Positions 1 through 41,426 of a stretch of DNA of 41,426 nucleotides are shown one piece after another (within the stretch, counting starts at the first letter, position 1; each line of letters starts with the position of its first letter). The DNA is from a virus. The stretch is from the IMG/VR virus record IMGVR_UViG_3300028914_000024, positions 1-41,426 of that record. One strand, written 5' to 3'. A model generated the notes under the pieces. The model ran no database searches. It worked only from the letters and a program-made list of their open reading frames with translations, and was not told the origin of the DNA. The position numbers and the translations under genes were made by a program.

Positions 1-127
1 AATTACCATAGCTATTCCCTGTTTTATCTTGTGTTTTATAATCTTTTTTATAAGAAACTACAACACCATCACTATGTGCAACTATCCACCCTAAAATATG
101 TTTGCCTTTGCTATCAACATTTACCAA
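1..127. repeat. Terminal direct repeat copy 1 (identical to 41300..41426); circular-assembly overlap or terminal redundancy
   Basis: Bases 1-127 (aattaccatagctattccc...caacatttaccaa) recur exactly as the last 127 bases of the window. Confidence 0.95.
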
Positions 128-211
128 ATCTATGCCTTTGTGTTTGTCTTTGTTGTATGAACAAGTTATATCACATATACCACTTTGTAATACTCTACAT
201 TTCGTTGCCAT
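1..211 (-). CDS. Endolysin N-terminal segment (same gene as 40650..41426, joined across the circular junction; 1..127 duplicates 41300..41426)
   Basis: Frame of 40650..41426 continues through 128..211 to ATG at 211..209, preceded by GAGGGTGAT RBS. It encodes MATKCRVLQSGICDITCSYNKDKHKGIDL with the M23 HxxxD motif. An upstream in-frame stop lies at 281..283. Confidence 0.75.
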   Translation of the reverse strand, partial: MATKCRVLQSGICDITCSYNKDKHKGIDLVNVDSKGKHILGWIVAHSDGVVVSYKKDYKTQDKTGNSYGN

Positions 212-407
212 TATCATCACCCTCATCTTTATGGTCTTTTGAAAAATAATATGTAATAATCGCAGTAATAACACTTGCAGTTAATGTTGGTTCTAATTTA
301 CCTTTAAGAGACAAAATTACAAATACAGTCATAACTGCTATTGTCATTAATGATTTAACTTTTAATAAATTAGTTATCGCTTTTTTCATATTATCACCTA
401 CTTCCAT
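195..407 (-). CDS. Holin (two predicted TM helices, acidic C-terminus); likely true start ATG at 389
   Basis: Hydrophobic stretches SLMTIAVMTVFVILSL and LTASVITAIITYYF, with charged tail KDHKDEGDDNGNE. Sits immediately upstream of and overlapping the endolysin start. RBS AGGTGAT precedes the ATG at 389. Confidence 0.7.
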   Translation of the reverse strand: MEVGDNMKKAITNLLKVKSLMTIAVMTVFVILSLKGKLEPTLTASVITAIITYYFSKDHKDEGDDNGNEM

Positions 408-1888
408 TTACCTATTGCTCTTATTTGCACATTTCTTGCATATGTTGGTGTTGCACCATTAACTCTATTATAAAATGATACACTTGATTTTGAAATATTA
501 GAAATACAATTTATTGCATCAGCTGAATTTCCTTGTCCTGCTGTATATAATGGTGTTATTGTAATTACTAAACCACTTGTACTATAAAACTCTTGTGGAT
601 ATGTCCAAGAACTATTATTTGAATTAGCCGATATACTAACGCTTGTATTCCAACATTCCATTGTTCCATCATAATATTTGACATAATACCCATTTGCATT
701 GTTACCACTTGCTATTATAGGATTTTGTCCTATTGTAAGTGCCAAAAAGTCAATGTGGTCGGCATATTCACTCCAAGTTGGTTGTCCTAATGGTATTGTT
801 CCCTCTGCAACATCGCTATAATAAGTTACACCATCACTATAACTATCTTCCAATATAATTTTATAATTGTATTGTTTTGTAAAATCAATATTGCTTATTT
901 CATAATTTGTAACTGTTACATCTCCACCGCTTAACGTAGGTGTCAATGATGTGTAATTAGCGGGTTCACTTGTATTACGTTCCCATACTTTATAGCCTAT
1001 TGTTCTAATTGCATTATTATTGCCTACCGCATCATTATTTTTGTATATAGTACCAACGACATTTATATTTGCTTTATTGTCCGTAAGATTAGTGCCATTG
1101 CCACTTTTTCTTTTTATTGTTGTTGATGTTTTTTCTAGTGTAGGTTTTGTATATGGAATAAGATAAGTATAAGGATATGCAGTTGTTGATGTGCCACCTT
1201 TATTATCAGTTAATCTAATTGATAATTCTGGCACTGTTCTTTGCAAAAAATCAACATATGATGTATATAATTCATTTTGAATTAAATTAATAGATACTTG
1301 ATTTGTTTGTGAAGAATATACTTTTGCAGATGTATTTAATACCTCATATAAAGTCATTGTTGCATTGTCTGTTTCAGCTGTTATAGTTGCAATTTTATTA
1401 CTTAAATATGGTACAAAATAATCACCGCCAACACCCAATGTAGTTAATTGTGAATTTTGTTCAGTAAAAGTTACATCAGTTATATAAGGTGCTTGGTGCA
1501 ATGTAGTTAGTGTAAATGTACTGCTTGAACTTGCATTTCCACAAGTATAACTTTGTCCTGTTGTATCACTTACACTAAAAGCAACATTTATTGTTTTTGT
1601 ACCATCACTATCGTGTGCTATTTCTATATTACTGCCACTTTTTAATGTAACTGTTGATGAACCATTATATGAAGGAATAGTACCTGTATAACTATTACTT
1701 CCAATTGTTATTGAGTATGATATTTTATTACTCCAATTTGCCCAATCATAACCACTTGTAATTGGTGCTAATTGAAATGTATAACTTAAAAATGAACTAT
1801 TACCACTTGTTGAACTTTCAACAACTGTTAATGTAAATTTATGATGTCCTTTTGAACCATTTGCAGTTAATGTTTTACTTAATGCCAT
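398..1888 (-). CDS. Receptor-binding protein / tail fibre
   Basis: Last tail gene before the lysis cassette. S/T/N-rich beta-type sequence. N-terminus resembles siphovirus DUF859-type proteins and the C-terminus is a compact head domain (NGYYVKYYDGTMECW...). Confidence 0.7.
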   Translation of the reverse strand: MALSKTLTANGSKGHHKFTLTVVESSTSGNSSFLSYTFQLAPITSGYDWANWSNKISYSITIGSNSYTGTIPSYNGSSTVTLKSGSNIEIAHDSDGTKTINVAFSVSDTTGQSYTCGNASSSSTFTLTTLHQAPYITDVTFTEQNSQLTTLGVGGDYFVPYLSNKIATITAETDNATMTLYEVLNTSAKVYSSQTNQVSINLIQNELYTSYVDFLQRTVPELSIRLTDNKGGTSTTAYPYTYLIPYTKPTLEKTSTTIKRKSGNGTNLTDNKANINVVGTIYKNNDAVGNNNAIRTIGYKVWERNTSEPANYTSLTPTLSGGDVTVTNYEISNIDFTKQYNYKIILEDSYSDGVTYYSDVAEGTIPLGQPTWSEYADHIDFLALTIGQNPIIASGNNANGYYVKYYDGTMECWNTSVSISANSNNSSWTYPQEFYSTSGLVITITPLYTAGQGNSADAINCISNISKSSVSFYNRVNGATPTYARNVQIRAIGKWK

Positions 1889-1890
1889 AA

Positions 1891-4227
1891 TTAATTACCT
1901 CCATTATAAAAATGCCCAAATGCCTCATCACCATTATTATCGGTGTATAATTGTGCAACAAACATTGGTGTTTCATCTTTATTCTTCATACCATAATAAT
2001 AAACCCCAAATAAGTGCAAATCTTTTTGTTTTGAACCATCCTTTGTATATTCACCAACAATAGTATCACCATCTTTATAATATGTTCCATCGTTTCTATG
2101 CAATGCACTAAAATTAGTATTACTATCACTTATTGTTAATCCTTCTGCATTAAAAGTAAAGCCCGTTGTTGTTGTTACTTCGTTAATTTTACTTGATACA
2201 GGGTTGCCTTGTTGGTCATATTCATAAGTAACATTTTGCGATATTACATCTATTGTTAAATCAGTTGCAGTTTGTTTTGTTTCTACTGTATCTAATCTAT
2301 TATCTAATGAACTATACTGACTTGTTACTATATCTACTTTACTGTTGGCTTTATCTGCTAATACATAGGCAGTATTTATCTTTCTATCGGTTGTATCGGC
2401 TTTTGAATAATCAGGGTTAGTATCTTCTGGCATTTCAGTATATACTTGTTCCTCTAAACCTTGTGTGATATTCACTTCATCATTAAACATAATGCACGAA
2501 TAGAAATTATCACCAACTTTTATATTGTATTTATCACATAAATCATAATAACAAATTCCTACGCTTGAAAAGTCATTTATGCAATACTCTAAACCATTTA
2601 ATTTTGCATAAATATCTGGCATATATGTATCTCTATCATTGCCATTCATTATTTGATTATCTTCAATTCTTATTTCAATAGGGTCAGCAGGTGGTGTAGT
2701 TGGGTAGTAAATACTATCACTTTCAGCACTTCTTGTTAAAACTATTGTATTAACCGCACCAAACTTTTCACCAAAATTAACATTGACATCTTTTAAGTAT
2801 TCTTCATCTATTGTATCTCCATAAGGTTCATAATCAGTTTTTGTGTCATTAATTTCTACTTGAATATTACTTACACTAGCACTTTGCAATGCAGAGCCAA
2901 TTATAAACGTAAAATACAACTCCTCGTCAGCTGTTGATGTGTATGATAAATAACTTGCTAATGTTGATTTTAAATTAGTACCATAAACATTCCCCCTATA
3001 TATTACCAAATAAAAATCATTTGTACCAAAATCATTAGAGGTTGCACTAAAAGTATATGTTTTGCCATTTTCTACTGCAATCTTTTTTGCTACATAACGC
3101 CCATAATTTAAGCCATTTCTTATAAAAGAAAAGCCATTATTCTCTATTGTTAAATTATCACTTGTTAATTGTGTATAATAATCACTATTTTGCCATAAAT
3201 TTTTGCCTATTGTTTGATTAATATATCTTATTTCTAACTCATCATCATCATTTATGCAAATTGTACTTGCAGTTACCTCTGCTAACTCATCTAAAACATC
3301 TCTAAATTTATAACCTAAACTTGAATAAGTTTCAGTTTCATTATCATAACTTAAATATTTCTCACTTGTTATTTCTCTATTGTAATTAGCAAATGTATCA
3401 CTTGAATTAGCAAATGTTATGCCTAAATGATTACATATTGCATTAATATAACTTCTTATCGTTATAGGATATGTTATTTCTAAATCTTCATAATCTGTCA
3501 TTGAATATAGCATTTTATCATAACAAGTTATTTTATAGCTTCTTGTATCTTCTTGTTTTTCTATGTCTTTTACTATGTAATTCCCATAATTAACATAATC
3601 ATAAGCACCATAATCTTCATAACTTGTTGCAATAGGGTTTTCTTCTATCATTGCATCTTTAAAATCAACATCTGTTGTTGTAGTTCCATTGCTAGTATAA
3701 AATAATACACTATCTACTTCTTTTGTTATATTAAATGTATGTGGAAAAGAGTATAAATCGCTATATGTACTATCACTATATGCTAATCTTACTTTTCCTG
3801 TCCAAGAAGTTGAAGTACCACTATTTACAACAACATCGGCATTCATAGTATATGTTCCGTTTGATACATTAAAAGGGTATGATACATACCATTTACCATT
3901 TGCATTAAATCCTGTGTCTATTAATGTATAGGTTGTTTGATAACCATTTTGCAAATTATTTCTATTTAATAAGTTCTTACCTGTTCTTGTTTTAACACCA
4001 AATTGATAATTTAATAATGTACCAACAGGTATTTCAACATTGCTATCTATATCTAGTTGTTTCATTACTGATTTTAGTATAGCACCCTCATAATGTGGTG
4101 TTACAGAGTTAAGTTGTTCGTTACCTAACTCTGTTGTTGTTCCATCTATTGTATATGTAATTTTACTGTCAAGCTCTCTACCAAATTCTTTTATTTTTTC
4201 TTTAAATTTACTTGTATGTGTTTTCAT
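1891..4227 (-). CDS. Tail-associated (Tal-like) minor structural protein
   Basis: 778 aa, directly downstream of TMP and Dit. N-terminus typical of Firmicute phage minor structural / prophage-tail proteins. Call rests on synteny. Confidence 0.6.
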   Translation of the reverse strand: MKTHTSKFKEKIKEFGRELDSKITYTIDGTTTELGNEQLNSVTPHYEGAILKSVMKQLDIDSNVEIPVGTLLNYQFGVKTRTGKNLLNRNNLQNGYQTTYTLIDTGFNANGKWYVSYPFNVSNGTYTMNADVVVNSGTSTSWTGKVRLAYSDSTYSDLYSFPHTFNITKEVDSVLFYTSNGTTTTDVDFKDAMIEENPIATSYEDYGAYDYVNYGNYIVKDIEKQEDTRSYKITCYDKMLYSMTDYEDLEITYPITIRSYINAICNHLGITFANSSDTFANYNREITSEKYLSYDNETETYSSLGYKFRDVLDELAEVTASTICINDDDELEIRYINQTIGKNLWQNSDYYTQLTSDNLTIENNGFSFIRNGLNYGRYVAKKIAVENGKTYTFSATSNDFGTNDFYLVIYRGNVYGTNLKSTLASYLSYTSTADEELYFTFIIGSALQSASVSNIQVEINDTKTDYEPYGDTIDEEYLKDVNVNFGEKFGAVNTIVLTRSAESDSIYYPTTPPADPIEIRIEDNQIMNGNDRDTYMPDIYAKLNGLEYCINDFSSVGICYYDLCDKYNIKVGDNFYSCIMFNDEVNITQGLEEQVYTEMPEDTNPDYSKADTTDRKINTAYVLADKANSKVDIVTSQYSSLDNRLDTVETKQTATDLTIDVISQNVTYEYDQQGNPVSSKINEVTTTTGFTFNAEGLTISDSNTNFSALHRNDGTYYKDGDTIVGEYTKDGSKQKDLHLFGVYYYGMKNKDETPMFVAQLYTDNNGDEAFGHFYNGGN

Positions 4228-4228
4228 A

Positions 4229-4639
4229 TTATGCCCTCTTTCTAACAGCTATAAATGAAACACTAAATGGCTCATTTGTTGAATTTCCAGTTATAATATG
4301 TTTGTTTATATAATCATAATTACCCGTATATGTTTCCATTGTTACTGTTGTTTTTTTGTTAGGGTCATAATATTTGAATGATTGTTTTGTTGCGTCTAAA
4401 ATAGGTATTATTGTTTCTAATTGTGTTTTTGTTAATCTTCCAAATTGCAATACTATTTTTGGAAAATGACCTATAAGAGTTGCAACCATACTTCCCGCTA
4501 AATTCCTACCGCTTGAATTATCGTATAATTTGTCAAAGCTATATTTTACTTCTACCAAATAATCACCTAATGACAAATAATTTGCCATACCATCTATTTT
4601 TACTTGAATACTATTTTTGTCTATAAACAAATTAATCAC
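4229..4639 (-). CDS. Distal tail protein-like (Dit), short form
   Basis: Position between tape measure and Tal. Assigned by synteny only. Confidence 0.45.
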   Translation of the reverse strand: MINLFIDKNSIQVKIDGMANYLSLGDYLVEVKYSFDKLYDNSSGRNLAGSMVATLIGHFPKIVLQFGRLTKTQLETIIPILDATKQSFKYYDPNKKTTVTMETYTGNYDYINKHIITGNSTNEPFSVSFIAVRKRA

Positions 4640-6580
4640 CTACTTGTTTGTAGCAAAGTTATTCTCTGCTTTAATTTTTTCTATTTTTCTATCAACAACT
4701 CTATTGTAAGCATATACAGGTATTGTTGCATTTATTGTAACTCTTTTTCCAATTGCATCGGCAACCATATCTAAACTTTGGCTATCAGTTAAAGGTTGTA
4801 CCCATTCTGCACCTTTTTCACCACCTATAGCACTTCCCAATGACACACCTCTGCCTGGTTGATTTACTATTCCACCTTTGGCAAGTCTGATTGTTGGAAA
4901 TGTAATGCCAAATGTATTTAATATTCCTGTTTTTAGCTTATCAAATAATGTGTTAATGCTATTTTTTGCCCCTGTTGTATCAACATTGAATTTAGTTGTA
5001 ATGCTTGTTTTAACTTTTCCTAAAGCGTTATTATATTCATTAACTTGTTTTGTATTTTCTTTTGTGCTTTTAGTTGCTTTTGTTGTTTTTTCATCATTTT
5101 CTTCCAACAATTTATTTGTTTTTGCTAATTCTTTTTGTGCATCCTCATATACACCTTTTTTAGCTCTTAATTGACTTGAGTGTTTGTTTTCTTCATTTGT
5201 TTGTTCCTCAAGATATTTTTTATATTTTTTTAATGTTTCAATATATCTTTTTTTCTGTTCATCAGTAAGTTTGCCTTGTTCATAAGCCTCCGTCCAAGCT
5301 TCCATATCTTTTTTAGTTGCTTCATAGTTTGCTATAATTTTGTTTGTATCCGCATCCCAATCACCTGTTACTGCTGAAATTATCATTTCCCATAAAGACA
5401 TTTGCTTTCTATTTTCTTCAATTTGATGCGTGTCCTCAATCAACTCGTCAACGTGGCTTTCAATTCTATTTGATAACATATCTATAAACTGTGGTGTGTC
5501 CTTATTTGCTTTTAGTATTTTTATAGCTTGGTCATCTAATGCAATTACACCATCTAACCATCTATCAGTTTCATCATTTAACAGTTTTACTGCATCTCTT
5601 GCCTCTTTAACTGTGCTATATAAAATTGAAATTTCAATTGCTATTACACCTATTCCTGCCAAATAAGCAAGTAAACTAGCTACACCTGCCAAGCCTGTTC
5701 CAGCCATTGCACCGACACCAGCTACACCAATTATTTTGGTTATCATACTTAAAAGTGCAACACCACCAAGTGTTAATAAAATAACATTAGGATGCTGAAT
5801 AGCATAATCTACAATTTGTTTTATTATGTCGTATACTGGTTTTAATGCCTCGCCAATTCTTTCAATCGTTGCTTTTGCATTTTCACCTATGTCAGCAACA
5901 TCAAATAAAACTGATGTATCAACATTTGAACCTATGCCACTAGCATTATTCCCAAGTGTTTCAATTTCATCAAAACTAGCTTTTAATTTATCATTTGCAT
6001 TTGCTAAGCCCTGAGTTGCTTTTGTTTGTTTCTTTAATATGGCAGTATTTGCTTTTTCTATGTAATTAACACCCGTTAATACACTTGCAAAATAAAGTAT
6101 ACTTGTTACTAATTTTTTCATTAAATTAGATACGGCGGTTATAATAGTTTCCATAAAAGTTCCCAATGCCGTCCAATTGGCTTCAAGTTGTTTAGTAGTA
6201 TGTTCATCAGTTGCCAAATATGAACTTGATGCTTTTCTTATAATGCTATATGCGGTTCTTATACCCAATATTCCAAATGCTAATTTTTTTACACCCTTTG
6301 TCAAACTTTCTAATAAATTTATTTTCTTTTCTGGTTCGTCGCTATCATCTTCTTCAGCTCTATCTTTTGCATTTTTTAAATCAATAAGACGATTTGTTGT
6401 CTTTTCAATTTGAGTTCTTAAATATCTTAAATCCTCTTGCTGACCAGCAAATAAAGGCATTTTAGCAGTATCGTTATATGCTTTTTCTAATTTTTCTAAT
6501 TCCTCTTCAGCATCTTCAATTTGAGCATCAAAGTTTTTGCTATCTAAATCTATTTTTATAACAACGTCTCCGTCACTCAT
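4640..6580 (-). CDS. Tail tape measure protein
   Basis: 646 aa. Coiled-coil-rich ends, central hydrophobic Gly/Ala-rich segments (GVAGVGAMAGTGLAGVASLLAYLAGIGVIAI). Position after the tail chaperones. Confidence 0.85.
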   Translation of the reverse strand: MSDGDVVIKIDLDSKNFDAQIEDAEEELEKLEKAYNDTAKMPLFAGQQEDLRYLRTQIEKTTNRLIDLKNAKDRAEEDDSDEPEKKINLLESLTKGVKKLAFGILGIRTAYSIIRKASSSYLATDEHTTKQLEANWTALGTFMETIITAVSNLMKKLVTSILYFASVLTGVNYIEKANTAILKKQTKATQGLANANDKLKASFDEIETLGNNASGIGSNVDTSVLFDVADIGENAKATIERIGEALKPVYDIIKQIVDYAIQHPNVILLTLGGVALLSMITKIIGVAGVGAMAGTGLAGVASLLAYLAGIGVIAIEISILYSTVKEARDAVKLLNDETDRWLDGVIALDDQAIKILKANKDTPQFIDMLSNRIESHVDELIEDTHQIEENRKQMSLWEMIISAVTGDWDADTNKIIANYEATKKDMEAWTEAYEQGKLTDEQKKRYIETLKKYKKYLEEQTNEENKHSSQLRAKKGVYEDAQKELAKTNKLLEENDEKTTKATKSTKENTKQVNEYNNALGKVKTSITTKFNVDTTGAKNSINTLFDKLKTGILNTFGITFPTIRLAKGGIVNQPGRGVSLGSAIGGEKGAEWVQPLTDSQSLDMVADAIGKRVTINATIPVYAYNRVVDRKIEKIKAENNFATNK

Positions 6581-6596
6581 TACGTCCTCACTCCTT

Positions 6597-7145
6597 TCAT
6601 ATTATTAAATTTTTATAAAATTCGTCTGCACTTTTTTGTTGCTCTTTTGTTGCAACTTTTTCTTCTAAATCATAAAATTCTTTGGCTTCTATAACTTTAT
6701 TTTTTAATTCTTTATCAGTAATCTTAGAGGGGTCACAATTTCGTATATCTCTTATTTTATTCAATATACAATCGTCTTTTAATCCTGCAATCAATTCTAT
6801 AAAAAACCAAAAATGCAAATCTTCTTTTGATAAATTTGTTTTGTAGTCACTCATAAAACTTGCAACTATATATTTAAAATCCTTTTTAAAGTCAAAATCT
6901 TTTTTCTTCTTTTTAAGTTCTTTTCTCTCTTTTTCACCACATTCCAAAAATATAGTTGCTTTTTCTAAAAAAATATCAAAATCTTCTTCTGGTATCATAT
7001 CAAATAATAAATAAACAATAGCTAATGCTCGTTCAAAGTCAGTAATTGTTTTATCATCTATTACTTCAAAACATTTTAATGCTGTTGTATATCTTGTATC
7101 TATTTTATACTTTTTGCCTTTTATTTCAGCATACTCAGGATACAT
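6597..7145 (-). CDS. Tail assembly protein, Gp15-like
   Basis: Start overlaps upstream stop (TAATG). N-terminus YKIDTRYTTALKCFEVIDDKTITDFERALAIVYLLF resembles the Firmicute phage Gp15 family found just before the TMP. Confidence 0.55.
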   Translation of the reverse strand: MYPEYAEIKGKKYKIDTRYTTALKCFEVIDDKTITDFERALAIVYLLFDMIPEEDFDIFLEKATIFLECGEKERKELKKKKKDFDFKKDFKYIVASFMSDYKTNLSKEDLHFWFFIELIAGLKDDCILNKIRDIRNCDPSKITDKELKNKVIEAKEFYDLEEKVATKEQQKSADEFYKNLII

Positions 7146-7603
7146 TAGATAACATTCTCTTTTCCTTTTTGATATTTTTTCATTATTTTTTCATTAATTG
7201 TTTTTGCCTCTAAGCCCATCATATCAAAGTGTGATTTGTTGCCCAACTCAGGTCTTTTTTTGTTTAATTCATCAAATAAATCATTAAACATAGAATAATA
7301 ATTTCTATTGCCGAATATTTTTTGACAAGCATTTTCTCCTAAAAAGTTGTCTATTAATTTTCTCATCTCTATAAACATATTATTTTCTATTTCAGTAATT
7401 TTTCTATCGGCATCTTCACTTTTATTGTCTATTATTTCTTGTATTTGTTCTTTTACATTCTTTTCTAATTCCTTTATTTTATCCAAACTTTCATAGCATT
7501 TCATAGGAGTGCCAATATCATCAATATCTATTTCAATGCATTCCCCTTTATTATTTACTTGTATTTTGTATATTCCGTTTTTAGCTAAATTAATACTAGT
7601 CAT
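7145..7603 (-). CDS. Tail assembly chaperone (gpG-like by position)
   Basis: Acidic 152-aa protein between major tail protein and TMP. Confidence 0.5.
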   Translation of the reverse strand: MTSINLAKNGIYKIQVNNKGECIEIDIDDIGTPMKCYESLDKIKELEKNVKEQIQEIIDNKSEDADRKITEIENNMFIEMRKLIDNFLGENACQKIFGNRNYYSMFNDLFDELNKKRPELGNKSHFDMMGLEAKTINEKIMKKYQKGKENVI

Positions 7604-7663
7604 AATTCCTCCGTTCTTAATAAAAATAAGGATGAGGGTTTATACCCTCACCCTTTTAGGTTT

Positions 7664-8140
7664 CTATAAACTTGTTGTAGGTGCAAATGTTGGTACACCA
7701 TCCGCAATTGTTACTGTGCCTTCTATAGGGTCTCCATCGAAGTACAAATCATATGAAATTTCTTCACCTGAATATTCTGTAATAACTATTACTCCGTCAC
7801 TTTTCTTAGCTGGATATGTTCCTTGATTACCATTCCAAGTATCAACCTCAAGAATGTGTGTAACATAATTTAGTTTATCTCTACCAGCATTTATAAATTC
7901 AAAACAAGGTTCTCCTTTATAAGTTTTCTTAGTAATACTTGATTGTTTATCATTAGAAGTGTGGTCAGTTCTTGCACTATCTTCTACTATGTATTTGGTT
8001 CTTTCTACATTAGCATTAAAAGAAACTGATGCCTCCTCAACACCCCAACCTTCTAATTTCCAAGTAAATGTTGATGATGGAGTTGTGTCTAAAAACATTT
8101 GATATTGACTTCTTTTAATTCTTTCCAAGTTTTCAAACAT
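7664..8140 (-). CDS. Major tail protein
   Basis: 158 aa beta-rich protein, preceded by a short intergenic gap with an RBS. Canonical position upstream of the chaperones and TMP. Confidence 0.65.
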   Translation of the reverse strand: MFENLERIKRSQYQMFLDTTPSSTFTWKLEGWGVEEASVSFNANVERTKYIVEDSARTDHTSNDKQSSITKKTYKGEPCFEFINAGRDKLNYVTHILEVDTWNGNQGTYPAKKSDGVIVITEYSGEEISYDLYFDGDPIEGTVTIADGVPTFAPTTSL

Positions 8141-8321
8141 TGTTTTCCTCCTTTTCTAGTTCTCTTTTTATTAGAACTAAATCTTTATATTCAAGAGGTT
8201 CTATAAAGCCTAATTCATTTAGTTTAACTATTTGCTCAAAAGTCAAACCATTTATTTCATCACCAACAATATATTGTTTATTGTTAGCAGTAAAATCAAT
8301 TTTAGCAATAATCTTTTTCAT
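8133..8321 (-). CDS. Hypothetical small protein (head-tail region)
   Basis: 62-aa ORF translationally coupled on both sides. Confidence 0.55.
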   Translation of the reverse strand: MKKIIAKIDFTANNKQYIVGDEINGLTFEQIVKLNELGFIEPLEYKDLVLIKRELEKEENNV

Positions 8322-8764
8322 AGGCTCATTACCTCTCTTTCTTTATTATCTATATATGTAATTTGTATTTGTATATCAAATATTGCACTTGTTCCATTTG
8401 TAGTAAGCAATGTACCACAATTTAAACACTCAATACTTTCTATATTATCAATTTGAGGCAGTATGCCTTCGTCATTATTAGTTTTGATTATGTTTTCAAA
8501 TTCTTCAAAGAACCCAATATTGTTAAGATTGTTAATAGTGTCTTGTGAGTATGCTTTCCTACTTCTAAATGAATACACATCTTTTTTCTTGGTTATTCCT
8601 ATTATCCATTTTTCAGCCTCAGGATTAGTTGGTATTTTATCTAAGCTAAAATCATCAACTTTGTTTGATAGCATATCAGCATTTATTTGGTACAATCTAT
8701 TTGATGTAAGAGTATTTATAATACCAAATAGATAATCCCTTAATTTTGCTATTCTATAATCCAT
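8318..8764 (-). CDS. Head-tail connector / tail terminator-like protein (by synteny)
   Basis: 148 aa, coupled to neighbours between the capsid and tail genes. Confidence 0.5.
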   Translation of the reverse strand: MDYRIAKLRDYLFGIINTLTSNRLYQINADMLSNKVDDFSLDKIPTNPEAEKWIIGITKKKDVYSFRSRKAYSQDTINNLNNIGFFEEFENIIKTNNDEGILPQIDNIESIECLNCGTLLTTNGTSAIFDIQIQITYIDNKEREVMSL

Positions 8765-9144
8765 TATTTACCTCCACGATTTATGTAATCTTGTACTTGT
8801 TTTATAATATCTTGTCCTTTAGCTGTCCACATAACTTTATCCCAATATGCAGTAGCTAGAGAGTGTTTGTCTGTATGGAAGACAATTTGTTTACCATTTC
8901 TAATTCCATAATAGACTATTTTTGCATATTCTTGAGAATATGTTATTGTGTCAACAGTTACATTGGTTCTATTTATATCACCATTTTTTAACACAACTGT
9001 TTCAGCTAATGTTCCTGTATCAAAAGGAACATATTTATCCATTGCCTTAGCACAAGTATCGGTTAGAAAAGAATGCACTCTTCCACCTTTTTGTATGCCA
9101 AGACGTGTTTTGATTACACTTGTAGGTTTTATATTAACTGGCAT
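8764..9144 (-). CDS. Head-tail joining protein (HK97 gp10-like / minor capsid family)
   Basis: Motifs KYVPFDTGTL and YSQEYAKIVYYG are typical of this family. Synteny agrees. Confidence 0.6.
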   Translation of the reverse strand: MPVNIKPTSVIKTRLGIQKGGRVHSFLTDTCAKAMDKYVPFDTGTLAETVVLKNGDINRTNVTVDTITYSQEYAKIVYYGIRNGKQIVFHTDKHSLATAYWDKVMWTAKGQDIIKQVQDYINRGGK

Positions 9145-9494
9145 TATTTACCACCTATATGAATGTGTTTGCTACCAAAGTTATTGTTTTTTATACTTGT
9201 TATATTATATACCAAATAATCTTTTAAATCATCTTGAGTATTAATGCTTTGAGTAAGTGTGCCTACGACTATAATGTCACCTATTGCAAAATTACTTACA
9301 TCTAAATTATCGTTTTTTGAATAAGGTAGTCTTATCTCTATGTCGTTTGCATTGTCATAACCCTTGTTGATACTAGCACCCTTACCGCCAAATACCCAAG
9401 CATTCTCATAATTATATCTAGTCCATACCTCAAAATGAGTAATTGCATCTAATCCACTCATATGATAAATTGTTACACTATTATTGCATATCAT
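9144..9494 (-). CDS. Head closure / connector protein (by synteny)
   Basis: 116 aa ORF coupled to neighbours downstream of the major capsid gene. Confidence 0.5.
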   Translation of the reverse strand: MICNNSVTIYHMSGLDAITHFEVWTRYNYENAWVFGGKGASINKGYDNANDIEIRLPYSKNDNLDVSNFAIGDIIVVGTLTQSINTQDDLKDYLVYNITSIKNNNFGSKHIHIGGK

Positions 9495-9904
9495 TTATCC
9501 GCACCTATATACATCAAATGTTCTTGGTTAAAGATTACCCCTAACAAGTATGTTTCTATAGTGTCCGTAATCTCAACACTTTTTGATTGTATTATATCTT
9601 TTATTTGAGCAGATTTTACATAAGTAACAGAATAACCATCTGTGCTTTCACTTGCAATATTTCCATTTTCGGTAGCACTTGTGATGCTACTTGCATAATT
9701 GTTTATTGTTTCAATTAAATTAAATATACATAACTTAACTTCTTGTGGCACATCTTCACTATTAATTCCTTTAAGCCTATTTTGTGTTCTTATATCAACT
9801 TGTCGTCTACTTTCAAATTCTAATAGATTAAAAGGCATTTCGGCAAGTGTGCCACCTAGTCCTCTATATTCCGTAAAAGTTAGGTATTGTCCACTAAATT
9901 CCAT
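9491..9904 (-). CDS. Head-tail connector (gp6-like, by synteny)
   Basis: First gene after the major capsid protein, 137 aa. Confidence 0.5.
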   Translation of the reverse strand: MEFSGQYLTFTEYRGLGGTLAEMPFNLLEFESRRQVDIRTQNRLKGINSEDVPQEVKLCIFNLIETINNYASSITSATENGNIASESTDGYSVTYVKSAQIKDIIQSKSVEITDTIETYLLGVIFNQEHLMYIGADK

Positions 9905-9925
9905 AAATGCCCTCCTTTAAATAAA

Positions 9926-10846
9926 TTATAAACTTGGTGTGCTTTGTGGTTTAAGACTTGCAAATGGAAATCTTGCACTTGTTTCGTTTTCAGCATTTAC
10001 AGGGTTTGGAATTTCCCAACCTAATCTCATAACAACACGAAGTGCTACCATATCGTCTTGTGCTAAGTTGTAAAGAATTGAACCATCGCTTGGGTCTTGG
10101 ATAACTGCTTCAGTTAATACTTTATAAGTTATATCTTGTCTTATAGAGTAAACAGCTTGTGAGAAATCACCAACAATTAATGTTGATTTAGTCTTATCCC
10201 AAACTCCATTGTCCATAAATTCTCTACGAATTGAACCTATTTCAGTTGTATTTAATGGTTGACCAGTTGTATCAAGCATCATTCTAAATTTACCTTTAAG
10301 TCCTGTTCCGCCTAAGATACCATTTACATTGTATCCGCTTTCTTCAACTTTTACCATAACATCGTTAATGTCACTATATAATCCGTTGCTAGTTTCATTA
10401 ACTTCAGCACCTACTGTTGTGATACTAGGAACTAGTCCAGCTCTCCAATCAGTTGGTTTGTCAACACCAAAGAACATAGCATTGTCTATTTTCTTAGCAA
10501 ATGCTTCTTCAACTCTTGGTCTTACTGTTGCCCAAATATCTATTGAGCTATCATTTAATAAGTTTTCTTTAATTGGAACGATTACTGCTAATTCAGCAAT
10601 GTTGATATATTTCTTATCCCAAGCCAATTTTGTAATGTTTTTTCTACCATTATTTGATGTTTCATCAACGAAATAAGCAACTGGTAGACTGTCTAATACT
10701 CTTAATTTCGTTTTGTCTGATGTTGCATTTGGTAGTCTTTTAAACATACTTAATGCTTTAGATTGTCTAATTGTTCCTTCAAATATTTCGTTAGCAACTT
10801 GAGTTTCAATTAGAGCATCTACATCAGTTCTTGCAATTCCTGCCAT
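9926..10846 (-). CDS. Major capsid protein
   Basis: 306 aa, directly after the scaffold gene with a strong RBS. Size and position fit HK97-fold capsid proteins of Firmicute siphophages. Confidence 0.8.
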   Translation of the reverse strand: MAGIARTDVDALIETQVANEIFEGTIRQSKALSMFKRLPNATSDKTKLRVLDSLPVAYFVDETSNNGRKNITKLAWDKKYINIAELAVIVPIKENLLNDSSIDIWATVRPRVEEAFAKKIDNAMFFGVDKPTDWRAGLVPSITTVGAEVNETSNGLYSDINDVMVKVEESGYNVNGILGGTGLKGKFRMMLDTTGQPLNTTEIGSIRREFMDNGVWDKTKSTLIVGDFSQAVYSIRQDITYKVLTEAVIQDPSDGSILYNLAQDDMVALRVVMRLGWEIPNPVNAENETSARFPFASLKPQSTPSL

Positions 10847-10866
10847 TTAAAATCTCTCCTTTTCTT

Positions 10867-11349
10867 TTAATTGTTTACTGCACCACGAAGTATATCGTTC
10901 ATTATGTCGTTTGTACTTTGTGGTTTGTTTTCACCTGTATTTAAACTAGGTGATGATTGCACTTTTTTTACAACAGTATCTCCAAAATATTGTGGATTTT
11001 CTTTTTTGTAATTTGCAAGTGCGGTTACAAAGTCGGTGTCATCATTTACTTTTGACATAACTTCATTCTTAACAAATTTAGAAAACTCAGATTTTACTTT
11101 GCTACCACTCATTTGAATTTCAGCTTTTAAATCTTTATTTTCGTTTGTTAAGTTTTGTAAGTTTTCTAAAGACTTATTGCCATCCTCAATCTTACCATTC
11201 AAATCTTTAACTTGAGTTTCATAGTCGGCTACTTTGGTTTTGTATTCCTCTATTTGTTCTCTTAACCCTGTCACATTTTTGCCATATTCCGCCATAATGG
11301 TATCAATTGTTTCTTTGTCTAATTCCAAGCCTTTTAGAAATTCTCTCAT
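10867..11349 (-). CDS. Scaffolding protein (GP20-like)
   Basis: Coiled-coil 160-aa protein (LREQIEEYKTKVADYETQVKDLNGKIEDGNKSLENLQNL...) immediately upstream of the capsid gene. Confidence 0.8.
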   Translation of the reverse strand: MREFLKGLELDKETIDTIMAEYGKNVTGLREQIEEYKTKVADYETQVKDLNGKIEDGNKSLENLQNLTNENKDLKAEIQMSGSKVKSEFSKFVKNEVMSKVNDDTDFVTALANYKKENPQYFGDTVVKKVQSSPSLNTGENKPQSTNDIMNDILRGAVNN

Positions 11350-11427
11350 ATATATCTCCTCCTATCGTTATTTTTACGAGCCACGAACTCGTGAGAATTG
11401 ATATAAGTTGTTTCCAACTCTAATATA

Positions 11428-11455
11428 ATTATAACACAAAATAAAAAAAGTGCAA
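11428..11455 (-). promoter_or_regulatory. Sigma-A-type promoter for the scaffold/capsid operon
   Basis: Minus strand TTGCAC-16 nt-TGtTATAAT (extended -10), directly after terminator 11443..11464. Confidence 0.55.
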
Positions 11456-11464
11456 ATGCACTTT
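11443..11464 (-). terminator. Intrinsic terminator
   Basis: Minus strand AAAGUGC-AUUU-GCACUUU followed by a U-run; overlaps the stop of the 55-aa HTH ORF. Confidence 0.6.
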
Positions 11465-11630
11465 ATTTTTTAATATTTTCATATTTAGAAATAATTGCAT
11501 CATACACTTTTTTTTCGTTAGCGGATGTTGTCTTACCCTTTAATAAATTAGACCTATCTATTTTAAGTTCTCTGCAAACTTGAGCTATTGATATTTTGCT
11601 TAATTGTTTAATCTTATCAAGATAATTCAT
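11463..11630 (-). CDS. Small XRE-like HTH protein (55 aa, below ORF-track cutoff)
   Basis: Translated by hand: MNYLDKIKQLSKISIAQVCRELKIDRSNLLKGKTTSANEKKVYDAIISKYENIKK. ATG overlaps the upstream stop (TAATG). Confidence 0.6.
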   Translation of the reverse strand: MNYLDKIKQLSKISIAQVCRELKIDRSNLLKGKTTSANEKKVYDAIISKYENIKK

Positions 11631-12016
11631 TATTGCACCTCTATACTTGAAAATTCTCTTAAATCTATAGCATCTTTTAATTCTTGTAAATCTTGACCCA
11701 TTGTTGTTCCTTTAAAAAATTCAATAACTCTTTGTTTTTCACCTTTTTTAAATCTAGTAATATTATGTATATCTTTGTAATTTTCAATAAATCTATTAGC
11801 TTCGTCATAAAATATTGATGCAACTGCACCTCTCATACAAGTTTGGTATGTATAACATTCCCAAGTTCTATTTAAGTATTTTACTCTATGAGGTTCATAA
11901 TCATAGCTATTTTTAAACACTGTTGTTTTATGACCCCATCCGTTACTATTAGACCAACTTTCATTTACAAATTTCCAAATATTACCACTTTTACATTTTT
12001 TAAATCTGATTTCCAT
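11630..12016 (-). CDS. Hypothetical protein
   Basis: 128-aa ORF coupled to neighbours. No motif recognised. Confidence 0.6.
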   Translation of the reverse strand: MEIRFKKCKSGNIWKFVNESWSNSNGWGHKTTVFKNSYDYEPHRVKYLNRTWECYTYQTCMRGAVASIFYDEANRFIENYKDIHNITRFKKGEKQRVIEFFKGTTMGQDLQELKDAIDLREFSSIEVQ

Positions 12017-12243
12017 TATTCCACCTCCTTATAATTTCCCTCTAATATGTATCTAACGATATATTCTCTATCACACAAAATTCCTATCCAATCGTCAATT
12101 TCAATTGTGTCTTCGTCATAATCACCATATTGGATAACAATTGGCTTATCTGTTTTGTTTTCAATATCATACACGAAATCCCAGCCTTTATTATCTTGCC
12201 ATATTATAAATGTGTCTGCTTCAAATACTTTTTCTAATTTCAT
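12016..12243 (-). CDS. Hypothetical protein (start trimmed to ATG at 12243)
   Basis: AAGGAGGT RBS lies 8 nt upstream of the ATG at 12243. The longer ORF would overlap the upstream gene. Confidence 0.6.
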   Translation of the reverse strand: MKLEKVFEADTFIIWQDNKGWDFVYDIENKTDKPIVIQYGDYDEDTIEIDDWIGILCDREYIVRYILEGNYKEVE

Positions 12244-12256
12244 CTTTATTACCTCC

Positions 12257-12484
12257 TTAATATATATTTTCACATAGAATGTTATATGCTTTTTCGTATT
12301 CCTCATAATTGCCTTCAGCTTTTTTAAGCTCAGGATTATGATAATTATTTTCTTTTTTGTATTCTTCTAAAACTTTGTTGTATTCTTCACCTTGTAAAAC
12401 ACTTATGATGTCTAATACAAGTTCTAATTTATCTTCTCTAGGCAAACTCATCATTTTTTCTTCAATTTCTTCAAATAAATCCAT
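12257..12484 (-). CDS. Hypothetical acidic protein
   Basis: 75-aa ORF in a dense minus-strand array. Confidence 0.55.
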   Translation of the reverse strand: MDLFEEIEEKMMSLPREDKLELVLDIISVLQGEEYNKVLEEYKKENNYHNPELKKAEGNYEEYEKAYNILCENIY

Positions 12485-12498
12485 TGCTTACCCCCTTT

Positions 12499-12711
12499 TT
12501 AAACTAAAATTGTTTTTATTTTTTCTATTTGTCTTATGTACTTGTACCAAGTTTGATGTAAACTTGTACTTAATATTGTTTTGTTGTTTTTTGTTATTTC
12601 ATAGAATTTGCTTTTTCTTCTAACACCTTTAAATTCAACTTGAGTAATAATAAAGTTGTAAACATCTTTTCCTGCAACATATTCTTTGTTATAAATTTCG
12701 TATGTACTCAT
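12499..12711 (-). CDS. Hypothetical protein
   Basis: 70-aa ORF, coupled to the downstream ORF. Confidence 0.55.
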   Translation of the reverse strand: MSTYEIYNKEYVAGKDVYNFIITQVEFKGVRRKSKFYEITKNNKTILSTSLHQTWYKYIRQIEKIKTILV

Positions 12712-12926
12712 TATAATTCCTCCTTTTCAATAATTCGGCTCATAACACCATATTCCATATTCTCCCATAGCTCATATGTTTCGTTGCCAAATTTGTAAGT
12801 TGCTACCCAATAGTCACCATTCCATTCACCTTTAATATGTTTGCCATAATCTCTAATAGCCACCCACATTGCTATATTTCGTTCTTTTTCTTTACCTTGA
12901 CTATATCTTATTTCATATTTTTTCAT
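12711..12926 (-). CDS. Hypothetical protein
   Basis: 71-aa ORF just downstream of promoter 12975..13003, with an RBS (GAAGGAAGG). Confidence 0.6.
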   Translation of the reverse strand: MKKYEIRYSQGKEKERNIAMWVAIRDYGKHIKGEWNGDYWVATYKFGNETYELWENMEYGVMSRIIEKEEL

Positions 12927-12974
12927 TTCAATCTACCTTCCTTCACAAACCCTTTTTCGTGTTTGTTGATATAA

Positions 12975-13003
12975 TAATACCACAAAAGAGGGTATTTGTC
13001 AAC
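12975..13003 (-). promoter_or_regulatory. Sigma-A-type promoter
   Basis: Minus strand TTGACA-17 nt-TATTAT. Confidence 0.65.
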
Positions 13004-13004
13004 A

Positions 13005-13033
13005 AAAAAAGAAGAAATTTTAATTTCCTCTTA
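13005..13033 (-). terminator. Intrinsic terminator
   Basis: Minus strand AAGAGGAAAU-UAAA-AUUUCUUCUU (one G-U pair) followed by U7; overlaps the stop of 13020..13220. Confidence 0.6.
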
Positions 13034-13220
13034 ATTTGTTTACTTTTGCCTTATATTGTCCAGGTATATTTCTTGATAACAATTCATCCGCTTCGTCATC
13101 ACTCATCTTCTTTACTATCTCGTCTTGTTCCTTGACTAATTCACTAATTTCTTTGTCATCACCTTTTGACAATATAAGTTTTGAAATCTTTTTTGTTATT
13201 TCGTCAAATTCTTTTAACAT
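13020..13220 (-). CDS. Hypothetical coiled-coil protein
   Basis: 66-aa ORF immediately after 13222..14673. Confidence 0.55.
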   Translation of the reverse strand: MLKEFDEITKKISKLILSKGDDKEISELVKEQDEIVKKMSDDEADELLSRNIPGQYKAKVNKLRGN

Positions 13221-13221
13221 A

Positions 13222-14673
13222 TTATTTACCTCCCTTGCTCATATCTTTAAAATCACTAAATGACATATCACTACCTGGATGTTCTTTTAAGTATTTCTTA
13301 TATGCATTCTTTTTTAATCTATCGTATAGTTTTGCACTTTCTCTACCTATTAGGCTTGTATATGTTTGGAATACTCTATCGTCACTAAAGTTTTTGCCTT
13401 TAGGGTTTATCTTTAAGCTATCTAAGAAATCTCTTTGCTCATCATAGTATATCATATAACTACCGCCTTTTGCAAGAGTTTCACCAGCTCTCCACATTGT
13501 TGGCTCGTTCATATGTTCCATTTGTTCAACAAAATCTTGTGGGTTGTCGTAATAATCTAGTATGTGAGCTTGTATGTTTTCACTTACTTCTTTTCTATTT
13601 GATGTGCCTTGAGTTTTTATCTCAGTTCTTTTTGGCAAATCTTCTTTAACTTTGTCCTTAGATGCACCGCTTCGTATTTTTTCATTCATATAATCACTTG
13701 TTGTTTTTGTCTCTTTATAATTTGTTTGATTTTTAGATGCATCGTATTTATCATTCATAATAAGAGTTTCGTGTTGCCAATCGTATATGCTTTCTTGATT
13801 ATATTTGTACATTAATTCTTTTGCATCGTCTAAGTTATCCGTATGGAAACTAGCCTCAGCATCACCGCCATATTTACCTGCATATACTTTGCCATCACAT
13901 TTGTCACGACATTCAGCAACTTTTTGAGCATATTCTTCATCACTATAAGTATCACTTGATTGTTGGAATGATACACTATAGCCTTTTTCAAAGCTAACGG
14001 GTTTTCCTGTTTCAACATCTAAAGTTACATTATCTTCTTTAGAGTTCTTTGCTACATCTGTTATTTTATCTCTATAGTTAGTTTTATCTTCTTTATCCCA
14101 ATAGTCTTTTATTTTGTTTTTGGTGCTTTCGTCTAATTCTTTGTTTATTATTTCATCTCTAGTATTTTTATCTTTGAGTTTATCTCTCCAAGATGCATCT
14201 CTTTTGGCACTTAATTCGTTTAATTTCTTTTCATCCTCAACTGTGTTCCCGCCAAACTCATCATATGCCTTTTCCATTTTTTTTCTATGTTCATTAAATT
14301 CTTTATCCGCTTTGTCAAATTCCGTTTCTCTTGTTTTTCCATTCTGCACATATTTATCACGAATACTAGCCCAATATTGTCTTTCAGTAGGTTGCATATT
14401 CTCTGATTGTTCTAGTTTGCTCACTGCTAAATTGTATTTATCATAATCACTTAAATCTTTGGTGTCCTCGTCTAATTTAGAGATTATTTCTTGTCTTTTA
14501 TCCATCGTTTCATTTATTTTTTTGCCTTTTTCTTCTTCAGTTAATTCTTCTTTTTTCTTTTTCTTGAATTTGCCACTTTCTTTCATAGCACTTGCTAAGT
14601 CTTGACCATCTTTAATAAATACCTTACGACCGCCGATAGTTCTCCATACACCACCTATATCATCTTTTGCCAT
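13222..14673 (-). CDS. Large charged polyvalent-type protein with N-terminal WxTIxGxxVFI motif
   Basis: 483 aa, K/E/D-rich. N-terminus GGVWRTIGGRKVFIKDGQDLASAM parallels the N-terminus of ORF 30255..30836. Confidence 0.7.
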   Translation of the reverse strand: MAKDDIGGVWRTIGGRKVFIKDGQDLASAMKESGKFKKKKKEELTEEEKGKKINETMDKRQEIISKLDEDTKDLSDYDKYNLAVSKLEQSENMQPTERQYWASIRDKYVQNGKTRETEFDKADKEFNEHRKKMEKAYDEFGGNTVEDEKKLNELSAKRDASWRDKLKDKNTRDEIINKELDESTKNKIKDYWDKEDKTNYRDKITDVAKNSKEDNVTLDVETGKPVSFEKGYSVSFQQSSDTYSDEEYAQKVAECRDKCDGKVYAGKYGGDAEASFHTDNLDDAKELMYKYNQESIYDWQHETLIMNDKYDASKNQTNYKETKTTSDYMNEKIRSGASKDKVKEDLPKRTEIKTQGTSNRKEVSENIQAHILDYYDNPQDFVEQMEHMNEPTMWRAGETLAKGGSYMIYYDEQRDFLDSLKINPKGKNFSDDRVFQTYTSLIGRESAKLYDRLKKNAYKKYLKEHPGSDMSFSDFKDMSKGGK

Positions 14674-14699
14674 AATTTTTCCTCCTTTTCATTTGCAAT

Positions 14700-14728
14700 A
14701 CTATAACATAGTTTTTTGTTTTTGTAAA
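14700..14728 (-). promoter_or_regulatory. Sigma-A-type promoter
   Basis: Minus strand TTTACA-17 nt-TGtTATAGT, directly downstream of the tRNA. Confidence 0.55.
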
Positions 14729-14733
14729 ATAAT

Positions 14734-14807
14734 TGGCACAGGTTAGTGGATTTGAACCACTATCAATAGTTTTGGAGACTATTATGCTACCATTACACCA
14801 AACCCAT
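14734..14807 (-). tRNA. trnW: tRNA-Trp (anticodon CCA), CCA end encoded
   Basis: Hand-folded cloverleaf. Acceptor ATGGGTT/AACCTGT has two G-U pairs. D-loop AATGGTA, anticodon arm ATAGT-CTCCAAA-ACTAT, T arm AGTGG-TTCAAAT-CCACT. A1-U72 and G73 match bacterial Trp identity. Confidence 0.9.
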
Positions 14808-14817
14808 ATAAGCAAGA

Positions 14818-15999
14818 TTATTTCTTGCTTTTTTTCTTTTTAGTAACTTTGTTTAATTCTTCAGCAATTACTTTAACATCTTCTAGTTCTAGTTTGATTG
14901 GTTTTACCTCTTCAAGAATTTCAACCGCATTGTGTTCCTTTAAGTATTCAGCTCTTTCTTTTTCACATTCCCATTCACTTTTGTTTGCTACTCTTAGTTC
15001 TTTCCCCTCTACATCTTGAAAGTTAATTAATGCTCTTACTCTTACCATTTTTTCTTCTTCCTCCTTATAGTCTTTAATTATTTTTTCTTTATCTATCTTA
15101 CCAGTATAATCTAAAAACTTTAACCAATCTTCTAAAGAATGATTATCATACTCTTTGCATATTGGTATTGTTAATATCTTTTTTATATCAAAGTTCATAT
15201 CTAATGGTACAACATAACCATTTACACCATCTTTAATAAGTTCAGTACAACCACCTACATCTGTTACTATACAAGGCACTTTATACTGTAAGCTCTCTTG
15301 AACTGTGTAGGGCAAACCTTCACTATCACTAAGTAAAACAGTGTAATCGGCATCTGCTAAGTAATCCCATATGTCATATCTTTGTTTCCAAAAATGTACC
15401 TCTTCATAATCACATTTATACATCGTTGAATTTGTAAATATATTCCATTCAAATTTTATTCTTGCTTTCTTCATCATATCCATAAGTTTTAAGCATCTAT
15501 TCCAACCTTTGGCTGGGTCTAATCTAGTACAGCTAATTAGATGCAATACTTTATTTGTTTCCCTTTTTGGCAGTAATATATTTTTAATTGTTGTTGGATG
15601 GTCGTGCAATACCTCATCACTCATTTTACTAACAAATTCACCACAACCAACAATTTCTTTTATTCCCATATCGGCATATTGTTGATATAATAAGCCTTTA
15701 TCTAACAAATATTTATAATTAGCGTGTCGCATCTCTATCATTCTTTTAGCTTTTATATTTTTAGGTATTGTACCCCATACACTATTGCGGATGAAAATAT
15801 CACATTCATAAGTTTTGCCTTCTTCATACTTTTCCATCTTTGCAAGTTTAGACATTTTTCTAAGCCTTATATCGTCACCACCGCAATACAATATTGTTAT
15901 ATCAAAAAAATTTCTTAACCACCAACACCAATTATATGCCATTGTTTCCACTCCACCAATTTGGCAAAAATGTGATTGATAAAATATTATTTTTTTCAT
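14818..15999 (-). CDS. Glycosyltransferase, GT-B fold (GT4/group-1-like) with a C-terminal extension of about 85 aa
   Basis: Motif SDSEGLPYTVQESLQYKVPCIVTDVGGCTELIKDGVNGYVV is typical of group-1 GTs. Start overlaps the upstream stop (ATGA). Confidence 0.8.
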   Translation of the reverse strand: MKKIIFYQSHFCQIGGVETMAYNWCWWLRNFFDITILYCGGDDIRLRKMSKLAKMEKYEEGKTYECDIFIRNSVWGTIPKNIKAKRMIEMRHANYKYLLDKGLLYQQYADMGIKEIVGCGEFVSKMSDEVLHDHPTTIKNILLPKRETNKVLHLISCTRLDPAKGWNRCLKLMDMMKKARIKFEWNIFTNSTMYKCDYEEVHFWKQRYDIWDYLADADYTVLLSDSEGLPYTVQESLQYKVPCIVTDVGGCTELIKDGVNGYVVPLDMNFDIKKILTIPICKEYDNHSLEDWLKFLDYTGKIDKEKIIKDYKEEEEKMVRVRALINFQDVEGKELRVANKSEWECEKERAEYLKEHNAVEILEEVKPIKLELEDVKVIAEELNKVTKKKKSKK

Positions 16000-16610
16000 T
16001 GATTAGCACCCCAACTTCCAAACATAAGGTGTCGTGTATATACTTCATCATCAATTTCTTCACTATAGCATAAAGTCTTTCTAGGATAAATAGCCATATT
16101 GTCTTTTTCTTGATATTCCGCTCTATCTCTATCAAAATATTTGCCTATTATATCACTCATTATCATTGTGTTAGTTTCATACTCGTGCCAATTTTCGTGT
16201 GTTTGAAAAGTCTTATTATTATAAACATCTAACATTTCTTTTATTAATTCATTGTTCTTACAAGCACCCATTGTTGCAGTTACAGGATAGTGTTGTTGTT
16301 CAAACCCTGTAAAAAAGCTATGCTTTAAGAACTTGTCTAAAGCCCCATACACTATAACATCAGTATCCATATAAATTCCGCCATAATTATATAAAGCCCA
16401 TAATCTTGCAACGTCAGACACATATGCCCATTTCTTATTATCATAAGCATCTTTTACATATTGATTATAATTAATATTAAAATTATTTTCATTTATTTCA
16501 ATGTATTCCCAATCTGGCATATACTCTTTCCAAGTCTTAATGCAGTTTAATATAGGTTCTGGCTTGTCTTTGCCACCAAACCAGCAATATATAATTCTTT
16601 TAGGTATCAA
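15996..16610 (-). CDS. Glycosyltransferase with DXD motif (GT32 / Gly_transf_sug-like)
   Basis: IPKRIIYCWFGG ... YVSDVARLWALYNYGGIYMDTDV signature. Likely TTG start at 16610 after AGGTGAT (the ORF track extends to 16619). Confidence 0.8.
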   Translation of the reverse strand: MIPKRIIYCWFGGKDKPEPILNCIKTWKEYMPDWEYIEINENNFNINYNQYVKDAYDNKKWAYVSDVARLWALYNYGGIYMDTDVIVYGALDKFLKHSFFTGFEQQHYPVTATMGACKNNELIKEMLDVYNNKTFQTHENWHEYETNTMIMSDIIGKYFDRDRAEYQEKDNMAIYPRKTLCYSEEIDDEVYTRHLMFGSWGANQ

Positions 16611-16635
16611 TTTTATCACCTAATATAATTATATC

Positions 16636-16666
16636 AAAAAAGGAAAAAGAGTGCAAATACACTCTT
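16636..16666 (-). terminator. Intrinsic terminator
   Basis: Minus strand AAGAGUG-UAUUUG-CACUCUU followed by a U-rich tract. Confidence 0.55.
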
Positions 16667-17111
16667 AACTTAATAGTGTGACATAGTTTTCTATAAACTC
16701 ATCATTCACTATAGCTCTTATGTTGTTCATATAGTCAGGTATTTCATAGATGTAACCTTTTCTTATTTCGTGTTCTACCATATCATTTGATACATCCAAG
16801 CCTGATGTTAGCCAAGTTTTAATATGTGCTATTGCATCTTGTACCTCTTTATCAGTTTCCTCATACATACCGCCCTTCATATAATCTGTTAGATTAACAT
16901 AGATTGTTATTCTATCACTATTATAATAATTTTGAATTTCTAAGATGTCTTTTTCTTCTCGTTTGTTATTAAACAATTTAGTTAATACATCTTCATACGA
17001 TAGAAAGTAACTTCTTTTTTTGACATCTTCATAATATGGAACATCCATTGATAGAACTAATACCTTGATTTCCCTCCTGTAAGATTTCAACATAATTTCT
17101 TGTTCTTCCAT
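16665..17111 (-). CDS. Hypothetical protein
   Basis: 148-aa ORF with AAGGAGG RBS, downstream of promoter 17189..17217. Confidence 0.65.
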   Translation of the reverse strand: MEEQEIMLKSYRREIKVLVLSMDVPYYEDVKKRSYFLSYEDVLTKLFNNKREEKDILEIQNYYNSDRITIYVNLTDYMKGGMYEETDKEVQDAIAHIKTWLTSGLDVSNDMVEHEIRKGYIYEIPDYMNNIRAIVNDEFIENYVTLLS

Positions 17112-17188
17112 TTTAAATCTACCTCCTTAAAAAATTGTTAAAGAACATATATAAAGATGGGCATAATTCCTCCTCTTTATATGACTAT

Positions 17189-17217
17189 ATTATACCACAA
17201 TTTAAAGCATTAGTAAA
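17189..17217 (-). promoter_or_regulatory. Sigma-A-type promoter (extended -10)
   Basis: Minus strand TTTACT-17 nt-TGgTATAAT. Confidence 0.55.
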
Positions 17218-17352
17218 ACGTAAACCATTTGACATTGAGGTTTACACCCTTATAAAATAAGGGTTTGCGAGGCAAAAATGCCTTGAAAAAAAATTTAATT
17301 TGTGATTTTAAGGTTTCAAGTGTAAACCGACTATATTTGACATAAACTTTAC

Positions 17353-17375
17353 AAAAAAAGAGAGGAAAACCTCTC
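17353..17375 (-). terminator. Intrinsic terminator
   Basis: Minus strand GAGAGG-UUUU-CCUCUC followed by U7, right after the stop of 17377..17733. Confidence 0.7.
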
Positions 17376-17376
17376 A

Positions 17377-17733
17377 TTATTTAACAAGCCAGACATCCTC
17401 AATTTCTCTTTCACGAGGGTCAAATGTGTCATAAACCACTCCATATTTTGAGCATAAAATATGAGATGGCACAGTTATTAATAATATGTTGTTTGGAAAC
17501 ATACCCGCTACCTGTCCAACTGTACCATAGACCCCATATAACCTTTTATATGTTCTATCTAAATAATTTCTTACAAATTCTCTTTTATCAAATAAAGTAC
17601 CTTCGTATTGTGCTATATCGCTCAAATAGTCATAAACATAATCCCAAGATTTATTTGTTGCACAACTTATTGCTCTTATAACACAATCATCTTCATATTT
17701 ATTTAATGGATTTCTATTATAGAACCTGTACAT
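17377..17733 (-). CDS. Putative papain-like Cys/His protein (function unknown)
   Basis: N-terminal DCVIRAISCA and distal SHILCSKYGVVYDTFD resemble a Cys...His dyad arrangement. Inference only. Confidence 0.35.
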   Translation of the reverse strand: MYRFYNRNPLNKYEDDCVIRAISCATNKSWDYVYDYLSDIAQYEGTLFDKREFVRNYLDRTYKRLYGVYGTVGQVAGMFPNNILLITVPSHILCSKYGVVYDTFDPREREIEDVWLVK

Positions 17734-18209
17734 TATCTCATACTTCTTTGTAATGTTTCATTTAACATTTGATGTTGTTGTGGTGTTTCAGCTTCTTCGT
17801 GTAACACTTGAATAAAATCTTCAAGAGCTTTTACCATATAGTGAAATGATTTATCAGTTTCTTCACCCGCACCATATCTATTTCGGCTTTCCATATATCT
17901 ACCATATTCCCCTGACATTCTATCTAAACTATCATCTCCACGATATTTCATATCTCTACCTCTGCGTCCATAGTTGCCATATTCTCCATAGTTTTCTCCA
18001 TAACTACCACGTCCATATTCTCCATAACTATCATATCCTGGTCTTCTAGCACCATAATTACCATAATTCATATTTTCATCCTCCTTTTCCATATGTTTTA
18101 TTTTTGCTAATTTATAAACAATATCTAAATTGTTTGTTGTTAGTCCATCTTTTATAGTTCTTTCTATCGTTTCTTCCGTTAGTCTTAATAAGTTTGACTT
18201 TTCTTCCAA
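17733..18209 (-). CDS. Gly/Tyr/Arg-rich low-complexity protein
   Basis: NYGNYGARRPGYDSYGEYGRGSYGENYGEYGNYGRRGRD core. Probable TTG start at 18209 after AAGGGAG (the ORF track extends to 18272). Confidence 0.6.
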   Translation of the reverse strand: MEEKSNLLRLTEETIERTIKDGLTTNNLDIVYKLAKIKHMEKEDENMNYGNYGARRPGYDSYGEYGRGSYGENYGEYGNYGRRGRDMKYRGDDSLDRMSGEYGRYMESRNRYGAGEETDKSFHYMVKALEDFIQVLHEEAETPQQHQMLNETLQRSMR

Positions 18210-18210
18210 T

Positions 18211-18393
18211 TTAATCACTCCCTTCTTTAAGGATTTGTAATATTTCTTCTTGATTTTTAATAATCTTTTCAAAATATTGTGTATCTTGTTTTTGCAATTC
18301 TTTCATTAAGTCAGTATTGTTATAATCTTGTAATAATAAAATAACACTGTATAATTGTAAAATTAATGATGTTATATCTATATTATTTCTCAT
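18211..18393 (-). CDS. Hypothetical protein
   Basis: 60-aa ORF, coupled to the upstream gene (ATGA overlap at 18393). Confidence 0.5.
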   Translation of the reverse strand: MRNNIDITSLILQLYSVILLLQDYNNTDLMKELQKQDTQYFEKIIKNQEEILQILKEGSD

Positions 18394-18854
18394 TAAATCC
18401 TACTTATGCTAAATGTGGCATTAGTTATAATTGCTTGTGTAGTTGCTATTGGTGTTGTTGGGTCAGTTGGGGTTGGTACACTTGATACACTTTGAACTGA
18501 TATATTAGTTGTTCCTCTAGGACAGACCCTTAACTTTTTATCAAATGAAATAGTTTCGTAATCATCCGCTGTCGCAATAGTAACTGCACGAATTGTGTCA
18601 GGTATTAACACTCCATCTTGATACAAACCTATTGCCACTACACCAGCAGTTGCTGAAGAAACTGATGCACTAAATTCTACATCATAATAGCCTGTGTATC
18701 CATTACCAAATATTTTAAAGTTGGGGTTACCACTTGAGTAATCTAGCCATCCATTACAAGTAGCACATCTTGTTCTTATATCAGTTTCATCAAAAGTTAT
18801 TGGACTTGCATTACTTGGCAATACCAATGGTTCATTTATAATTGTTTCTATCAT
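18393..18854 (-). CDS. TNF/C1q-like jelly-roll protein (BclA C-terminal / ExsF-like pattern)
   Basis: Alternating beta pattern GYYDVEFSASVSS...VAIGLYQDGVLIPDT...NISVQ...ITNATFSISRI resembles exosporium BclA-C/BxpB-type domains. Inference. Confidence 0.4.
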   Translation of the reverse strand: MIETIINEPLVLPSNASPITFDETDIRTRCATCNGWLDYSSGNPNFKIFGNGYTGYYDVEFSASVSSATAGVVAIGLYQDGVLIPDTIRAVTIATADDYETISFDKKLRVCPRGTTNISVQSVSSVPTPTDPTTPIATTQAIITNATFSISRI

Positions 18855-18976
18855 TCTATCTTTCTCCTCTCATAATAAATAAAGAGATAGAACTATGCCT
18901 ATCTCTCGTTTCCCCTATAAAGGGTTTTTGTTAGCAAGTTCTCGTCTTCGAGTATGTAGTATTCTACTCTATGCTA

Positions 18977-19798
18977 TTAAATAAATTGACTTGTAGTGTT
19001 CATTCCACAACCGCATCCACCATTGCAAGTGAAGATAGGTATTCTTCCATAGACTGGTGTGCTTGGAACTGGGCAATTAGAAAGTCTGTTATACAATGCA
19101 TCTACTTCAGCCTCTTGACCCGCTCTTAATTGTGCAGTCTGTTGAATTTGACTAGCCTGTAAATCTTTCATTAAGATTTCTCTTTGTAAATCACCAATTT
19201 TTTCATTTTTTGCATCAATCTTGTCTTGGCATAATTGGTCTAATATTCTTTGAGTTGATGCAGTTTGGCTTGAAATAATATCTCTAATTCCATTGCTTAA
19301 AGCCTCTCTATCAGCACAATTTTCGCTTATTACTGTTGATGTTAGATTAGCTAATCCTAATCTATTTTCACAACAACAATTTAAAAATGATGTATTTAAA
19401 CCATAAAAACCATCTTTAATGCTGTCATTTAATGTGTATGTTGAATTACATAATTGGCTTGATAAAGAATTTATGCCATTTGTAACATCTTGAATATCAT
19501 TGCTTAATTGTAAAGCATTAAAACCTGCATTTGTGTTTTGCATAATTTCTTTTTGCCCATTAGATAACCAAGCATAATCATTATTAAAGCCATTATTGAA
19601 GAAACCACCATTTCCATTGTTTCCCCAACCACCAAATAGTGCAAACAATAAAATTATCCAAATCCAATCACCACCATAACCAAAACCACTATTACCATAT
19701 CCTCCCATCATTGGCATAACTGGGTATGGATAAGCAAAACCATTGTTGCCATTTGTGGTTGCTAATTCTACTGTTGGTTGTATTCCGTTTCCGTTCAT
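18977..19798 (-). CDS. Membrane-anchored Gly/Asn-rich, coiled-coil, Cys-rich protein
   Basis: G/N/Y-rich N-terminus, one TM helix (WIWIILLFALFGGW), a coiled-coil, and Cys clusters (NCCCENR, CNGGCGCG). ATG at 19798 follows AAAGGAGGTGA. Confidence 0.65.
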   Translation of the reverse strand: MNGNGIQPTVELATTNGNNGFAYPYPVMPMMGGYGNSGFGYGGDWIWIILLFALFGGWGNNGNGGFFNNGFNNDYAWLSNGQKEIMQNTNAGFNALQLSNDIQDVTNGINSLSSQLCNSTYTLNDSIKDGFYGLNTSFLNCCCENRLGLANLTSTVISENCADREALSNGIRDIISSQTASTQRILDQLCQDKIDAKNEKIGDLQREILMKDLQASQIQQTAQLRAGQEAEVDALYNRLSNCPVPSTPVYGRIPIFTCNGGCGCGMNTTSQFI

Positions 19799-19830
19799 TA
19801 TCTCACCTCCTTTCATCCTCTATATCAACT

Positions 19831-20076
19831 CTATTTTGAGTTAATATTATTATTAAACATTTGCATCATTTGTTGCCATTGTTGTTTTTGTTGTGGGTTA
19901 AAATTGTTTATAGTTTCATTTAATAAGTCATTAGGGTTATTATTTTTTCTAGCATCTTGATATTTTTTATATGCTTGAGGATTTGTTCTTTTTAGCTGTT
20001 GTTCTAATTGTGTCATCATTTGTTGTGGTATTTGTTGCATCTTGTTTTGCATCAGCATTTGTAACATCTGCATCAT
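19831..20076 (-). CDS. Gln/Met/Asn-rich small protein
   Basis: 81-aa ORF with an AAAGGAA RBS. Overlaps the 3' end of 19967..20464 by 110 nt in the +1 frame. Confidence 0.5.
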   Translation of the reverse strand: MMQMLQMLMQNKMQQIPQQMMTQLEQQLKRTNPQAYKKYQDARKNNNPNDLLNETINNFNPQQKQQWQQMMQMFNNNINSK

Positions 20077-20464
20077 TTTTTATCATTCCTTTCAGTTCTT
20101 CAATTTGCGATTGTAAGTATTGTATTTGTAAATCTTTGCTATCAAGTGGCACTATTTCTTTTAATTCATAAGTTTTAATAGTGCCTTTAGTATTTTTAAT
20201 CCATAATACTGACATATCTTTACTAAAGAATGGGGTATCACCATATATTATTTCTTTGCTAACATCATCAATGGTGTTTGCATATCTCATTGTGTTTGTT
20301 CCGTTTGGTGCAAGTTGGAATGTTTGATTAATAGCGGGTTGTTGATTATTTTTAAATTGTTCTTTCATTTGATTTAGTTGTGCTATTTGATTGTCAATTC
20401 TATCATTTATGCTTTGTTGATTAAAATTTGAATTATAAGTATTCATATATGGATTGTTATACAT
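19967..20464 (-). CDS. Asn/Gln-rich protein with a globular central domain
   Basis: 165-aa ORF with AGGAGGT RBS. The N-terminal 60 aa are N/Q-rich. Confidence 0.65.
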   Translation of the reverse strand: MYNNPYMNTYNSNFNQQSINDRIDNQIAQLNQMKEQFKNNQQPAINQTFQLAPNGTNTMRYANTIDDVSKEIIYGDTPFFSKDMSVLWIKNTKGTIKTYELKEIVPLDSKDLQIQYLQSQIEELKGMIKNDADVTNADAKQDATNTTTNDDTIRTTAKKNKSSSI

Positions 20465-20581
20465 ATTTACCTCCTAAAAGAAAAGAGAGTGTAGTAATAG
20501 TGTTTTAAACTAAATACTTAACTCTCCTTTCTAATTTAAGTATAGATTTTATTATTAATTTAAAAATGCAATAAAAAAGCA

Positions 20582-20815
20582 TCACAATAAAAGTAATGCT
20601 TTCCAAGTTTGCATAAATACATAATCCGCAAAAATATCTTTTAGCTTTCTTATTTCATAGCCGATAGTTCTTTGACTAACACCTATTTCCATAGCTATTT
20701 TTACTATGCTATCTTTATTTATTAACATATTAATTATTCTAATTTGTTCATCCGTAAGTGATACATTCCTTATAAAGTCGTCATATATTGCTTTGATTTT
20801 TAATTTCTCAACCAT
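20582..20815 (-). CDS. Small sigma-70 region-4 / LuxR-like HTH regulator
   Basis: LTDEQIRIINMLINKDSIVKIAMEIGVSQRTIGYEIRKLKD. ATG at 20815 follows GAGGTGG (the ORF track extends to 20833). Confidence 0.6.
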   Translation of the reverse strand: MVEKLKIKAIYDDFIRNVSLTDEQIRIINMLINKDSIVKIAMEIGVSQRTIGYEIRKLKDIFADYVFMQTWKALLLL

Positions 20816-20874
20816 TCCCCCACCTCGTTGCAATATATTACACTATATTTAATAAGATAGAATGCAAACTTTAG

Positions 20875-20914
20875 GCAAATAATAGCAAATAATAGCAAAT
20901 AATGGCAATTTGGC
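20875..20914. repeat. Tandem 10-bp repeats (gcaaataata x3 plus a degenerate copy)
   Basis: ggcaaataat agcaaataat agcaaataat ggcaatttggc read directly, lying between the two HTH genes. Confidence 0.9.
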
Positions 20915-20916
20915 AT

Positions 20917-21138
20917 TTAAAAAAAATACTTGCTAATCTTGTTATAAATTTCTTGCTTTCTATTAGTAATTGTTCTCATAGAATACCCCGTTTTTATCAT
21001 AATGCCCTTTAATGGTTCACCTTGTAAACATAAATCCAGGATTGTTTTTTCTTTTCGGCTTTCTCTTAGGATGCCTTTTTTTATTATAAAGTCGTATGTT
21101 TCTTTAGGCATATCAAAGTAATAATGTGGTTTTTTCAT
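20917..21138 (-). CDS. Small sigma-70 region-4-like HTH regulator
   Basis: KEKTILDLCLQGEPLKGIMIKTGYSMRTITNRKQEIYNKI. Own consensus promoter upstream. Confidence 0.55.
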   Translation of the reverse strand: MKKPHYYFDMPKETYDFIIKKGILRESRKEKTILDLCLQGEPLKGIMIKTGYSMRTITNRKQEIYNKISKYFF

Positions 21139-21163
21139 ATAATACCCCCTTAATTGGCTATGT

Positions 21164-21192
21164 ATTATATAATAAGATTTTAATTAATGCAA
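21164..21192 (-). promoter_or_regulatory. Sigma-A-type promoter
   Basis: Minus strand TTGCAT-17 nt-TATAAT. Confidence 0.7.
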
Positions 21193-21193
21193 C

Positions 21194-21215
21194 AAAAAAA
21201 GTGCTATTTAGCACT
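21194..21215 (-). terminator. Intrinsic terminator
   Basis: Minus strand AGUGCU-AAAU-AGCACU followed by U7. The stop codon of 21204..21431 lies in the loop. Confidence 0.65.
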
Positions 21216-21431
21216 CTTTACCTCTTTTAGTTCACTTTCTATCAATGATATGCTTTTTTCAGCTTTATACATCCTATCAATCAAGTTATTATGCTCGTGA
21301 ACCTTTTTATCTAGTTCGTCTATTCTATAGATAACTAAATCGTTGTTTCTTTTATTGCTTGATATAGTAGCTAACACAGATGGTATTGCTACACATAAAC
21401 CACTTATAATGGCTGTCCAAATTCCTTGCAT
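21204..21431 (-). CDS. BhlA/UviB-family holin-like protein
   Basis: N-terminal TM helix QGIWTAIISGLCVAIPSVLATI followed by a coiled-coil, as in BhlA/UviB. Confidence 0.6.
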   Translation of the reverse strand: MQGIWTAIISGLCVAIPSVLATISSNKRNNDLVIYRIDELDKKVHEHNNLIDRMYKAEKSISLIESELKEVKSAK

Positions 21432-21492
21432 ATAACCCTCCTCATACTCTTACATTGTAATTATATCACTAAATAGAAAAAAAGACAAATCG

Positions 21493-21795
21493 TTATTGTC
21501 TTTTATTTAATTCTTCTAATATTTGATTTATTTTTTCTTTTAATACTTTAAAATTGTAATTAATTTTATGATATGTAACTGTTTTACTATCAATAGTAGT
21601 TACATCAAACAATTCATCATCAGGTATGATAGGCAAACATTCATCTTCTAACTCTAAATTTAGGTTTTCTTTGTCCACTATATATCTATTAAAAAATTCT
21701 TTAATAGTACAAAAATCATTTTTTGAGAATAAATATTTTATTTCCTCATCAACTTCATCATTTGCTATTTTATTTAATAAATCAATTACTTTCAT
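21493..21795 (-). CDS. Hypothetical protein (paralog of 36269..36646 at the N-terminus)
   Basis: MKVIDLLNKIANDE versus MEVIDLLNKIANGE. The first ~40 nt of the two genes are nearly identical. Confidence 0.65.
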   Translation of the reverse strand: MKVIDLLNKIANDEVDEEIKYLFSKNDFCTIKEFFNRYIVDKENLNLELEDECLPIIPDDELFDVTTIDSKTVTYHKINYNFKVLKEKINQILEELNKRQ

Positions 21796-21946
21796 ATAAT
21801 TCCTCCAATAAATTAATTAAATCTTTATAAGCTGATACCTTACTTACATATCTTTTTTTGCCTCGTTGTCTATCTTCTATTTCAGCTTTTATTTTTAACT
21901 CATACAACTTGTCAATTGCATATTCTACTAATCGTATGTTGTCCAT
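21782..21946 (-). CDS. Hypothetical small protein (54 aa, below ORF-track cutoff)
   Basis: Hand translation MDNIRLVEYAIDKLYELKIKAEIEDRQRGKKRYVSKVSAYKDLINLLEELYESN. GGAGAGGT RBS. Fills an otherwise empty gap. Confidence 0.45.
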   Translation of the reverse strand: MDNIRLVEYAIDKLYELKIKAEIEDRQRGKKRYVSKVSAYKDLINLLEELYESN

Positions 21947-22122
21947 CTTTTACCTCTCCATAATCTTAATTTTTTATTCATTTGAGCTTTAAAATATGCT
22001 TTGTCATCTAATACTTTACCACATAAATGACACACACCAGATTTTTTTACATAATAATCGTGATTTTGATAACCACATACATCACATTTTATGTTCTTTA
22101 ATTCTACCATTTTCTTTTTCAT
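21928..22122 (-). CDS. Zinc-ribbon protein
   Basis: CDVCGYQ...CHLCGK (CxxC...CxxC). Confidence 0.6.
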   Translation of the reverse strand: MKKKMVELKNIKCDVCGYQNHDYYVKKSGVCHLCGKVLDDKAYFKAQMNKKLRLWRGKRWTTYD

Positions 22123-22261
22123 ACTTCATCTCCTTATATGCTAGTACATAATCAAGTTGCTTTTGTGTCATATGAAATAGTCTATTAATATACATCGTTA
22201 AAGTATATTTTCTGCCATATTCTTTAAGCATCTTTTTTAGTTCTTTATTTTTTATTATCAT
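22082..22261 (-). CDS. Hypothetical small protein (59 aa, below ORF-track cutoff)
   Basis: Hand translation MIIKNKELKKMLKEYGRKYTLTMYINRLFHMTQKQLDYVLAYKEMKYEKENGRIKEHKM. AAGGGAG RBS. Confidence 0.4.
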   Translation of the reverse strand: MIIKNKELKKMLKEYGRKYTLTMYINRLFHMTQKQLDYVLAYKEMKYEKENGRIKEHKM

Positions 22262-22547
22262 CGTTGCACTCCCTTAAATCAACGCAACGCAAATCCCCAC
22301 ACCCACATTTTGGGCAATTACTTGTAATAGAATAACTTTTACCATCTTGCCATTCATAACCGCATTCCATACAAGTATAATAATACCTTTTTTCTATAAT
22401 AATTTTGTCATATTCAACACGAATATTTATTTCATCATCATCATCAATTTCAGCTTCTTGCACTATTCTTTTTGGTATATGTGCAGTATAACAATTAATT
22501 CTTTTTTCATTATTTGCTATATATATTTGTTTACTTAATTTTGGCAT
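22245..22547 (-). CDS. AbrB/SpoVT-like domain fused to a zinc ribbon
   Basis: IPKRIVQEAEI...INIRVEYDKIIIEK swapped-hairpin-like N-terminus. C-terminal CMECG...CPKCGC. Confidence 0.5.
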   Translation of the reverse strand: MPKLSKQIYIANNEKRINCYTAHIPKRIVQEAEIDDDDEINIRVEYDKIIIEKRYYYTCMECGYEWQDGKSYSITSNCPKCGCGDLRCVDLRECNDDNKK

Positions 22548-23059
22548 TTTTCTTTCTCCTTTTCTTTGACTTTGTAATATAATCTAGCACTCAGTATAGC
22601 AGTTTTAGTAATCATACCATCATTAGATAACAAACTTTTGTTTTTTATACAATTATACTCTGGTGTTGATACTGCCATTAAATTGTCAATGTCAAAGTTT
22701 GTTCTATCACCATCCAAAAATATAACCATTGTTCCTTTAGGCAATTTTACATTATGATATTGCTCGTAAATATGCCTTTGTTTGTATTCCCATTTGTTTG
22801 GTGTGACTTTAACCAATACCATATTGTCTGGCTTAACGTATTCAGTTCCAATTGGTATTCTATTGCCCATTGCTTTTGCTTTATTAGGGTTATAATCTTT
22901 ATATCTTATTTGTCTTTTTTGCAAGTATTCTCGTAACATTTCTTTTGTAATTTGATAGTTATATTTGTTTTTGGCAATATCTAGCAATTTGTCTATTGTA
23001 TTACTAGACCCTTTTTTATACATTTCTTTTTCAAATTCTTTTGAATACTTATTTCTCAT
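22535..23059 (-). CDS. Free-standing HNH homing endonuclease (HNH_3-like)
   Basis: KWEYKQRHIYEQYHNVKLPKGTMVIFLDGDRTNFDIDNLMAV matches the HNH_3 pattern (H...DGD..N...NL). Confidence 0.65.
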   Translation of the reverse strand: MRNKYSKEFEKEMYKKGSSNTIDKLLDIAKNKYNYQITKEMLREYLQKRQIRYKDYNPNKAKAMGNRIPIGTEYVKPDNMVLVKVTPNKWEYKQRHIYEQYHNVKLPKGTMVIFLDGDRTNFDIDNLMAVSTPEYNCIKNKSLLSNDGMITKTAILSARLYYKVKEKEKEKCQN

Positions 23060-23291
23060 TTACAACACCAAGCTCTAATGTTAATTTGTCTTTTTGTGTT
23101 TCGTATTTAGTTGCTACTTCAATAATTCTTAAACCAACATTTACACTTTTTAAAAATGTTACAGCACTACCTGATAAAGCATTTGCTCTTGCAATTTCTT
23201 CACTTTTATCAACGTGTGTGTTGTCTAAATTATCTAGTCTTTCCATTTGCCTCATTAACATTTGTTGCATTTTAATTAAATTATTATTCAT
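23049..23291 (-). CDS. Hypothetical helical protein
   Basis: 80-aa ORF coupled to neighbours. Confidence 0.55.
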   Translation of the reverse strand: MNNNLIKMQQMLMRQMERLDNLDNTHVDKSEEIARANALSGSAVTFLKSVNVGLRIIEVATKYETQKDKLTLELGVVNEK

Positions 23292-23479
23292 TATTTATTC
23301 ACCCCCTTTTTGGTGCATATGAACATTATATTTATTGGTATACACATAATACACGCTAAATATAATCTCCAGGTATTTAAGTTTTGTAATGTTTCTTTTT
23401 TAGTAAACAACATTATGCCAACCTCAATCAACATCAAAACCAATGCCCCTACCTTGTAACAATTTACTTTCTTTTTCAT
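23291..23479 (-). CDS. Small membrane protein (2 TM)
   Basis: VGALVLMLIEVGIMLF and LYLACIMCIPINIMFI. AAGGAGGT RBS. First gene after promoter 23504..23532. Confidence 0.6.
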   Translation of the reverse strand: MKKKVNCYKVGALVLMLIEVGIMLFTKKETLQNLNTWRLYLACIMCIPINIMFICTKKGVNK

Positions 23480-23503
23480 AATCTACCTCCTTGTTACAAT
23501 TAC

Positions 23504-23532
23504 ACTATAACATAGTTATATGACTATGTCAA
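23504..23532 (-). promoter_or_regulatory. Sigma-A-type promoter
   Basis: Minus strand TTGACA-17 nt-TATAGT, followed by GTAATTGT as in promoter 23881..23909. Confidence 0.75.
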
Positions 23533-23552
23533 TACTAAATTTGTTATTTTAC

Positions 23553-23585
23553 AAAAAAAAAGACACCAACCACGAATAGGTGTCT
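23553..23585 (-). terminator. Intrinsic terminator ending the candidate ncRNA
   Basis: Minus strand AGACACC-11 nt loop-GGUGUCU followed by U8. Confidence 0.8.
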
Positions 23586-23874
23586 TTCATAAAATAGATT
23601 AGGAAGGTGCTTTGTAAACACCATAGAATAGATGAAAAGCGTGTAGTATCATCTACTCTATGTTGCCTATAAAGGCAACTTTGTACATATGTGTGGTCTG
23701 TAAAGTGCTTTTATTTAGCACCATTAGAATAGATATAGAGAACCTACAGATAACCCCTTAACAGTTCTCGGCTCATTTTAGTCATTTTGGGGTTTTGCCA
23801 TTATATACCTATCCTAATGCTACCAAATAAGGTAGCCTCTTTGACATAACAAATGGATGCTTTGTTGTTAGAAC
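23553..23874 (-). ncRNA. Candidate structured non-coding RNA of about 320 nt (family not identified)
   Basis: Own consensus promoter and terminator. No RBS-led ORF. At least 7 helices, with G-U pairs that work only on the minus strand. Contains an internally duplicated 17-nt module. Confidence 0.6.
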
Positions 23875-23880
23875 AATTAC

Positions 23881-23909
23881 ATTATAGCATATAATTATTC
23901 TTTTTGCAA
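23881..23909 (-). promoter_or_regulatory. Sigma-A-type promoter driving the candidate ncRNA
   Basis: Minus strand TTGCAA-17 nt-TATAAT. Confidence 0.75.
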
Positions 23910-23914
23910 TATAG

Positions 23915-23937
23915 AAAAAGAACATATTTCTATGTTC
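23915..23937 (-). terminator. Intrinsic terminator of the packaging/head operon
   Basis: Minus strand GAACAUA-GAAA-UAUGUUC followed by U5. Confidence 0.6.
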
Positions 23938-24076
23938 AAAAACACACTCGCTTTTAGCATTATCACGTTAATAATGCCTTGTTTGATGAACGCTAGGAAC
24001 TCTTACAAGTTATCATCTTGTATTCTAACTCTTACCCAGCTAGGAGTTTCTCTGTGTTTTCTTAATTATAACATAA

Positions 24077-25336
24077 TTATTTTTTGATTGCAACCCTTTT
24101 ATAACCACTTACTCTTAATCTATCTTTTTTTTCTAATAAGCCACTTGCTTTTGATAGTTCTTTGTATTTATGATTTAGTATTGTTATCTTTTGTTGGCTT
24201 TCGCCTATAAGCATCTCATTATTACTTGCTCTTGCTAATATTTGAGTATCCTTTTGTTCTCGTATAGCTCTTTCTATTTGTCTTTGTAATTGAGTACCCT
24301 CATACATTGTATAATGTTTGCCCTCATAATCAAAGCCTTTATTGTTTCTATTTATTATTTCTTTTAGTTCCTCGTTTGAATATTCTGGCTTACTTATTCC
24401 TAAGACAATAGCAAATGTATAGTGATAACAATTATATTGGCTTATACTTCTTCTATCGTGTCCATCATAATTTGCATCAAACTCAACACCATCATAGCTG
24501 ACAGCTTTTTCATCACTTTGGAATTTTTCAAACTCACCTTTTTTAATTAATTTGCCATCCGCATCATATTGATTGGTGCTAAATTGTTTACCTTGTACAT
24601 CCTGGTGGTCAGGTGCAGGGTTTTCGTGTACTGTTATTTCAACACCATCCGCATCAAACTCTTTGCCTATTATTGTTTGTGTTTCATTGTGCAAAGTTCT
24701 TATAGCATCTTTCATATGCATTCTAACCGCACTATCAAGCCTCATTGTTCTTCCATTCTCATAAACAACCTTTAGACCCGTTCCCATTTGTTTTAACTGT
24801 CTAAACATTGCACTATCAAATGTTTCTTTACCTTGCCCTACATTTAATATTGCCTCGTCTAAAAGCTCGTTATATGCATCTTTTAAGCCTTTAAATGTGA
24901 CCTCTTTTGTCTTTTTATCTGCCATACCAAAGCCAATCATATCACTTCTTGCCATTTCTATGTATTTTTTTGCGGTGGCGGATGATATTGCGTCTATTTG
25001 ACTTTTCAATGCAAAATTTTGCTCGTATGGTATAAATTTTTTGCCTCTAAAGTCATAAAATTGCTTAGCAAACTCATAATCGTGCTTTGCAACCTCATCA
25101 AAAATTTTCTTAATATCTCTTACATTCAGCTTTGTTATTTCAGCAAGTTTTTTTATTATCTTGTCATAGTCACCACCATATTTTAGTATTTGCACTAATT
25201 CTTGAGCTTTGCTAGGTGTAAGAGTACCAAGTTTTTTGATACTCTTACCTATTTGCTCTAAAACATACTCGTTGCCTTGCTCTATTCTATTAACAAGCCT
25301 TTCAATTACTTTTTCAATAACCTCGTCAGATAACAT
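24077..25336 (-). CDS. Minor capsid / head morphogenesis protein (Phage_min_cap2 / SPP1 gp7-like)
   Basis: SISQYNCYHYTFAIVLGISKPEYS...GKHYTMYEGTQLQRQIERAIREQK is typical of this family. Confidence 0.7.
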   Translation of the reverse strand: MLSDEVIEKVIERLVNRIEQGNEYVLEQIGKSIKKLGTLTPSKAQELVQILKYGGDYDKIIKKLAEITKLNVRDIKKIFDEVAKHDYEFAKQFYDFRGKKFIPYEQNFALKSQIDAISSATAKKYIEMARSDMIGFGMADKKTKEVTFKGLKDAYNELLDEAILNVGQGKETFDSAMFRQLKQMGTGLKVVYENGRTMRLDSAVRMHMKDAIRTLHNETQTIIGKEFDADGVEITVHENPAPDHQDVQGKQFSTNQYDADGKLIKKGEFEKFQSDEKAVSYDGVEFDANYDGHDRRSISQYNCYHYTFAIVLGISKPEYSNEELKEIINRNNKGFDYEGKHYTMYEGTQLQRQIERAIREQKDTQILARASNNEMLIGESQQKITILNHKYKELSKASGLLEKKDRLRVSGYKRVAIKK

Positions 25337-25347
25337 AACATCACCTA

Positions 25348-25971
25348 CTATACATCTTGGCCTTTTGTAAAATCATTTCCCTCACTTGTATAAAATACGT
25401 TATTTACTATATCATACATTCCTACTTTATTATCACTTTTTCTATAACAAGGTATAAAATCTCTAATAAGCACATCATTGTTATCATAAATTTTACAAGA
25501 ATACATATTACCATTGAAAGCCTCTCCTGAACTCATACCATTTGTTGATAAAAGATAGCATCTATAATTATTTAATGAATAAGTATATGTTCCTTGTCCA
25601 TATAAAGTGCCATTTACTTTTATATAGTTATCACCAGACGTTGTACTTGCTTCTATTTTATATCTTGTATTTGTTTGAATATAAAGACCTGTCCATATAT
25701 CTTCTTTTGCACCTAAGCCGAATTGAAAACCTCCATTATCAAAACAAGCAAGATGTGAACGTGTAATAGGATAACTGAAATCAACTGCACCTATTATATA
25801 TTGTGTTGATAATTCATTAAATGATATATCTAATTCAAACTTATACCCATCTGTTATATCAAACCCTGTATTAATATAACCATATCTTACACCAGTTATA
25901 TATTCAACCTCTTGATATTCACTAGGCAATCTTGAACTTAGTGTACTTAAAAGGCTTCTAAATAAACTCAT
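25348..25971 (-). CDS. Fibre-tip / lectin-like protein (ConA-like fold suspected)
   Basis: LPSEYQEVEYI start and C-terminal IRDFIPCYRKSDNKVGMYDIVNNVFYTSEGNDF recur in gut phage fibre proteins. Inference. Confidence 0.5.
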   Translation of the reverse strand: MSLFRSLLSTLSSRLPSEYQEVEYITGVRYGYINTGFDITDGYKFELDISFNELSTQYIIGAVDFSYPITRSHLACFDNGGFQFGLGAKEDIWTGLYIQTNTRYKIEASTTSGDNYIKVNGTLYGQGTYTYSLNNYRCYLLSTNGMSSGEAFNGNMYSCKIYDNNDVLIRDFIPCYRKSDNKVGMYDIVNNVFYTSEGNDFTKGQDV

Positions 25972-25982
25972 ATTTCACCTTC

Positions 25983-26441
25983 TTAATATTTTTTCCATAT
26001 TGCAATATCATTTAATATTGAAATCATATAGTTTTTACTTGCAACACACGTTCCTGTACTTACCCCACCACTTGTTGTTAATGTTGGTGCATCACCTAAA
26101 TTAGTCAATGAACTAGGTATACTTACACTTGTTGCAGTTGAACCACTTTCAAAATAAATCATACTTTCTATATCAAATGTTGTTGTTGCAGTTATTGTTA
26201 ATGATGTTATTTCACCTAATTTATATGACTTGTTTCCTGTTAAACTAGCTATTGTATATGTTGAACTGCTATTTGTAATAACCTCAGGGCTATCCCCATC
26301 ATAAACTTGTGCCGTTGTTGTTCCATTCTTGTCAGTAATTGTTATCGTTGACACGTTGCTATTTTTAGTAACAGTTGCAGTTGGGCTATACCCCGCACTA
26401 CCCAAGCCACTTATTATTGTATTACCTTTTCTTAAACTCAT
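25983..26441 (-). CDS. Small fibre-like protein sharing the ITITDKNGTTTA module
   Basis: SPTATVTKNSNVSTITITDKNGTTTAQVYDG parallels two segments of 27257..28756. Confidence 0.55.
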   Translation of the reverse strand: MSLRKGNTIISGLGSAGYSPTATVTKNSNVSTITITDKNGTTTAQVYDGDSPEVITNSSSTYTIASLTGNKSYKLGEITSLTITATTTFDIESMIYFESGSTATSVSIPSSLTNLGDAPTLTTSGGVSTGTCVASKNYMISILNDIAIWKKY

Positions 26442-26450
26442 AATATCCTC

Positions 26451-27263
26451 CTAATTAAAATATTTTGCTAAGTCAACATTATAATTGTATGCCACTTCGT
26501 CAGCCGACAAATCTCTATTATATATTAAAAAGTTATGTATTGTTCCGTTAAATGTTCTATCACTTGGTGCATATTCTGGTGGATTTGCTTGTAAATAAGC
26601 ATTCCCAATTGTAAAATACATACTACTATTTAAACTACCGCTGAATGTATTTCTGTCATATACTTGTTGACCATCTATATATAAAATCATTCTTGATGTT
26701 GACATTATAACTAAAGTTAAATTATGTTGTGAGTTATCACTAGCCCAATCGGAGGTTGATATTGTTCTGCCTGAGCCACCTAACCAACCCGCACTTGAAC
26801 TTGAACCCTCGTATTGTACTAAGAAACCCGCACTGCCAATTCCGTGATTACCAAACAAGCCCATATAATTACCACCTGTTTTTACTGTGTATGTGCAACT
26901 TATCGTAACAGGCATATCGCTAAATAAATCGGTCATTTTTTTATCATTAACTGTTACGACACCATTATACGAATAATATAGTCTAAATTTTAGCCCGTTA
27001 GTTGTCCAACCTGAGTTATCACCAGTGCCATTAGAAAAGTTATACATTTTACCAACATTGTTATTTCCACTTAAGTCAGCCCACTCTGTTGCGGATGTAC
27101 TATAACCATTTCCTGTATTATCTATTCCACTATAATAAACTATTAATCCATCAGTAATATAATCATTGCCCTTTGGTTGCCATAATGTAACACCATTTCT
27201 TTCTATTTTTTTAACTGTTCCCTCAGGTATTGTAATACTTTTCACGTTAGAAAAATCTACCAT
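26451..27263 (-). CDS. LamG / concanavalin-A-like lectin domain protein
   Basis: FNGTIHNFLIYNRDLSADEVAYNY is the classic Laminin_G_3 C-terminal signature. Confidence 0.75.
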   Translation of the reverse strand: MVDFSNVKSITIPEGTVKKIERNGVTLWQPKGNDYITDGLIVYYSGIDNTGNGYSTSATEWADLSGNNNVGKMYNFSNGTGDNSGWTTNGLKFRLYYSYNGVVTVNDKKMTDLFSDMPVTISCTYTVKTGGNYMGLFGNHGIGSAGFLVQYEGSSSSAGWLGGSGRTISTSDWASDNSQHNLTLVIMSTSRMILYIDGQQVYDRNTFSGSLNSSMYFTIGNAYLQANPPEYAPSDRTFNGTIHNFLIYNRDLSADEVAYNYNVDLAKYFN

Positions 27264-28756
27264 AATACAACTTCCTTATCAACAGTAGTGTCATCATCCA
27301 ACGTAAATGTCCAAGTTTCGTGTGAAAAACTATGTTGACTTACCCATTCTGTGTCAAAATCACTATTACTAGCTTTTGCTAACACTTGACCCGTTGTTCC
27401 TGCACTTGGCAATCCATTGTTGCTATAATCATCAGTTATATTATAGAAAGTATCGGCATCCTTATTTTGTATTGCATTGTATTCGCTTAGTGTACCACTC
27501 CAAAACTTGTCTAAATTTGTTGTTTTTACATCTTTAACGCCAGTCATAAATTGAGTTTTGTTATACTCTATTTTTTGAAATGTTGTTACGCCTGTTGATG
27601 TAAATACATTGTTTTCCCACGTTCCATTTATTCTAAATGTAACTAAATATAGCGTATTACCATTAAAACTATATCCATCAAAAAGATACATTCTATCTTG
27701 ATTTGTTAATGGACTTTCATTACTCATAATAAATGTGTAATTGTAATTTGTTTTTAATAATACAATAGCATTTTTTATTTGTTTACCATAATAATAGTTT
27801 ATTAAATCAGTTGCACTTTCTTTTATTGCGTCTGTGGTATAATTTTCGTTATTATATGAAAATGTTGTTGGTATTTCAAATCTATATACTTGGTGTTGGT
27901 CTGTATCTACATATTGTTTTGTTGCATAATTACTTAAATCACCACCAACTGCACTTATAACATTATTTTCTATTGTTATGTTTTCTCCTGCTGTATATTG
28001 AACGTAACCATCTCTACCATCAGTTCCGTTAGTACCATTGATACCATCACTAACAATTGCGGTTGTGGTTCCGTTTTTATCGGTGATAGTTATTGTTGAT
28101 GTACTGCCACTTTTAGTTACTGTTGCAATTGGGCTTACCCCATCAACTCCGTCAATACCATTTCTTCCGTCAACTCCGTCCTTCCCGTCAACTCCATCTC
28201 TTCCGTCTCTTCCGTTTGTTCCATTCGTTCCATCTAAAACTTGTACCTCTTTTGATGTTCCACTTTTGTCCGTAATTGTAATAGTCGTTGTTGTTCCAAC
28301 TTTATTTGCATCTATATCTAAATTATTGACCTCATTTAAAGCTGTATCTATGTCATCTAATTTGCCATTAACCTCGTTTAAACCTTCTTGTAATTGCAAT
28401 TCGTATTGTTCTAATTCGCTTGGTGTTATTGGTTGACTATTTTCGGCATCTTTTAATGAACCTTCTAGTGTTGTAAAGTAACCAGGTTTAGGGTTGTATC
28501 TTTGAGTTGAATTAAATGCAACTACACCTAATTCAATTTCACCAGGTTCGGTTAATACTTCACTAGGTATTTCACATTGATTATTTATTATGATTTGTTT
28601 GTATGTGTCTCCTTTTAAAGTAAAATATGCCTCTTTTGTAAATGTTGCATCAAAGTCATCACTAAATTCAAAATCAACAGTTGTTACATTTATTTCTTGC
28701 TCATTTACTGGTGTATTAATTACTTGTATTGTATGCGGTTTAACTATTACTTTCAT
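27257..28756 (-). CDS. BppU-like fibre protein with collagen-like Gly-X-Y repeats
   Basis: N-terminal Ig-like BppU-type region, GTNGTNGRDGRDGVDGKDGVDGRNGIDGVDGVS collagen run, and a second GINGTNGTDGRDG run. Confidence 0.75.
   Translation of the reverse strand: MKVIVKPHTIQVINTPVNEQEINVTTVDFEFSDDFDATFTKEAYFTLKGDTYKQIIINNQCEIPSEVLTEPGEIELGVVAFNSTQRYNPKPGYFTTLEGSLKDAENSQPITPSELEQYELQLQEGLNEVNGKLDDIDTALNEVNNLDIDANKVGTTTTITITDKSGTSKEVQVLDGTNGTNGRDGRDGVDGKDGVDGRNGIDGVDGVSPIATVTKSGSTSTITITDKNGTTTAIVSDGINGTNGTDGRDGYVQYTAGENITIENNVISAVGGDLSNYATKQYVDTDQHQVYRFEIPTTFSYNNENYTTDAIKESATDLINYYYGKQIKNAIVLLKTNYNYTFIMSNESPLTNQDRMYLFDGYSFNGNTLYLVTFRINGTWENNVFTSTGVTTFQKIEYNKTQFMTGVKDVKTTNLDKFWSGTLSEYNAIQNKDADTFYNITDDYSNNGLPSAGTTGQVLAKASNSDFDTEWVSQHSFSHETWTFTLDDDTTVDKEVVLW
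28133..28231 (-). repeat. Collagen-like Gly-X-Y run (11 triplets) within 27257..28756
   Basis: gga-nnn-nnn periodicity read on the minus strand. It generates the mirror-image Pro/Ser-rich plus-strand ORF 28038..28436. Confidence 0.9.
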
Positions 28757-30240
28757 TATTTATCACCATCCTTTTTTTCTTCTTTTGGCTTTTCCTCGTC
28801 TTGTTCTTTTTTTCTATCGTTAGTTCCTAGTAAATCCTCTACATTAGGTTCGGCATCATCAATTTCTTGTATTTTCTTTTTAGCAATTTCTTCAGTTTCA
28901 CCAAATACTTTCATTCTATATTCAACCTTACTTAGTAAACCTGCACTTACTTCCCTCATTGCTCTATTACTTTCAGCTTCTTTATCTTCTATAATACTAT
29001 CATCAAATTGTATCACCATATCTTCATCGCTTATGTTATACTTACCAAATTCGCTTGATGCATAGCATATAGCTCTTACTAAATCATAGATTGCACTTTC
29101 ATAGCCTATCTCTAGTTTTTTCTTTCTTCTAAATAGTTTGCTATTACTTGATACAACTGCTGTTGCAGTGCTTAGATTTGTACCATCAAAATGATAGTGA
29201 TTTTCACCAAAGCCAACTTTATTGCCTAGTATGTTTAAGGCAGTGTTTAATGTGCTTATTTGTTTATCGGTTCTTAAATCGTCACTTTCACTTTGAATTA
29301 AATCGTCTTTTGTTGCACCTTTAGGCAATTGATAAATAGATGTATCCTCAGGGTCAAATACCATTCTTTGTTGCCCTTCATCATAGTTAAACATTTCAGC
29401 TCTTGCAAATATTCTTCTTTTACCATCTTTTACTTCAGTTTTTAATGCATCAAATACAATGTCAACTGTCTTTAAATTATCAATAGCATTTGCATAATGT
29501 GGTATTCCAAAAGGATTGTTATTAAACAAGTTATTTGTTAATAGTGGCTTAAATATACTAAACCATTTTATATCTGACTTAGTGTCAAAATCATCAACTG
29601 TGTTTTCTTTTTCTTTTATCTCGGTTAATAACCCGTTAGTGTCTTTAAATAAATGATTGTATATGTGATAGTTTCCGTCATCGGCTAATTTGTGAACCGC
29701 AAGTATTACATACTTTTCACCTTTTACATATTCAACCGAACCAAAAGCACATTCTGTTATTTCTTTATTGTTCCAACTTAGCGGATAAATCCAATCTATA
29801 TCAACAACATCAACTCTTGTTTTTGCCTCCGATACATCTAAATACATTCCATCTTGGTTTTCTATAATGTCATATACACTAACAACAACAGCTTCAGTTC
29901 CTAATGCACCTGACTTTTCTATTGATTGATTAATTACTGAGTATAAGTCTAAGCTATCTATTAGTTCGTCAAACTCATCTTGTGATTTATCATCCTTCAT
30001 TGATATTTTGCATTTTTCACTCCATAATATGTCTGACCAATCTTCACTAATTTCTTTTGCCATATTCATTGTATATCTATGTTGATTGACTTTCTTTTTA
30101 CCATTATAGATAAAATAATTATGAAATGACTTAACATTGCCTTGATACCAACTTTTCCATTGTTCAATGTAAGTTCTTAAATCATTTTTAGCATTTGGAT
30201 TGTAATTATAATTTATTTGTAAAAAATCTTCTAATTTCAT
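28756..30240 (-). CDS. Portal protein (SPP1 gp6-like)
   Basis: 494 aa. Downstream of TerL. RYTMNMAKEISEDWSDILWSEK motif and an acidic C-terminus. Confidence 0.85.
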   Translation of the reverse strand: MKLEDFLQINYNYNPNAKNDLRTYIEQWKSWYQGNVKSFHNYFIYNGKKKVNQHRYTMNMAKEISEDWSDILWSEKCKISMKDDKSQDEFDELIDSLDLYSVINQSIEKSGALGTEAVVVSVYDIIENQDGMYLDVSEAKTRVDVVDIDWIYPLSWNNKEITECAFGSVEYVKGEKYVILAVHKLADDGNYHIYNHLFKDTNGLLTEIKEKENTVDDFDTKSDIKWFSIFKPLLTNNLFNNNPFGIPHYANAIDNLKTVDIVFDALKTEVKDGKRRIFARAEMFNYDEGQQRMVFDPEDTSIYQLPKGATKDDLIQSESDDLRTDKQISTLNTALNILGNKVGFGENHYHFDGTNLSTATAVVSSNSKLFRRKKKLEIGYESAIYDLVRAICYASSEFGKYNISDEDMVIQFDDSIIEDKEAESNRAMREVSAGLLSKVEYRMKVFGETEEIAKKKIQEIDDAEPNVEDLLGTNDRKKEQDEEKPKEEKKDGDK

Positions 30241-30254
30241 TGTATCACTCCTTT

Positions 30255-30821
30255 TTATTTAACAATTTTTATTTGGTCTTTTTTAAAAGCAATTATTTCA
30301 ACAATATCATCTTTTTTTATTTTTTCTATACTAACTGATTTAGTTTTATAATTATAATATTTGTGTTCAGGCATATCTTCGTTTGCTATGCGTATAATTC
30401 CATCATATTGATTAATTTTGCCACTAGCATTTAATTTATTTAGTGTTGTATTATCGTTTGTTTTTAAATATAATGGTTTTTTAATGTTTAAATATACTTC
30501 TTTTATATTTCCCTTTTCACCAGCATAATATCCTGCAACACTATCTTTTCTTTCTGGTGGGGCAAAATAAAATCCCCTTGTGCCATCTGACCTTTGCCTT
30601 ATAAACTTTTCATCAAATTCCTCAAAATTTGTTGATGTTCCGTGATAAACTTTTATTAAATTGCCATTTTTATCTCTTATTTTACTGTCTTCAAATCCTT
30701 TTGGTTCTTTTGTTTTATTTTTATTTGTCTTTTGTCTAATAAAAGCATCCATAGGATTTTGCCCTTCTTTGACAAAAACGTGTGTGCCATTTATTGTTAC
30801 CCAATGTCCATCTTCTTGCAT
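30255..30821 (-). CDS. Putative ADP-ribosyltransferase-fold protein with N-terminal WxTIxGxxVFV motif
   Basis: GHWVTINGTHVFVKEGQ, then VYHGTSTNFEEFD ... RGFYFAP ... IKEVYL (H-Y-E-like spacing). ATG at 30821 follows GGAGGT. Confidence 0.45.
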   Translation of the reverse strand: MQEDGHWVTINGTHVFVKEGQNPMDAFIRQKTNKNKTKEPKGFEDSKIRDKNGNLIKVYHGTSTNFEEFDEKFIRQRSDGTRGFYFAPPERKDSVAGYYAGEKGNIKEVYLNIKKPLYLKTNDNTTLNKLNASGKINQYDGIIRIANEDMPEHKYYNYKTKSVSIEKIKKDDIVEIIAFKKDQIKIVK

Positions 30822-30822
30822 C

Positions 30823-32106
30823 TCAATAACCTCCATTTATATTCTGCATTAATTTGTCATAAAAAGGAAACATACTATATTCACTAGCATCCAAGTCATC
30901 AACGGGTGTTGTTCCATCGTCAAGTCGTTCATCTTCGTGTTTATCATCCCATAGAGCTTGACTATATGCCTCTATTAGATATTTGCATTTCCTAAGGATA
31001 AATCTCCGTTGTTGACCAAATAAATGGCAATCTAGCTCAATTCTATCAACTATCCTTCCTTTGATACAATCATCTACTAGCAAGGGTATTCCTTTTTCTT
31101 GTAAGTATTTATTCATACCATATGTTAGCACTTGACCTAAAGCACCATAGTCCGCAAAGCAATGTGTTACTTTCCCGTATGTGTTCATTACCCTTTTGTA
31201 AAACTCAACAAATTTTTTATACATTTCCTCAGGAGAATGTAACCCTGTCAGCTTTTCCTCATCTATTGTCCATACTTGTTTAAATAGTGGAGTTATTCCC
31301 GTTGCTTTAAATTCGGTTTCACCTTCAGTTGCACCATAGTCAATGCCAATTGATATAATCATAAAATTTAACTTATTCCCGTATTCATCAACCGCCTCAT
31401 CTCTTATGTATAAACTAGGATTGTCCGCAAATTGTCTATATATTATACCTTCAGCATTTTTCCATTGTCCTAGTATTAACCTATCATAATAAACTGTTCC
31501 TGCATATTCTTTGCATAGATTGTCAACAAATTCCTTTGGCAAAAAAGGGTTATCAAATATAGTGTAGTGTTGTACATAGACATCAAGTTGTTTTTCTTCA
31601 ACTTTATCTAAGAAATTAGCTTTTAGCCAATGTGATTGGTTCTCTGGGTTTAATGCACCATCAAAGCACGAATATGGCTTGTCTAATGAACCTTGTATCA
31701 TTACAAATACTTCTTCATTCCATTTAGCAACCTCATCACCATATGCATATTTGATTGATGTACCTTGTATTTTGCTTACTTGATTTACTTTTTCACAACC
31801 TAAACAATAGACAACCTCACCAAATAGTTTTGCAGTATTATCACTGCCTATTGTACCAACTAAATTTTTACCATATATTTGCCTTAGTGGTTGCAATACA
31901 TTTCGTTCTATTGTTCCTTTAGATACACCAAAAATACAATATAGACCATCTAAGCCTTTTCTTTCTATTATTCTTTTAGGTATTACATATAAATTATCAA
32001 GGTATGTTTTACCACATCTTCTTGCACCTACTTTGATATTATATCTATGATGAGCATTTTTAATAAATTCTTTTTGCTTATCACTTAGTATCATTTCGTG
32101 CCTCAT
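30823..32106 (-). CDS. terL: Terminase large subunit
   Basis: Walker A VGARRCGKTY, Walker B-like YGDEVAKW, and a C-terminal nuclease region. The start may be the ATG at 32094. Confidence 0.9.
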   Translation of the reverse strand: MRHEMILSDKQKEFIKNAHHRYNIKVGARRCGKTYLDNLYVIPKRIIERKGLDGLYCIFGVSKGTIERNVLQPLRQIYGKNLVGTIGSDNTAKLFGEVVYCLGCEKVNQVSKIQGTSIKYAYGDEVAKWNEEVFVMIQGSLDKPYSCFDGALNPENQSHWLKANFLDKVEEKQLDVYVQHYTIFDNPFLPKEFVDNLCKEYAGTVYYDRLILGQWKNAEGIIYRQFADNPSLYIRDEAVDEYGNKLNFMIISIGIDYGATEGETEFKATGITPLFKQVWTIDEEKLTGLHSPEEMYKKFVEFYKRVMNTYGKVTHCFADYGALGQVLTYGMNKYLQEKGIPLLVDDCIKGRIVDRIELDCHLFGQQRRFILRKCKYLIEAYSQALWDDKHEDERLDDGTTPVDDLDASEYSMFPFYDKLMQNINGGY

Positions 32107-32458
32107 TTTCTATCTTAGACAATAGCTCTTGAACCTTAGATATTTCGTTAGGATTTGTCGGTATCTCAATCTTTTCTCTCCACTCGTTTTTCTTTCTATT
32201 TTTAAGCCAAAATATTTGTGCGGTTACATTACCACTTAAAGCATTTAATAATAAGGCGTTTTCAACTTGATAGTCAACAACATCTCTGCCATCTTTTAGG
32301 GCATTACTTATATTACTGTGTTTATTTTTCCATTCGTAAAGTGTTTTAACATTAATTCCAATATTGTTTGCTATTTGTTCGTTAGTAAGCCCATCTCTAG
32401 CCCATCCTTGTAGCAATATAAGTTTATCATCAGTTAGCCATTCATCTATCTTAGCCAC
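32081..32458 (-). CDS. terS: Terminase small subunit (HTH type), GTG start
   Basis: GLTNEQIANNIGINVKTLYEWKNKH HTH and AQIFWLKNRKKNEWREK, immediately upstream of and overlapping terL. Confidence 0.8.
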   Translation of the reverse strand: MAKIDEWLTDDKLILLQGWARDGLTNEQIANNIGINVKTLYEWKNKHSNISNALKDGRDVVDYQVENALLLNALSGNVTAQIFWLKNRKKNEWREKIEIPTNPNEISKVQELLSKIENEARNDTK

Positions 32459-32488
32459 TTGTACCGCCTCCTTGCTATTTCAATAATC

Positions 32489-32517
32489 ATTATAACATAA
32501 AAAAGCAAAATAGACAA
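32489..32517 (-). promoter_or_regulatory. Sigma-A-type promoter upstream of terS
   Basis: Minus strand TTGTCT-17 nt-TGtTATAAT. Confidence 0.6.
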
Positions 32518-32522
32518 AATGA

Positions 32523-32792
32523 CTACTTTACTTTATATTTTCTTTCATTATCTATCAAATTGTCATAATCTTCTTGCTCAGTACTATTTAGATAAGTCCA
32601 TATTAAATTTTTAAAACTTTCATCCATATGAATGTTAGCATATACATACCACTTATAGAATATTTTTGCATCATCTTCCATAGCATCATAAAATAATTTT
32701 AATATTTTAGCATTATGTACAAAATCATTATAAGTAAGAAAGCATAGCTCATTCCTTATGAATGGGCATACTGAAAAGTCAATGTCTTTCAT
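32523..32792 (-). CDS. Hypothetical protein
   Basis: 89-aa ORF. Confidence 0.6.
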   Translation of the reverse strand: MKDIDFSVCPFIRNELCFLTYNDFVHNAKILKLFYDAMEDDAKIFYKWYVYANIHMDESFKNLIWTYLNSTEQEDYDNLIDNERKYKVK

Positions 32793-32928
32793 TCCTCTTC
32801 TCCATTTCCCTTTTTATTTCTTCCCAATATTCATCTGCTCTACTTGAAATAACGCAAGAAAAAAAGCATAGTAAAACCACTATACCTATTGCACCCAAAA
32901 CCAAAATAAACCCTAAAAATCCATTCAT
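32779..32928 (-). CDS. Small single-TM protein (49 aa, below ORF-track cutoff)
   Basis: Hand translation MNGFLGFILVLGAIGIVVLLCFFSCVISSRADEYWEEIKREMEKRNERH. GAGGGTGAT RBS. Antisense to the spurious plus-strand ORF 32762..32944. Confidence 0.55.
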   Translation of the reverse strand: MNGFLGFILVLGAIGIVVLLCFFSCVISSRADEYWEEIKREMEKRNERH

Positions 32929-32953
32929 TGTATCACCCTCTTAACTTAATCTA

Positions 32954-32982
32954 AGTATAGCATAATTTTAGATAAATTGCAA
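32954..32982 (-). promoter_or_regulatory. Sigma-A-type promoter
   Basis: Minus strand TTGCAA-17 nt-TATACT. Confidence 0.65.
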
Positions 32983-32983
32983 C

Positions 32984-33023
32984 AAAAAAAAGAACGAAGG
33001 TAGATTTAAAAAAACTCGTTCTT
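32984..33023 (-). terminator. Intrinsic terminator ending a short leader/sRNA
   Basis: Minus strand AAGAACGA-17 nt loop-UCGUUCUU followed by U8. Confidence 0.6.
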
Positions 33024-33055
33024 ATCTCAAGGGGGTGATGGCTTATTTATCCATC
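32986..33055 (-). ncRNA. Candidate short RNA of about 70 nt (sRNA or attenuated leader) with a C-rich linker
   Basis: Starts about 7 nt after the TATAAT at 33062..33067. Hairpin GAUGG-AUAAAUAAG-CCAUC, single-stranded ACCCCCUUGAG, then the terminator hairpin. Confidence 0.45.
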
Positions 33056-33061
33056 AATAAC

Positions 33062-33090
33062 ATTATAACATATTTTAAAATTTATTGCAA
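33062..33090 (-). promoter_or_regulatory. Sigma-A-type promoter
   Basis: Minus strand TTGCAA-17 nt-TGtTATAAT. Confidence 0.7.
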
Positions 33091-33303
33091 CTTGCTAAAT
33101 TTATCTTTACCATCTAACTTGATTATTATTCTCCTGTTATTTTTACCTGACTTTGATTTTCTATTTACAACCCAAACAACAGAACGATAATAATTAAATG
33201 TACTTTTTTTTATATTCATTTCTTTGCATATTTCATCTTTTGTGCCTTCACATAAAAATTCATCACCTTTATACATAGCATATATATGTGGTCTATATTT
33301 CAT
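33082..33303 (-). CDS. Small HTH-like protein
   Basis: TKDEICKEMNIKKSTFNYYRSVVW helix-turn-helix-like segment. Confidence 0.5.
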   Translation of the reverse strand: MKYRPHIYAMYKGDEFLCEGTKDEICKEMNIKKSTFNYYRSVVWVVNRKSKSGKNNRRIIIKLDGKDKFSKLQ

Positions 33304-33569
33304 TATTCATTTACCATATAACAATTGTTTGCAGTTAATAAGTATGTTTTACCATTACTTTTTATTTGCAATTGTTCTCCATCATAGTCTTGCCAACTAT
33401 CAATAGCTAATTCTATTTTTTCAGCACCATAATAGCATACCACTTTATCATAATTATATTCTAAATCAATTATTTGCTTATTACAACCTGATAAAAATAA
33501 TAAGCAAAATACTGCTACAAGTAAAATACTTATATATGTTATAAATTTCTTATTTTTAAATATTTTCAT
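33303..33569 (-). CDS. Lipoprotein
   Basis: Signal peptide with lipobox: MKIFKNKKFITYISILLVAVFCLLFLSGC. Confidence 0.75.
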   Translation of the reverse strand: MKIFKNKKFITYISILLVAVFCLLFLSGCNKQIIDLEYNYDKVVCYYGAEKIELAIDSWQDYDGEQLQIKSNGKTYLLTANNCYMVNE

Positions 33570-33886
33570 TATTTCTCTCCTTTTTCATCTTCAATTAAAT
33601 AACTTATTAATTCAATTTTAAATGTTGGTTCAAGTGGTCTATTCATAACTAATTGACCCTTAATATCTCTATAGCTATCATAAATATAATCACATTGAAC
33701 TGAACCTAAATAACAATATAATATTTTTCCCATATATTTTAATTTAACTTTGTATTCCTCTATCATTCCATATTGGTCTATATGATAATATTCTCTACAA
33801 AATGGGCAACGATAAACACCATTCTCTATTTTATCATAATTTATACTAGCACCACAATTTAAGCATTTATCTTGTTTTAATATCAT
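33569..33886 (-). CDS. Zinc-ribbon protein
   Basis: CLNCGAS...RCPFC. Confidence 0.6.
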   Translation of the reverse strand: MILKQDKCLNCGASINYDKIENGVYRCPFCREYYHIDQYGMIEEYKVKLKYMGKILYCYLGSVQCDYIYDSYRDIKGQLVMNRPLEPTFKIELISYLIEDEKGEK

Positions 33887-34128
33887 TATTTATTCTCCTT
33901 TAGTTCTTGTAATTCTTTTTTTAAATTACTTGTATCTAAACTTGCATAATTATATAAATACCATATTTTGTTTTCTAATTCATCTATAATATTATTTAAT
34001 CTTTCTATTTCTTGTTGTTGTTCACCAATAATATATTTGTCTTTTTCTAATTGTTCTTTTAAATAATCTTTATATAATTCTTCTCCATATCTTTCTTCCA
34101 TATTTTCAGTATCTATAAATATATTCAT
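33886..34128 (-). CDS. Hypothetical coiled-coil protein
   Basis: 80-aa ORF coupled to neighbours. Confidence 0.55.
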   Translation of the reverse strand: MNIFIDTENMEERYGEELYKDYLKEQLEKDKYIIGEQQQEIERLNNIIDELENKIWYLYNYASLDTSNLKKELQELKENK

Positions 34129-34391
34129 TCTTTATCATTTCCTTGTAATATGTTTAATAACTCATCAGGTCTAGGAAAATAATACATATTTTTCTTTACC
34201 CATTCTGTTGCTTTATCTATTTTTTGCCAACACCTTGCCATTTCTATTTGCATATTTTGGTTATTTTCTTTTAATTGTTCAATTTCTTTATTTATTTTTT
34301 GTAATTCAATATGTTCCCAATAAAATTGATTAAGTATGTTTTTTCTACTACTATCTTTCCATACATATTCAAAATCTTCTTTACTTATCAT
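34125..34391 (-). CDS. Hypothetical protein
   Basis: 88-aa ORF coupled to neighbours. Confidence 0.55.
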   Translation of the reverse strand: MISKEDFEYVWKDSSRKNILNQFYWEHIELQKINKEIEQLKENNQNMQIEMARCWQKIDKATEWVKKNMYYFPRPDELLNILQGNDKE

Positions 34392-34594
34392 TATTTATTT
34401 TCCTCGTAACCAAAATTTTTTTTATAATCAAAACTTTTAAATGTTTCTAATAATGCATCTAAATTTTTACCTTCATTTGATAAATTAAATATTAATAAAC
34501 AAGTTAACAAATATAAGTTATTGAATTTATCTTCTTTTGTTTCTATCTTATCAATATCTCTAATTATTTTTTTATATATTTTATAAAATTGCAT
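34391..34594 (-). CDS. Hypothetical protein
   Basis: 67-aa ORF. Confidence 0.5.
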   Translation of the reverse strand: MQFYKIYKKIIRDIDKIETKEDKFNNLYLLTCLLIFNLSNEGKNLDALLETFKSFDYKKNFGYEENK

Positions 34595-34606
34595 TTTATA
34601 CCTCCA

Positions 34607-34792
34607 CTATCTCAATATTTGTATAATCACATTAAAAACAAGCATAAAACAAAGTGCTATATTCATTTTTAAGCAATAATCTAAATAATTCCCATTTTTT
34701 ATTAATTCTATTATATTTCTTATTGTAAAATATAGCCAAAAAATTAAACTAATACACCACAATATAATAAATATAATTTTTAGTGTTGACAT
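34607..34792 (-). CDS. Small membrane protein (2 TM)
   Basis: LKIIFIILWCISLIFWLYF and ALCFMLVFNVIIQIL. Confidence 0.55.
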   Translation of the reverse strand: MSTLKIIFIILWCISLIFWLYFTIRNIIELIKNGNYLDYCLKMNIALCFMLVFNVIIQILR

Positions 34793-34794
34793 TA

Positions 34795-35166
34795 TTATAC
34801 CTCCTCAATTTCTATTCCATATTTCCAAGCCATTAGCTTCTTTTTCAGCAAATATTCTTTTGTCTTAAATCCTTTTGTATCAACTATGTGATATTTACCA
34901 TCTGGTGTCTTATATACAAAATCGGCTATGTATTTAGTTTTACGATATGTTTTGTTATTTAGCTTAAATGTTTCTATTAAAACAAATTCAACTTGTCTTT
35001 GCAATTCACTTATTTTGCCTAATTTTTGCATATTCTCTAAATTTATGTACCAATTCATTTCTTTAATACTATCAAATTTGATGCCTTTATATTCACATTT
35101 TTTGTTATGGTATTTATTCGTCAAATATGTTTTTCCTGCCCTTAAAGGCGGATATACTAACTTCAT
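34795..35166 (-). CDS. DUF1064-family nuclease (resolvase-like)
   Basis: KFDSIKEMNWYINLENMQKLGKISELQRQVEFVL...YIADFVY...IVDTKGFKTKEYLLKKKL matches the DUF1064 pattern. Confidence 0.7.
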   Translation of the reverse strand: MKLVYPPLRAGKTYLTNKYHNKKCEYKGIKFDSIKEMNWYINLENMQKLGKISELQRQVEFVLIETFKLNNKTYRKTKYIADFVYKTPDGKYHIVDTKGFKTKEYLLKKKLMAWKYGIEIEEV

Positions 35167-35471
35167 AAATAGTTCCTTCCGTATCTCTCTATAAAATCCT
35201 CAATTGTTTTGTCATTCGTTATGCACCATACTGTTTCCCCCAACTCTTTTAACCATAGCCATTCTCTAGGGCTTTTATGTATTGAGTTTTTACCCGTTCT
35301 ATGTTTCTCAGGTGTTGTAAATATTACTAAGCCATCTTCTATAGATTTATTTCGGTTTCCCGTTCTACCCTCAAATATTTCGTGCCTCTCACTACCTGGA
35401 AATCTATAATTCAAAAAGTAAGGTGGTTTTGAGGGCATTATACAATACTCATTGGTCGTTGAACTCTTCAT
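35163..35471 (-). CDS. Degenerate HNH/NinG-like small protein
   Basis: ERHEIFEGRTGNRNKSIEDGLVIFTTPEKHRTGKNSIH resembles the HH...N...H beta-beta-alpha-Me pattern but lacks the Zn cysteines. Confidence 0.3.
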   Translation of the reverse strand: MKSSTTNEYCIMPSKPPYFLNYRFPGSERHEIFEGRTGNRNKSIEDGLVIFTTPEKHRTGKNSIHKSPREWLWLKELGETVWCITNDKTIEDFIERYGRNYL

Positions 35472-35922
35472 ACTTTATACTCTCCATTTTTTTCTTTAGT
35501 GCATTTGTTTTTGTTTCTAGTGTGTCATAGGCATTTTTAAATCTTTTTAAAAAACATTCTTGGTCAGCTAACTTGTTTATATCGTCTTTGCTTTTCCAAG
35601 TTGCTAGTGCTTCAAAATAACTTATTGCAGGTGGTTTCCCGTCTGCATCCGCATTCCATTGTTTCCTTGCATCCACTTGATTAATAGCGGTATCAATTTG
35701 TATTTTTGTTTTCAGCTCTATAATTTCCCTTGTAAATCTAGCAATACACTCACCGCATATATACATCAAATTTGTGTATATCTCTATGTTATGAGCATAT
35801 TCATACATTGAGTTCGGCTCATCAATTAGCTTTTCGTATGTTTCTTGATACATCTGTTGCAATTTGCTATTTTGAACCTCTTTTATCTTAAAAGGGTTAA
35901 ACAAATATTGTTTCTCATTCAT
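35449..35922 (-). CDS. Hypothetical protein
   Basis: 157-aa ORF. Confidence 0.6.
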   Translation of the reverse strand: MNEKQYLFNPFKIKEVQNSKLQQMYQETYEKLIDEPNSMYEYAHNIEIYTNLMYICGECIARFTREIIELKTKIQIDTAINQVDARKQWNADADGKPPAISYFEALATWKSKDDINKLADQECFLKRFKNAYDTLETKTNALKKKMESIKYEEFNDQ

Positions 35923-35931
35923 AATTGTCTC

Positions 35932-36285
35932 CTAAAATGGCAATTCTAATTGGTCATCTAATTCTTCAACAGTGATGCTATTGCCAAAATTAGCATATGG
36001 GTCGTCTTTTTTTTCTTCTTTTTTTGTTTCAGTTTCGGTTGTAAATTCTTGTATTACTATATACCAACTTTCTTTTTTATCTTCAGTTTTATAGAAACTT
36101 AAAAATCCTTTTGTAATTTTTATTTTTGTTTTATCGGCAATATTAACATCTTTTGGCAGTTTTACATCTATGTAGCCATTAATATATTTGCCATCTTTAT
36201 CGGTTTTTGATAAACCAGCTCTATAATACATTTTACCATTAAATTCTTTTGCAAATATCATTATATTATTACTTGTTATATTCAT
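35932..36285 (-). CDS. Short SSB-like protein with canonical acidic C-terminal tip
   Basis: Beta-rich core of about 80 aa, a K/E linker and a terminus DDQLELPF (compare bacterial SSB DDDIPF). Sits next to the annealase. Confidence 0.55.
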   Translation of the reverse strand: MNITSNNIMIFAKEFNGKMYYRAGLSKTDKDGKYINGYIDVKLPKDVNIADKTKIKITKGFLSFYKTEDKKESWYIVIQEFTTETETKKEEKKDDPYANFGNSITVEELDDQLELPF

Positions 36286-36646
36286 TATTTATCACCTCTA
36301 TTATTTCACTAACTTTATCAACTAAAATATTGTGTCTGTTTATTATTTCTCTTATTTTTCTATCTTTATCTTGTTCATTTAAAAGATATTCTTTATCAAT
36401 ATATGCTAAATTTATATTTTCTATTTTCTTATTTTCTTCTAATATTTCTACTTCTTCATTTAACCAATCTCTATCATCATCATATAATCTAGGCAAATCC
36501 GTTAAATATTTATAATTTTCTTCATCTTCGGTATTCAAATAAGCATTATGATTTAAACATTTTTCAAAAATACGATATTTTACTCTTATTTTTTCAGGTA
36601 TTTCTTCCCCATTTGCTATTTTATTTAATAAATCTATTACTTCCAT
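36269..36646 (-). CDS. Hypothetical protein (paralog of 21493..21795 at the N-terminus)
   Basis: MEVIDLLNKIANGE N-terminus. Confidence 0.65.
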   Translation of the reverse strand: MEVIDLLNKIANGEEIPEKIRVKYRIFEKCLNHNAYLNTEDEENYKYLTDLPRLYDDDRDWLNEEVEILEENKKIENINLAYIDKEYLLNEQDKDRKIREIINRHNILVDKVSEIIEVINNEYNK

Positions 36647-36758
36647 AATTCACCTCTTTTTTTGCCTTATACGGTTTGTTTTACCCTTTCTAGTATATTT
36701 ATACTATTTTACTATTTTCGTGCAATGTACCCCCTTAAAATTAAGTCTAGGGGGCATT

Positions 36759-36941
36759 TTAGTAATCTCGTTCATCTTCATTTTTTAAAAACTCGTAATG
36801 TTCCTCTAAAATCTCGTAATCATCACATAATTCTTCAAATGCTCTATAAAATTCATCTAGTGTTATAAAATCTTTGTTATTAAAATATCTTTCAGCAACC
36901 CATTTTGCCATATCTTCGGTTCTAATATAAACTTCATCCAT
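36759..36941 (-). CDS. Small highly acidic protein
   Basis: 60 aa, 20 of them Asp/Glu. Coupled to the annealase gene (ATGA... overlap at 36941). Confidence 0.55.
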   Translation of the reverse strand: MDEVYIRTEDMAKWVAERYFNNKDFITLDEFYRAFEELCDDYEILEEHYEFLKNEDERDY

Positions 36942-37651
36942 TATTGTAACCTCTTATCTAAAAGTTCTATTGCCTCTTTAACTTGTTCATAAGTCATATT
37001 GTCATCACTATCGGCATTAAAATATTTATAAAATTTTTCTCTATCAAATTTGTCGTCTTTTTCTTCGTTAGCAACTATCATTTTTTTCATAGTTTCCGTT
37101 AGCTTAGTTAATTCCTTGTCTTTTTCTTTTGATAGTTGGCTAAATCTAATATGGTTTTTGTTATCACGAATAATTAAGTCTTTTATGTTGTCTTTTTCGT
37201 CATAGTCAATTATTTCTACCCAAAAGTATGTTTTAGTTGTATATTTGCCTTTGTCATTTTCAAAAAACTCTGGTTTATCTTTTACTCCCATATCTTTTCT
37301 AGGAAATGTAATAATACTAGGGCTTGAATAAAGTTCTCTACCTATGCCCCAATTAACACAGGCTCTTTTAAAACTATCACTTGCTAAGCCTTTTTCTTCT
37401 TCAGCAAAACTTTCTTTTCCTGTATCTTCTTTTGTTATCCATTGTGACTTTTCAGCATCCCAAATTGATACAATGCAATTTGCATTATCTCTTGTATGCT
37501 CTCTTTTCCAATTCATTGCCCCTACTGTCTCGTCTAGGATGTTCATATCGCATCTTGCATCTTTGTACAACAACATCGTGCAATAATTACTTGCTATTTG
37601 ATTAATTCTTACATCAATCTCATCAGCTCTTAAATTTCTAAACATTTTCAT
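36941..37651 (-). CDS. Rad52/Sak-type single-strand annealing protein
   Basis: LLYKDARCDMNILDETVGAMNWKRE...KGLASDSFKRACVNWGIGRELY is the Rad52-type SSAP signature. Confidence 0.75.
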   Translation of the reverse strand: MKMFRNLRADEIDVRINQIASNYCTMLLYKDARCDMNILDETVGAMNWKREHTRDNANCIVSIWDAEKSQWITKEDTGKESFAEEEKGLASDSFKRACVNWGIGRELYSSPSIITFPRKDMGVKDKPEFFENDKGKYTTKTYFWVEIIDYDEKDNIKDLIIRDNKNHIRFSQLSKEKDKELTKLTETMKKMIVANEEKDDKFDREKFYKYFNADSDDNMTYEQVKEAIELLDKRLQ

Positions 37652-37654
37652 TTT

Positions 37655-38842
37655 TTAATCTACCTCCTCAATGTCAAATATAGAAAATTGTTTTTGTTTT
37701 TGACCGCTTTTTTTATTAAAGCTAATCCCATCCAATTTATGTTTCATACTACAACCATCACACATAAAATGATTGTAACGCCCACAATAACTGTCAACAT
37801 AATCTTTAAACTTAGTCACTTTTTTAATTCTTAAATCACCATTGACACAATTAGCTACATTAGTTTGTGGCAACCAAATCTTTTCATCATCCGCTATTTT
37901 TTTATTGCCTAAATGCTCGGTTGTAAAATATGTTAAATTGTATTTTAAATAATTATCAAAGTTTTCGTTTATTGTATCAACACCACAACAACACCTTGAT
38001 TGGCTTAAATAATGTAAGTCATTATCACCAACACCAACTAAAGTTTTATCTAAATGCTTTTTTAATATTTCAATGTTTCTCGTTTTTGTTTGTACATCTA
38101 ATTCTAAGTTCCGCATAATTGATGTTCTTTTATATTTGTAAATTTCATCTTTAAATAATTCTTTTATTGTTGGATTGTCGGTATTGATTTTCAAATGTTC
38201 AATTGTAACATAACTGGCAATGCCATTTATTGTATCACACAACTCTATAGCTTTGTCAAGGTCTATTACAGGCTGTATTCTTATGCTACACCAAAAACCT
38301 TTTGACCTTAATTCTTTTAAAAAGTTTATTCTTTGAGTTGCGGTTGGGCTATTATCCTCGTACTTTTTTACCCACTCATCATCTTTACCAATTAAACTTA
38401 TTTGGAAACAATGAATGCTAGGGTCTAATATTTCCCAATATTCATTAGGCAAATAACATTGCTTAGTTGAAAATATCAATGGATAATTATACTTGTTGCT
38501 TAACTCAATTAATTTGTAATTTAATTTCAGTTTAAATTCTATAGGCTGAAAAGGGTCGGCTAACCCACCACAATGTATAGGTACTCTATGTCTTAATAAT
38601 TCAATAACAATGTTTGATGTTTTCTCGTTTGTTTCAAATGCCTTATAAAATAAATCTTTAATAATTTCAAATCGTGCATATGAATATTCAAAATCTTCTT
38701 GACCACCTATATGCCTTGCAAAACAATATTTACATCCAAAACTACAAAACTTATAAAAGTCTAGTCTAAATGGGTTACCACAAAATCTAAATTGACTGCT
38801 TAAAGCTAATGGGCTTTTATAATCGTCTTTAAGTTCTTTCAC
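37655..38842 (-). CDS. Radical SAM enzyme (SplB / COG1533 DNA-repair-photolyase-like architecture)
   Basis: CxxxCxxC at residues 33-40 (CSFGCKYC, nt 38723..38746), followed by FARH. Downstream GGLADPFQP and TIM-barrel-like periodicity. Extra C-terminal Cys clusters (CCCG, CDGC). Confidence 0.75.
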   Translation of the reverse strand: MKELKDDYKSPLALSSQFRFCGNPFRLDFYKFCSFGCKYCFARHIGGQEDFEYSYARFEIIKDLFYKAFETNEKTSNIVIELLRHRVPIHCGGLADPFQPIEFKLKLNYKLIELSNKYNYPLIFSTKQCYLPNEYWEILDPSIHCFQISLIGKDDEWVKKYEDNSPTATQRINFLKELRSKGFWCSIRIQPVIDLDKAIELCDTINGIASYVTIEHLKINTDNPTIKELFKDEIYKYKRTSIMRNLELDVQTKTRNIEILKKHLDKTLVGVGDNDLHYLSQSRCCCGVDTINENFDNYLKYNLTYFTTEHLGNKKIADDEKIWLPQTNVANCVNGDLRIKKVTKFKDYVDSYCGRYNHFMCDGCSMKHKLDGISFNKKSGQKQKQFSIFDIEEVD

Positions 38843-39404
38843 TTTCTACCTCCTCTGCATAACTATTTATCATAGCTTGTTCTGCTTCTTCTTTGCTTAA
38901 ATCTATTTCACCAAAATAGGCTTGTATTAATCTTTTCTTACCGCTGTTATCTGGCAACTTGTTTTTAATTAATTCTAACATTGCATCGTACTTATCCCAA
39001 AAATTTTGTTCACTCATATTTTCTAGTTGTTCTCTAGTAACATCTTTTTTTAAATATTTTTTCATTTCTCTAATGACATAATCAATGGCATTGCAACGTC
39101 TTATATGTTCATCATAGTTAAAATAATCTAATGCCTTACCACAATTAGCACATACGATAGTATATTTTCTTACCGCATCTTTATCTTTTGTTTTTAATAT
39201 ACCTGCTAATATGTAATTTAGTTTTGGTGGATAATCTCCATAGGTTTCACTTTTTAAATGTTTGTCTAGTCTCTCATTAACATCAGATGCATCATAATCT
39301 TTTAATTGCTTATACCATTCCTCAATTTTAAAATCGTCAACTATAAAATCGTTGTAATATTGTTTTATTCTTTTTAAAAACAAATTAGTTTCTTGTACTG
39401 TCAT
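38829..39404 (-). CDS. Helicase-loader-like replication protein (G39P-like N-terminus)
   Basis: FLKRIKQYYNDFIVDDFKIEEWYKQLKDYD pattern, CANCG zinc-ribbon-like element, and position after the replisome organizer. Confidence 0.45.
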   Translation of the reverse strand: MTVQETNLFLKRIKQYYNDFIVDDFKIEEWYKQLKDYDASDVNERLDKHLKSETYGDYPPKLNYILAGILKTKDKDAVRKYTIVCANCGKALDYFNYDEHIRRCNAIDYVIREMKKYLKKDVTREQLENMSEQNFWDKYDAMLELIKNKLPDNSGKKRLIQAYFGEIDLSKEEAEQAMINSYAEEVESERT

Positions 39405-40086
39405 TTTCGTATTTTTCCTCCAATCTTTTTATCATAGCCTCTTCGCTTTCTTGGTCGGTTGCAAATTCATCTTCCCATCTTTTATTTCTTAACCAAGTAT
39501 CAGGGTATGGTATAAATTGTCCGTTGTCTTTTTGCCACTCTTTAGTTTGCTTAAATCTTTCTAGTTGTTTTAACATAGTATTTAACATTTGCTCATTTGG
39601 TTTATTTTTTTCAAACCATTTTAAGCATTTTTGTTTGCTCACTTTCTTTGGATATGCCTTCCAAAATTGCTCAAAATGAGCATATATATTATATATACTA
39701 TTCTCTTCTATACTAATCTTATCTATACTATGTATACACTCCGTTTCCATTGTGTATACATTATTGTTGTCTAACTCTAATTTTTTTAGTTCTTTTTGAT
39801 GAATTGTTGGTTTAATTCTATCGTTTTGTAAGTAATTATTTAACCTCCAATGTCTTATTACAATCACACCGCTTTCAAAAGGAATAATAAATTTTTTACT
39901 TATTAAAACTTTTAAATCGTCTTGCTTTAAGCCCGTAAATAATAATATCTTTTTCCAATTATCAACAAAACCATCATCATCAGCTCTCATACCTAATTCA
40001 TAATATAATAATCTGCTTGATATGGGCATTTCTAAAAAATTGTCAGTATCAACAACATTTAAACTAAACATTCTTTTTTGTGCCAT
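39385..40086 (-). CDS. Phage replisome organizer (DnaD-like initiator)
   Basis: KRMFSLNVVDTDNFLEMPISSRLLYYELGMRADDDGFV is the hallmark replisome-organizer N-terminal domain. Confidence 0.85.
   Translation of the reverse strand: MAQKRMFSLNVVDTDNFLEMPISSRLLYYELGMRADDDGFVDNWKKILLFTGLKQDDLKVLISKKFIIPFESGVIVIRHWRLNNYLQNDRIKPTIHQKELKKLELDNNNVYTMETECIHSIDKISIEENSIYNIYAHFEQFWKAYPKKVSKQKCLKWFEKNKPNEQMLNTMLKQLERFKQTKEWQKDNGQFIPYPDTWLRNKRWEDEFATDQESEEAMIKRLEEKYENDSTRN
39681..39761. other. Candidate replication origin inside the replisome-organizer gene
   Basis: AT tract catatatattatatatac. CTATACT direct repeats (39708, 39723, plus a degenerate copy at 39694). 10-bp perfect inverted repeat ATGTATACAC-12 nt-GTGTATACAT (39730..39761). 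Confidence 0.4.
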
Positions 40087-40087
40087 A

Positions 40088-40285
40088 CTATCTTACCCTT
40101 TCAAAATAATCTTCAATTTCCGCATCTTGATTTAAAAACTTAGTTATACAATAAGCAACTAACTTACTGCAATCTTGTTTACCATTAACTATTCTAATTA
40201 ATGTGGGTGGTGTTATTCCAATATATTCAGCCACTTTTGTTTTGTTGAACATTTTCATAACATTCTTGTCTTTGAAATGCCACAT
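40088..40285 (-). CDS. Cro/XRE-like HTH regulator (start trimmed to the ATG at 40285)
   Basis: KTKVAEYIGITPPTLIRIVNGKQ HTH. GAAGGAGGT RBS. The longer ORF would begin upstream of the promoter -10. Confidence 0.7.
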   Translation of the reverse strand: MWHFKDKNVMKMFNKTKVAEYIGITPPTLIRIVNGKQDCSKLVAYCITKFLNQDAEIEDYFERVR

Positions 40286-40315
40286 TTTATCTACCTCCTT
40301 CAACTTTATAATATG

Positions 40316-40344
40316 ATTATATATCATTATAAATTGCTTGTCAA
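40316..40344 (-). promoter_or_regulatory. Consensus sigma-A promoter (early operon)
   Basis: Minus strand TTGACA-17 nt-TATAAT, both hexamers perfect. Confidence 0.8.
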
Positions 40345-40347
40345 TAC

Positions 40348-40372
40348 AAAAAAGAACTATTTTCTAGTTCTT
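40348..40372 (-). terminator. Intrinsic terminator ending the late operon
   Basis: Minus strand AAGAACUA-GAAAA-UAGUUCUU followed by U6. The stop codon of 40357..40641 is in the loop. Confidence 0.7.
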
Positions 40373-40641
40373 TCTAAAACCTTTTTATTTTCTCTTATTA
40401 TTTCCATTCGTCTATTATATTCATCACGATTATCTAACTCTAATTTATGTAATTCTCTATGTGTTTCCTCTGTTAGTAAAAAACTTTCTTCGTATATTGT
40501 ATGTTTAGTAAGACGGAATGGCGGGTCGTGATGAAGTACCAATTTTTCTTTTTCAAATATTTGCATATTGTACATATCCACACGACCACATTTTAAGAAT
40601 AATTGAACCTTTACTGCTTTTGCACCAGGTCTTTTACTCAT
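40357..40641 (-). CDS. Small HNH-like protein
   Basis: LVLHHDPPFRL...LLTEETHRELH resembles an HNH core but has only one Cys. Confidence 0.35.
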   Translation of the reverse strand: MSKRPGAKAVKVQLFLKCGRVDMYNMQIFEKEKLVLHHDPPFRLTKHTIYEESFLLTEETHRELHKLELDNRDEYNRRMEIIRENKKVLERTRK

Positions 40642-40649
40642 AACCCTCC

Positions 40650-41426
40650 TTATTCAATTATAATTTCTAATTTATAAGCATTTTCTCCCATATTTCCCGC
40701 ATATCCATCTTGTCCATTTGTTGTTTCTATATCATATTGAAATGGTAGATTATTTATACGATATTTTGCTTTTTTATAGCCACTTGTTTTAATTATTTCT
40801 TGTGGTGTGTCATAATAAATTCTAACACAATCAATTGGTCTGTTATCACCAGCCCAACCATTAGTAAAGTTTCTTGTATCATAACCTGTTACTCTAGGCA
40901 ACCAACCAATATTTTTAATATGAGCTTGATACCACACTTTGCCTTTATCAACTTTTACCATAAAACCTATTATTGTATTTTTGCCAAGACCAGCATAATC
41001 ATCCATATTTTTAACCTCTGGCAACCATCCATTTTCTTTTGTTTTGACTTTATAATAAACATTCACAACTTTACTTGTTGACGGCAAGTCTTTATCTAAA
41101 TATGGTGTTGGGTTTATTCTTATATCGTTAGGATTTCTCAATTCCCAATGAAGATGTCCAGCCGTTGAACGCCCTGTGCTTCCCATAAAACCTATAACTT
41201 GTCCTCTTTTAACTTTATCACCTGTTTTTACTCTTACTGTGTTATAAGACATATGTGCATATAAAGTATAATAACTATCATTGTGTTTTATTTTTACATA
41301 ATTACCATAGCTATTCCCTGTTTTATCTTGTGTTTTATAATCTTTTTTATAAGAAACTACAACACCATCACTATGTGCAACTATCCACCCTAAAATATGT
41401 TTGCCTTTGCTATCAACATTTACCAA
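40650..41426 (-). CDS. Endolysin: M23 (LytM-type) metallopeptidase plus three ChW-like cell-wall-binding repeats (5' end across the junction at 128..211)
   Basis: GFMGSTGRSTAGHLHWE (HxH) with the HxxxD upstream. C-terminal repeats with conserved GW (ENGWLPEV, NIGWLPRV) and Y.ahi.n pattern as in ChW. Confidence 0.8.
   Translation of the reverse strand: MVNVDSKGKHILGWIVAHSDGVVVSYKKDYKTQDKTGNSYGNYVKIKHNDSYYTLYAHMSYNTVRVKTGDKVKRGQVIGFMGSTGRSTAGHLHWELRNPNDIRINPTPYLDKDLPSTSKVVNVYYKVKTKENGWLPEVKNMDDYAGLGKNTIIGFMVKVDKGKVWYQAHIKNIGWLPRVTGYDTRNFTNGWAGDNRPIDCVRIYYDTPQEIIKTSGYKKAKYRINNLPFQYDIETTNGQDGYAGNMGENAYKLEIIIE
41300..41426. repeat. Terminal direct repeat copy 2 (identical to 1..127)
   Basis: Exact 127-nt identity with the window start. 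Confidence 0.95.

Follow-up and report, generated by a model that had tools for sequence, protein, structure and literature searches.

The window (the whole stretch of 41,426 nucleotides analysed here) is the genome of an uncultured phage from rumen metagenomic data, known here from sequence alone. The genome has direct terminal repeats, all window genes lie on the minus strand, and a search of the window for an integrase or a lysogeny module found neither. Two glycosyltransferase genes at 14818..16619 had been described in an earlier note as a small unit of their own, and the features at both borders concur with that description. At one border lies a hairpin (16647..16666, minus strand) with an 8-bp stem holding three G-C pairs, a 4-nt loop and a T-run, which is the predicted intrinsic terminator closing the upstream unit; the 2.8-kb region scanned contains two terminator-like sites against 0.6 expected from shuffles, this being the minus-strand one. 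A promoter-like site (16628..16657, minus strand; TTTGCA-18-TATAAT with an extended -10 TG, TGnTATAAT), a consensus match only at 10 of 12 positions, is the putative promoter driving both glycosyltransferase genes. At the other border a tRNA-Trp(CCA) gene (14734..14807, minus strand; ARAGORN) closes the unit. The two reading frames are joined by an ATGA overlap, as the note had stated, seen at 15996..15999, and megablast of the two-gene unit against GenBank phages returned no match except the tRNA.

The two enzymes and the C-terminal module

The first gene (15996..16619, minus strand) encodes a GT32-like DXD glycosyltransferase of 207 aa when read from the GTG at 16619; the TTG at 16610, proposed earlier as the start and preceded by an AGGTGA ribosome-binding site, is the probable start. 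Its assignment to the DXD type holds, the protein matching PF04488 (Gly_transf_sug; 2.6e-16, 60.5 bits against a cut-off of 23) and displaying the motif as D85-T-D87. It also matches PF05704 (1.1e-11), while its matches to solved structures are weak and confined to the DXD region; enzyme family names throughout rest on Pfam.

The second open reading frame (14818..15999, minus strand; 393 aa) contains a retaining-type GT-B catalytic part of family GT4 (15055..15999, minus strand). Its earlier labelling as a GT-B group-1-like enzyme is borne out by three features that agree: the match to PF00534 (Glycos_transf_1; 3.8e-16, 59.5 bits against a cut-off of 26.4), an E-x7-E signature at E227..E235, both Glu residues being invariant among 21 homologues, and an AF2 model of the GT-B/GT4 fold with two Rossmann-like domains (pLDDT 78.5). 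PF13692 is matched as well (5.8e-14). The nearest Foldseek neighbours of the model are BshA, PglA, WbnH, TarM and SdgB, with top hits at E values from 1e-10 to 1e-6. A specific enzyme name is not indicated by NCBIfam, in which no cut-off was reached and no equivalog found, similarities to EpsE, TuaC/TuaG, TviE and LPS galactosyltransferases being weak. The GT4 allele by itself has 459 homologues.

The C-terminal extension of about 85 aa ascribed to the GT4-like enzyme is real (residues ~301-393, strongly K/E-rich), but it is a separate portable module rather than a mere extension of the enzyme. This module (14818..15054, minus strand), here called MOD, consists of a beta-rich domain of ~50-65 aa (residues ~316-366), an acidic/Lys linker and a Lys-rich tail that ends the protein as KKKKSKK. 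Its core is predicted by AF2 with a pLDDT of ~95, and the module found no fold match in the PDB by Foldseek (best E 0.24), no hit in Pfam, and a best E of only 0.011 in PHROGs. In BFVD it resembles, weakly, an uncharacterised protein of Bacillus phage Wes44, a phage GT1 protein, DUF7210, DUF7443 and DUF2635. The family comprises 458 clusters among 1.84 billion representatives, and fused copies are always C-terminal.

A variable island in the head operon

Related genomes, hundreds of contigs of a rumen and gut family of Firmicute siphophages, have a slot bordered on one side by the w17377 homologue or a minor-head gene and on the other by the genes for scaffold and capsid, 1-4 kb from that for the capsid. 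Its content varies among GT2, GT4, GT8, GT32, DUF4422, a GT4-GT2 fusion and MobA/IspD-like nucleotidyltransferases, and homologues of the window GT32-like protein with 45-80% identity occur in some of these islands. We take the GT32-like and GT4 pair of the window to be one allele of this hypervariable island of the head-morphogenesis operon. Every related island ends with MOD, either fused to GT4, GT8, GT2 or a nucleotidyltransferase or as a stand-alone protein of 67-130 aa, and MOD and glycosyltransferases occur together in 75 of 76 loci; MOD is thereby the sole universal part of the islands. A MOD remnant is also kept in three island-less loci, two of which (L102 and L197) were examined. 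These remnants, and the occasional fusion of MOD to a nucleotidyltransferase, not a glycosyltransferase, count against the reading of the island as a virion-glycosylation system that is developed below.

In most relatives the island adjoins an exosporium-like cassette, found in the window at 17377..20464 (minus strand) and comprising a BxpB/BclA-type TNF-like protein, a Cys-rich protein and Gly/Tyr-rich proteins. In the L070 genome both are shifted as one block. The cassette as an obligatory partner of the island was ruled out, each having been found without the other.

The C-terminal tag and its co-occurrence with the island

Three virion genes downstream of the unit bear on the acceptor of the putative sugars. 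The major capsid protein (9926..10846, minus strand; phrog_10, 1.6e-42) follows directly on the scaffolding protein gene (10867..11349, minus strand), the latter being assigned from this position and its conservation in relatives, with weak PHROG hits. The tail-completion protein, of Tc1 type (8318..8764, minus strand; phrog_3266, 4.3e-22), aligns by hhalign with the Tc1 protein of FP_Lugh at 96.5% probability. The third, at 7664..8140 (minus strand; phrog_3099), is presumed from synteny only to encode the major tail (tube) protein; it has no PDB match and no match to the FP_Lugh tail protein, and the function of phrog_3099 is not annotated.

The capsid and tail proteins end in ...SLKPQSTPSL and ...VPTFAPTTSL, respectively, exactly as had been quoted, and the tail-completion protein ends in ...DNKEREVMSL; an -SL ending is found in only these three of the 36 window proteins. 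In the tail-completion protein the alignment to Tc1 stops before this added tail (nt 8321..8350, minus strand), in which the linker varies among relatives while the terminal S-L is conserved. The endings had been regarded as short S/T/P-rich tails; comparison among relatives shows instead a defined tag, predicted in the window capsid to be the last eight residues, KPQSTPSL (nt 9929..9952, minus strand). The Ser at position -2 is invariant across 117 distinct capsid tails belonging to four capsid types, and these types, which have no BLASTP connection, share the same tag where the island is present. The codon of this Ser is AGY in 117 of 121 cases against 39% of the Ser codons elsewhere in the same genes. 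AGT TTA TAA is a near-constant ending of the capsid genes, within which the last codon and the stop vary while the Ser stays. In outgroup capsids an Ig-like domain begins where the tag sits, and the tag should therefore be surface exposed.

Co-occurrence was evaluated in 157 unique evaluable related loci, a tail being defined as a capsid C-terminus Ser-[LIFYMV]. Island and tail occur together in 76 loci, an island without the tail in none, a tail without an island at the locus in six, and neither in 75. Among the six exceptions, the three complete genomes all have glycosyltransferases elsewhere in the genome (GT2b, GT2c, DUF4422 and MOD in L070; GT2a and MOD in L261; GT4 in L266), while the remaining three, L069, L199 and L265 (nearly a copy of L266), are fragments. 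Conversely, PF00535 and PF00534 were absent from all eight tail-less records searched, six of which have a CheckV completeness of at least 95%, and the other two 87% and 69%. A narrower expectation, that relatives without the window-type GT4 lose the tails, at first seemed to fail, because these relatives hold other glycosyltransferase families in the slot.

With trees inferred from the capsid core alone, phylogenetically independent pairs concur 3/3, 4/4 (one further pair being tied) and 2/2 times, giving 9/9 contrasts (sign test p = 0.004), nine being a modest number for mosaic genomes. The tail-completion tail behaves likewise, occurring at 41 of 72 glycosyltransferase-bearing loci against 1 of 39 that have none. 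On the contrary, the -SL ending of the presumed tail tube is present or absent in 59 and 4 loci with glycosyltransferases and in 13 and 12 without, and is not linked to these enzymes. Thus, of the virion tails thought to go with the enzymes, those of the capsid and tail-completion proteins stand and that of the tail tube does not. As a hint that the last residue of the tail tracks the enzyme class, Tyr or Phe appears there only with GT4-containing islands (6/33 against 0/48; Fisher 0.003, kinship ignored).

An association of this kind might also be produced by hitch-hiking of tag and island within one recombination block of the head module, S-L having a role in the assembly of capsids or the termination of translation. 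Given the short distance between island and capsid gene, linkage should indeed cause some co-inheritance, the near-constant AGT TTA TAA could be a DNA segment spread by recombination, and the tail-tube -SL occurs without glycosyltransferases. Hitch-hiking could likewise account for tail-less capsid genes differing downstream too, where they have an extra small ORF. Nonetheless, we judge this explanation very unlikely, since the tag is kept in genomes whose island has moved far away, the tail-completion tag obeys the same rule although it is encoded ~2 kb further downstream, and the Ser is kept while the codon and stop that follow it vary. Moreover, tail-less and island-less capsids nest inside tailed clades with cores 90-97% identical, so that both traits differ, on both sides of the core, between capsids that hardly do.

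Probable virion glycosylation and other possible acceptors

The phages with the island probably coat their own particles with sugars. In this reading, which the earlier note had put first, which the comparative genomics supports (76/0/6/75 loci; contrasts 9/9) and which we hold to be reasonably likely, the island would be a cytoplasmic protein-glycosylation system acting on the C-terminal tag of capsid and tail-completion proteins. Late in infection, soluble enzymes would draw on host nucleotide sugars and O-glycosylate a short, surface-exposed tag of the approximate form G-x-x-x-Ser-[Leu/Ile/Tyr/Phe]-COOH with its invariant penultimate Ser, carried by the major capsid protein; many members, the window phage among them, have it on the tail-completion protein too. 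The tag is the acceptor that we infer from its co-occurrence with the island. In favour of soluble enzymes, no island protein has a transmembrane segment, and neither a flippase nor a polymerase nor a priming transferase is present. In the window phage GT4 would probably add the first sugar and the DXD enzyme then extend it, while in other members other enzyme sets would give other glycans. These might shield the particle from proteases, antibodies or defence sensors, or serve adhesion.

MOD would most likely serve to dock the enzyme, or the enzyme complex, on proteins that bear the tag or on the particle during its assembly. Without recognition supplied by MOD, a GT-B enzyme of family GT4 and a GT-A enzyme of family GT2, with their unrelated folds, would both have to start on one tag, a point against the reading. 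A more specific proposal, that MOD itself reads a minimal x-Ser-hydrophobic-COOH tag on virion proteins and recruits interchangeable glycosyltransferase sets, so that relatives differ in glycan serotypes, is tentative and rather doubtful, and for the Lys-rich tail of MOD a role in binding membranes or nucleic acids is just as conceivable.

The glycosylation of a host envelope polymer (wall teichoic acid, cell-wall polysaccharide or an S-layer precursor) at the cytoplasmic face was among the alternatives of the earlier note. A masked receptor would then prevent progeny from being lost on debris, or exclude competitors, and the variability of the island would follow host glycan types. Pathways for teichoic acids and polysaccharides typically employ GT4, GT2 and GT8 enzymes and IspD/TarI-like cytidylyltransferases; the weak NCBIfam similarities and the presence of TarM among the Foldseek neighbours of GT4 also point to such pathways, and a polybasic C-terminal tail could bind an anionic membrane. 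Soluble TarM/TarS/TarP-type enzymes need no flippase. Still, an action on the envelope leaves the strict co-occurrence with the capsid and tail-completion tags unpredicted, and the genes are located in a late head operon rather than in a moron or lysogenic-conversion position, in a genome that has direct terminal repeats and in which no integrase or lysogeny genes were found. Considering this, we regard it as unlikely.

Other phage proteins might instead receive the sugars, namely those of the exosporium-like cassette or of the collagen-like, S/T-rich head-fibre genes (25348..28756, minus strand), the capsid tag being a docking site for the resulting glycoprotein. Such an arrangement would parallel the glycosylation of BclA on spores, and in Bacillus the collagen regions of BclA-type proteins carry heavy O-glycosylation. 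The cassette is the usual neighbour of the island, and the window has a short collagen run as well as the S/T-rich fibre proteins that had been pointed out earlier, encoded by fibre-like genes at 25983..28756. However, the cassette is absent from many island-bearing phages (L183, L190, L196, L198, L201, L202, L204, L215, L248, L254 and L257) and present without any island in the L074 clade, and relatives show no conservation of the collagen and fibre genes, all of which makes these acceptors decidedly unlikely.

The third proposal, a glycosylation of modified phage DNA bases for restriction evasion, was also raised by the note and appears extremely improbable. The decoration of 5-hydroxymethyl pyrimidines by phage glycosyltransferases is well established (T4; bioRxiv 10.1101/2023.12.21.572611), and the Lys-rich tail could bind DNA. 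Nevertheless, scanning window proteins against PHROGs and Pfam revealed no base-modification gene, be it for a dCMP/dUMP hydroxymethylase, a C5-methyltransferase, a TET/JBP-like dioxygenase or any other, several small window ORFs matching no family; the island is in the head operon and not in the replication module, and the association with the capsid tag would go unexplained. Both alternatives of the note, DNA and cell wall, are thus weakened.

Relation to known systems and significance

Virion glycosylation as preferred here has its closest parallel in mycobacteriophages. Glycans have reportedly been shown on the C-terminal ends of the Che8 capsid and tail-tube proteins (Freeman et al. 2023, Cell Host Microbe 31:1216), and in the Che8 record these proteins end in ...NKTGS and ...YSDGS, both -G-S. 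In both cases phage-encoded soluble glycosyltransferases accompany a short Ser-bearing C-terminal tag on major virion subunits, tag and enzymes co-occur across relatives, and each phage has several enzymes, therefore implying oligosaccharides. Despite these likenesses, the hosts are Actinobacteria there, whereas the phages studied here are Firmicute (Clostridia-type) rumen and gut phages; the tag is Gly-Ser-COOH in Che8 and Ser-Leu-COOH, with Ser penultimate, here; and the acceptors are capsid and tail tube in Che8, while here they would be capsid and tail-completion proteins, the tail tube being unsupported. The genes are at the genome end in mycobacteriophages and inside the head operon here, where, unlike in that system, island content is hypervariable. 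We know of no counterpart of the universal C-terminal module in the actinophage system.

The enzymes also differ. Che8 has gp108 (GT2 with a methyltransferase), gp109 (GT2-like) and gp110 (GT25), to which the window GT4 and GT32 are unrelated, BLASTP of Che8 gp108-110 against both window enzymes giving nothing below E = 1; GT2c and GT2d of sister islands weakly match Che8 gp108 (6e-9 and 2e-4, respectively). For virion glycosylation in mycobacteriophages (Che8 gp108-110, Corndog, Myrna), see also PMC11256854, PMC13313380 and PMC12582341. With respect to the known case, the predicted system is new in its tag, its enzymes and its adaptor-like module.

Adhesin O-glycosylation in Firmicutes (GtfA/B, Gtf3, GlyD/E; SdgA/SdgB) resembles the proposed pathway in that a soluble GT4 starts on Ser and GT8 or GT2 extend, the reaction being cytoplasmic and preceding export or assembly; SdgB is among the fold neighbours of the window GT4 and SdgA among the weak NCBIfam matches. 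The acceptors there are, however, long serine-rich or SD-repeat regions in place of a single C-terminal tag, a GtfB-like chaperone is absent here, and an NCBIfam score of 31.5 against a cut-off of 800 bits excludes membership. The TarP and GtrABC prophage systems share phage-borne glycosyltransferases whose content varies among relatives, but they occupy lysogeny or moron positions of temperate phages, as opposed to a late head operon in a genome in which no integrase was found, and Gtr needs the membrane proteins GtrA/GtrB, while the window island encodes no membrane protein.

To our knowledge, actinobacteriophages are the only phages for which virion glycosylation has been demonstrated, and no Firmicute-phage case is reported in those papers citing the mycobacteriophage virion-glycosylation work that were examined. 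If the reading presented here is true, an abundant phage family of the rumen and gut covers its particles with sugars by means of an island that varies like a bacterial surface-polysaccharide locus. This would bear on the evolution of phage surfaces, on the escape of capsids from host defence sensors or animal immunity, and on the interpretation of many virome "auxiliary" glycosyltransferases, and the combination of a minimal tag, soluble enzymes and an adaptor-like domain would be an attractive tool for site-specific protein glycosylation in bacteria. If, in addition, MOD were the reader of the tag, glycan serotypes on otherwise similar particles would be a viral counterpart of O-antigen diversity, driven by the pressures acting on surfaces in the rumen and gut: proteases, antibodies, capsid-sensing defences and adhesion to mucus or fibre.

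The phage and its glycosyltransferase pair

The window is a complete phage genome of 41,426 bp with direct terminal repeats (IMG/VR), a G+C content of ~30% and all its genes on the minus strand. PHROG and Pfam scans identified small and large terminases, an ADP-ribosyltransferase-type cargo gene and a portal, fibre-like genes with a MuF-like minor head protein, an accessory stretch of ~12.7 kb, scaffold, major capsid protein and head-tail adaptors, a Tc1-type tail-completion protein, a presumed tail tube, chaperones, tape measure and distal tail genes, an endolysin, and a DnaD/Erf/RusA replication module, and found no integrase in the window. This replication module also contains a 395-aa radical-SAM protein (37655..38842; PF04055 at 1.3e-5, under the Pfam cut-off) with no apparent link to the glycosyltransferases. 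The nearest cultured capsid relatives are phages of gut Clostridia, namely Acutalibacter phage Fontainebleau (51%), Faecalibacterium FP_Lugh and a C. difficile phage, and a Clostridia MAG is the labelled source of one GT4 homologue.

Every element of the glycosyltransferase unit described in the earlier note was found. A GT32-like ORF (15996..16619, PF04488, DXD motif D85-T-D87) and a GT4 ORF (14818..15999, PF00534, E227-x7-E235) share an ATGA overlap, with a terminator-like hairpin followed by a T-run (16666..16647) and a promoter-like site (16657..16628) upstream, and a tRNA-Trp 3' of the pair, all on the minus strand. The public gene call for the GT4 ORF is 374 aa long and starts at Met20, but the 393-aa form is favoured by the conservation of residues 2-19 in homologues and by the ATGA overlap; its structure model predicts a generic GT-B/GT4 fold. 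Among solved structures, the DXD enzyme comes closest by sequence to YeGT and to the glycosyltransferase domains of bacterial toxins that glycosylate proteins, in weak matches (20-25 bits) covering only ~40 residues around the DXD motif.

A variable island and its portable module

Sequence comparison identifies this pair as one allelic version of a variable island. GT4 homologues (67-83% identity) occupy the same site, immediately upstream of the genes for scaffold and capsid, in 21 viral contigs, and upon widening the sample by ~290 loci, anchored on the tail-completion gene and three capsid types, the slot was not empty in relatives devoid of a window-type GT4, displaying several GT2 kinds, GT8, DUF4422, a GT4-GT2 fusion and MobA/IspD-like nucleotidyltransferases in many combinations. 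Each island holds one large enzyme (GT4 or a GT2 of 340-370 aa), often with one to three smaller ones. No transmembrane segments were found in island enzymes, nor a flippase, polymerase or priming transferase in the islands, and no island enzyme searched reached an NCBIfam equivalog threshold. In the related locus L018 a NUMOD4/HNH homing-type endonuclease gene (9437-9970) separates the GT32-like gene from the GT4 gene, and several islands have similar small HTH or HNH ORFs ('unk192') at their flanks, suggesting a part for mobile endonucleases in the shuffling of island content.

The C-terminal extension of GT4 pointed out in the earlier note is present, but it is a portable module rather than a mere extension. 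Within residues ~316-393 (14818..15054), a beta-rich domain of ~50-65 aa is followed by a charged linker and then by a tail rich in Lys. The module closes every island, either fused to GT4, GT8, GT2 or nucleotidyltransferase or as a free protein of 67-130 aa, and is found together with glycosyltransferases in 75 of 76 loci. A profile search of 1.84 billion representatives yielded a family of 458 clusters, the majority free-standing, with the module C-terminal in all fusions. Its core is predicted at an AF2 pLDDT of ~95; the fold has no PDB match and only weak BFVD ones. Being the sole universal island component, and following Rosetta-stone logic in the fusions, the module is the best candidate for a recruiting element that would bring interchangeable enzymes to tagged proteins or to the assembling particle.

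The capsid tag and its association with the island

The endings quoted in the earlier note for the capsid and presumed tail-tube proteins match the window sequences, -SL being limited to three of 36 window proteins: capsid (9926..10846), presumed tail tube (7664..8140, assigned by synteny only) and tail-completion (8318..8764). Wherever a phage has an island, its capsid protein terminates in Ser-[LIFYMV]-COOH, mostly G-x-x-x-S-L, and the same tag is carried by four capsid types unconnected by BLASTP (...FASLKPEGTxSL, ...DLIIYNGxxxSL, ...VVAKFxxxxVSL and ...VQVKTTGxxS[LY]), without exception for Ser at -2 in 117 distinct tails. Across homologous ends in the related loci (L002-L314), this Ser is encoded by AGY in 117 of 121 capsid genes (39% for their other Ser codons), 52/59 tail-completion and 105/112 tail-tube genes, the AGY share of remaining Ser codons in the three kinds of genes being 39-54%; the corresponding Ser-Leu codons in the window are minus-strand 9929..9934, 8321..8326 and 7667..7672 for capsid, tail-completion and tail tube. 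Unlike the Ser codon, the final codon and stop codon of capsid genes vary. A codon class fixed in this way is what one would predict were non-Ser intermediates never tolerated at this position; another explanation is a common stretch of DNA that recombination has disseminated.

Among outgroup capsids of the window type, that of FP_Lugh ends ...FAFLTAAAVAA, while those of the C. difficile phage and Fontainebleau run on from the exact tag position into a ~100-aa Ig-like domain, so the tagged end is very likely exposed on the capsid surface. Tyr or Phe replaces the last Leu in capsids of seven loci (L004, L006, L018, L082, L085, L215 and L251), and only where the island has a GT4-type enzyme (6/33 versus 0/48 for GT2-only islands; Fisher 0.003, not phylogeny-corrected). 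Immediately after tail-less DLIIY-type capsid genes comes an additional ORF of ~55 aa (MKFKQLNTGAILETNNEFVI...; L074:8690-8873, with equivalents in L031, L033, L095, L102, L034, L105, L119 and L134), none being found after tagged capsid genes.

Over 157 unique evaluable loci, with the island scored in-locus only, island and capsid tail co-occur in 76 and are both missing in 75, six show a tail without an island, and none an island without a tail. Three of these six exceptions are fragments and three complete genomes, all the latter carrying glycosyltransferases elsewhere: a whole GT2b-GT2c-DUF4422-module block relocated along with its neighbouring cassette (L070), GT2a plus module (L261) and GT4 (L266), the last two outside the capsid locus. 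As negative control, PF00535 and PF00534 were found in none of eight tail-less records (CheckV completeness at least 95% in six, 87% and 69% in the others). When trees were computed from capsid cores stripped of their tails, capsids lacking both tail and island fell inside clades whose members have both, with core identities of 90-97%. Independent contrasts concurred in 3/3, 4/4 (and one tie, involving a 4.6-kb fragment) and 2/2 cases, 9/9 in total (two-sided sign test, 0.004). Two degenerate intermediates retain the module alone, as a 70-aa remnant beside a tail-less capsid (L102) or next to a capsid tail that has lost its Ser (...AEDPGL, L197).

The tail-completion protein follows the same rule (41 loci with both, 31 with island only, one with tail only and 38 with neither, out of 111). 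Its tail is a true addition that starts past the final conserved strand and combines a linker of variable sequence with a conserved S-L. For the presumed tail tube the corresponding values are 59, 4, 13 and 12 out of 88, and its -SL is not enzyme-linked; of the two protein endings quoted in the earlier note, only that of the capsid is island-linked. Hitch-hiking, namely an association of tag and island devoid of any functional tie, is weakened by the relocated islands, the nested contrasts and the second tagged protein.

A putative glycosylation acceptor

On comparative-genomic evidence, the simplest reading takes the tag as acceptor for a cytoplasmic O-glycosylation, which island enzymes would perform late in infection, in line with the earlier note's proposal by analogy with mycobacteriophages. 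Glycosylation of the cell envelope would agree with the polybasic tail and with the families to which the enzymes belong, but it is at odds with the tag association, the late-operon position of the island and the absence of lysogeny genes. Other candidate substrates are collagen-like fibres or the products of the exosporium-like cassette (17377..20464; L157/L158 in the record holding L070), which encodes a TNF-like protein, a membrane-anchored Cys-rich protein, Gly/Tyr-rich proteins and a small Cys-His-Asp enzyme and in most relatives immediately precedes the island. This reading is attractive because cassette and island have relocated as one block once (L070 record); nonetheless, each is widespread without the other. 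Against DNA glycosylation, PHROG/Pfam scans found no base-activating enzyme in the window genome.

Considering the tag as acceptor, mycobacteriophage Che8 offers a parallel: its record gives -G-S as the ending of both capsid and tail tube, and it has three glycosyltransferase genes. However, no homology connects the window enzymes with their Che8 counterparts, which makes the window system an analogue rather than a family member. The surveyed papers that cite the mycobacteriophage work report no virion glycosylation in Firmicute phages; to that work, the present case adds a different tag, a new adaptor-like module and a hypervariable multi-enzyme island located in the head operon.

Follow-up and report, generated by a model that had tools for sequence, protein, structure and literature searches.

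A widespread phage accessory cassette encoding a TNF/C1q-like protein, a cysteine-rich partner and low-complexity proteins

The operon described here is one copy of a widespread, undescribed and self-contained phage accessory cassette. It lies in the complete genome of a phage from gut or rumen (IMG/VR virus record IMGVR_UViG_3300028914_000024), and this whole stretch of 41,426 nt is referred to as the window. An original prediction of seven co-oriented genes followed by a terminator was confirmed, coordinates included: all seven ORFs lie on the minus strand, and the operon runs from 20464 to 17377. The operon and its neighborhood contain the following features:

20917..21138, minus strand, first of two regulators before the cassette, a small HTH protein of 73 aa (sub-threshold GerE/LuxR-type HTH match, E 3.7e-4)
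20874..20906, minus strand, three tandem copies of TATTATTTGC, operator-like, between the two regulator genes (read from the sequence)
20582..20815, minus strand, second small HTH protein
20574..20604, minus strand, terminator-like hairpin where the regulator gene ends, 5' of g1 (pattern scan and sequence)
19967..20464, minus strand, g1, ORF with an AGGAGG box
19831..20076, minus strand, g2, Q/M/N-rich protein of 81 aa, overlapping the 3' end of g1
18977..19798, minus strand, g3, cysteine-rich protein (phrog_16490, E 1.6e-27)
18882..18907, minus strand, weak hairpin in the g3-g4 gap, with a T-rich tail (pattern scan)
18393..18854, minus strand, g4, modeled as a stand-alone TNF/C1q-like jelly roll of the BxpB, ExsFA or BclA-C type
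18211..18393, minus strand, g5, helical, type-A-specific protein of 60 aa
17733..18209, minus strand, g6, G/Y/R-rich protein with a TTG start at 18209 and an SD box
17377..17733, minus strand, g7, alpha/beta protein of 118 aa (phrog_3754, E 2e-13)
17350..17375, minus strand, intrinsic terminator closing the operon (GAGAGG-TTTT-CCTCTC, then TTTTTTT)
15996-16619, minus strand, glycosyltransferase of the Gly_transf_sug / Caps_synth type (Pfam E 2.6e-16)
14818-15999, minus strand, glycosyltransferase of the GT4 / Glycos_transf_1 type (Pfam E 3.8e-16)

The genes are tightly packed: g2 overlaps g1 by 110 nt, g4/g5 and g6/g7 each have one base in common, and g5 and g6 are spaced by a single base. The g3-g4 gap spans 122 nt, and its hairpin could serve as an attenuator or processing site. 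The TTG start of g6 lies 8 bases 3' of a GAAGGGAG box. For g3, the start at 19798 (MNGNGIQP...) is preferred over the longest ORF from 19816, because homologs begin there and a GGAGG box lies inside the 19816 extension. The cassette is bounded by terminators on both sides. The one that closes it consists of a six-pair stem (four G-C), a loop of four and a run of seven T, and many relatives carry a T-run terminator at the place equivalent to 20574..20604 and, between it and the g1 ribosome-binding site, a semi-conserved TTAGT.TAAA.ACACAAT motif.

Co-occurrence of the gene set in other phages, a check named in the original prediction, was found in at least 85 loci and in two layouts, termed type A (that of the window) and type B, with gene order fixed within each. 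Among the 85 genome loci, which were collected through g3, g4 is present in 64 (adjoining g3 in 64), g7 in 50 and g6 in 46, while g1-like families occur in 68 (18 with g1, 41 with c4 and nine with c18). The type-B families c4 and c18 are homologous to g1 (hhalign, probability 91-96%). Further same-lineage loci were drawn from IMG/VR, and all 12 that extend past the regulators contain the cassette, in full or as far as the contig extends. The same-lineage site lies between the minor head and scaffold genes, where the minor head protein is only 53-67% identical, and in one locus (L090) a swapped cassette variant occupies it. The cassette takes different places in different phage backbones; in Dulem virus 33 it lies between the lysis genes and the integrase. 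The sole cultured carrier is Butyrivibrio phage Ceridwen (protein records QHJ73765-QHJ73771), which is lytic on Butyrivibrio fibrisolvens.

These data also bear on the view that the operon is not a functional unit, but seven unrelated neighbors whose low-complexity ORFs are non-coding or fast-evolving filler. Such a view could draw on the five of seven proteins that lack a family or fold assignment, on the discovery of g7 alone in other phages and on about 20 loci in which g3 occurs without the other cassette genes. Gene order and co-occurrence are nevertheless held across at least 85 loci with different backbones, the genes have a common terminator and are linked by translational coupling, and g5 and g6 are fused into a single ORF in two genomes (L023 and L029). 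The overlapping g2 frame is likewise maintained. It is open in 18 of 18 type-A loci with a mean amino-acid identity of 40%, whereas the other two frames contain 110-185 stops, and g2 is for this reason a real gene. Because of the co-occurrence data, the absence of a functional unit is effectively refuted and retains a very small probability.

The position of the operon behind small sigma-region-4-like regulators had been recognized earlier, and this pairing recurs: small regulators lie directly 5' of the cassette in at least 30 loci. Both regulators of the window match HTH families below threshold. The second, whose likely start is MVEKL at 20815 (longest ORF from 20833), resembles HTH_38, UPF0122 (YlxM/p13) and GerE, all below Pfam thresholds, and its homologs are found directly 5' of the cassette in 14 of the 85 genome loci and in every same-lineage locus reaching there. 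A search of the 85 loci for homologs of the 73-aa protein recovered none; in every same-lineage locus extending this far, g1 follows two "up"-family HTH ORFs, both of which the up_83 query detected. A second regulator family, k6, which resembles sigma region 4, occupies the same position in 18 loci.

The low-complexity composition noted in the original prediction is beyond chance for g1, g2, g3 and g6. When the best 40-residue windows were compared with the maximum among 42 other proteins of the genome, these four exceeded every other protein: g1 reached a Q+N fraction of 0.47 (0.28 elsewhere), g2 a Q+M fraction of 0.50 (0.23), g3 a G+Y+N fraction of 0.55 (0.47) and g6 a G+Y+R fraction of 0.68 (0.38). 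This design persists among relatives despite sequence turnover. g1 combines an N/Q/Y-rich N-terminus with a conserved, beta-rich small domain of about 55 aa and a C-terminal helix, and is present in 18 type-A loci. Positional counterparts of g2, families c5 and c14 (66-80 aa, with NPQ motifs), occur in 49 type-B loci, at an hhalign probability of only 44-55%. g5 is present in 18 loci, and its database matches are limited to weak XPC-binding / Rad23 hits. g6 consists of an N-terminal helix, a G/Y/R/S-rich disordered center with YGxYG repeats and a C-terminal helix; it matches phrog_28802 (E 3e-6), and its three-part design is constant at a sequence identity of about 20%. Pfam and PDB searches with g1 and PDB searches with g6 gave no match, and no recognizable fold or family emerged for g1, g2, g3, g5 or g6 in sequence-family and PDB searches. 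By eye, no N-terminus among the cassette proteins resembles a signal peptide, except for the hydrophobic stretch of g3.

The assignment of g4 to the TNF-like domains of the BclA-C, BxpB or ExsF type is borne out by structure prediction. Its AlphaFold2 model (pLDDT 74, pTM 0.70) best matches BxpB in the PDB (8d02, Foldseek E 1e-4, TM 0.60), followed by ExsFA, BclA-C, Pgp3-C, EDA, 4-1BBL and C1q, all with probability 1.00. In BFVD, it matches stand-alone gut-phage proteins of 130-150 aa (E 1e-9), some of which are named "BclA protein." Six of 34 g4-family members match Pfam BclA_C (PF18573) at E <=0.1 (best 3e-5); the g4 of the window itself gave no PF18573 match in the Pfam search. BxpB and ExsFA of the Bacillus cereus group (8d02, 7r5i, 9h3d), its top two structural matches (E 1e-4, TM 0.59-0.60), resemble the g4 model in being stand-alone TNF-like jelly rolls of about 150 aa, but share only 14% identity with it and no HMM-level sequence match. 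g4 further differs in its phage context outside a sporulation regulon, in hosts that include non-spore-formers, and in extra conserved cysteines and a Thr/Pro-rich loop at about residues 123-141. The BxpB/ExsF trimer docks the leader peptides of collagen-like fibers in Bacillus (PMC10470788, PMC12357932); trimerization and peptide docking are proposed for g4. The fold is also common to the BclA C-terminal domain and to the C1q/TNF heads of collagen-like fibers in phages and giant viruses. In contrast to these, g4 has no collagen stalk or other shaft, which together with the lack of a PF18573 match suggests a free head or adaptor rather than a fiber tip.

The gene next to it, g3, is the most widespread of the cassette, and its unnamed family comprises 974 clusters at 50% identity and at least 7998 relatives at the 90% cluster level. 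The protein has a Gly/Asn/Tyr-rich N-terminus, a short hydrophobic stretch, helical repeats, an invariant CCCExR and a C-terminal CGC. The two Cys clusters reported earlier, NCCCENR and CNGGCGCG, are present, and C147-C149 and R152 are invariant across 35 diverse homologs. The hydrophobic stretch contains 11-14 strongly hydrophobic residues (11-17 in relatives), and the Kyte-Doolittle maximum over 19 residues is 1.39, below the usual 1.6; because of this shortness and low score, the proposed TM helix is only a candidate. g3 gave no Pfam match, and the PDB sequence search returned only weak matches to influenza HA2. Like ExsY/CotY and CsxA, it is rich in cysteines, with invariant clusters, and its gene is coupled to that of a TNF-like protein, as in the exosporium pairings of ExsY with ExsFA and CsxA with BclA (PMC7333573). 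However, no sequence similarity to these proteins was detected. ExsY and CsxA are globular proteins that form lattices, unlike g3, which has long helical repeats along with a hydrophobic, glycine-rich N-terminal part and for which self-assembly is a proposal.

The window genome also encodes a collagen-like protein elsewhere, in which an exosporium-leader peptide of the kind used by the BxpB/ExsFA system was looked for and not found. The likeness to exosporium building blocks put forward by the original prediction is a real parallel in composition (TNF-like, Cys-rich, glycosyltransferase and collagen-like components), since exosporium clusters combine a Cys-rich protein, an ExsF anchor, collagen-like proteins and glycosyltransferases (PMC7333573). 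This parallel and the closeness of the g4 fold to BxpB, ExsFA and BclA-C speak for a module that takes over sporulation or remodels the surface of host spores, be it the coat or the exosporium. The N-terminus of g3, glycine-rich and hydrophobic, also recalls small YjcZ-type sporulation proteins. Against this reading stand the absence of sequence homology between the cassette proteins and ExsY, CotY, CsxA or BxpB, the missing leader, an apparently virulent phage and the carriers: B. fibrisolvens, the Ceridwen host, which is not known to sporulate, metagenome bins (MAG labels of carrier contigs) that include Erysipelotrichaceae, Bacilli and "Tenericutes," and Prevotella-type and crAss-like phage contigs containing g3 relatives. 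This host range argues against spore-surface remodeling as the general function, which we consider highly improbable. The cassette is not spore-specific, and the expected link to spores or to phages of spore formers is not supported.

The papain-like nature predicted for g7 fared less uniformly: the catalytic pattern and a confident model stood, while a significant fold match was not obtained. N8, D16-C17, R20, H91 and D102 are invariant (34-44 homologs, 21-88% identity). In the AlphaFold2 model (pLDDT 89), Cys17 is located close to the N-terminus of helix 15-26, His91 opens strand 91-96 and Asp102 follows strand 99-101, so that the Cys-His-Asp triad has the papain-like order. With about 120 aa, this canonical order, an Asp-preceded Cys near the helix end, a strand-start His and an Asp some 11 residues on, g7 resembles papain-like fold enzymes (NlpC/P60, Tae4 amidases, C39 peptidase domains, CHAP). 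It differs from them in having no significant structural or sequence match (Foldseek against the PDB gave Tae4 as the best, at E 0.7 and TM 0.37) and neither a signal peptide, by eye, nor a cell-wall-binding domain. Its weak fold matches are enriched for the papain-like superfamily (Tae4, the C39-domain transporter PCAT1, USP5, glutathionylspermidine amidase and the Cif homologue CHBP), and g7 is a putative papain-like, NlpC/P60-like or C39-like enzyme. Relatives also occur alone, in Geobacillus phage GBK2 and in Tsamsa-like Bacillus phages; in the latter, their early-region neighbors are a kinase and an Ocr-like anti-restriction gene. Such solitary early-region relatives in unrelated phages suggest that g7 may have a function independent of the cassette.

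A peptidoglycan amidase as the best, non-significant g7 match raises the question of lysis, for which the window has its own genes, about 17 kb from the cassette:

195-407, two-TM holin-like gene
40650-41426, M23 endolysin

Since these are present, the cassette is not the main lysis device. It could be a lysis accessory, in which g3 is membrane-active (holin-like, antiholin-like or membrane-remodeling), g7 is an NlpC/P60- or Tae4-type amidase freed through holin lesions, and the other proteins tune timing or help to breach an S-layer or capsule. At least ten diverse loci (L001, L002, L014, L026, L027, L034, L045, L062, L077 and the crAss-like L088) have an endolysin gene at most about 2 kb from the cassette, and a lysin homolog lies within 1.5 kb in six of the ten loci where any of seven lysin queries found one. 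In its build, with a hydrophobic stretch ahead of a long helical region that contains conserved cysteines, g3 is loosely similar to the single-TM T4 holin T and i-spanins. However, typical TM helices are longer than this stretch, no cassette protein matches a holin or spanin family, and the end of late operons is also the usual landing site of unrelated accessory genes. Separate lysis genes are found not only in the window; L062 encodes its own lysozyme together with a lipoprotein that, ending in a TM segment at its C-terminus, resembles a unimolecular spanin. We regard a lysis-accessory role as rather unlikely.

In being autonomous, terminator-flanked and placed at varying sites between core genes, the cassette resembles phage morons and accessory islands, but it is much larger (seven genes plus regulators), kept lineage-wide and conserved across phage backbones. 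Autonomy with an own regulator and terminators, varied sites, the swapped variants of L090, the Dulem virus 33 location and the g7 relatives beside the kinase and Ocr-like gene would all suit a mobile unit for host takeover, superinfection exclusion or counter-defense that acts on the envelope or immunity of the infected cell rather than on the phage particle; for example, g3 and g4 might prevent secondary infection, with g7 cleaving a host factor. Yet no cassette protein matches any PADLOC defense model, and a TNF-like trimer with a Cys-rich helical and four low-complexity proteins is unlike described exclusion or anti-defense systems. Its retention in every same-lineage locus reaching its position points to more than an optional extra, and its carriers include apparently virulent phages. 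Such a role appears less likely still than one in lysis.

The type-A cassette is joined to variable glycosyltransferase and sugar-nucleotide genes. Glycosyltransferase genes lie 3' of g7 in eight of 14 type-A genome loci and in all eight same-lineage loci with enough sequence, but in only one of 46 loci classed as other (L007, an exception with type-A gene order), and they are absent from the type-B layout. The type-A glycosyltransferase and sugar-nucleotide genes vary in family. Virion-glycosylation genes have been reported for mycobacteriophages, and the arrangement resembles them, except that the glycosylated target here is a candidate only.

We tentatively propose that the cassette builds a cross-linked, sometimes glycosylated protein assembly with g4 as docking trimer, a possible reading that we hold to be less than probable. 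One or two sigma-region-4-like HTH regulators, six or seven packed genes and a terminator would then yield a self-assembling, cysteine-linked structure made during lytic growth, the relevant expression setting given that no integrase was seen in the complete genome, that the window has its own holin-like gene and endolysin, and that Ceridwen is lytic in culture; the window phage likewise appears virulent. g3 would be the organizer, oligomerizing through its helical region and attaching to a membrane or other hydrophobic surface through its short, glycine-flanked hydrophobic stretch. Its CCC and CGC clusters and the conserved cysteines of g4 may cross-link the assembly or bind metal, and the g4 trimer may be an adaptor for docking, in the way that leader peptides of collagen-like fibers dock to BxpB/ExsF. 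The low-complexity, helix-flanked g1, g2, g5 and g6 would provide matrix or assembly chaperones, while g7 might process or link a component. In type A, the adjacent glycosyltransferases, with nucleotide-sugar genes in relatives, could glycosylate a product, the Thr/Pro-rich loop of g4 being one candidate site. Several points count against such an assembly: Q/N-rich and G/Y/R-rich proteins are atypical of virions, the cysteine clusters may serve metal binding rather than cross-linking, and the type-B layout does without glycosyltransferases. For the proposed assembly, whose interactions and location we infer, a coat associated with the particle or the envelope seems to us slightly more plausible than a role confined to the cytoplasm. 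With its own regulator and a position that is often next to lysis genes or at the operon end, the cassette fits an accessory or conditional function in these phages better than a core part of the virion.

The window, which is AT-rich (about 30% G+C) and carries all of its genes on the minus strand, appears to be a complete, circularly permuted genome of siphophage type of 41.4 kb, and no integrase was seen among its scanned ORFs. In the order of transcription, replication genes (a DnaD-like loader and Erf) precede TerS, TerL and the portal, followed by a collagen-like 499-aa protein, a LamG protein, a minor head protein and an HNH endonuclease. The seven-gene operon (g1 to g7) comes after these, preceded by small ORFs and two small HTH genes and followed by a 148-aa ORF, a pair of glycosyltransferase genes and a charged protein of 483 aa. 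The last block is made up of the genes for scaffold, major capsid, connector, tape measure and tail fibre.

Features of the window, with the number of the 85 g3-carrying loci in which each operon gene was scored and, for four proteins, the residue fraction in the best 40-residue window against the maximum among the 42 other window proteins
40650-41426, minus strand, M23-type endolysin with C-terminal wall-binding part, right end
20917-21138, minus strand, small HTH regulator gene (73 aa)
20582-20815, minus strand, second small HTH regulator gene
19967-20464, minus strand, g1, Q/N-rich protein; 18/85 loci; Q+N 0.47, maximum elsewhere 0.28
19831-20076, minus strand, g2, Q/M-rich protein; 18/85 loci; Q+M 0.50, maximum elsewhere 0.23
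18977-19798, minus strand, g3, cysteine-rich protein; 85/85 loci; G+Y+N 0.55, maximum elsewhere 0.47
18393-18854, minus strand, g4, predicted TNF/C1q-like protein; 64/85 loci
18211-18393, minus strand, g5, small ORF; 18/85 loci
17733-18209, minus strand, g6, G/Y/R-rich protein; 46/85 loci; G+Y+R 0.68, maximum elsewhere 0.38
17377-17733, minus strand, g7, putative papain-like Cys-His-Asp protein; 50/85 loci
195-407, minus strand, two-TM holin-like gene (70 aa), after the tail-fibre gene, left end

All seven ORFs of the predicted operon were recovered, with g3 starting at 19798 like its homologs, and the proposed translational coupling is borne out by the overlap of g1 and g2, the single base shared by g4/g5 and by g6/g7, and the one-base spacing of g5 and g6, the latter starting at a TTG (18209) preceded by a good Shine-Dalgarno box. 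As predicted, a clean terminator closes the operon, and a terminator-like hairpin lies between the upstream regulator gene and the operon. No convincing promoter was found upstream of g1, where alignment gives just a semi-conserved motif. The sequence TATTATTTGC occurs three times in tandem in the gap that separates the two small HTH genes (20874-20906), and the repeats resemble an operator or a site to which a regulator binds. Across the window and 17 loci of the same gene order (type A), the overlapping frame of g2 is open with a mean identity of 40%, while the other two frames accumulate 110-185 stops; g2 is therefore a real gene. The low complexity ascribed to the operon was also found, since the best 40-residue windows of g1, g2, g3 and g6 exceed those of all 42 other window proteins. 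By eye, no signal-peptide-like N-terminus is seen among g1-g7 outside g3. Searches of the window proteins against Pfam, NCBIfam and PADLOC gave nothing above threshold for g1-g7, and just an HTH regulator matches PADLOC models, of the CasR/CARF-type HTH. A role of the products in host takeover, exclusion or counter-defence is rated unlikely.

TNF/C1q-like jelly rolls are ten-stranded beta sandwiches, and g4 had been likened to this fold from its sequence pattern. The AlphaFold2 model of g4 (pLDDT 74, pTM 0.70; residues 16-37 disordered) is an all-beta sandwich, and both this model and that of g7 derive from shallow alignments with identities of at least 78% (g4) and at least 74% (g7). Foldseek searches of the PDB with the g4 model confirmed the predicted jelly roll with 53 matches at E <=1e-3, of which the 50 listed all have probability 1.00 and TM scores of up to 0.61; the spore-surface proteins BxpB (8d02), ExsFA (7r5i) and BclA-C rank at the top, followed by Pgp3-C, EDA, 4-1BBL and C1q. 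In BFVD, the closest models are stand-alone gut-phage proteins of 130-150 aa (E 1e-9, TM 0.72), some of them named ‘BclA protein’, and the next are heads of collagen-repeat proteins. By sequence, the g4 of the window does not match Pfam BclA_C (PF18573); six of 34 diverse relatives match it at E <=0.1 (best 3e-5); the family profile reaches PDB BclA at E 0.49, and tblastn of g4 against phages gave no match. Conserved cysteines lie in IPC, NxC and GCC motifs in the type B gene order and at C30, C33 and C111 in type A, and many members carry a Thr/Pro-rich loop before the last strand. Judged from the predicted structure, g4 is the sole firm structural assignment in the cassette.

For g7, a papain-like Cys/His protein had been suggested. 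Residues N8, D16, C17, R20, H91 and D102 are invariant in sets of 34 and 44 homologs whose identity falls to as low as 21%. In the model, which has a pLDDT of 89, Cys17 lies near the N-terminal end of helix 15-26, His91 begins strand 91-96 and Asp102 follows strand 99-101, a predicted placement of Cys, His and Asp that is the papain-like arrangement. The order of the invariant residues and their placement on helix and sheet thus agree with the suggestion, but significant similarity to any known member does not accompany them: Foldseek against the PDB returned nothing significant (best Tae4, E 0.7, TM 0.37), with the C39-domain transporter PCAT1, USP5, glutathionylspermidine amidase and the Cif homologue CHBP among the other weak matches, and Pfam, NCBIfam and PDB sequence searches gave nothing relevant. 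On paper, g7 resembles a papain-fold enzyme in its working and is a putative one by sequence and model. Lone relatives of g7 occur in early regions of phages unrelated to these, namely Tsamsa-like Bacillus phages, where some are annotated ‘putative peptidase’, and Geobacillus phage GBK2 (4980-5369 of locus L086). In the Tsamsa-like Bacillus phage Izhevsk (4968-5363 of locus L087), the relative is annotated ‘putative peptidase’ and adjoins a Ser/Thr kinase and an Ocr-like anti-restriction gene.

The g3 family is defined by an invariant CCC followed by ExR, and most members keep prolines and a CGC motif near the C-terminus, the tail of the window protein reading NCPVPSTPVYGR...CGCG. Of the transmembrane helix predicted for g3, a hydrophobic stretch is indeed present, but it covers just 11-14 residues (11-17 in relatives), and the peak Kyte-Doolittle value over 19 residues is 1.39; a membrane-spanning helix is therefore not established. 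No family or structure match was found for g3. The only PDB sequence matches of its family profile (window 19400-19700) fall in the first 90 residues of influenza HA2 (best E 0.0056) and probably reflect glycine-rich hydrophobic and helical composition rather than homology. The matched region is the fusion peptide and the start of the long helix, in keeping with the g3 architecture, in which a long helix succeeds a hydrophobic stretch rich in glycine. Apart from this weak match, the profiles of the g1, g3, g6 and g7 families gave chance-level matches to PDB sequences. Members of the g1 family have a Q/N/Y/P-rich N-terminus, a domain of about 55 residues that is conserved, and a helix at the C-terminus, and the g6 family keeps a design of helix, G/Y/R/S-rich region and helix at about 20% identity. 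In L023 (9336-10004) and L029 (4768-5388), g5 and g6 form a single fused ORF, which suggests that they work together.

Relatives of g3 number at least 7998 at the 90% cluster level, none of them named and none with a Pfam domain, and the cassette is abundant in gut and rumen metagenomes, the g3 family comprising 974 clusters at 50% identity among 1.84 billion representatives and thousands at 90%. Gene presence was scored by iterated HMM searches in 85 loci, all with g3, which consist of 80 loci from a scan of species-representative genomes together with Butyrivibrio phage Ceridwen, Dulem virus 33 and three metagenome contigs. Two layouts recur, g1-g2-g3-g4-g5-g6-g7 (type A, as in the window) and g7-c4-c5-g3-g4-g6 (type B, as in Ceridwen, whose cassette products are QHJ73765 to QHJ73771). 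Among the type B families, c4 and c18 show homology to g1 (hhalign probability 91-96%), and c5 and c14 are small Q/M/N-rich proteins at the g2 position (hhalign probability 44-55%). From the two layouts, the homology of c4 and c18 to g1 and the position of c5 and c14, the core of the cassette is a g1-like and a g2-like protein, g3, g4 and g6, usually also g7.

In the lineage of the window, whose minor head proteins share 53-67% identity, all 12 IMG/VR loci that reach past the regulators carry the cassette, or whatever part of it the contig holds, at the same site and behind two HTH genes. One locus of this lineage, L090 (4210-9897), has a swapped variant at this site, in which a g1-like gene, a g2-like gene, a short g3-like gene without the CCC motif and a different Cys-rich beta protein of 115 aa are followed by an NDP-sugar dehydratase-like gene, a GT2 gene and a GT8-like gene, suggesting cassette exchange and glycan diversification. 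On other backbones, the cassette lies after replication genes (L004, L005) or after lysis genes (Ceridwen, Dulem virus 33). The gene set is thus conserved in many phage loci on different backbones, and the co-occurrence expected of it is found both in the 85 loci and within the lineage. The 68-kb contig of L003 holds, after the scaffold gene, a second half-cassette g4-g5-g6-g7 with two GT2 genes (17104-20241), which reflects either true duplication or the joining of two related phages in a chimeric assembly.

The regulators travel with the cassette. The family of the upstream regulator used as query (up_83) lies directly upstream in 14 loci, and in 18 this place is taken by a second family (k6), whose members are small HTH proteins similar to sigma-70 region 4. 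Of the two small sigma-region-4-like regulators originally predicted upstream of the operon, the two small HTH genes are there, while the matches to GerE, UPF0122 and HTH models are sub-threshold. A k6 member is found in Ceridwen (L001 6289-6522, QHJ73763), and the small ORF after the Ceridwen endolysin, considered as a holin, was ruled out as such because it belongs to this family. In L008 (6335-6973) and L015 (5770-6354), the k6 protein has a multi-TM domain fused to its N-terminus, and in L003 a membrane protein of the AgrB family occupies the same upstream position (7996-9219); these arrangements hint at signal-dependent control of the cassette. Terminators flank the unit, at least 30 loci have a regulator upstream of it and at least three different genomic positions are occupied, as expected of a moron-type element. 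The data establish an autonomous cassette that has its own regulator and jointly made products. The operon is a real finding rather than an artefact, and that the genes form no functional unit is the least probable of all explanations considered.

Glycosyltransferase genes follow the cassette in eight of 14 type-A genome loci, in all eight lineage loci with enough sequence and in one of the 46 loci classed as other (L007, itself with type-A gene order). They were ruled out as part of the core, as they occur only with the type-A layout. Their families vary (GT2, GT4, GT8-like, Gly_transf_sug), and nucleotide-sugar genes sometimes accompany them. The 483-aa protein of the window (13222-14673, minus strand), which is very K/E/D-rich, has no family match and lies just upstream of the scaffold gene, recurs in L089, L090, L096 and L101 of the same lineage where the sequence extends there, directly before the scaffold gene in L096 and L101.

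An endolysin gene lies within about 2 kb of the cassette in at least ten diverse loci, and its frequent adjacency would suit products that are accessory to lysis; the window, however, has a separate two-TM holin-like gene and an M23 endolysin, about 17 kb away from the cassette, and such a role, though the most credible of the alternatives, is judged improbable. The proposal of g3 itself as a phage holin or spanin is weakened by the window and L062, which have lysis genes of their own. Butyrivibrio fibrisolvens is the isolation host of Ceridwen, which grows lytically in culture; lytic growth is the setting of the cassette in at least the window phage and Ceridwen. Carrier contigs bear the MAG labels Clostridia, Lachnospiraceae, Erysipelotrichaceae, Bacilli and ‘Tenericutes’, labels that are unreliable for phage contigs.

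Relatives of g3 also occur in Prevotella-type contigs and in one crAss-like phage, where in L062 (7096-11139), L080 (7845-10864) and L088 (6719-9800) they are followed by a conserved set of small genes of their own. These encode a protein of about 110-145 aa that looks beta-rich (with a GCC motif in L062), one of about 170 aa with a beta domain and a coiled coil by its look, one of about 95-113 aa that has an R/G/Y/D-rich region besides a helix, and one of 131-137 aa with an HExxH-like motif; in L062, the genes just upstream encode a lysozyme and a spanin-like lipoprotein that has its TM segment at the C-terminus. The set is analogous to the cassette in position and composition. Presence of the whole cassette in Bacteroidota phages is not supported, as only g3 is detectably homologous and the neighbours stay below 10% hhalign probability, with no link to g1, g4, g6 or g7.

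The operon had been read as a spore-surface module. Exosporium gene clusters combine a Cys-rich lattice protein, an ExsF/BxpB anchor, collagen-like BclA and glycosyltransferases (PMC7333573), and BxpB/ExsF is a stand-alone trimeric docking adaptor for fibre leader peptides (PMC10470788, PMC12357932). The cassette parallels these clusters in composition only, the g4 fold being the sole matching component, and it is not a member of them, its hosts not being restricted to spore-formers. No relevant Pfam or PDB sequence match was found for g3 and 34 relatives, nor any homology to ExsY, CotY or CsxA, and exosporium-leader models gave no match in the 499-aa collagen-like protein. The Ceridwen host Butyrivibrio fibrisolvens, which does not sporulate, the g3 relatives in Prevotella-type and crAss-like contigs and the mixed MAG labels argue against remodelling of the spore surface, which is very improbable. 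Co-occurrence of the genes in phages was thus recovered, but the tie to spore-forming hosts was not; the structural guesses of the original prediction were largely right, its spore interpretation is not supported. What remains is a BxpB/BclA-type TNF-like protein used within a phage accessory unit, whose other components have no identifiable counterpart. Megablast of the region against GenBank phages gave no match, and no description of the cassette was found in the searchable literature on phage BxpB/ExsF or BclA-like modules and on phage Ceridwen.

Fibre-like genes lie at 25983-28756 of the window, between the portal and minor head genes, an unusual place for fibre genes. The 499-aa collagen-like protein combines a collagen-flanked surface repeat with a phage tail tip domain and also matches collagen-adhesin models; the others are a LamG (concanavalin-like) protein of 270 aa and one of 152 aa that matches CFSR weakly. 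They could be head fibres or partners of g4.

Since g4 is the only firm structural assignment and its known stand-alone representative, BxpB/ExsF, is a docking adaptor, it is tentatively proposed that the cassette encodes a self-assembling, cysteine-linked assembly, a reading held at well under even chances. In such an assembly, g3 would be organiser and anchor, g4 trimers would serve as docking heads, the low-complexity proteins as matrix or chaperones, and g7 would process or link one component, while in type-A lineages the adjoining glycosyltransferases may modify a product. A particle-associated site is favoured by retention within the head-gene block of the whole lineage, by the lack of obvious signal-peptide-like N-termini outside g3 and by the common use of g4-type folds on phage and giant-virus fibres. 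Conversely, an accessory or envelope-associated role is the better fit for the dedicated regulators, the changing position of the cassette and the hydrophobic stretch in g3. A bolder reading, more doubtful than a part in host takeover, is that the phage makes a previously unknown coat, extracellular or associated with the particle and equivalent to the exosporium nap, with g3 as cysteine-cross-linked stalk or lattice, g4 trimers as docking heads and a low-complexity matrix, glycosylated in some lineages. Virions would be decorated, bundled or enclosed by this coat, or else it would be anchored in the membrane of the infected cell as a spike of stalk and head, for persistence or adhesion in gut and rumen. 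The remaining probability belongs to functions outside all of these explanations.

The cassette is very widespread and odd in composition, with a function that we infer, and it is conserved across unrelated phage backbones, yet annotated only as ‘hypothetical’. A BxpB/BclA-type TNF-like module, known as a spore-surface anchor, is in routine use by phages of non-sporulating anaerobes, where it is accompanied by a cysteine-rich partner and several proteins of prion-like composition. With Ceridwen as a cultured carrier, the question of the cassette is directly testable. If its products do coat or adapt particles or cells, they would constitute a new layer of phage surface biology, with a bearing on persistence, adhesion to mucus or fibre and immune recognition, and would be a source of self-assembling protein materials.

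Follow-up and report, generated by a model that had tools for sequence, protein, structure and literature searches.

A stand-alone phage RNA gene with two tandem copies of a conserved three-helix module

Locus and transcription unit

The window, by which we mean the whole stretch of DNA analysed, is the IMG/VR record IMGVR_UViG_3300028914_000024 with a length of 41,426 nt. From 23480 to 24076 no ORF of at least 60 aa overlaps on either strand, as the initial annotation had stated, and this is the longest such gap separating minus-strand genes. A stand-alone non-coding RNA gene lies here on the minus strand (23909..23553), running from promoter to terminator with a predicted transcript of ~320 nt. 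Its promoter is of the sigma-A type, TTGCAA-17-(TG)CTATAAT (23881..23909, minus strand; 10/12 with TG extension), and we infer a transcription start near 23874. The intrinsic terminator, as read from the sequence, consists of AGACACC, an 11-nt loop, GGUGUCU and U9 (23553..23585, minus strand). A second terminator hairpin read in the same way, GAACAUA/UAUGUUC (GAACAUAGAAAUAUGUUC) with U5, is located upstream of the gene (23915..23937, minus strand). Neither hairpin was flagged by the terminator scan tool; the loop of the first measures 11 nt, and the second contains just 2 G-C pairs. At least 12 other motif loci carry the upstream hairpin almost unchanged, with 95-100% identity over stretches of 22-28 nt.

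The next genes have their own promoter, TTGACA-17-(TG)TTATAGT (23504..23532, minus strand; 11/12 with TG extension). This separate promoter at 23532..23504 marks the RNA unit as insulated from the genes that follow it. Both promoters and both terminator hairpins had been proposed in the initial annotation and are indeed present. A third promoter (24065..24093, minus strand; 10/12 with TG), absent from that list, starts a neighbouring small unit (23915..24093, minus strand) with an RNA of ~130 nt that ends at the 23937..23915 terminator and has a fold z-score of -2.4. Promoter-like matches are not enriched in the region (13 vs 13.7 expected). The weight of the promoters is thus given by their position and their recurrence in homologues and not by an enrichment of matches as such.

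The minus-strand fold of 23875..23553 has an MFE of -97.3 kcal/mol (z = -5.9), and none of 100 shuffles folds as well; the z-score of the plus strand is -4.4. All ORFs within the transcript are of 38 aa or less. The layout of the unit and the z-score support the earlier proposal of a discrete, non-coding and highly structured minus-strand RNA of ~320 nt, which is predicted here from the sequence.

The conserved module

The window RNA is built from two tandem copies of one conserved module. In each copy, hairpin H1 is directly abutted by helix P2 and P2 is directly abutted by hairpin H3, with no linkers in between. P2 has 13-15 bp and is conserved in sequence, with one conserved G.U pair and a tip of any length. 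On the minus strand, a 5' leader (23837..23875) precedes the first unit and contains a block, CCAUUUGUUAUGUCAAAGAG (23856..23837), which nhmmer and blastn find in the close relatives L014, L034 and L210. H1 of unit 1, a family helix, is formed by GCUACC and GGUAGC around the loop UUAUUU (23819..23836). The 5' strand of P2, AUUAGGAUAGGUAUA (23804..23818), forms 15 of 15 pairs, two of them G.U, with the 3' strand UAUAUCUAUUCUAAU (23723..23737). This helix was overlooked in the initial annotation; since copy 1 pairs 23818..23804 with 23737..23723, the RNA consists of two tandem units. Between the two strands lies a variable apical insert of 66 nt (23738..23803), which matches unit 1 of the L248 array at 97% identity and holds an AACCCC/GGGGUU helix together with UGUAGGUUC. 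Set beside T-arm-bearing units and read by eye, UGUAGGUUC looks like a T-arm remnant. H3 of unit 1 consists of GGUGCU, the loop AAAUAAA and AGCACU (23704..23722), and its loop is complementary to the H1 loop over 6 nt.

Unit 2 follows on the same strand. Its H1, GUUGCC and GGCAAC around UUUAUA (23662..23679), differs from the consensus GCUACC/GGUAGC by changes that are compensated. Its P2 (23623..23661) pairs AUAGAGUAGAUGA with UCAUCUAUUCUAU across a 13-nt loop in 13 bp including one G.U, and its H3, also a family helix, is formed by GGUGUU, the loop UACAA and AGCACC (23606..23622). No trans target was seen in the phage, in that neither conserved strand nor its complement has a second site elsewhere in the window at up to 3 mismatches, and the type-2 sister unit is absent from the window.

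Covariance model R1 scores 57.7 bits on unit 1 (23846..23701, E = 8e-8) and 71.3 bits on unit 2 (23689..23601, E = 2e-10); both units are among the 29 sequences used to build R1, so these scores are partly by construction. Independent support is given by units that R1 recovers beyond its seed set and by the covariation over 88 units described below. The window contains the elements of our working definition, namely H1, P2 with its G.U and AGAUAUA/UAUAUCU-type distal pairs, H3, complementary loops and a match to R1. The plus strand reaches only 30.7 bits for unit 1 and 48.3 bits for unit 2, so that the minus strand is 23-27 bits higher. This backs the earlier argument from G.U pairs for a minus-strand RNA.

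Seven helices had been listed in the initial annotation. Five of them are conserved in the family, namely both hairpins of copy 1 and, in copy 2, both hairpins together with P2. Of the other two, AACCCC/GGGGUU falls within the variable insert, and UCUGUA/UACAGA runs across the P2 that copy 1 really forms and lacks support. The duplicated module is real and corresponds to the P2 3' strand plus the H3 5' strand of two paralogous units. The bistability suggested on its basis, in which one 5' segment would serve two 3' partners, is not supported, as a separate conserved 5' strand is present for each of the 3' copies.

In total, 96 distinct units were collected from IMG/VR phages, rumen and gut metagenomes and phage-looking contigs of Bacillota MAGs. 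They measure 78-175 nt with a core of ~70 nt and occur in arrays of 1-4 units. Compensatory changes among homologues, which the initial annotation had named as the check on its helices, are found in the conserved ones: over 88 units, 95% of the cells are paired, and double-sided changes are seen at 25 of the 27 pairs. The number of double-sided changes in these units is 162 cells, compared with 29.5 in shuffles, and none of 500 shuffles reaches it. H1 is 96.8% paired across the family with all six pairs changing on both sides, and P2 alone is 97.6% paired in 29 units. The partner strands of H1 and H3 were located by best pairing, and a control was run to gauge the resulting bias. Perfect 6/6 stems are found for H1 in 79 and for H3 in 62 of 90 units. 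The control gives only 5/90 and 1/90, thus these stems are not an artefact of the search. The modelled strand beats the opposite strand by ~15-37 bits across the family searches. All conserved nucleotides reside in helices or in the two complementary loops. A coding reading of the locus was rejected on the short ORFs and on the nature of the conservation, which is paired covariation with compensating 1-nt indels in P2.

The transcriptional context recurs as well. Of 72 homologous arrays, 32 (44%) have a promoter of at least 10/12 in the preceding 200 nt, compared with 14.8% of background windows, and terminator-like sites follow 21 of 73 arrays (29%) and 4.1% of background windows. Stand-alone units with their own promoter and terminator, whose transcript has no other content, are present in the window and at many loci.

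The loops of H1 and H3 are complementary within units beyond expectation (4.78 vs 4.26 ± 0.08 permuted; reached in 0 of 10000 permutations). Within arrays, intra-unit complementarity is 4.43 compared with 3.95 between neighbours (11 unit pairs). Throughout the family an alternative fold is available, in which the 3' half and loop of H1 pair with the 5' half and loop of H3 and P2 is lengthened into a rod of ~27 bp. In 65 units the two forms are nearly iso-energetic (-12.1 vs -13.6 kcal/mol), with the rod favoured in 39. Five of the six extra rod pairs are pairable at 93-100%, beside a conserved G.G mismatch. The rod extension has almost no double-sided changes, so the rod may be a by-product of wobble-rich hairpin sequences. 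The MFE structure of the window has unit 1 as the rod and unit 2 in the three-helix form.

Comparison with known RNAs and neighbours

No Rfam 15 family matches the RNA when the whole window is searched at the gathering threshold or the region 23400..24150 at E up to 10, and the same is true for nine other motif loci at E up to 1. Permissive searches returned chance miRNA, snoRNA and sRNA matches only, or nothing. In particular, 6S RNA, tmRNA, group I/II introns and known self-cleaving ribozymes are without a match in the window region at E up to 10. ROOL (RF03087, at least 99.1 bits) is absent from the window at the gathering threshold and from 23400..24150 at E up to 10, and no GOLLD match is found, the transcript having ~320 nt vs >800 nt for GOLLD. 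ROOL, GOLLD, 6S, tmRNA and introns had all been put forward for checking in the initial annotation, and none of them matches. Blastn of the region against GenBank phages gave no match, and a literature text search with four 11-12-nt fragments of the conserved core returned unrelated papers only. The companion motif goes unmentioned in the 224-motif paper and in the ROOL/GOLLD cryo-EM paper (PMC12286853). More than 10,000 candidate structured RNAs have been predicted from IMG/VR (PMC10690425), and the module may already stand, unnamed, among them. Relative to the families catalogued in Rfam 15, the module is a new RNA family.

Although the module is not a ROOL or GOLLD RNA, the earlier idea of a relation to them survives as an association: ROOL is found directly beside units in six other loci (L204, L138, L237, L292, L309 and L311; L224, with an identical ROOL alignment, is counted together with L138). 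The Rfam search that finds no ROOL in the window detects it at 155-177 bits in L138, L204 and L266. Units and the tRNAs or ROOL of their operons are at most 66 nt apart, and in the closest case (a gap of -5) the two called matches overlap by 5 nt; units beside ROOL are probably co-transcribed with it. Like ROOL and GOLLD, the module is encoded by phages or prophages from rumen, gut and Lactobacillales-type hosts and occurs near tRNA islands; the variable linker of GOLLD sometimes carries a tRNA. They also share covarying loop-loop contacts, which ROOL and GOLLD use for assembly (PMC12286853). However, the module core has ~70 nt instead of 580 to >800 nt and comes as tandem arrays of diverged units. 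Its three simple helices contrast with the ornate multi-junction folds of ROOL (~580 nt, several multistem junctions and pseudoknots) and GOLLD (conserved 3' domain).

Among loci with any tRNA, the module is located within 100 nt of tRNA genes and on the same strand in 4 of 7. In two loci a tRNA sits at the tip of P2: it is called inside P2 in L098 (ARAGORN; Rfam tRNA 41.4 bits) and likewise in L308. T-arm-like hairpins are seen in the inserts of 7 of 90 units, in four of them 0-1 nt before the P2 3' strand. Where a relative carries a tRNA or T-arm at the tip, the acceptor stem is predicted to be formed by the distal 7 bp of P2 (AGAUAUA/UAUAUCU), and the basal 7 bp (AUUGAGU/AUUCAAU) to pair the 5' leader with the 3' trailer. 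With a distal acceptor stem and basal leader:trailer pairing, the module therefore resembles a clamped pre-tRNA stalk. Units resemble tRNA precursors in their location within or next to phage tRNA clusters of the same orientation, whereas their acceptor-like helix is extended by 7 bp of leader:trailer pairing and clamped by two hairpins. The T4 tRNA cluster also holds small stable non-tRNA RNAs (species 1 and 2). ARAGORN at default settings calls a tRNA in just one unit out of 90, and a cloverleaf is missing from most inserts. Hidden tRNAs in most inserts were considered and rejected, as controls yield as many calls as real units at 70% of the ARAGORN threshold. The window units themselves give no tRNA (RF00005) or tRNA-like match of the kind seen inside P2 of L098 and L308, and their apparent tRNA likeness draws on P2 sequence homology and the 9-nt remnant. 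The sole tRNA in the window is a tRNA-Trp (14734..14807; ARAGORN, Rfam).

The pRNA of phage phi29 is a small phage RNA with two mutually complementary covarying loops that forms head-to-tail rings; its three-way junction is closed by a helix made of its own 5' and 3' ends, and it goes with the gp16 motor, a packaging ATPase. The module resembles it in its complementary loops and, in the window family, in its place among head and packaging genes. It differs in being open between H1 and H3 without a closing helix, in its varying location among phages, and in that the window phage has a Terminase_6N/Terminase_3 large terminase and an SPP1-type portal. Inspection of the flanks by eye revealed no conserved helix that would bring the two ends of a unit together in the manner of a tRNA acceptor; with neither this helix nor an Rfam match, the module is not a phi29 pRNA. 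It shares with type III toxin-antitoxin loci of the ToxI kind the order of promoter, tandem structured RNA repeats and terminator on a phage. Its units are diverged, including the two of the window, and 78-175 nt long, however, while ToxI repeats are near-identical, 34-45 nt long and followed by a gene for an endoribonuclease toxin, and the loci have no shared downstream gene family or conserved toxin gene. In a riboswitch or attenuator, the 3' part of an aptamer competes with a neighbouring terminator to control the genes behind it. No conserved unpaired nucleotides that could form a ligand pocket are seen here. A cis-acting antitermination element or riboswitch was rejected because separate promoters serve the downstream genes and because the distance from the module to the terminator differs among loci (3 to >60 nt). 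Neighbour clustering reveals no obligatory protein partner; the top family, a minor capsid protein, is present in 15 of 73 loci. In the window, the flanking minor capsid protein has GenBank phage relatives of at most 30% identity.

Few bacterial and phage RNAs are as striking as ROOL and GOLLD, for which closeness to phage tRNA islands is the sole contextual clue known so far. The module is a third RNA of this neighbourhood, much smaller and far simpler. Its settings vary: it is fused to a tRNA, lies within 5 nt of or overlaps the called end of ROOL, or, as in the window, stands alone under a strong host-type promoter. With a ~70-nt core and clear covariation it is easy to synthesise, probe, mutate and pull down, and therefore provides a tractable handle on the tRNA-island RNA system. 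For phage genome annotation it is a new family that fills gaps now left blank.

Possible roles of the RNA

Our best explanation, held tentatively and with somewhat less than even confidence, is a stand-alone RNA gene whose product acts as a free pre-tRNA-like decoy or particle. It draws on the transcription unit, the conserved structure, the lack of a protein partner nearby, the tRNA and ROOL links and the mobility of the cassette. The module would act in trans as a stable and abundant RNA of the phage tRNA-island set, which comprises tRNAs, ROOL and the module. Its favoured role would be that of a multivalent decoy or competitor. The target would be a conserved factor of the host with tRNAs or tRNA precursors as its substrates, either a processing nuclease or a tRNA-directed defence nuclease. 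Tandem copies would raise its valency. Against the decoy, T-arm or tRNA-like inserts are confined to a minority of units, and the tRNA adjacency is seen in few loci. Self-assembly or switching would account at least equally well for the loop complementarity and the rod fold.

Self-assembly is the main rival, although we consider it unlikely. Units or molecules would be joined head to tail by pairing of the H1 loop of one with the H3 loop of the next, giving rings or chains in analogy to the interlocking loops of phi29 pRNA and the kissing loops of ROOL and GOLLD, and the module might work together with ROOL. The covarying loop-loop complementarity within units and the existence of tandem arrays of 2-4 units are consistent with this. 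So is the geometry, from which an intramolecular kiss of 5-6 bp would be strained, as H1 and H3 abut P2 without linker. In addition, units adjoin and are probably co-transcribed with ROOL, which forms cages via intermolecular kissing loops (PMC12286853). The loops, however, are entirely A/U and would make a weak contact, the complementarity within units is barely above that between neighbours in the 11 pairs compared, and the intramolecular rod accounts for the same loop complementarity. That rod could also matter in cis. Conserved double-stranded elements are found at gene boundaries in polycistronic transcripts, e.g. rRNA leader:trailer stalks and the phage RNase III sites (T7 R sites, SP82 sites). 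The module helix is similarly formed by sequences on either side of a stable RNA and reaches ~27 bp in the rod form. P2 or the rod might thus be a processing or stability stalk that is cut by a host double-strand nuclease, which would free or stabilise the adjacent tRNAs, ROOL or insert, stand-alone copies, including that of the window, being decayed or accessory. The tRNAs embedded in P2 with leader and trailer forming its basal part, the short distances to tRNAs and ROOL in their operons, and the conserved rod pairing potential, which would give a long dsRNA substrate, argue for such a stalk. We nevertheless regard it as distinctly improbable: in the window and at many other loci the unit is transcribed by itself, from a dedicated promoter to a dedicated terminator, with no further RNA to be released, most inserts are not tRNAs, and the flanking hairpins H1 and H3 show truly compensatory changes, which are needless for a plain stalk.

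The near-equal energies of the two forms in 65 units, the high pairability of the extra rod pairs and the mixed MFE structure of the window would also suit a switch or sensor, in which the unit toggles between three-helix form and rod on a ligand, a protein or temperature. This seems very unlikely to us, as the rod extension has almost no double-sided changes, no conserved unpaired nucleotides are available for a pocket, and an expression platform is lacking, given the variable terminator distance and the downstream genes' own promoters. We also consider a combination in which the module represents a novel type of small, modular RNA of phages, sharing one functional system with tRNA islands and ROOL cages. 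As a clamped pre-tRNA-like stalk, it would toggle between rod and three-helix form and link head to tail through its loops. As a whole this is possible, though doubtful. If true, it could lead to RNA-only assemblies or tRNA-like cargo docked to ROOL, or, as an alternative, an RNA decoy that disarms tRNA-directed host defence nucleases.

A DNA-level element, with inverted repeats serving recombination, mobility or packaging and an incidental RNA structure, is highly improbable. The model scores one strand far above the other, on which the G.U pairs would be A-C, the loops covary with each other, promoters and terminators flank the units, and units are embedded in tRNA and ROOL operons. What speaks for it is the mobility of the cassette, which occupies differing sites in related phages and is more alike than its surroundings: a phage with genes of ~80% identity carries, at another position in its genome, a unit that matches unit 1 at 91-97%. 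A further point in its favour is the placement of units at module boundaries. Close to the cassette, homing-type HNH genes are seen in the window as well as in L205 and L110; overall, HNH genes are only occasional neighbours.

A discrete two-unit RNA gene

The window, ~41 kb long, is phage-like, and its genes all lie on the minus strand. The large terminase gene is followed by an SPP1-type portal gene and a Phage_min_cap2 minor capsid gene (25336..24077). After this comes a stretch of 597 nt, which is the longest gap without an ORF of ≥60 aa on either strand, as the initial annotation had stated, and then small genes, an HNH_3 endonuclease among them. A scan of the region recovers three extended −10 promoters on the minus strand (24093..24065, 23909..23881, and 23532..23504), the second being the promoter earlier assigned to the RNA. 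Promoter-like matches count here only by position and recurrence, because the region as a whole is not enriched in them (13 vs 13.7 expected). Both terminator hairpins described before are present in the sequence. The RNA (23875-23553, 323 nt) folds with −97.3 kcal/mol (z = −5.9), equalled by none of 100 shuffles; the opposite strand has z = −4.4. The terminator is followed by a new promoter in the window and, as read from their sequences, in two other loci (L008 and L051); the RNA is thus an insulated gene rather than a leader.

Among 15 IMG/VR relatives of the minor capsid gene the downstream region is variable, and parts of the RNA recur in a few of them. Pattern scans seeded from these parts, followed by reading of the matches, lead to one repeated module. 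It begins with the H1 hairpin (consensus GCUACC-UUUAUA-GGUAGC), directly abutted by the 5' strand of the P2 helix, AUU(A)GAGUAGAUAUA. An insert of unrestricted length leads to the P2 3' strand, UAUAUCUAUUC(U)AAU, which the H3 hairpin (GGUGCU-UAUAAA-AGCACU) abuts directly. The window RNA is two units of this module, both on the minus strand. In unit 1, H1 (23836..23819) is followed by the P2 5' strand (23818..23804), an insert of 66 nt, the P2 3' strand (23737..23723) and H3 (23722..23704). Unit 2 has H1 at 23679..23662, P2 strands at 23661..23649 and 23635..23623 around a loop of 13 nt, and H3 at 23622..23606.

The duplicated module read initially, AUCUAUUCUA(A)UGGUG(C/U)U, is a real repeat and represents the P2 3' strand plus the H3 5' strand of both units. 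The proposed bistability, with one 5' segment serving two 3' copies, falls: unit 1 has its own, previously missed P2 5' strand, so the supposed choice vanishes. Five of the seven helices listed at that time are helices of the family; UCUGUA/UACAGA crosses P2 of unit 1 and is unsupported, and AACCCC/GGGGUU lies within the variable insert. The finding itself is real and richer than proposed, a discrete RNA gene of two-unit anatomy.

A second small promoter-to-terminator unit (24093..23915, minus strand) lies immediately upstream. Its promoter overlaps the end of the minor capsid gene, and its RNA of ~130-150 nt has mild structure only (z = −2.4). The terminator hairpin closing it, GAACAUAGAAAUAUGUUC followed by U5, is 95-100% identical in at least 12 other loci carrying the module, in several of which it stands directly downstream of the units.

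A large covarying family absent from Rfam 15

A covariance model of the module, R1, was built on 29 trimmed units and searched against all fetched loci. The two window units, both seeds of R1, score 71.3 bits (E = 2e-10) and 57.7 bits (E = 8e-8), and R1 finds no further match over the window. The modelled strand beats the opposite strand every time, by ~15-37 bits. In total, 96 distinct unit sequences (92 clusters at 90% identity) were collected, from phage contigs of IMG/VR, from metagenomes of rumen and gut, and from six Bacillota MAG contigs of gut or rumen origin that carry phage genes.

Compensatory changes in homologues, a check named in the initial annotation, are present. Over 88 normalised cores, 95.0% of cells hold standard pairs and double-sided changes occur at 25 of 27 pairs. 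The double-change cells number 162 vs 29.5 in shuffles, a count reached by none of 500, and pairing falls to 31-48% when the partners are slid. P2 alone, whose partner strand was not chosen, is 97.6% paired on 29 units. Because best pairing had served to place the partner strands of H1 and H3, perfect 6/6 stems were also counted in a control in which the anchored strand was reversed; they are found for H1 and H3 in 79/90 and 62/90 units, compared with 5/90 and 1/90 in the control. One P2 position is G·U in 67 of 88 units, and elsewhere mostly the neighbouring pair is G·U instead.

At gathering score, Rfam 15 matches only the tRNA-Trp in the window, and the RNA region has no family match at E up to 10. 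No similar DNA is found in GenBank phages. Membership in ROOL or GOLLD, raised earlier as one possibility, is not borne out; the module is a new RNA class, although clearly of their genomic neighbourhood, and forms a large conserved family with strong covariation, strand specificity and arrays. The csRNAs predicted from IMG/VR (PMC10690425) may already include it without a name.

The 75 arrays of R1-detected units hold one unit in 60 cases, two in 13 and four in 2, with R1 missing units with very long inserts (e.g. in L237) and many units of a sister variant, type-2. Promoters of ≥10/12 lie within 200 nt upstream of 32/72 arrays (14.8% of background windows), and terminator-like sites downstream of 21/73 (4.1% of background windows). 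No neighbouring protein family is obligatory; even the most frequent one, the minor capsid protein, is present in only 15/73 loci. In another group of loci the module has a phrog_36 regulator on one side and, on the other, a small protein, probably the small terminase, that precedes the large terminase gene. In L248, a phage of the same family with ~80% identical terminase and portal, the first unit of an array of four matches unit 1 of the window at 91-97% identity. That array is located upstream of the terminase, immediately past three tRNA genes, and this near-identical unit at a different site indicates that the cassette moves between sites. The type-2 unit (H1 CUAUC/GGUAG; P2 GUACUGAUGAUAUA/UAUAUCAUUGGUAU with three G·U pairs; H3 GUGCC/AGCAC) follows type-1 units, the form found in the window, in 24 of 316 loci, for example L248 (1669..2790), L209 (6660), L204 (4903..4799) and L098 (2770..2700), and is absent from the window.

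ROOL, tRNA genes and possible function

The module is linked to ROOL and to tRNA genes. Downstream of two units each, Rfam ROOL (RF03087) lies at a distance of 5 nt in L204 (5034..4203) and of 38 nt in L138 (2224..3246); in L266 it is 1.1 kb away. An nhmmer profile of these ROOLs finds further ones ~20 nt past a unit in L237 (6560..5726), immediately after a unit in L292, 66 nt ahead of a unit in L309, and overlapping the called start of the unit by 5 nt in L311; it has no match in loci fetched by chance pattern match (~185, estimated). In L204, L138, L237, L292, L309 and L311 ROOL is on the same strand as the units, and ROOL and adjoining units are probably a single transcript. ROOL and GOLLD are phage RNAs without assigned function near tRNA islands, the GOLLD linker holds tRNAs in some cases, and both cages are held by kissing loops (PMC12286853). 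No companion motif like the module is described in the structured-RNA and ROOL/GOLLD literature examined, that paper included.

ARAGORN calls a tRNA gene in only 7 of the 73 motif loci first scanned, and in 4 of the 7 the module is within 100 nt of a same-strand tRNA, among them L266, where it lies inside a 22-tRNA island. A tRNA is called within the unit itself in L098 (2963..2826) and L308 (8903..9056). The former reaches 41.4 bits with Rfam tRNA; its acceptor stem is the distal 7 bp of P2, and the basal 7 bp are the tRNA 5' leader paired with the 3' trailer. The acceptor stem in L308 likewise comes from distal P2. The anticodon loop in L098 looks non-canonical, so this may be a pseudo-tRNA. 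The insert contains a T-arm-like hairpin in 7/90 units, in four of them 0-1 nt ahead of the P2 3' strand, and UGUAGGUUC in window unit 1, read by eye, could be a T-arm remnant. The median insert is 54 nt; a tRNA body has ~58 nt. Most inserts have no tRNA likeness by ARAGORN, relaxed thresholds included.

In addition, the loops of H1 and H3 complement each other (UUUAUA with UAUAAA) and co-vary, as in UUAUUU/AAAUAAA of window unit 1, UUUAAU/AUUAAA and CUUUCAAG/UUUGA. Complementarity within the own unit averages 4.78 vs 4.26 ± 0.08, attained by none of 10000 permutations, and is compatible with loops that kiss. Since neither hairpin has a linker to P2, we infer strain in a full intramolecular kiss and regard contacts from one unit or molecule to another as plausible. 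The own-unit preference is weak within arrays (4.43 vs 3.95). Self-assembly through these loops, possibly jointly with ROOL, is the main rival to the explanation that we prefer, and we consider it rather unlikely.

The preferred explanation, offered tentatively and carried mostly by its part on identity, is that the module RNA would be free, abundant and pre-tRNA-like, and would serve as a multivalent decoy or competitor for a conserved host factor processing or attacking tRNAs. A cis-acting processing stalk is a weaker candidate; units do adjoin tRNA genes and ROOL, and the window RNA is an insulated gene. The module can also be read with the 3' half and loop of H1 paired to the 5' half and loop of H3, by which P2 is lengthened to a rod of ~27 bp with a conserved G·G mismatch. 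Of the six pairs added in this way, five are 93-100% pairable, with few double changes, and the three-helix and rod forms differ little in energy (−12.1 vs −13.6 kcal/mol, 65 units). The MFE of the window RNA has unit 1 as rod and unit 2 in the three-helix form. A switch between the two forms appears improbable as the function, and a DNA-level element, set beside the strand specificity, highly improbable.

Neighbouring genes of the window

Directly past the RNA terminator, a 62-aa peptide (23479..23291; all genes here on the minus strand) has its own near-consensus promoter (23532..23504) and, by eye, two hydrophobic segments. It has no family match; possible identities are a small membrane toxin, a holin-like protein and an exclusion protein. 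The variable island of the RNA also holds the HNH_3 endonuclease (23059..22535, 174 aa) and an AbrB/MazE-like protein with a zinc ribbon (22547..22245, 100 aa). HNH or NUMOD-type genes adjoin motif units in L205 and L110 too.

A protein with collagen repeats and a tail-tip domain (28756..27257) is encoded between the portal and minor capsid genes. The morphogenesis module is oddly split, as the gene for the HK97-type major capsid protein (10846..9926) lies ~13 kb beyond this region. A lone tRNA-Trp(CCA) gene (14807..14734) stands beside a group-1 glycosyltransferase gene (15999..14818), with no motif unit near it. Downstream of the island, two proteins of 73-83 aa (21138..20917 and 20833..20582), conserved at this place in relatives, have ends resembling, by eye, the helix-turn-helix of sigma region 4 or LuxR, and one of them has a weak PHROG match to an RNA polymerase sigma factor.

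Follow-up and report, generated by a model that had tools for sequence, protein, structure and literature searches.

What is a gene for a small, enzyme-like protein doing between the terminase and portal genes of a tailed phage, and why does its product begin in the same way as a second, larger protein encoded elsewhere in the genome? The window analysed here is the whole stretch of 41,426 nucleotides of IMG/VR record IMGVR_UViG_3300028914_000024. The initial annotation had placed an ORF of about 190 residues between the genes for the terminase large subunit (TerL) and the portal, and a 193-aa ORF (30255..30836, minus strand) is present there, as are all the sequence strings that had been quoted. 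Its start at 30836 did not hold: the true start is most likely the second ATG, at 30821, which gives a product of 188 aa, because this ATG follows a GGAGG Shine-Dalgarno (SD) sequence with an 8-nt spacer and because the first residue of three homologues (P0004, P0008 and P0009) is equivalent to its Met. The position of the SD sequence inside the end of TerL suggests translational coupling. As the TerL stop codon TGA occupies 30823..30825, a start at 30821 leaves the ADP-ribosyltransferase (ART) gene not overlapping TerL. JGI's public annotation of the gene (P0001, 165 aa) takes an internal Met as the start, and the N-terminal tag described below is lost entirely. The portal ATG lies 14 nt past the ART stop and has its own SD sequence, AAAGGAG. 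The gene order of the window is TerS, TerL, ART and portal, then MuF2, the gene of the 483-aa protein further on, and finally scaffold and MCP (Table 1); Phage_min_cap2 is equated here with MuF2 after PMC5576092. A separate scaffold gene is present, as in SPP1-like phages. A nucleotide search with the TerS-portal block returned no close phage, just distant Clostridia-type terminase matches.

Table 1. Positions of the tagged genes, their parts and the surrounding head genes in the window.
Feature	Position	Strand	Remarks
Terminase small subunit (TerS)	32081..32458	-	PHROG 309, E 2.5e-44
Terminase large subunit (TerL)	30823..32106	-	directly upstream of the ART gene; Pfam Terminase_6N/Terminase_3, PHROG 2
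Shine-Dalgarno GGAGG	30830..30834	-	8 nt 5' of ATG 30821; within the final TerL codons
Tagged ADP-ribosyltransferase gene	30255..30821	-	188 aa from the second ATG; long ORF up to 30836
Type-A tag, aa 1-36: MQEDGHWVTINGTHVFVKEGQNPMDAFIRQKTNKNK	30714..30821	-	profile match, E 8e-24
ART-PolyVal catalytic domain, aa 50-186	30264..30674	-	Pfam, invariant columns
His60	30642..30644	-	188-aa numbering
Tyr85	30567..30569	-	188-aa numbering
Glu175 (candidate)	30297..30299	-	188-aa numbering
SPP1-type portal	28756..30240	-	Pfam SPP1_portal, E 4e-15; PHROG 533, E 2e-90
MuF-superfamily minor capsid protein (Phage_min_cap2, MuF2)	24077..25336	-	Pfam, E 9e-49
Second tagged protein, 483 aa	13222..14673	-	strong SD; AF2 mean pLDDT 81
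Type-B tag of the 483-aa protein, aa 1-37: MAKDDIGGVWRTIGGRKVFIKDGQDLASAMKESGKFK	14563..14673	-	profile match, E 7e-21
Conserved C-terminal domain, ~aa 345-483	13225..13641	-	coverage profile, near-invariant columns
Scaffolding protein	10867..11349	-	Pfam Phage_scaffold, E 1e-11; downstream limit of the type-B slot
Major capsid protein (MCP), HK97 fold family	9926..10846	-	Pfam Phage_capsid, E 9e-25

By its Pfam score, the core of the 188-aa protein is a member of the ART-PolyVal family (PF18760; 75.9-76 bits against a gathering cut-off of 31.2 and E 6.3e-21 for the 188-aa form), the match spanning model positions 1-132 of 140. The H-Y-E signature of ARTs, which had been read from the order and spacing of short motifs, stood in part: the family (by Pfam), His60 of YHGT and Tyr85 of GFYF were borne out, both residues being invariant across the seven homologues, whereas the Glu of NIKEVYL is replaced by Ser in P0004. 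By analogy with the PARP motif NEYIVY, which its strand resembles, Glu175 (VEIIAF) is more likely the catalytic acid; it is kept in six of the seven homologues and lies in a predicted late strand (173-178). A relation to DUF3990 had also been guessed, and a weak DUF3990 match was found in Pfam. In a profile search against solved structures, YHGT and GxGFYFA aligned weakly (E ~0.2) to the His and Tyr motifs of PARP10/12. AF2 modelled the ART protein poorly (pLDDT 61.5, from an alignment of seven sequences), too poorly to place the third catalytic residue, and the top 20 Foldseek matches of this weak model in the PDB were all PARP1/2 catalytic domains, each at a non-significant score (E ~0.03-0.1, TM ~0.28). 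Sequence and fold searches point weakly but consistently to PARP catalytic domains. The nearest cultured relatives of the ART are F116 gp60 and proteins of Dickeya jumbo phages; the tag is absent from F116 gp60, an ART-PolyVal protein of a cultured phage.

The N-terminal motif said to be common to this ORF and ORF 13222..14673 was confirmed by two approaches that agree. Pairwise BLASTP of the two window tags gave 11/23 identities (E 4e-7), and profiles built from outside sequences recognised each tag across the subtypes: an HMM of 116 outside type-B tags found the ART protein (E 4.1e-7) and an HMM of five outside type-A tags found ORF 13222..14673 (E 7.8e-15). Both HMMs contained no window sequence and were run against 735 six-frame segments of the window, in which the next best E was >0.8 and exactly two copies of the tag occur. 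These outside-only cross-subtype searches rule out a chance likeness of two N-termini, and on their evidence the tag is a real homologous module. In the type-A tag, an acidic patch and a beta-hairpin of the pattern G-x-W-x-T-I-x-G-x-x-V-F-I-K-[DE]-G come before a short helix and a linker rich in Lys. AF2 predicted strands at residues 5-10 and 13-18 and a helix at 23-32 for type A (in the ART-protein model, pLDDT 61.5), and strands at 8-13 and 16-21 and a helix at 26-35 for type B (pLDDT ~80). The type-B tag is basic (R/K-rich). Neither Pfam, PHROGs nor NCBIfam contained the tag as a known domain, and no match among solved-structure sequences was significant. Among 14 distinct type-B tags, identity averages 65% for nucleotides and 71% for amino acids, and 2,548 codon comparisons gave 968 synonymous (38%) and 730 non-synonymous differences. 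Selection therefore acts on the tag peptide, not on the DNA, and it is purifying.

The second tagged protein is built of the type-B tag, a coiled-coil region, an alpha/beta domain and a conserved helical C-terminal domain. It is a mosaic, mini-polyvalent putative cargo, and its 313 homologues cover it in a mosaic manner. It has no match in Pfam, PHROG or NCBIfam, and a fold search found no significant match in the PDB and marginal ones in BFVD (E 3e-3 to 3e-2), to small uncharacterised phage proteins and domains of polyvalent-like proteins. Its terminal tail of ~25 aa is common to other tagged proteins, and small ORFs of 66-71 aa lie 3' of its gene.

The tag extends far beyond this phage. A search of 1.84e9 representatives returned 1,615 protein clusters at E<=1e-3 (526 at E<=1e-10), of which the best 150 were looked at; in 138 of the 157 proteins examined, it begins no later than residue 15. 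It is conserved across several distant bacterial phyla, including at internal sites of fusion proteins. The cargo of 128 tagged proteins fell into 67 BLAST clusters, 57 singletons, that is, at least 67 unrelated cargo types follow the tag. Cargo with a Pfam match consists of conflict-type enzymes (ART-PolyVal 8, ADPrib_exo_Tox 5, GNAT), and ~80% of the sampled cargo has no Pfam domain. Among 50,697 phage records searched by tblastn with both tags and a consensus, no cultured carrier came up, and what matches there were amounted to noise in tape-measure genes. Literature term searches found no published description, and the portable tag appears to be undescribed so far.

Comparison with sister phages showed how the tag and its cargo are combined. 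TerL, portal and tag of these phages are 51-89%, 75-85% and 71-88% identical to those of the window, and yet BLAST found no significant likeness between their cargo and that of the window (best E >1). In the TerL-portal slot, one of them (L001) carries, behind the same tag, an ADPrib_exo_Tox domain, which belongs to the Alt/VIP2 superfamily, and two others (L005 and L007) carry unknown domains. The swaps of cargo between closely related phages fall exactly behind the tag. Stand-alone type-A genes occupy the slot from TerL to portal (window, L001, L005, L007 and L051), and stand-alone type-B genes lie directly past MuF2 or directly before scaffold/MCP (window, L002-4, L018, L020-25, L027, L030, L032-34, L036 and L053/54). 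Two points of the initial annotation had to be revised here. The TerL-portal junction, described as normally tight, is in this lineage a recurrent cargo slot, and the ART gene is not the only tagged gene in the head module, as ORF 13222..14673 is also there, in the MuF2-to-scaffold slot. The same slots of relatives also hold leader-only mini-ORFs and a decayed ART, which indicates that the cargo is dispensable.

Moreover, the tag occurs within larger structural proteins. Portal domains from several Pfam families have it directly on their C-terminal side, among them Portal_Mu (L014 and L028), Phage_portal_3 (L017) and, as a weak match below the Pfam cut-off, Phage_portal_2 (L011). The protein P0032, encoded between TerL and MuF, reads Phage_portal, tag, ART-PolyVal and tag, and another protein (L010) has the tag followed by ADPrib_exo_Tox, with no portal domain detected in its N-terminal part. 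The tag is also C-terminal to MuF in eight cases (P0010, 12, 14, 15, 17, 41, 76 and L029). In fusions, it immediately precedes effector domains (such as ADPrib_exo_Tox, ART-PolyVal and PD-(D/E)xK-like), tag-effector units are frequently repeated, and other domains found with it include the Acb1 cyclic-nucleotide phosphodiesterase, zeta kinase and nuclease-like domains. The suggestion that the two proteins share a leader was thus extended: the leader is a portable module that precedes unrelated cargo, has its cargo swapped within one slot and is fused behind portal and MuF proteins. MuF polyvalent proteins mix both variants, so type A does not go strictly with portal, nor type B with MuF; this pairing was seen in the portal fusions and in the stand-alone slots, and it is only a trend. 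In proteins anchored by a portal or MuF domain, a docking tag would seem redundant, unless they are processed.

With moderate confidence, we favour the view that the window ART is an accessory effector carried in the head, that the tag docks cargo at the portal/MuF vertex and that the ART is injected. The 188-aa protein combines a C-terminal ART domain of the H-Y-(E/D) type with an N-terminal tag of ~35 residues, and its gene would be expressed in the late operon together with TerL and portal. During procapsid assembly, the tag would tie the cargo non-covalently to the portal/MuF vertex complex; in other phages, tag-effector units fused onto the C-terminus of portal or MuF would reach the same outcome. 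The ART would end up inside the capsid and leave it together with the DNA. Early in infection, it would ADP-ribosylate a host target, which, to judge from T4 Alt, could be a component of defence, transcription or translation. The 483-aa type-B protein would be a second cargo of the same system, from the slot past the MuF-like gene and before the scaffold. In short, the tag probably marks proteins for capsid loading and injection; packaging, docking partner, ejection, enzymatic activity and target are all what we infer. That the hairpin-helix is a general capsid-loading and ejection tag of portal/MuF tailed phages, acting both in cis and in trans, is a wider proposal, which we advance only tentatively.

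The alternative that survives best, though unlikely, is that the tag is a junction or processing element (a hinge or a site of proteolytic or autoproteolytic release) and not a docking tag, the stand-alone copies being leftovers of split fusions or propeptides. This would fit the fusions, in which the tag always lies at domain boundaries (anchor/effector or effector/effector) and is preceded by a conserved acidic stretch, and effectors attached to a 12-mer portal could be injected only once freed from it; processing of polyvalent proteins was also proposed by Iyer et al. (PMC5512222). On the other hand, stand-alone proteins retain the tag at their very N-terminus and purifying selection on it is strong, whereas a mere relic would decay. 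Furthermore, Pfam shows no prohead protease among the scanned portal-to-MCP genes, which include a separate scaffold, and no likeness of the tag to known self-cleaving modules was seen, Hint domains being separate where they are present.

It is also quite unlikely that the proteins are not packaged at all and that the tag is an address or interaction module in the cytoplasm, for nucleic acid, ribosome, RNA polymerase or chaperone, the genes being morons of the T4 ModA/ModB kind, expressed late and placed in the head operon by coincidence. The basic type-B tag with its predicted hairpin and helix could bind nucleic acid. A similar hairpin ends chromosomal non-phage proteins (at the C-terminus of a GH108 muramidase and a DUF6973 protein), so the tag may not be capsid-specific. 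However, the cargo enzymes act on very different substrates (protein ARTs, Acb1, zeta kinase, nuclease-like and GNAT), which makes a single host address unlikely, the gene positions are strictly head-assembly slots, and in many phages the module comes to lie within the capsid through its covalent fusion to portal or MuF.

We regard as highly unlikely that these genes are polymorphic-toxin cassettes for bacterial competition, similar to MuF toxins, in which the tag would be the constant part that serves trafficking and the toxin would reach neighbour cells via particles or lysis. The tagged proteins do have a constant N-terminus followed by hypervariable toxin-like C-terminal domains (ARTs, nuclease-like, zeta), and MuF toxins are described in temperate Firmicutes phages (PMC5576092). 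Nevertheless, behind the tagged gene of the TerL-portal slot there is no ORF of the size of an immunity gene, and the portal begins 14-39 nt downstream (window, L001 and L005), several of the co-occurring domains are counter-defence enzymes (Acb1) and not toxins, and a non-exhaustive look at the window saw no integrase. Finally, a DNA-level recombination handle for cassette exchange with no peptide function, which swaps exactly behind the tag between close relatives would suit, is hardly credible, because 65% nucleotide identity and 38% synonymous codon differences are too divergent for it while the peptide is kept, and because the module is maintained across distant phyla and internally in fusions.

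To our knowledge, how proteins are chosen for encapsidation and injection is known in only a few model phages (T4 CTS, P1 DarB and the binding of SPP1 gp7 to the portal). If the favoured reading is true, this choice would become testable in a large uncultured phage group, and injected effectors would be predictable from sequence alone. The tag would then be a sequence handle on an injected protein arsenal of at least 1,600 clusters, in which the ~80% of sampled cargo without a known domain would be candidate injected effectors of counter-defence or host takeover, and hundreds of uncharacterised domain families would be flagged as early-acting candidates for these roles. As a portable peptide, it would also serve to bring any protein of choice into heads, a tool for the engineering of protein delivery by phages. 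The C-terminal copies at the chromosomal GH108/LprI and DUF6973 loci of RUG10694 and UBA2855 would mean that a delivery system outside phages uses the tag as well.

We know of ART-PolyVal members mainly from giant polyvalent proteins, and of none with a known target; the window ART adds a stand-alone protein to this family. With the family, also called Tox-ART-HYD2, it shares a score above the cut-off, the strand-1 His and the strand-2 Tyr, as well as phage provenance and packaging-gene neighbours; the family description gives an Asp in strand 5 as the acid, whereas the candidate here is Glu175. Head packaging of ARTs encoded beside terminase and portal genes has already been proposed (PMC9503650; PMC5512222), and it appears that what is new here is the portable tag, which term searches of PMC5512222, PMC5576092 and PMC9503650 did not find. 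Polyvalent proteins, as Iyer et al. (2017, PMC5512222) describe them, have 2-15 unrelated effector domains, whereas the 188-aa protein is solo, with one catalytic domain and the tag, and the 483-aa protein is multi-module yet has no recognised enzymatic domain. Both are encoded with portal-terminase packaging genes, a feature shared with polyvalent proteins, and both are 'solo' or mini relatives of them.

The MuF toxins (Jamet et al., 2017; PMC5576092) and the MuF- or portal-fused effectors of Iyer et al. (2017 and 2022) resemble this system in having variable effectors, ARTs and nucleases among them, in the head-morphogenesis module, and the tag occurs in exactly such MuF- and portal-fused effectors, between anchor and effector. 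In MuF toxins, MuF and toxin form one polypeptide and the immunity ORF lies directly downstream, while both tagged proteins of the window lack a MuF/min_cap2 match and no immunity-like ORF follows the ART gene in the TerL-portal slot. As the window encodes its effectors apart from MuF2 and portal, any attachment would have to be non-covalent. The payload leaders of eCIS/PVC (PMC9054023, PMC6748792) are likewise N-terminal, ~50 residues long and serve to load diverse toxins; that machine is tail-like and has no capsid or portal, and the likeness is a functional analogy only.

Further functional parallels are the capsid-targeting signals of T4 and P1, in which a short N-terminal peptide is enough for otherwise unrelated proteins to be taken up by the capsid and later injected. 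In P1 DarB, the N-terminal 30 residues suffice for capsid targeting of a reporter, and darB adjoins the P1 portal gene (PMC9024508, in which the capsid-targeting sequence of T4 IPIII is also cited). Homology of the tag to the DarB peptide was rejected, as the tag HMMs score <0 bits on DarB. The T4 CTS is cut by the prohead protease, whereas Pfam detected none in the scanned genes here, and T4 Alt is a packaged ART of the R-S-E clade (Alt/VIP2), whereas the window ART is of the H-Y class. The signals of T4 and P1 are lineage-specific; the tag, in contrast, is spread over more than 1,600 protein clusters and occurs in several phyla of bacteria.

The window is a 41.4-kb phage-like contig of 29.6% G+C in which nearly every gene lies on the minus strand, and the ART gene is found in the order TerS, TerL, ART ORF and SPP1-type portal. 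The initial annotation was right that the ORF is real, but its start was moved to the second ATG at 30821 on the basis of SD spacing and homologue starts. A perfect GGAGG at 30830..30834 is located 8 nt 5' of this ATG, which begins 1 nt beyond the TerL stop TGA (30823..30825), and the homologues P0004, P0008 and P0009 start at the residue corresponding to its Met. Therefore, the ART protein has 188 aa, with the N-terminus MQEDGHWVTING. The SD and ATG of the portal gene lie 14 nt beyond the ART stop codon, thus the ART gene forms part of the late packaging operon. The public JGI call (P0001, 165 aa; 30255..30752) begins at the internal Met of MDAFIRQ, so that the N-terminal tag shared with the 483-aa protein is hidden in P0001. 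Where internal Mets exist, automated annotation is expected to miss the tag module systematically.

Features of the window
Feature	Position	Strand	Remark
Radical-SAM protein	37655..38842		below Pfam cut-off
Rad52-like annealing protein	36941..37651		
TerS	32081..32458	-	
TerL	30823..32106	-	
ART ORF (long form)	30255..30836	-	between TerL and portal
SPP1-type portal	28756..30240	-	
Collagen/CFSR/Phage_tail_C protein	27257..28756		
LamG protein	26451..27263		
Fibre- or lectin-like gene	25983..26441		
Fibre- or lectin-like gene	25348..25971		
MuF2	24077..25336	-	
HNH endonuclease	22535..23059		accessory block
Glycosyltransferase, DXD-type	15996..16619		accessory block
Glycosyltransferase GT4	14818..15999		accessory block
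tRNA-Trp(CCA)	14734..14807		just upstream of 483-aa gene
483-aa tagged protein	13222..14673		
Scaffold	10867..11349	-	Pfam E 1e-11
MCP	9926..10846	-	

With regard to other genes, the early or replication region (36941..38842) encodes a radical-SAM protein and a Rad52-like annealing protein. The genes that come next after the portal are four fibre- or lectin-like ones (25348..28756), not a MuF-like gene. The portal-to-MuF2 gap of the relatives L005 and L002 holds DUF285 or unknown genes, and this gap looks like a second variable slot of the head module. The accessory block at 14734..23059, located after MuF2 and ahead of the 483-aa gene, interrupts the head module; it also holds many small ORFs with no Pfam match.

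Residues 50-186 of the ART protein matched ART-PolyVal (PF18760) in Pfam with 76 bits against the gathering score of 31.2 (E 6e-21), and on this score we accept the protein, at the level of sequence, as a family member. The DUF3990 match guessed initially is also present, below the Pfam threshold, and the PHROGs match falls in the central part of a giant-protein profile 1,664 positions long. When the protein was aligned with six homologues, His60 (YHGT) and Tyr85 (GFYF) of the H-Y-E signature proposed initially were invariant, as were Y110, N112 and P116 of YLNIKKP, but the Glu of NIKEVYL was not upheld as the third catalytic residue, being Ser in P0004. Glu175 in VEIIAF, kept in six of the seven sequences and located on a late predicted strand, is a better candidate, and this strand may resemble the PARP 'NEYIVY' strand. 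ART-PolyVal has been described with His on strand 1, Tyr on strand 2 and Asp on strand 5, within the Tox-ART-HYD2 clade (Iyer et al.; PMC5512222). Structural support independent of Pfam is weak but consistent: the top solved structures for the seven-sequence ART profile were the PARP12 and PARP10 catalytic domains (E about 0.2-0.3), with YHGT aligned on LFHGT/LYHGT and GxGFYFA on YGKG[SV]YFA, and Foldseek with the AF2 model (pLDDT 61.5, from only 7 sequences) returned almost only PARP1/2 catalytic domains at non-significant E of about 0.03-0.1.

The N-terminal motif initially noticed in both proteins is homologous. Pairwise BLASTP of the two N-termini gave 11/23 identities (E 4e-7). Stronger evidence comes from HMMs built only from outside proteins and run on the full set of 735 six-frame window segments: that of 116 type-B tags, GGVWRT[VI]GGRR[IV]FIKDGQDLASAMKESGKF, matched the ART protein (E 4.1e-7), and the one made from 5 tags of type A, G[HR]W[VI]T[IM]NG[TA]HVF[VI]K[DE]GQ[NS]PMDAFI[RK]QK, matched ORF 13222..14673 (E 7.8e-15). 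No further segment scored below E 0.8 with either HMM. The window contains exactly two copies. Both are predicted by AF2 to form a two-stranded beta-hairpin followed by a helix of about 10 residues; for the 483-aa protein, whose model was built on a deeper alignment of 76 sequences, pLDDT is about 80 here.

A tag profile of 9 sequences searched with HMMER against 1.84 billion representative proteins gave 1,615 clusters at a cut-off of E<=1e-3, of which 526 reached E<=1e-10. The tag begins within the first 15 residues in 138 of the 157 proteins examined among the matches listed (best 150 of the 1,615 clusters), and it is about 85-95% identical between proteins less than 50% identical elsewhere. 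The cargo behind the tag and a Lys-rich linker fell into 67 BLAST clusters, 57 of them singletons, for 128 proteins. Only about a fifth of the tagged proteins examined have a Pfam domain, in each case from an enzyme of the conflict type: ART-PolyVal (8), ADPrib_exo_Tox (5), GNAT, Rho_N and LPD29. The tag is a widespread, portable module carried by cargo of many kinds. Among fourteen distinct type-B tags, identity averages 65% at the nucleotide and 71% at the amino-acid level, with 968 synonymous and 730 non-synonymous codon differences in 2,548 codon comparisons; selection acts at the peptide level. The tag had no match in Pfam, PHROGs or NCBIfam, no significant one among sequences of solved structures, and no carrier among 50,697 cultured or deposited phage genomes (tblastn). 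Public sources give the tagged proteins no name beyond 'hypothetical protein', and no description of the tag was found in the literature searched.

Three relatives (L001, L005 and L007; TerL 51-89%, portal 75-85% identity to the window) show how cargo varies at a fixed position. Their TerL-portal gene retains the tag at 71-88% identity to that of the window, but BLAST found no significant similarity of the cargo to the window ART (best E above 1): this cargo is ADPrib_exo_Tox (R-S-E-class ART) in L001 and small unknown domains in L005 and L007. The locus L051 (4001-4521) reads TerL, a 52-aa tag-only ORF, a 71-aa ART-PolyVal fragment and portal; its slot holds a decayed version of the window's ART gene, and the decayed ART was seen on 4 contigs. 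Genes with type-B tags occupy a second slot, directly after MuF2 (Phage_min_cap2, a MuF-like protein named in PMC5576092) and ahead of scaffold/MCP, in L002-L004, L018, L020-25, L027, L030, L032-34, L036 and L053/54; independent lineages are fewer than loci because several are near-identical relatives from one sample. ORF 13222..14673 occupies this slot in the window, separated from MuF2 by a 9.4-kb accessory block and followed about 1.9 kb downstream by scaffold and MCP. In L013, L016 and L031, the tagged gene is instead found ahead of the terminase genes. Mini-ORFs of 35-80 aa that consist of the tag alone fill both slots in relatives, as in L053 (4001-4132) and L054 from human-gut samples, where a 43-aa tag precedes scaffold after MuF2; they are either remnants or signs of a cargo-independent role of the tag.

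The 483-aa protein has 313 detected homologues of mosaic coverage. Its tag (1-40) and C-terminal domain (about 345-483) are conserved, and the region between them (40-320) is variable. Its tail of about 25 aa, YKKYLKEHPGSDMSFSDFKDM (13225..13310), recurs at 50-75% identity in tagged proteins with unrelated middles, thus proteins of the MuF2-scaffold slot have both ends conserved. In the AF2 model (pLDDT 81), the hairpin-helix tag is followed by long helices at 46-210, then by an alpha/beta domain at 216-306 and lastly by a helical domain at 357-478. This fold had no significant PDB match, only marginal ones to small uncharacterised phage proteins and parts of polyvalent-like proteins.

In large proteins the tag is internal and often repeated. 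It follows shortly after portal domains of several Pfam families: Portal_Mu (L014, L028), Phage_portal_3 (L017), Phage_portal_2 (L011, weak, below the Pfam cut-off) and Phage_portal in P0032 (84-351), a protein encoded between TerL and a MuF gene, with tags at 464 and 624, ART-PolyVal at 654-787 and a further tag at 826. In L010, a tag at residue 566 is followed by ADPrib_exo_Tox (635-784), and the N-terminal part of this protein showed no portal domain. The tag also follows Phage_Mu_F domains in giant polyvalent proteins (P0010, 12, 14, 15, 17, 41, 76; L029), which also bear Acb1, zeta-toxin and ART domains, and there it stands directly ahead of the C-terminal effector, such as ADPrib_exo_Tox (2029-2213) behind the tag at 1973-2001 in P0014 or a PD-(D/E)xK-like domain in P0010 and P0012. 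These positions indicate a grammar of [portal or MuF anchor]-[tag-effector]n; in the window, the [tag-effector] units are encoded as separate genes. The portal fusions found carry W[VI]T (type-A-like) tags. MuF proteins have mostly VWRT tags along with some of the W[VI]T form, and the pairing of tag subtype with anchor is therefore no more than a trend. Upstream of the tag-effector unit, some of these MuF domains (L029:81-2219, P0014) are split by Hint/intein and DUF559 endonuclease-like inserts.

In the best-supported reading, the tag links its cargo to the portal/MuF assembly within the procapsid. The ART and 483-aa proteins would be enclosed in the head and later expelled with DNA, and early in infection the ART would modify a protein of the host. 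The initial observation as a whole is confirmed, and the tag distribution supports, without proving, its capsid-targeting idea; we infer the capsid-loading role of this particular tag, and its partner. The main rival reading makes the tag a junction or release element within polyvalent proteins. It agrees with the boundary position of the tag but does not account for how strongly the tag is conserved when it heads free proteins, in a phage where Pfam detected no prohead protease among the portal-to-MCP genes scanned. A host-address function and a pure recombination handle are less consistent with the diversity of the cargo and the synonymous divergence of the tags.

A tag-like hairpin, 'NGHWVTMNGAHVFIED(K)', was also seen outside phage contexts, at the very C-terminal end of chromosomal proteins (L042-L047; e.g. 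L043:4344-5057, L046:4197-5054), in 2-3 copies per genome of the MAGs RUG10694, RUG12268 and 'Cyanobacteria' UBA2855, each with a conserved 'RIFK.N' stretch ahead. Carriers include a GH108 muramidase adjoining an LprI lysozyme-inhibitor gene and a DUF6973 protein. This hairpin may be an effector tag belonging to a different delivery system, or it may reflect convergence, and about 15 chance matches to the pattern are expected for the collection size.

Finally, short N-terminal peptides can suffice for capsid loading, as shown for P1 DarB, in which residues 6-10 are reported to be needed for capsid localisation, and for T4 IPIII (PMC9024508). Residues 7-10 of P1 DarB are GVFR (L055:17120-17236), compared with GV[W/F]R of the type-B tag; this likeness is probably a coincidence because the tag HMM scores on P1 DarB are below 0 and lend homology no support. 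Head-packaged ARTs beside terminase/portal genes and MuF- or portal-fused effectors are published concepts (PMC5512222; PMC9503650; PMC5576092). The ART protein adds a new stand-alone member to a known family, and its gene context has previously been proposed to mean head packaging.

Follow-up and report, generated by a model that had tools for sequence, protein, structure and literature searches.

The gene at positions 37655..38842 of the window (the whole stretch of DNA analysed here, a complete 41,426-bp gut phage record with direct terminal repeats) encodes a genuine radical SAM protein of 395 residues, which is carried on a dispensable, mobile accessory cassette of 1.19 kb. The protein falls within the SplB/COG1533-like clade, in a branch specific to phages, and its C-terminal peptide resembles a tag for docking on the DNA sliding clamp. 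Our leading, if tentative, reading is that of an accessory, phage-specific enzyme, tethered to the clamp, that would modify bases of phage DNA after replication.

A radical SAM protein with family-specific cysteines

The open reading frame starts with GTG, preceded by AGGAGG, and an identical 395-residue protein is called in a public contig of 41,440 bp. All features of this locus described below lie on the minus strand. The Pfam model PF04055 scored the window protein at 25.9 bits against a gathering cut-off of 29.5, and most homologues carry a precomputed PF04055 match. In Foldseek, over 40 radical SAM structures match the AF2 model of the protein (pLDDT 92, pTM 0.91) with E<=1e-3. A preliminary description of this DNA had recognised a radical SAM enzyme with the motif CSFGCKYC at 38723..38746 and a layout of the SplB/COG1533 type. 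Both assignments hold: the motif is read at residues 33-40, and the elements GC..GCxYCFAR and then GG.ADPFQP.E (residues 92-102) are present, in agreement with the PA0069 and Rv2578c models.

The CxxxCxxC triad C33/C37/C40 (38723..38746), the putative ligands of the SAM-cleaving [4Fe-4S] cluster, is invariant in all 44 aligned homologues. The COG1533-type signature DPFQP (residues 96-100, 38543..38557), in which D96, P97, F98 and Q99 are invariant, aligns in hhalign with TDPFLPIE of phage M6 gp53. Two further cysteine elements mark the family. Cys21 within QFRFCGNPFR (38780..38782) is invariant in 44/44 homologues and retained by distant paralogues but missing from cellular PA0069-like proteins. 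The CCC triplet at residues 284-286 (37985..37993), embedded in SQSRCCCG(V/I)D, is conserved in 91, 100 and 100% of the 44 homologues; its CC pair is shared by every phage-type relative, even at 24% identity, and occurs in none of the cellular COG1533 proteins. Together, Cys21 and the triplet may form a second metal site or relay a radical. Of the extra C-terminal cysteine clusters proposed earlier, the CCC part is well conserved, but the CDGC part is not a family-wide feature, its cysteines at residues 361 and 364 being conserved in only 36-45% of the 44 homologues.

One search returned 518 homologues, and 77 clusters at 50% identity had E<=1e-30. The family is nearly confined to phage contigs, and no source gives a name for the homologue clusters. 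By its sequences, it is a large, unnamed and almost purely phage-borne branch, marked by the invariant Cys21 and CC(C). The INPHARED phage genomes yielded only three weak tblastn matches and no DNA match. All 44 aligned homologues match both the PA0069 and Rv2578c models (best E 4.8e-19 and 7e-14), 17 of them weakly match the spore photoproduct lyase (SPL) model (best 2.6e-5), and a few show weak, sub-threshold matches to the Cfr and viperin models. Three relatives (P0104, P0108 and P0120) carry an N-terminal GNAT fusion, the reverse of the Elp3 order. The window protein has no GNAT domain, and Elp3 takes only the 47th to 49th place by fold in Foldseek.

Comparison with known DNA-acting enzymes

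The best solved-structure match to the AF2 model is SPL (SplB; PDB 4FHC-4FHG and 4RH0; TIGR04070). The top Foldseek structures (4fhg, 4rh0 and 4fhc) gave E-values of 7e-8 to 5e-7 and TM-scores of 0.49-0.59, the best one with E 7e-8 and TM 0.50/0.57 over about 290 columns. The two proteins share a radical SAM partial barrel and the N-terminal CxxxCxYC, and SPL itself acts on DNA as a single enzyme. However, the identity between them is 13%, and the window protein, unlike SPL, is phage-borne and accessory, contains the invariant Cys21 and CC(C), and possesses an extra Cys-rich C-terminal domain of about 100 residues followed by the clamp-binding-type tail. The TIGR04070 model did not match the window protein at E<=1, its score lying far below the cut-off, and we rejected membership in the SPL family on these grounds. 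Searches of the PDB sequences with phmmer and the family profile returned nothing meaningful, and the profile recovered no SPL sequences there. An hhalign comparison with an approximate B. subtilis SplB sequence reached a probability of 2.9%, so that its alignment is unreliable, also for the hydrogen-donor cysteine of SPL (C140/C141) and the relay tyrosines.

Pseudomonas phage M6 gp53 is a radical SAM isomerase that converts N-alpha- to C-alpha-glycinylthymidine and acts on polymerised DNA (PMC8989533). Its core is homologous to that of the window enzyme (hhalign 91.7%, E 7.9e-7, residues 33-194); both are phage-encoded and SPL-like, with CxxxCxFC and DPF(Q/L)PIE motifs. As in the M6 system, a gene for a PLP-dependent enzyme lies directly upstream in some relatives of the window gene, a PALP-like gene standing at position -1 only in the locus pairs L002/L003 and L015/L016. 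The adjacent PLP-dependent enzyme is missing from the window, where the neighbours are the helicase loader and the Erf-like protein. The prerequisites of gp53 are 5-hmdU made before replication, a kinase and a glycine-adding enzyme. The hydroxymethylase of such a pathway is lacking here: PF00303, the thymidylate-synthase-like hydroxymethylase family, was found neither in the window genome nor in three 100%-complete relatives. Moreover, gp53 has neither the CC motif nor a QxxLF tail, and outside the core it does not align with the window protein.

The closest sequence models are those of the PA0069 (NF033668) and Rv2578c (NF038135) families, which are SOS-linked "SplB-like" proteins. The alignments are limited to about residues 25-206, with E 7.6e-13 (residues 29-205) and 48.2 bits against a cut-off of 360 for PA0069 and E 1.5e-7 and 30.8 bits against a cut-off of 430 for Rv2578c (NCBIfam). 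With scores so far below the curated cut-offs, we rejected membership in either family. The cellular COG1533 proteins and the window family have in common GC..GCxYCFAR and DP(F/Y)QP.E as well as an intein-bearing variant (NF038136), but the cellular PA0069 and Rv2578c proteins lack an equivalent of Cys21 and the CC motif. The enzyme is a distant relative of SPL and gp53, the two radical SAM enzymes with a known action on DNA.

An accessory cassette in the early replication operon

The enzyme gene overlaps by 14 nt at its start with an upstream helicase-loader-like gene (38829..39404; phrog_2289 helicase loader, E 1.5e-8). Downstream, 4 nt separate its end from the ATG of an Erf-like single-strand annealing protein (36941..37651; phrog_14970, E 3e-68; phrog_1097 Erf-like, E 3e-16). 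This arrangement confirms the earlier placement between loader and annealase, the latter being Erf-like according to PHROGs. A sigma-70 promoter, TTGACA-17-TATAAT at 40316..40344, predicted from the consensus only and agreeing with it at 12/12 positions, heads the early operon. We found no terminator on the minus strand between this promoter and position 34500, which fits a single early operon; the suggested expression with DNA-metabolism genes agrees with a gene order implying co-transcription with replication genes along this terminator-free stretch.

An 11-nt direct repeat, GAGGAGGTAGA, bounds the enzyme gene. The left copy (38845..38855) lies at the junction of loader and enzyme and includes the ribosome-binding site, and the right copy (37659..37669) lies at the junction of enzyme and annealase. 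These are the only two occurrences of the pattern in the window, where 0.01 would be expected. In two sister phages (L172 and L173), whose flanking genes are 81-85% identical to those of the window, the enzyme gene is missing and the loader is directly joined to the annealase, with one copy of the repeat at the junction. The enzyme was present in 0/71 loci with an annealase homologue. The gene is a dispensable, mobile accessory cassette, and to call it "embedded" in the replication and recombination module, as was done at first, overstates its integration, since sister phages with such similar flanks lack it.

The complete window genome contains no Mom, clamp, PolA, thymidylate synthase, N6/N4 methylase or NrdD, and the phage thus encodes neither its own clamp nor its own polymerase. 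PADLOC gave no match in the window. The ChW endolysin of the phage suggests a host among the Clostridia. The preliminary description had also considered a modification step feeding two glycosyltransferases. This idea finds no backing: the records of five enzyme-carrying relatives, one of them a 94%-complete genome, contain no homologue of the GT1 gene (14818-15999), and the 483-residue neighbour of that gene (13222-14673) matches no family. Because a partner modification gene is absent from the window phage, one enzyme would have to do its chemistry on canonical DNA, which is unprecedented.

A predicted sliding-clamp docking tail

The C-terminal tail of the protein, GQKQKQFSIFDIEEVD, contains the peptide QFSIF at residues 385-389 of 395 (37676..37690), followed by an acidic tail. 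It matches the consensus for binding to the beta clamp, QL[SD]LF or QxxLF (PMC12309361), departing from the canonical form by isoleucine in place of leucine at position 4 and phenylalanine at position 2. The peptide lies in the lower-confidence part of the model, with a pLDDT of 78 that then falls to 55. Across the 44 homologues, the corresponding positions hold Q in 25, L or I in 37, and F or W in 37. QxxLF-type tails occur in 116/298 family members (39%) but in only 13/744 other open reading frames of the same loci (1.7%), an odds ratio of 36 that ignores shared ancestry; at 60% identity, 24/135 clusters bear the tail. The tails follow otherwise unalignable linkers in separate clades, and one clade at 52-59% identity is devoid of them. 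In clamp-tethered enzymes such as PolC, too, a variable linker leads to a short C-terminal peptide of the QxxLF type (PMC12309361), but the clamp binding of the window enzyme is only predicted.

In phages with their own clamp, the enzyme gene lies beside the clamp gene or within three genes of it, in about seven distinct loci, and all enzyme copies near phage clamp genes terminate in xLF. The 13 tail-bearing control frames encode DNA enzymes almost throughout: two Mom proteins, two N6/N4 methylases, a PAPS-reductase/DUF3440 protein, a primase, RecU and nucleases. A third Mom-like protein, adjoining a 72%-identical homologue of the enzyme, ends in QMSIF; the same type of tail is found on Mom-like, methylase and PP-loop DNA-modification enzymes. 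As a precedent for a phage protein exploiting the clamp, MuC of phage Mu uses the beta clamp of the host (PMC12867686). We found no radical SAM enzyme among clamp-binding proteins in the literature searched. Together with the synteny with clamp genes, the tail strengthens the case, as far as sequence can, for a DNA-directed role, and a C-terminal peptide of this type implies that the enzyme probably acts chemically on freshly copied phage DNA.

The neighbourhoods of relatives include genes for a SAM synthetase, a PLP enzyme, a PP-loop ATPase and a methylase. Mom-like genes lie within five genes of the enzyme in five loci of relatives (5/91 against 0/80 loci), an association that is suggestive only and statistically insecure. 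A 348-residue gene upstream of the enzyme in a few loci (c22; L023 and L028-30) was considered as a clamp and rejected by hhalign; its motifs point to a PP-loop ATPase. This context in relatives, along with the GNAT fusions, fits modification better than repair.

Modification, repair and other possible roles

We place clamp-tethered modification of replicating DNA, which we regard as more likely than repair, a little short of even odds. By gene arrangement, the enzyme would be made from the early replication operon as a stand-alone cassette working on ordinary DNA. Its C-terminal QFSIF may dock on the host beta sliding clamp and thereby place the enzyme on newly replicated phage DNA. The [4Fe-4S] cluster at C33/C37/C40 would cleave SAM into a 5'-deoxyadenosyl radical, as in the superfamily at large, and the radical would take a hydrogen from a DNA base; the likely target, by analogy with the two characterised DNA-acting relatives, is the C5-methyl or methylene group of thymine. 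Cys21 and Cys284-286 may serve as a second metal site or as a radical or thiol relay. The likely outcome would be a covalent base modification after replication, shielding phage DNA from host nucleases. Against modification speak the lack of Mom, an N6/N4 methylase, a hydroxymethylase and a clamp in the window phage, the tail-less clade at 52-59% identity and the non-canonical residues at positions 2 and 4 of the motif. A more specific version, which is speculative and in our view unlikely as a whole, sees an enzyme that rides the clamp behind the fork and resembles the phage thymine dioxygenases of the TET/JBP type but needs no oxygen. Such an enzyme would abstract hydrogen from the C5-methyl group of thymine (or of 5-methylcytosine) in ordinary duplex DNA, and Cys21/Cys284-286 would oxidise or trap the allyl radical. 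A single enzyme would then yield a new C5-substituted base from no modified precursor, with which phages of strict anaerobes could hide their DNA from restriction.

The same docking would suit repair equally well, clamp-binding motifs being typical of repair proteins, and about one chance in four is what we would allow a clamp-recruited radical SAM lyase that, with no need of light or oxygen, directly undoes damage in phage DNA as it enters the cell or is replicated. Candidate lesions are a thymine dimer of the spore-photoproduct type, formed in the densely packed DNA of the capsid, or another crosslink, intra- or inter-strand. SPL is the closest solved fold and a solo gene too, the SPL model weakly finds 17/44 homologues, and the window gene adjoins recombination genes (Erf, SSB-like, resolvase). 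In cells, SplB-like genes are under SOS control and lie in repair neighbourhoods (PMC8565304, PMC3765255), and archaeal ones adjoin the gene for the PCNA-binding NreB (PMC4929162). Yet the spore-photoproduct-like repair first envisaged gains no specific support, as the window protein escapes the SPL model, the comparison with SPL profiles is insignificant, no SPL appeared among the PDB sequences and hhalign with SplB gave 2.9%. The Cys21 and CC motifs are missing from SPL-type and PA0069-type proteins, and the hosts, anaerobes of gut and rumen, have little exposure to UV. Relatives with GNAT fusions and with SAM synthetase, PLP, PP-loop and Mom neighbours fit modification better; for repair, a dedicated SAM synthetase would be superfluous, given that SAM is regenerated by SPL.

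A substrate other than DNA (a nucleotide, tRNA or rRNA, a host metabolite or a defence signal, in the manner of viperin or Cfr), with some other interaction for the C-terminal peptide, strikes us as improbable. Radical SAM folds are versatile, a few sub-threshold Cfr and viperin matches exist, no partner gene for DNA modification was recognised in the window phage, and many counter-defence genes are likewise accessory cassettes. But the best relatives by sequence and fold (SPL, M6 gp53 and the SOS-regulated COG1533 proteins) are all DNA-linked, viperin and Cfr rank far below SPL by fold, and PADLOC found nothing. Furthermore, the tail fits the clamp motif, co-varies with adjacent clamp genes and is common to DNA enzymes, not to metabolic ones. 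We give hardly any weight to a housekeeping-type activase of anaerobic ribonucleotide reductase or pyruvate formate-lyase, serving a glycyl-radical enzyme of host or phage. The PFL-activating enzyme forms the second-best fold group (E about 4e-6), and distant relatives in jumbo phages lie near NrdD/NrdG genes. Those phages already have a separate, typical NrdG, however, and 395 residues with a conserved Cys-rich C-terminal domain contrast with the approximately 200-250 residues of activases. The protein matches no NrdG/PflA-type or other activase model of NCBIfam, and NrdD is missing from the complete genome.

Implications

Only two DNA-acting radical SAM enzymes, SPL in repair and phage M6 gp53 in hypermodification, were known at the time of one report (PMC8989533), and the family described here is large, with uncharacterised members. 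It is distinctive in its own diagnostic cysteines, its frequent sliding-clamp-type tail and its solo cassette, which sits in phages relying on the host replisome and ordinary nucleotides. If modification is the true role, phages would tether modification enzymes to the clamp in the way that eukaryotes tether DNMT1 to PCNA, and a single enzyme would suffice to install a new base modification under anaerobic conditions. If repair is true instead, the non-SPL "SplB-like" proteins, which are widespread, would at last have a substrate. In both cases, the cassette-free sister phages can act as a natural control.

The radical SAM gene as an accessory cassette

The minus-strand ORF at 37655..38842, which encodes a protein of 395 residues, was confirmed as in the preliminary description, and the same protein, without any difference, is called on a public contig of 41,440 bp. 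It starts with GTG at 38842, just behind AGGAGG, and its CSFGCKYC motif is confirmed at residues 33-40 (38723..38746). The described overlap of its start with the helicase-loader-like gene upstream measures 14 nt, and the ATG of the downstream Erf-like annealase gene begins 4 nt past its stop. A predicted promoter with a perfect TTGACA-17-TATAAT consensus (40344..40316, minus strand) heads the operon; no terminator-like site was found on the minus strand from there down to 34500. The record is a complete virus, 41,426 bp long, and has direct terminal repeats. Its terminase, portal and tail genes and its M23/ChW-type endolysin mark it as a phage of siphovirus size, with Clostridia as the probable hosts.

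The gene had been regarded as embedded in the replication/recombination module, but it does not belong to the core machinery. We fetched 80 loci with a homologue of the Erf-like gene, and none of the 71 that could be scored carries the enzyme gene. In the closest sister phages (L172 and L173; loader 84% and Erf-like protein 81-82% identical), the loader is joined straight to the Erf-like gene. A direct repeat of 11 nt, GAGGAGGTAGA, with the ribosome-binding site inside it, flanks the enzyme ORF on the minus strand (38845-38855 and 37659-37669). It occurs exactly twice in the window, against a chance expectation of 0.01 occurrences, and the sisters have a single copy at the junction. Therefore, the gene is a 1,186-bp insertion, or a deletion in the sisters, at microhomology. 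The repeat exemplifies module exchange at Shine-Dalgarno microhomology. In relatives that are 72-79% identical, the enzyme gene is found elsewhere, again surrounded by small early genes.

Family placement and fold

The SplB/COG1533 assignment of the preliminary description holds at the clade level, without membership in the spore photoproduct lyase (SPL), PA0069 or Rv2578c families: the window protein falls outside all three in membership tests. Pfam Radical_SAM scored 25.9 bits, slightly below its cut-off. The top NCBIfam models, PA0069 (E 7.6e-13; 48 bits, cut-off 360) and Rv2578c (31 bits, cut-off 430), cover only residues 26-206. Both match 44/44 aligned homologues, and the SPL model gives weak matches in 17 of the 44. 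The PHROGs match is a group of unknown function, and a PADLOC search returned no match.

From the alignment of 44 sequences, AlphaFold2 gave a confident model (pLDDT 92.1, pTM 0.91). The PDB folds closest to this model are six entries for SPL (E 7e-8 to 5e-7, TM 0.49-0.59, 13% identity), followed by the PFL-activating enzyme and other radical SAM enzymes. SPL was not recovered from the PDB by sequence, with either the window protein or the family profile, and a profile comparison with an approximate B. subtilis SplB sequence was not significant (2.9%). The family profile aligns over the core (91.7% probability, E 8e-7) with phage M6 gp53, an SPL-like enzyme demonstrated to isomerise glycinyl-thymidine on DNA (PMC8989533). 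Our literature searches found neither a description of the window enzyme's family nor any radical SAM enzyme that carries a clamp-binding motif.

A phage-borne branch and its cysteines

A word-indexed search returned 518 homologues, and at 50% identity we found 1,266 clusters with E<=1e-3, including 77 with E<=1e-30. Nearly all homologues are unnamed, and many lie on phage-sized contigs. Relatives of at least 40% identity occur on only six MAG contigs among 185,579 prokaryote species, each represented by one genome; more distant full-length relatives reside in Bacteroidales prophages, adjoining terminase genes.

As for the proposed C-terminal cysteine clusters, the CCC motif stands (Cys284 91% conserved, Cys285 and Cys286 invariant in 44 aligned homologues), whereas CDGC (C361, C364) is conserved in only 36-45%. 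Cys21, upstream of the cluster triad, is also invariant, as is the triad itself. Cys21 and the CC cysteines are kept even in 24%-identical paralogues; cellular PA0069-like proteins lack these family-specific cysteines and align over the core only. Cys21 and the CCC motif could form a second Fe-S cluster, a zinc site, or a thiol/radical relay.

One family member of 697 residues (L041:1029-3122, plus strand) is interrupted by an intein that includes a LAGLIDADG-type endonuclease segment. The insertion point lies immediately ahead of the last cysteine of the CxxxCxxC triad (GCDY|C-intein-N|CFAN), paralleling NCBI's "intein-containing Rv2578c" class. Three tandem paralogues (369, 467 and 352 residues; L022:4070-9055, plus strand) share one phage contig; they are only about 24% identical, and all have the Cys21 equivalent and CC motif. 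A distant clade, about 33% identical, on large phage contigs (L048-L088, 80-180 kb) has another conserved C-terminal motif, SSPFSPKF(L/Q)Y, and lies near anaerobic ribonucleotide reductase genes (NrdD/NrdG). A distant full-length member of 428 residues is found with a 242-residue putative membrane protein on the Psychromonas sp. PT13 chromosome (L107:5263-7278, plus strand), a non-phage spot between LptF/G-like permeases and a transposase.

A putative clamp-binding tail

The window protein ends in KQKQFSIFDIEEVD. In close homologues the ending is Q-x-[SNDT]-[IL]-F plus acidic residues, and in other clades it is QLSLFD, QLNLFD or a terminal -[KR]xLF. By sequence, these tails correspond to the bacterial clamp-binding consensus QL[S/D]LF, more generally QxxLF, which is C-terminal in B. 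subtilis PolC (PMC12309361). Defined as QxxLF within the final 20 residues or [LIM]F at the very end, the tail is present in 116/298 distinct family members and in 13/744 of the other ORFs of at least 150 residues at these loci (odds ratio 36, Fisher p 5e-56, ancestry ignored). It occurs in 24 of the 135 family clusters at 60% identity, and the pattern in 0.7% of internal 20-residue windows. The preceding linker is variable and unalignable between clades, and model confidence falls there.

Synteny lends independent support. In phages with their own replisome (L002/3, L005/6, L007/8, L018, L039), the enzyme gene has DNA polymerase A as its immediate neighbour on one side and a beta-clamp homologue on the other; in L021 and L033/35/36 it is at most three genes from such a homologue. 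All of these copies end in xLF. Neither clamp nor polymerase genes were found in the window genome, and therefore the putative docking target of the tail would be the host DnaN.

The few ORFs outside the family that share the tail nearly all encode DNA enzymes, among them two Mom-family proteins, two N6/N4 methylases, a PAPS-reductase/DUF3440 protein (L044:12923-14131), a primase, RecU, and nucleases. Another Mom-like protein, the third, is encoded two genes away from an enzyme homologue of 72% identity and ends in QMSIFDLD. Mom-family proteins with such tails lie at L001:5227-5997, L027:4668-5321 and L254:6598-7431, and the methylases at L027:7852-8478 and L039:6072-6980. These endings suggest that phages habitually tether DNA-modification enzymes to the sliding clamp.

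DNA modification or repair

A glycyl-radical activase, the RNR-activase subfamily that the preliminary description singled out for checking, fails as a reading: no activase model matches the window protein or any of the 44 homologues, and the window genome has no NrdD. The suggested link to glycosyltransferases was not borne out either: a GT1 homologue is absent from the records of five enzyme-carrying relatives, one of them 94% complete. A metabolite-directed role is an unlikely alternative that has no positive support. The GT1-family gene (14818-15999, minus strand; weak match to "GT4 in conflict systems") adjoins a gene for a 483-residue protein without family match (13222-14673, minus strand). 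This glycosyltransferase pair lies between the tail and lysis regions and does not travel together with the radical SAM gene.

Repair would fit the SPL fold, the control of SplB-like genes in cells by the SOS response (PMC8565304, PMC3765255), the link in archaea between SplB-like genes and NreB(PCNA) (PMC4929162), and the frequency of clamp motifs on repair proteins. Modification is suggested by relatives with N-terminal GNAT fusions (three clusters) and immediately adjacent PLP-dependent (PALP-like) and SAM synthetase genes; thymidine hypermodifications are "sculpted" by precisely these classes of enzyme, namely radical SAM, PLP and acetyltransferase (PMC8989533). PAPS-reductase-like, methylase and Mom-like genes also lie nearby in relatives, and neighbours in a distant prophage clade are DNA-glucosyltransferase-like, ParB-like and P-loop kinase genes. 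In four loci, a PP-loop ATPase gene lies directly upstream of the enzyme gene. This conserved protein (335-365 residues, CFSGGKDS, C-terminal CGSCYKC; L028:6943-7989, L023:3519-4526, L030:5287-6384, L040:5523-6569) follows two clamp-loader genes, gave no above-threshold match in Pfam or PHROG, and is a possible partner of the enzyme.

A thymidylate-synthase-like hydroxymethylase is missing from the window genome and from three complete relatives, which speaks against a simple copy of the thymidine hypermodification pathway (PMC8989533). Mom and N6/N4 methylase are likewise absent from the window genome, and therefore the window enzyme must work by itself, with canonical DNA or a lesion as its target. 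Taken together, the enzyme probably acts on DNA while tethered to the clamp, and, if so, modification is the likelier function, with repair the less favoured but still substantial alternative.
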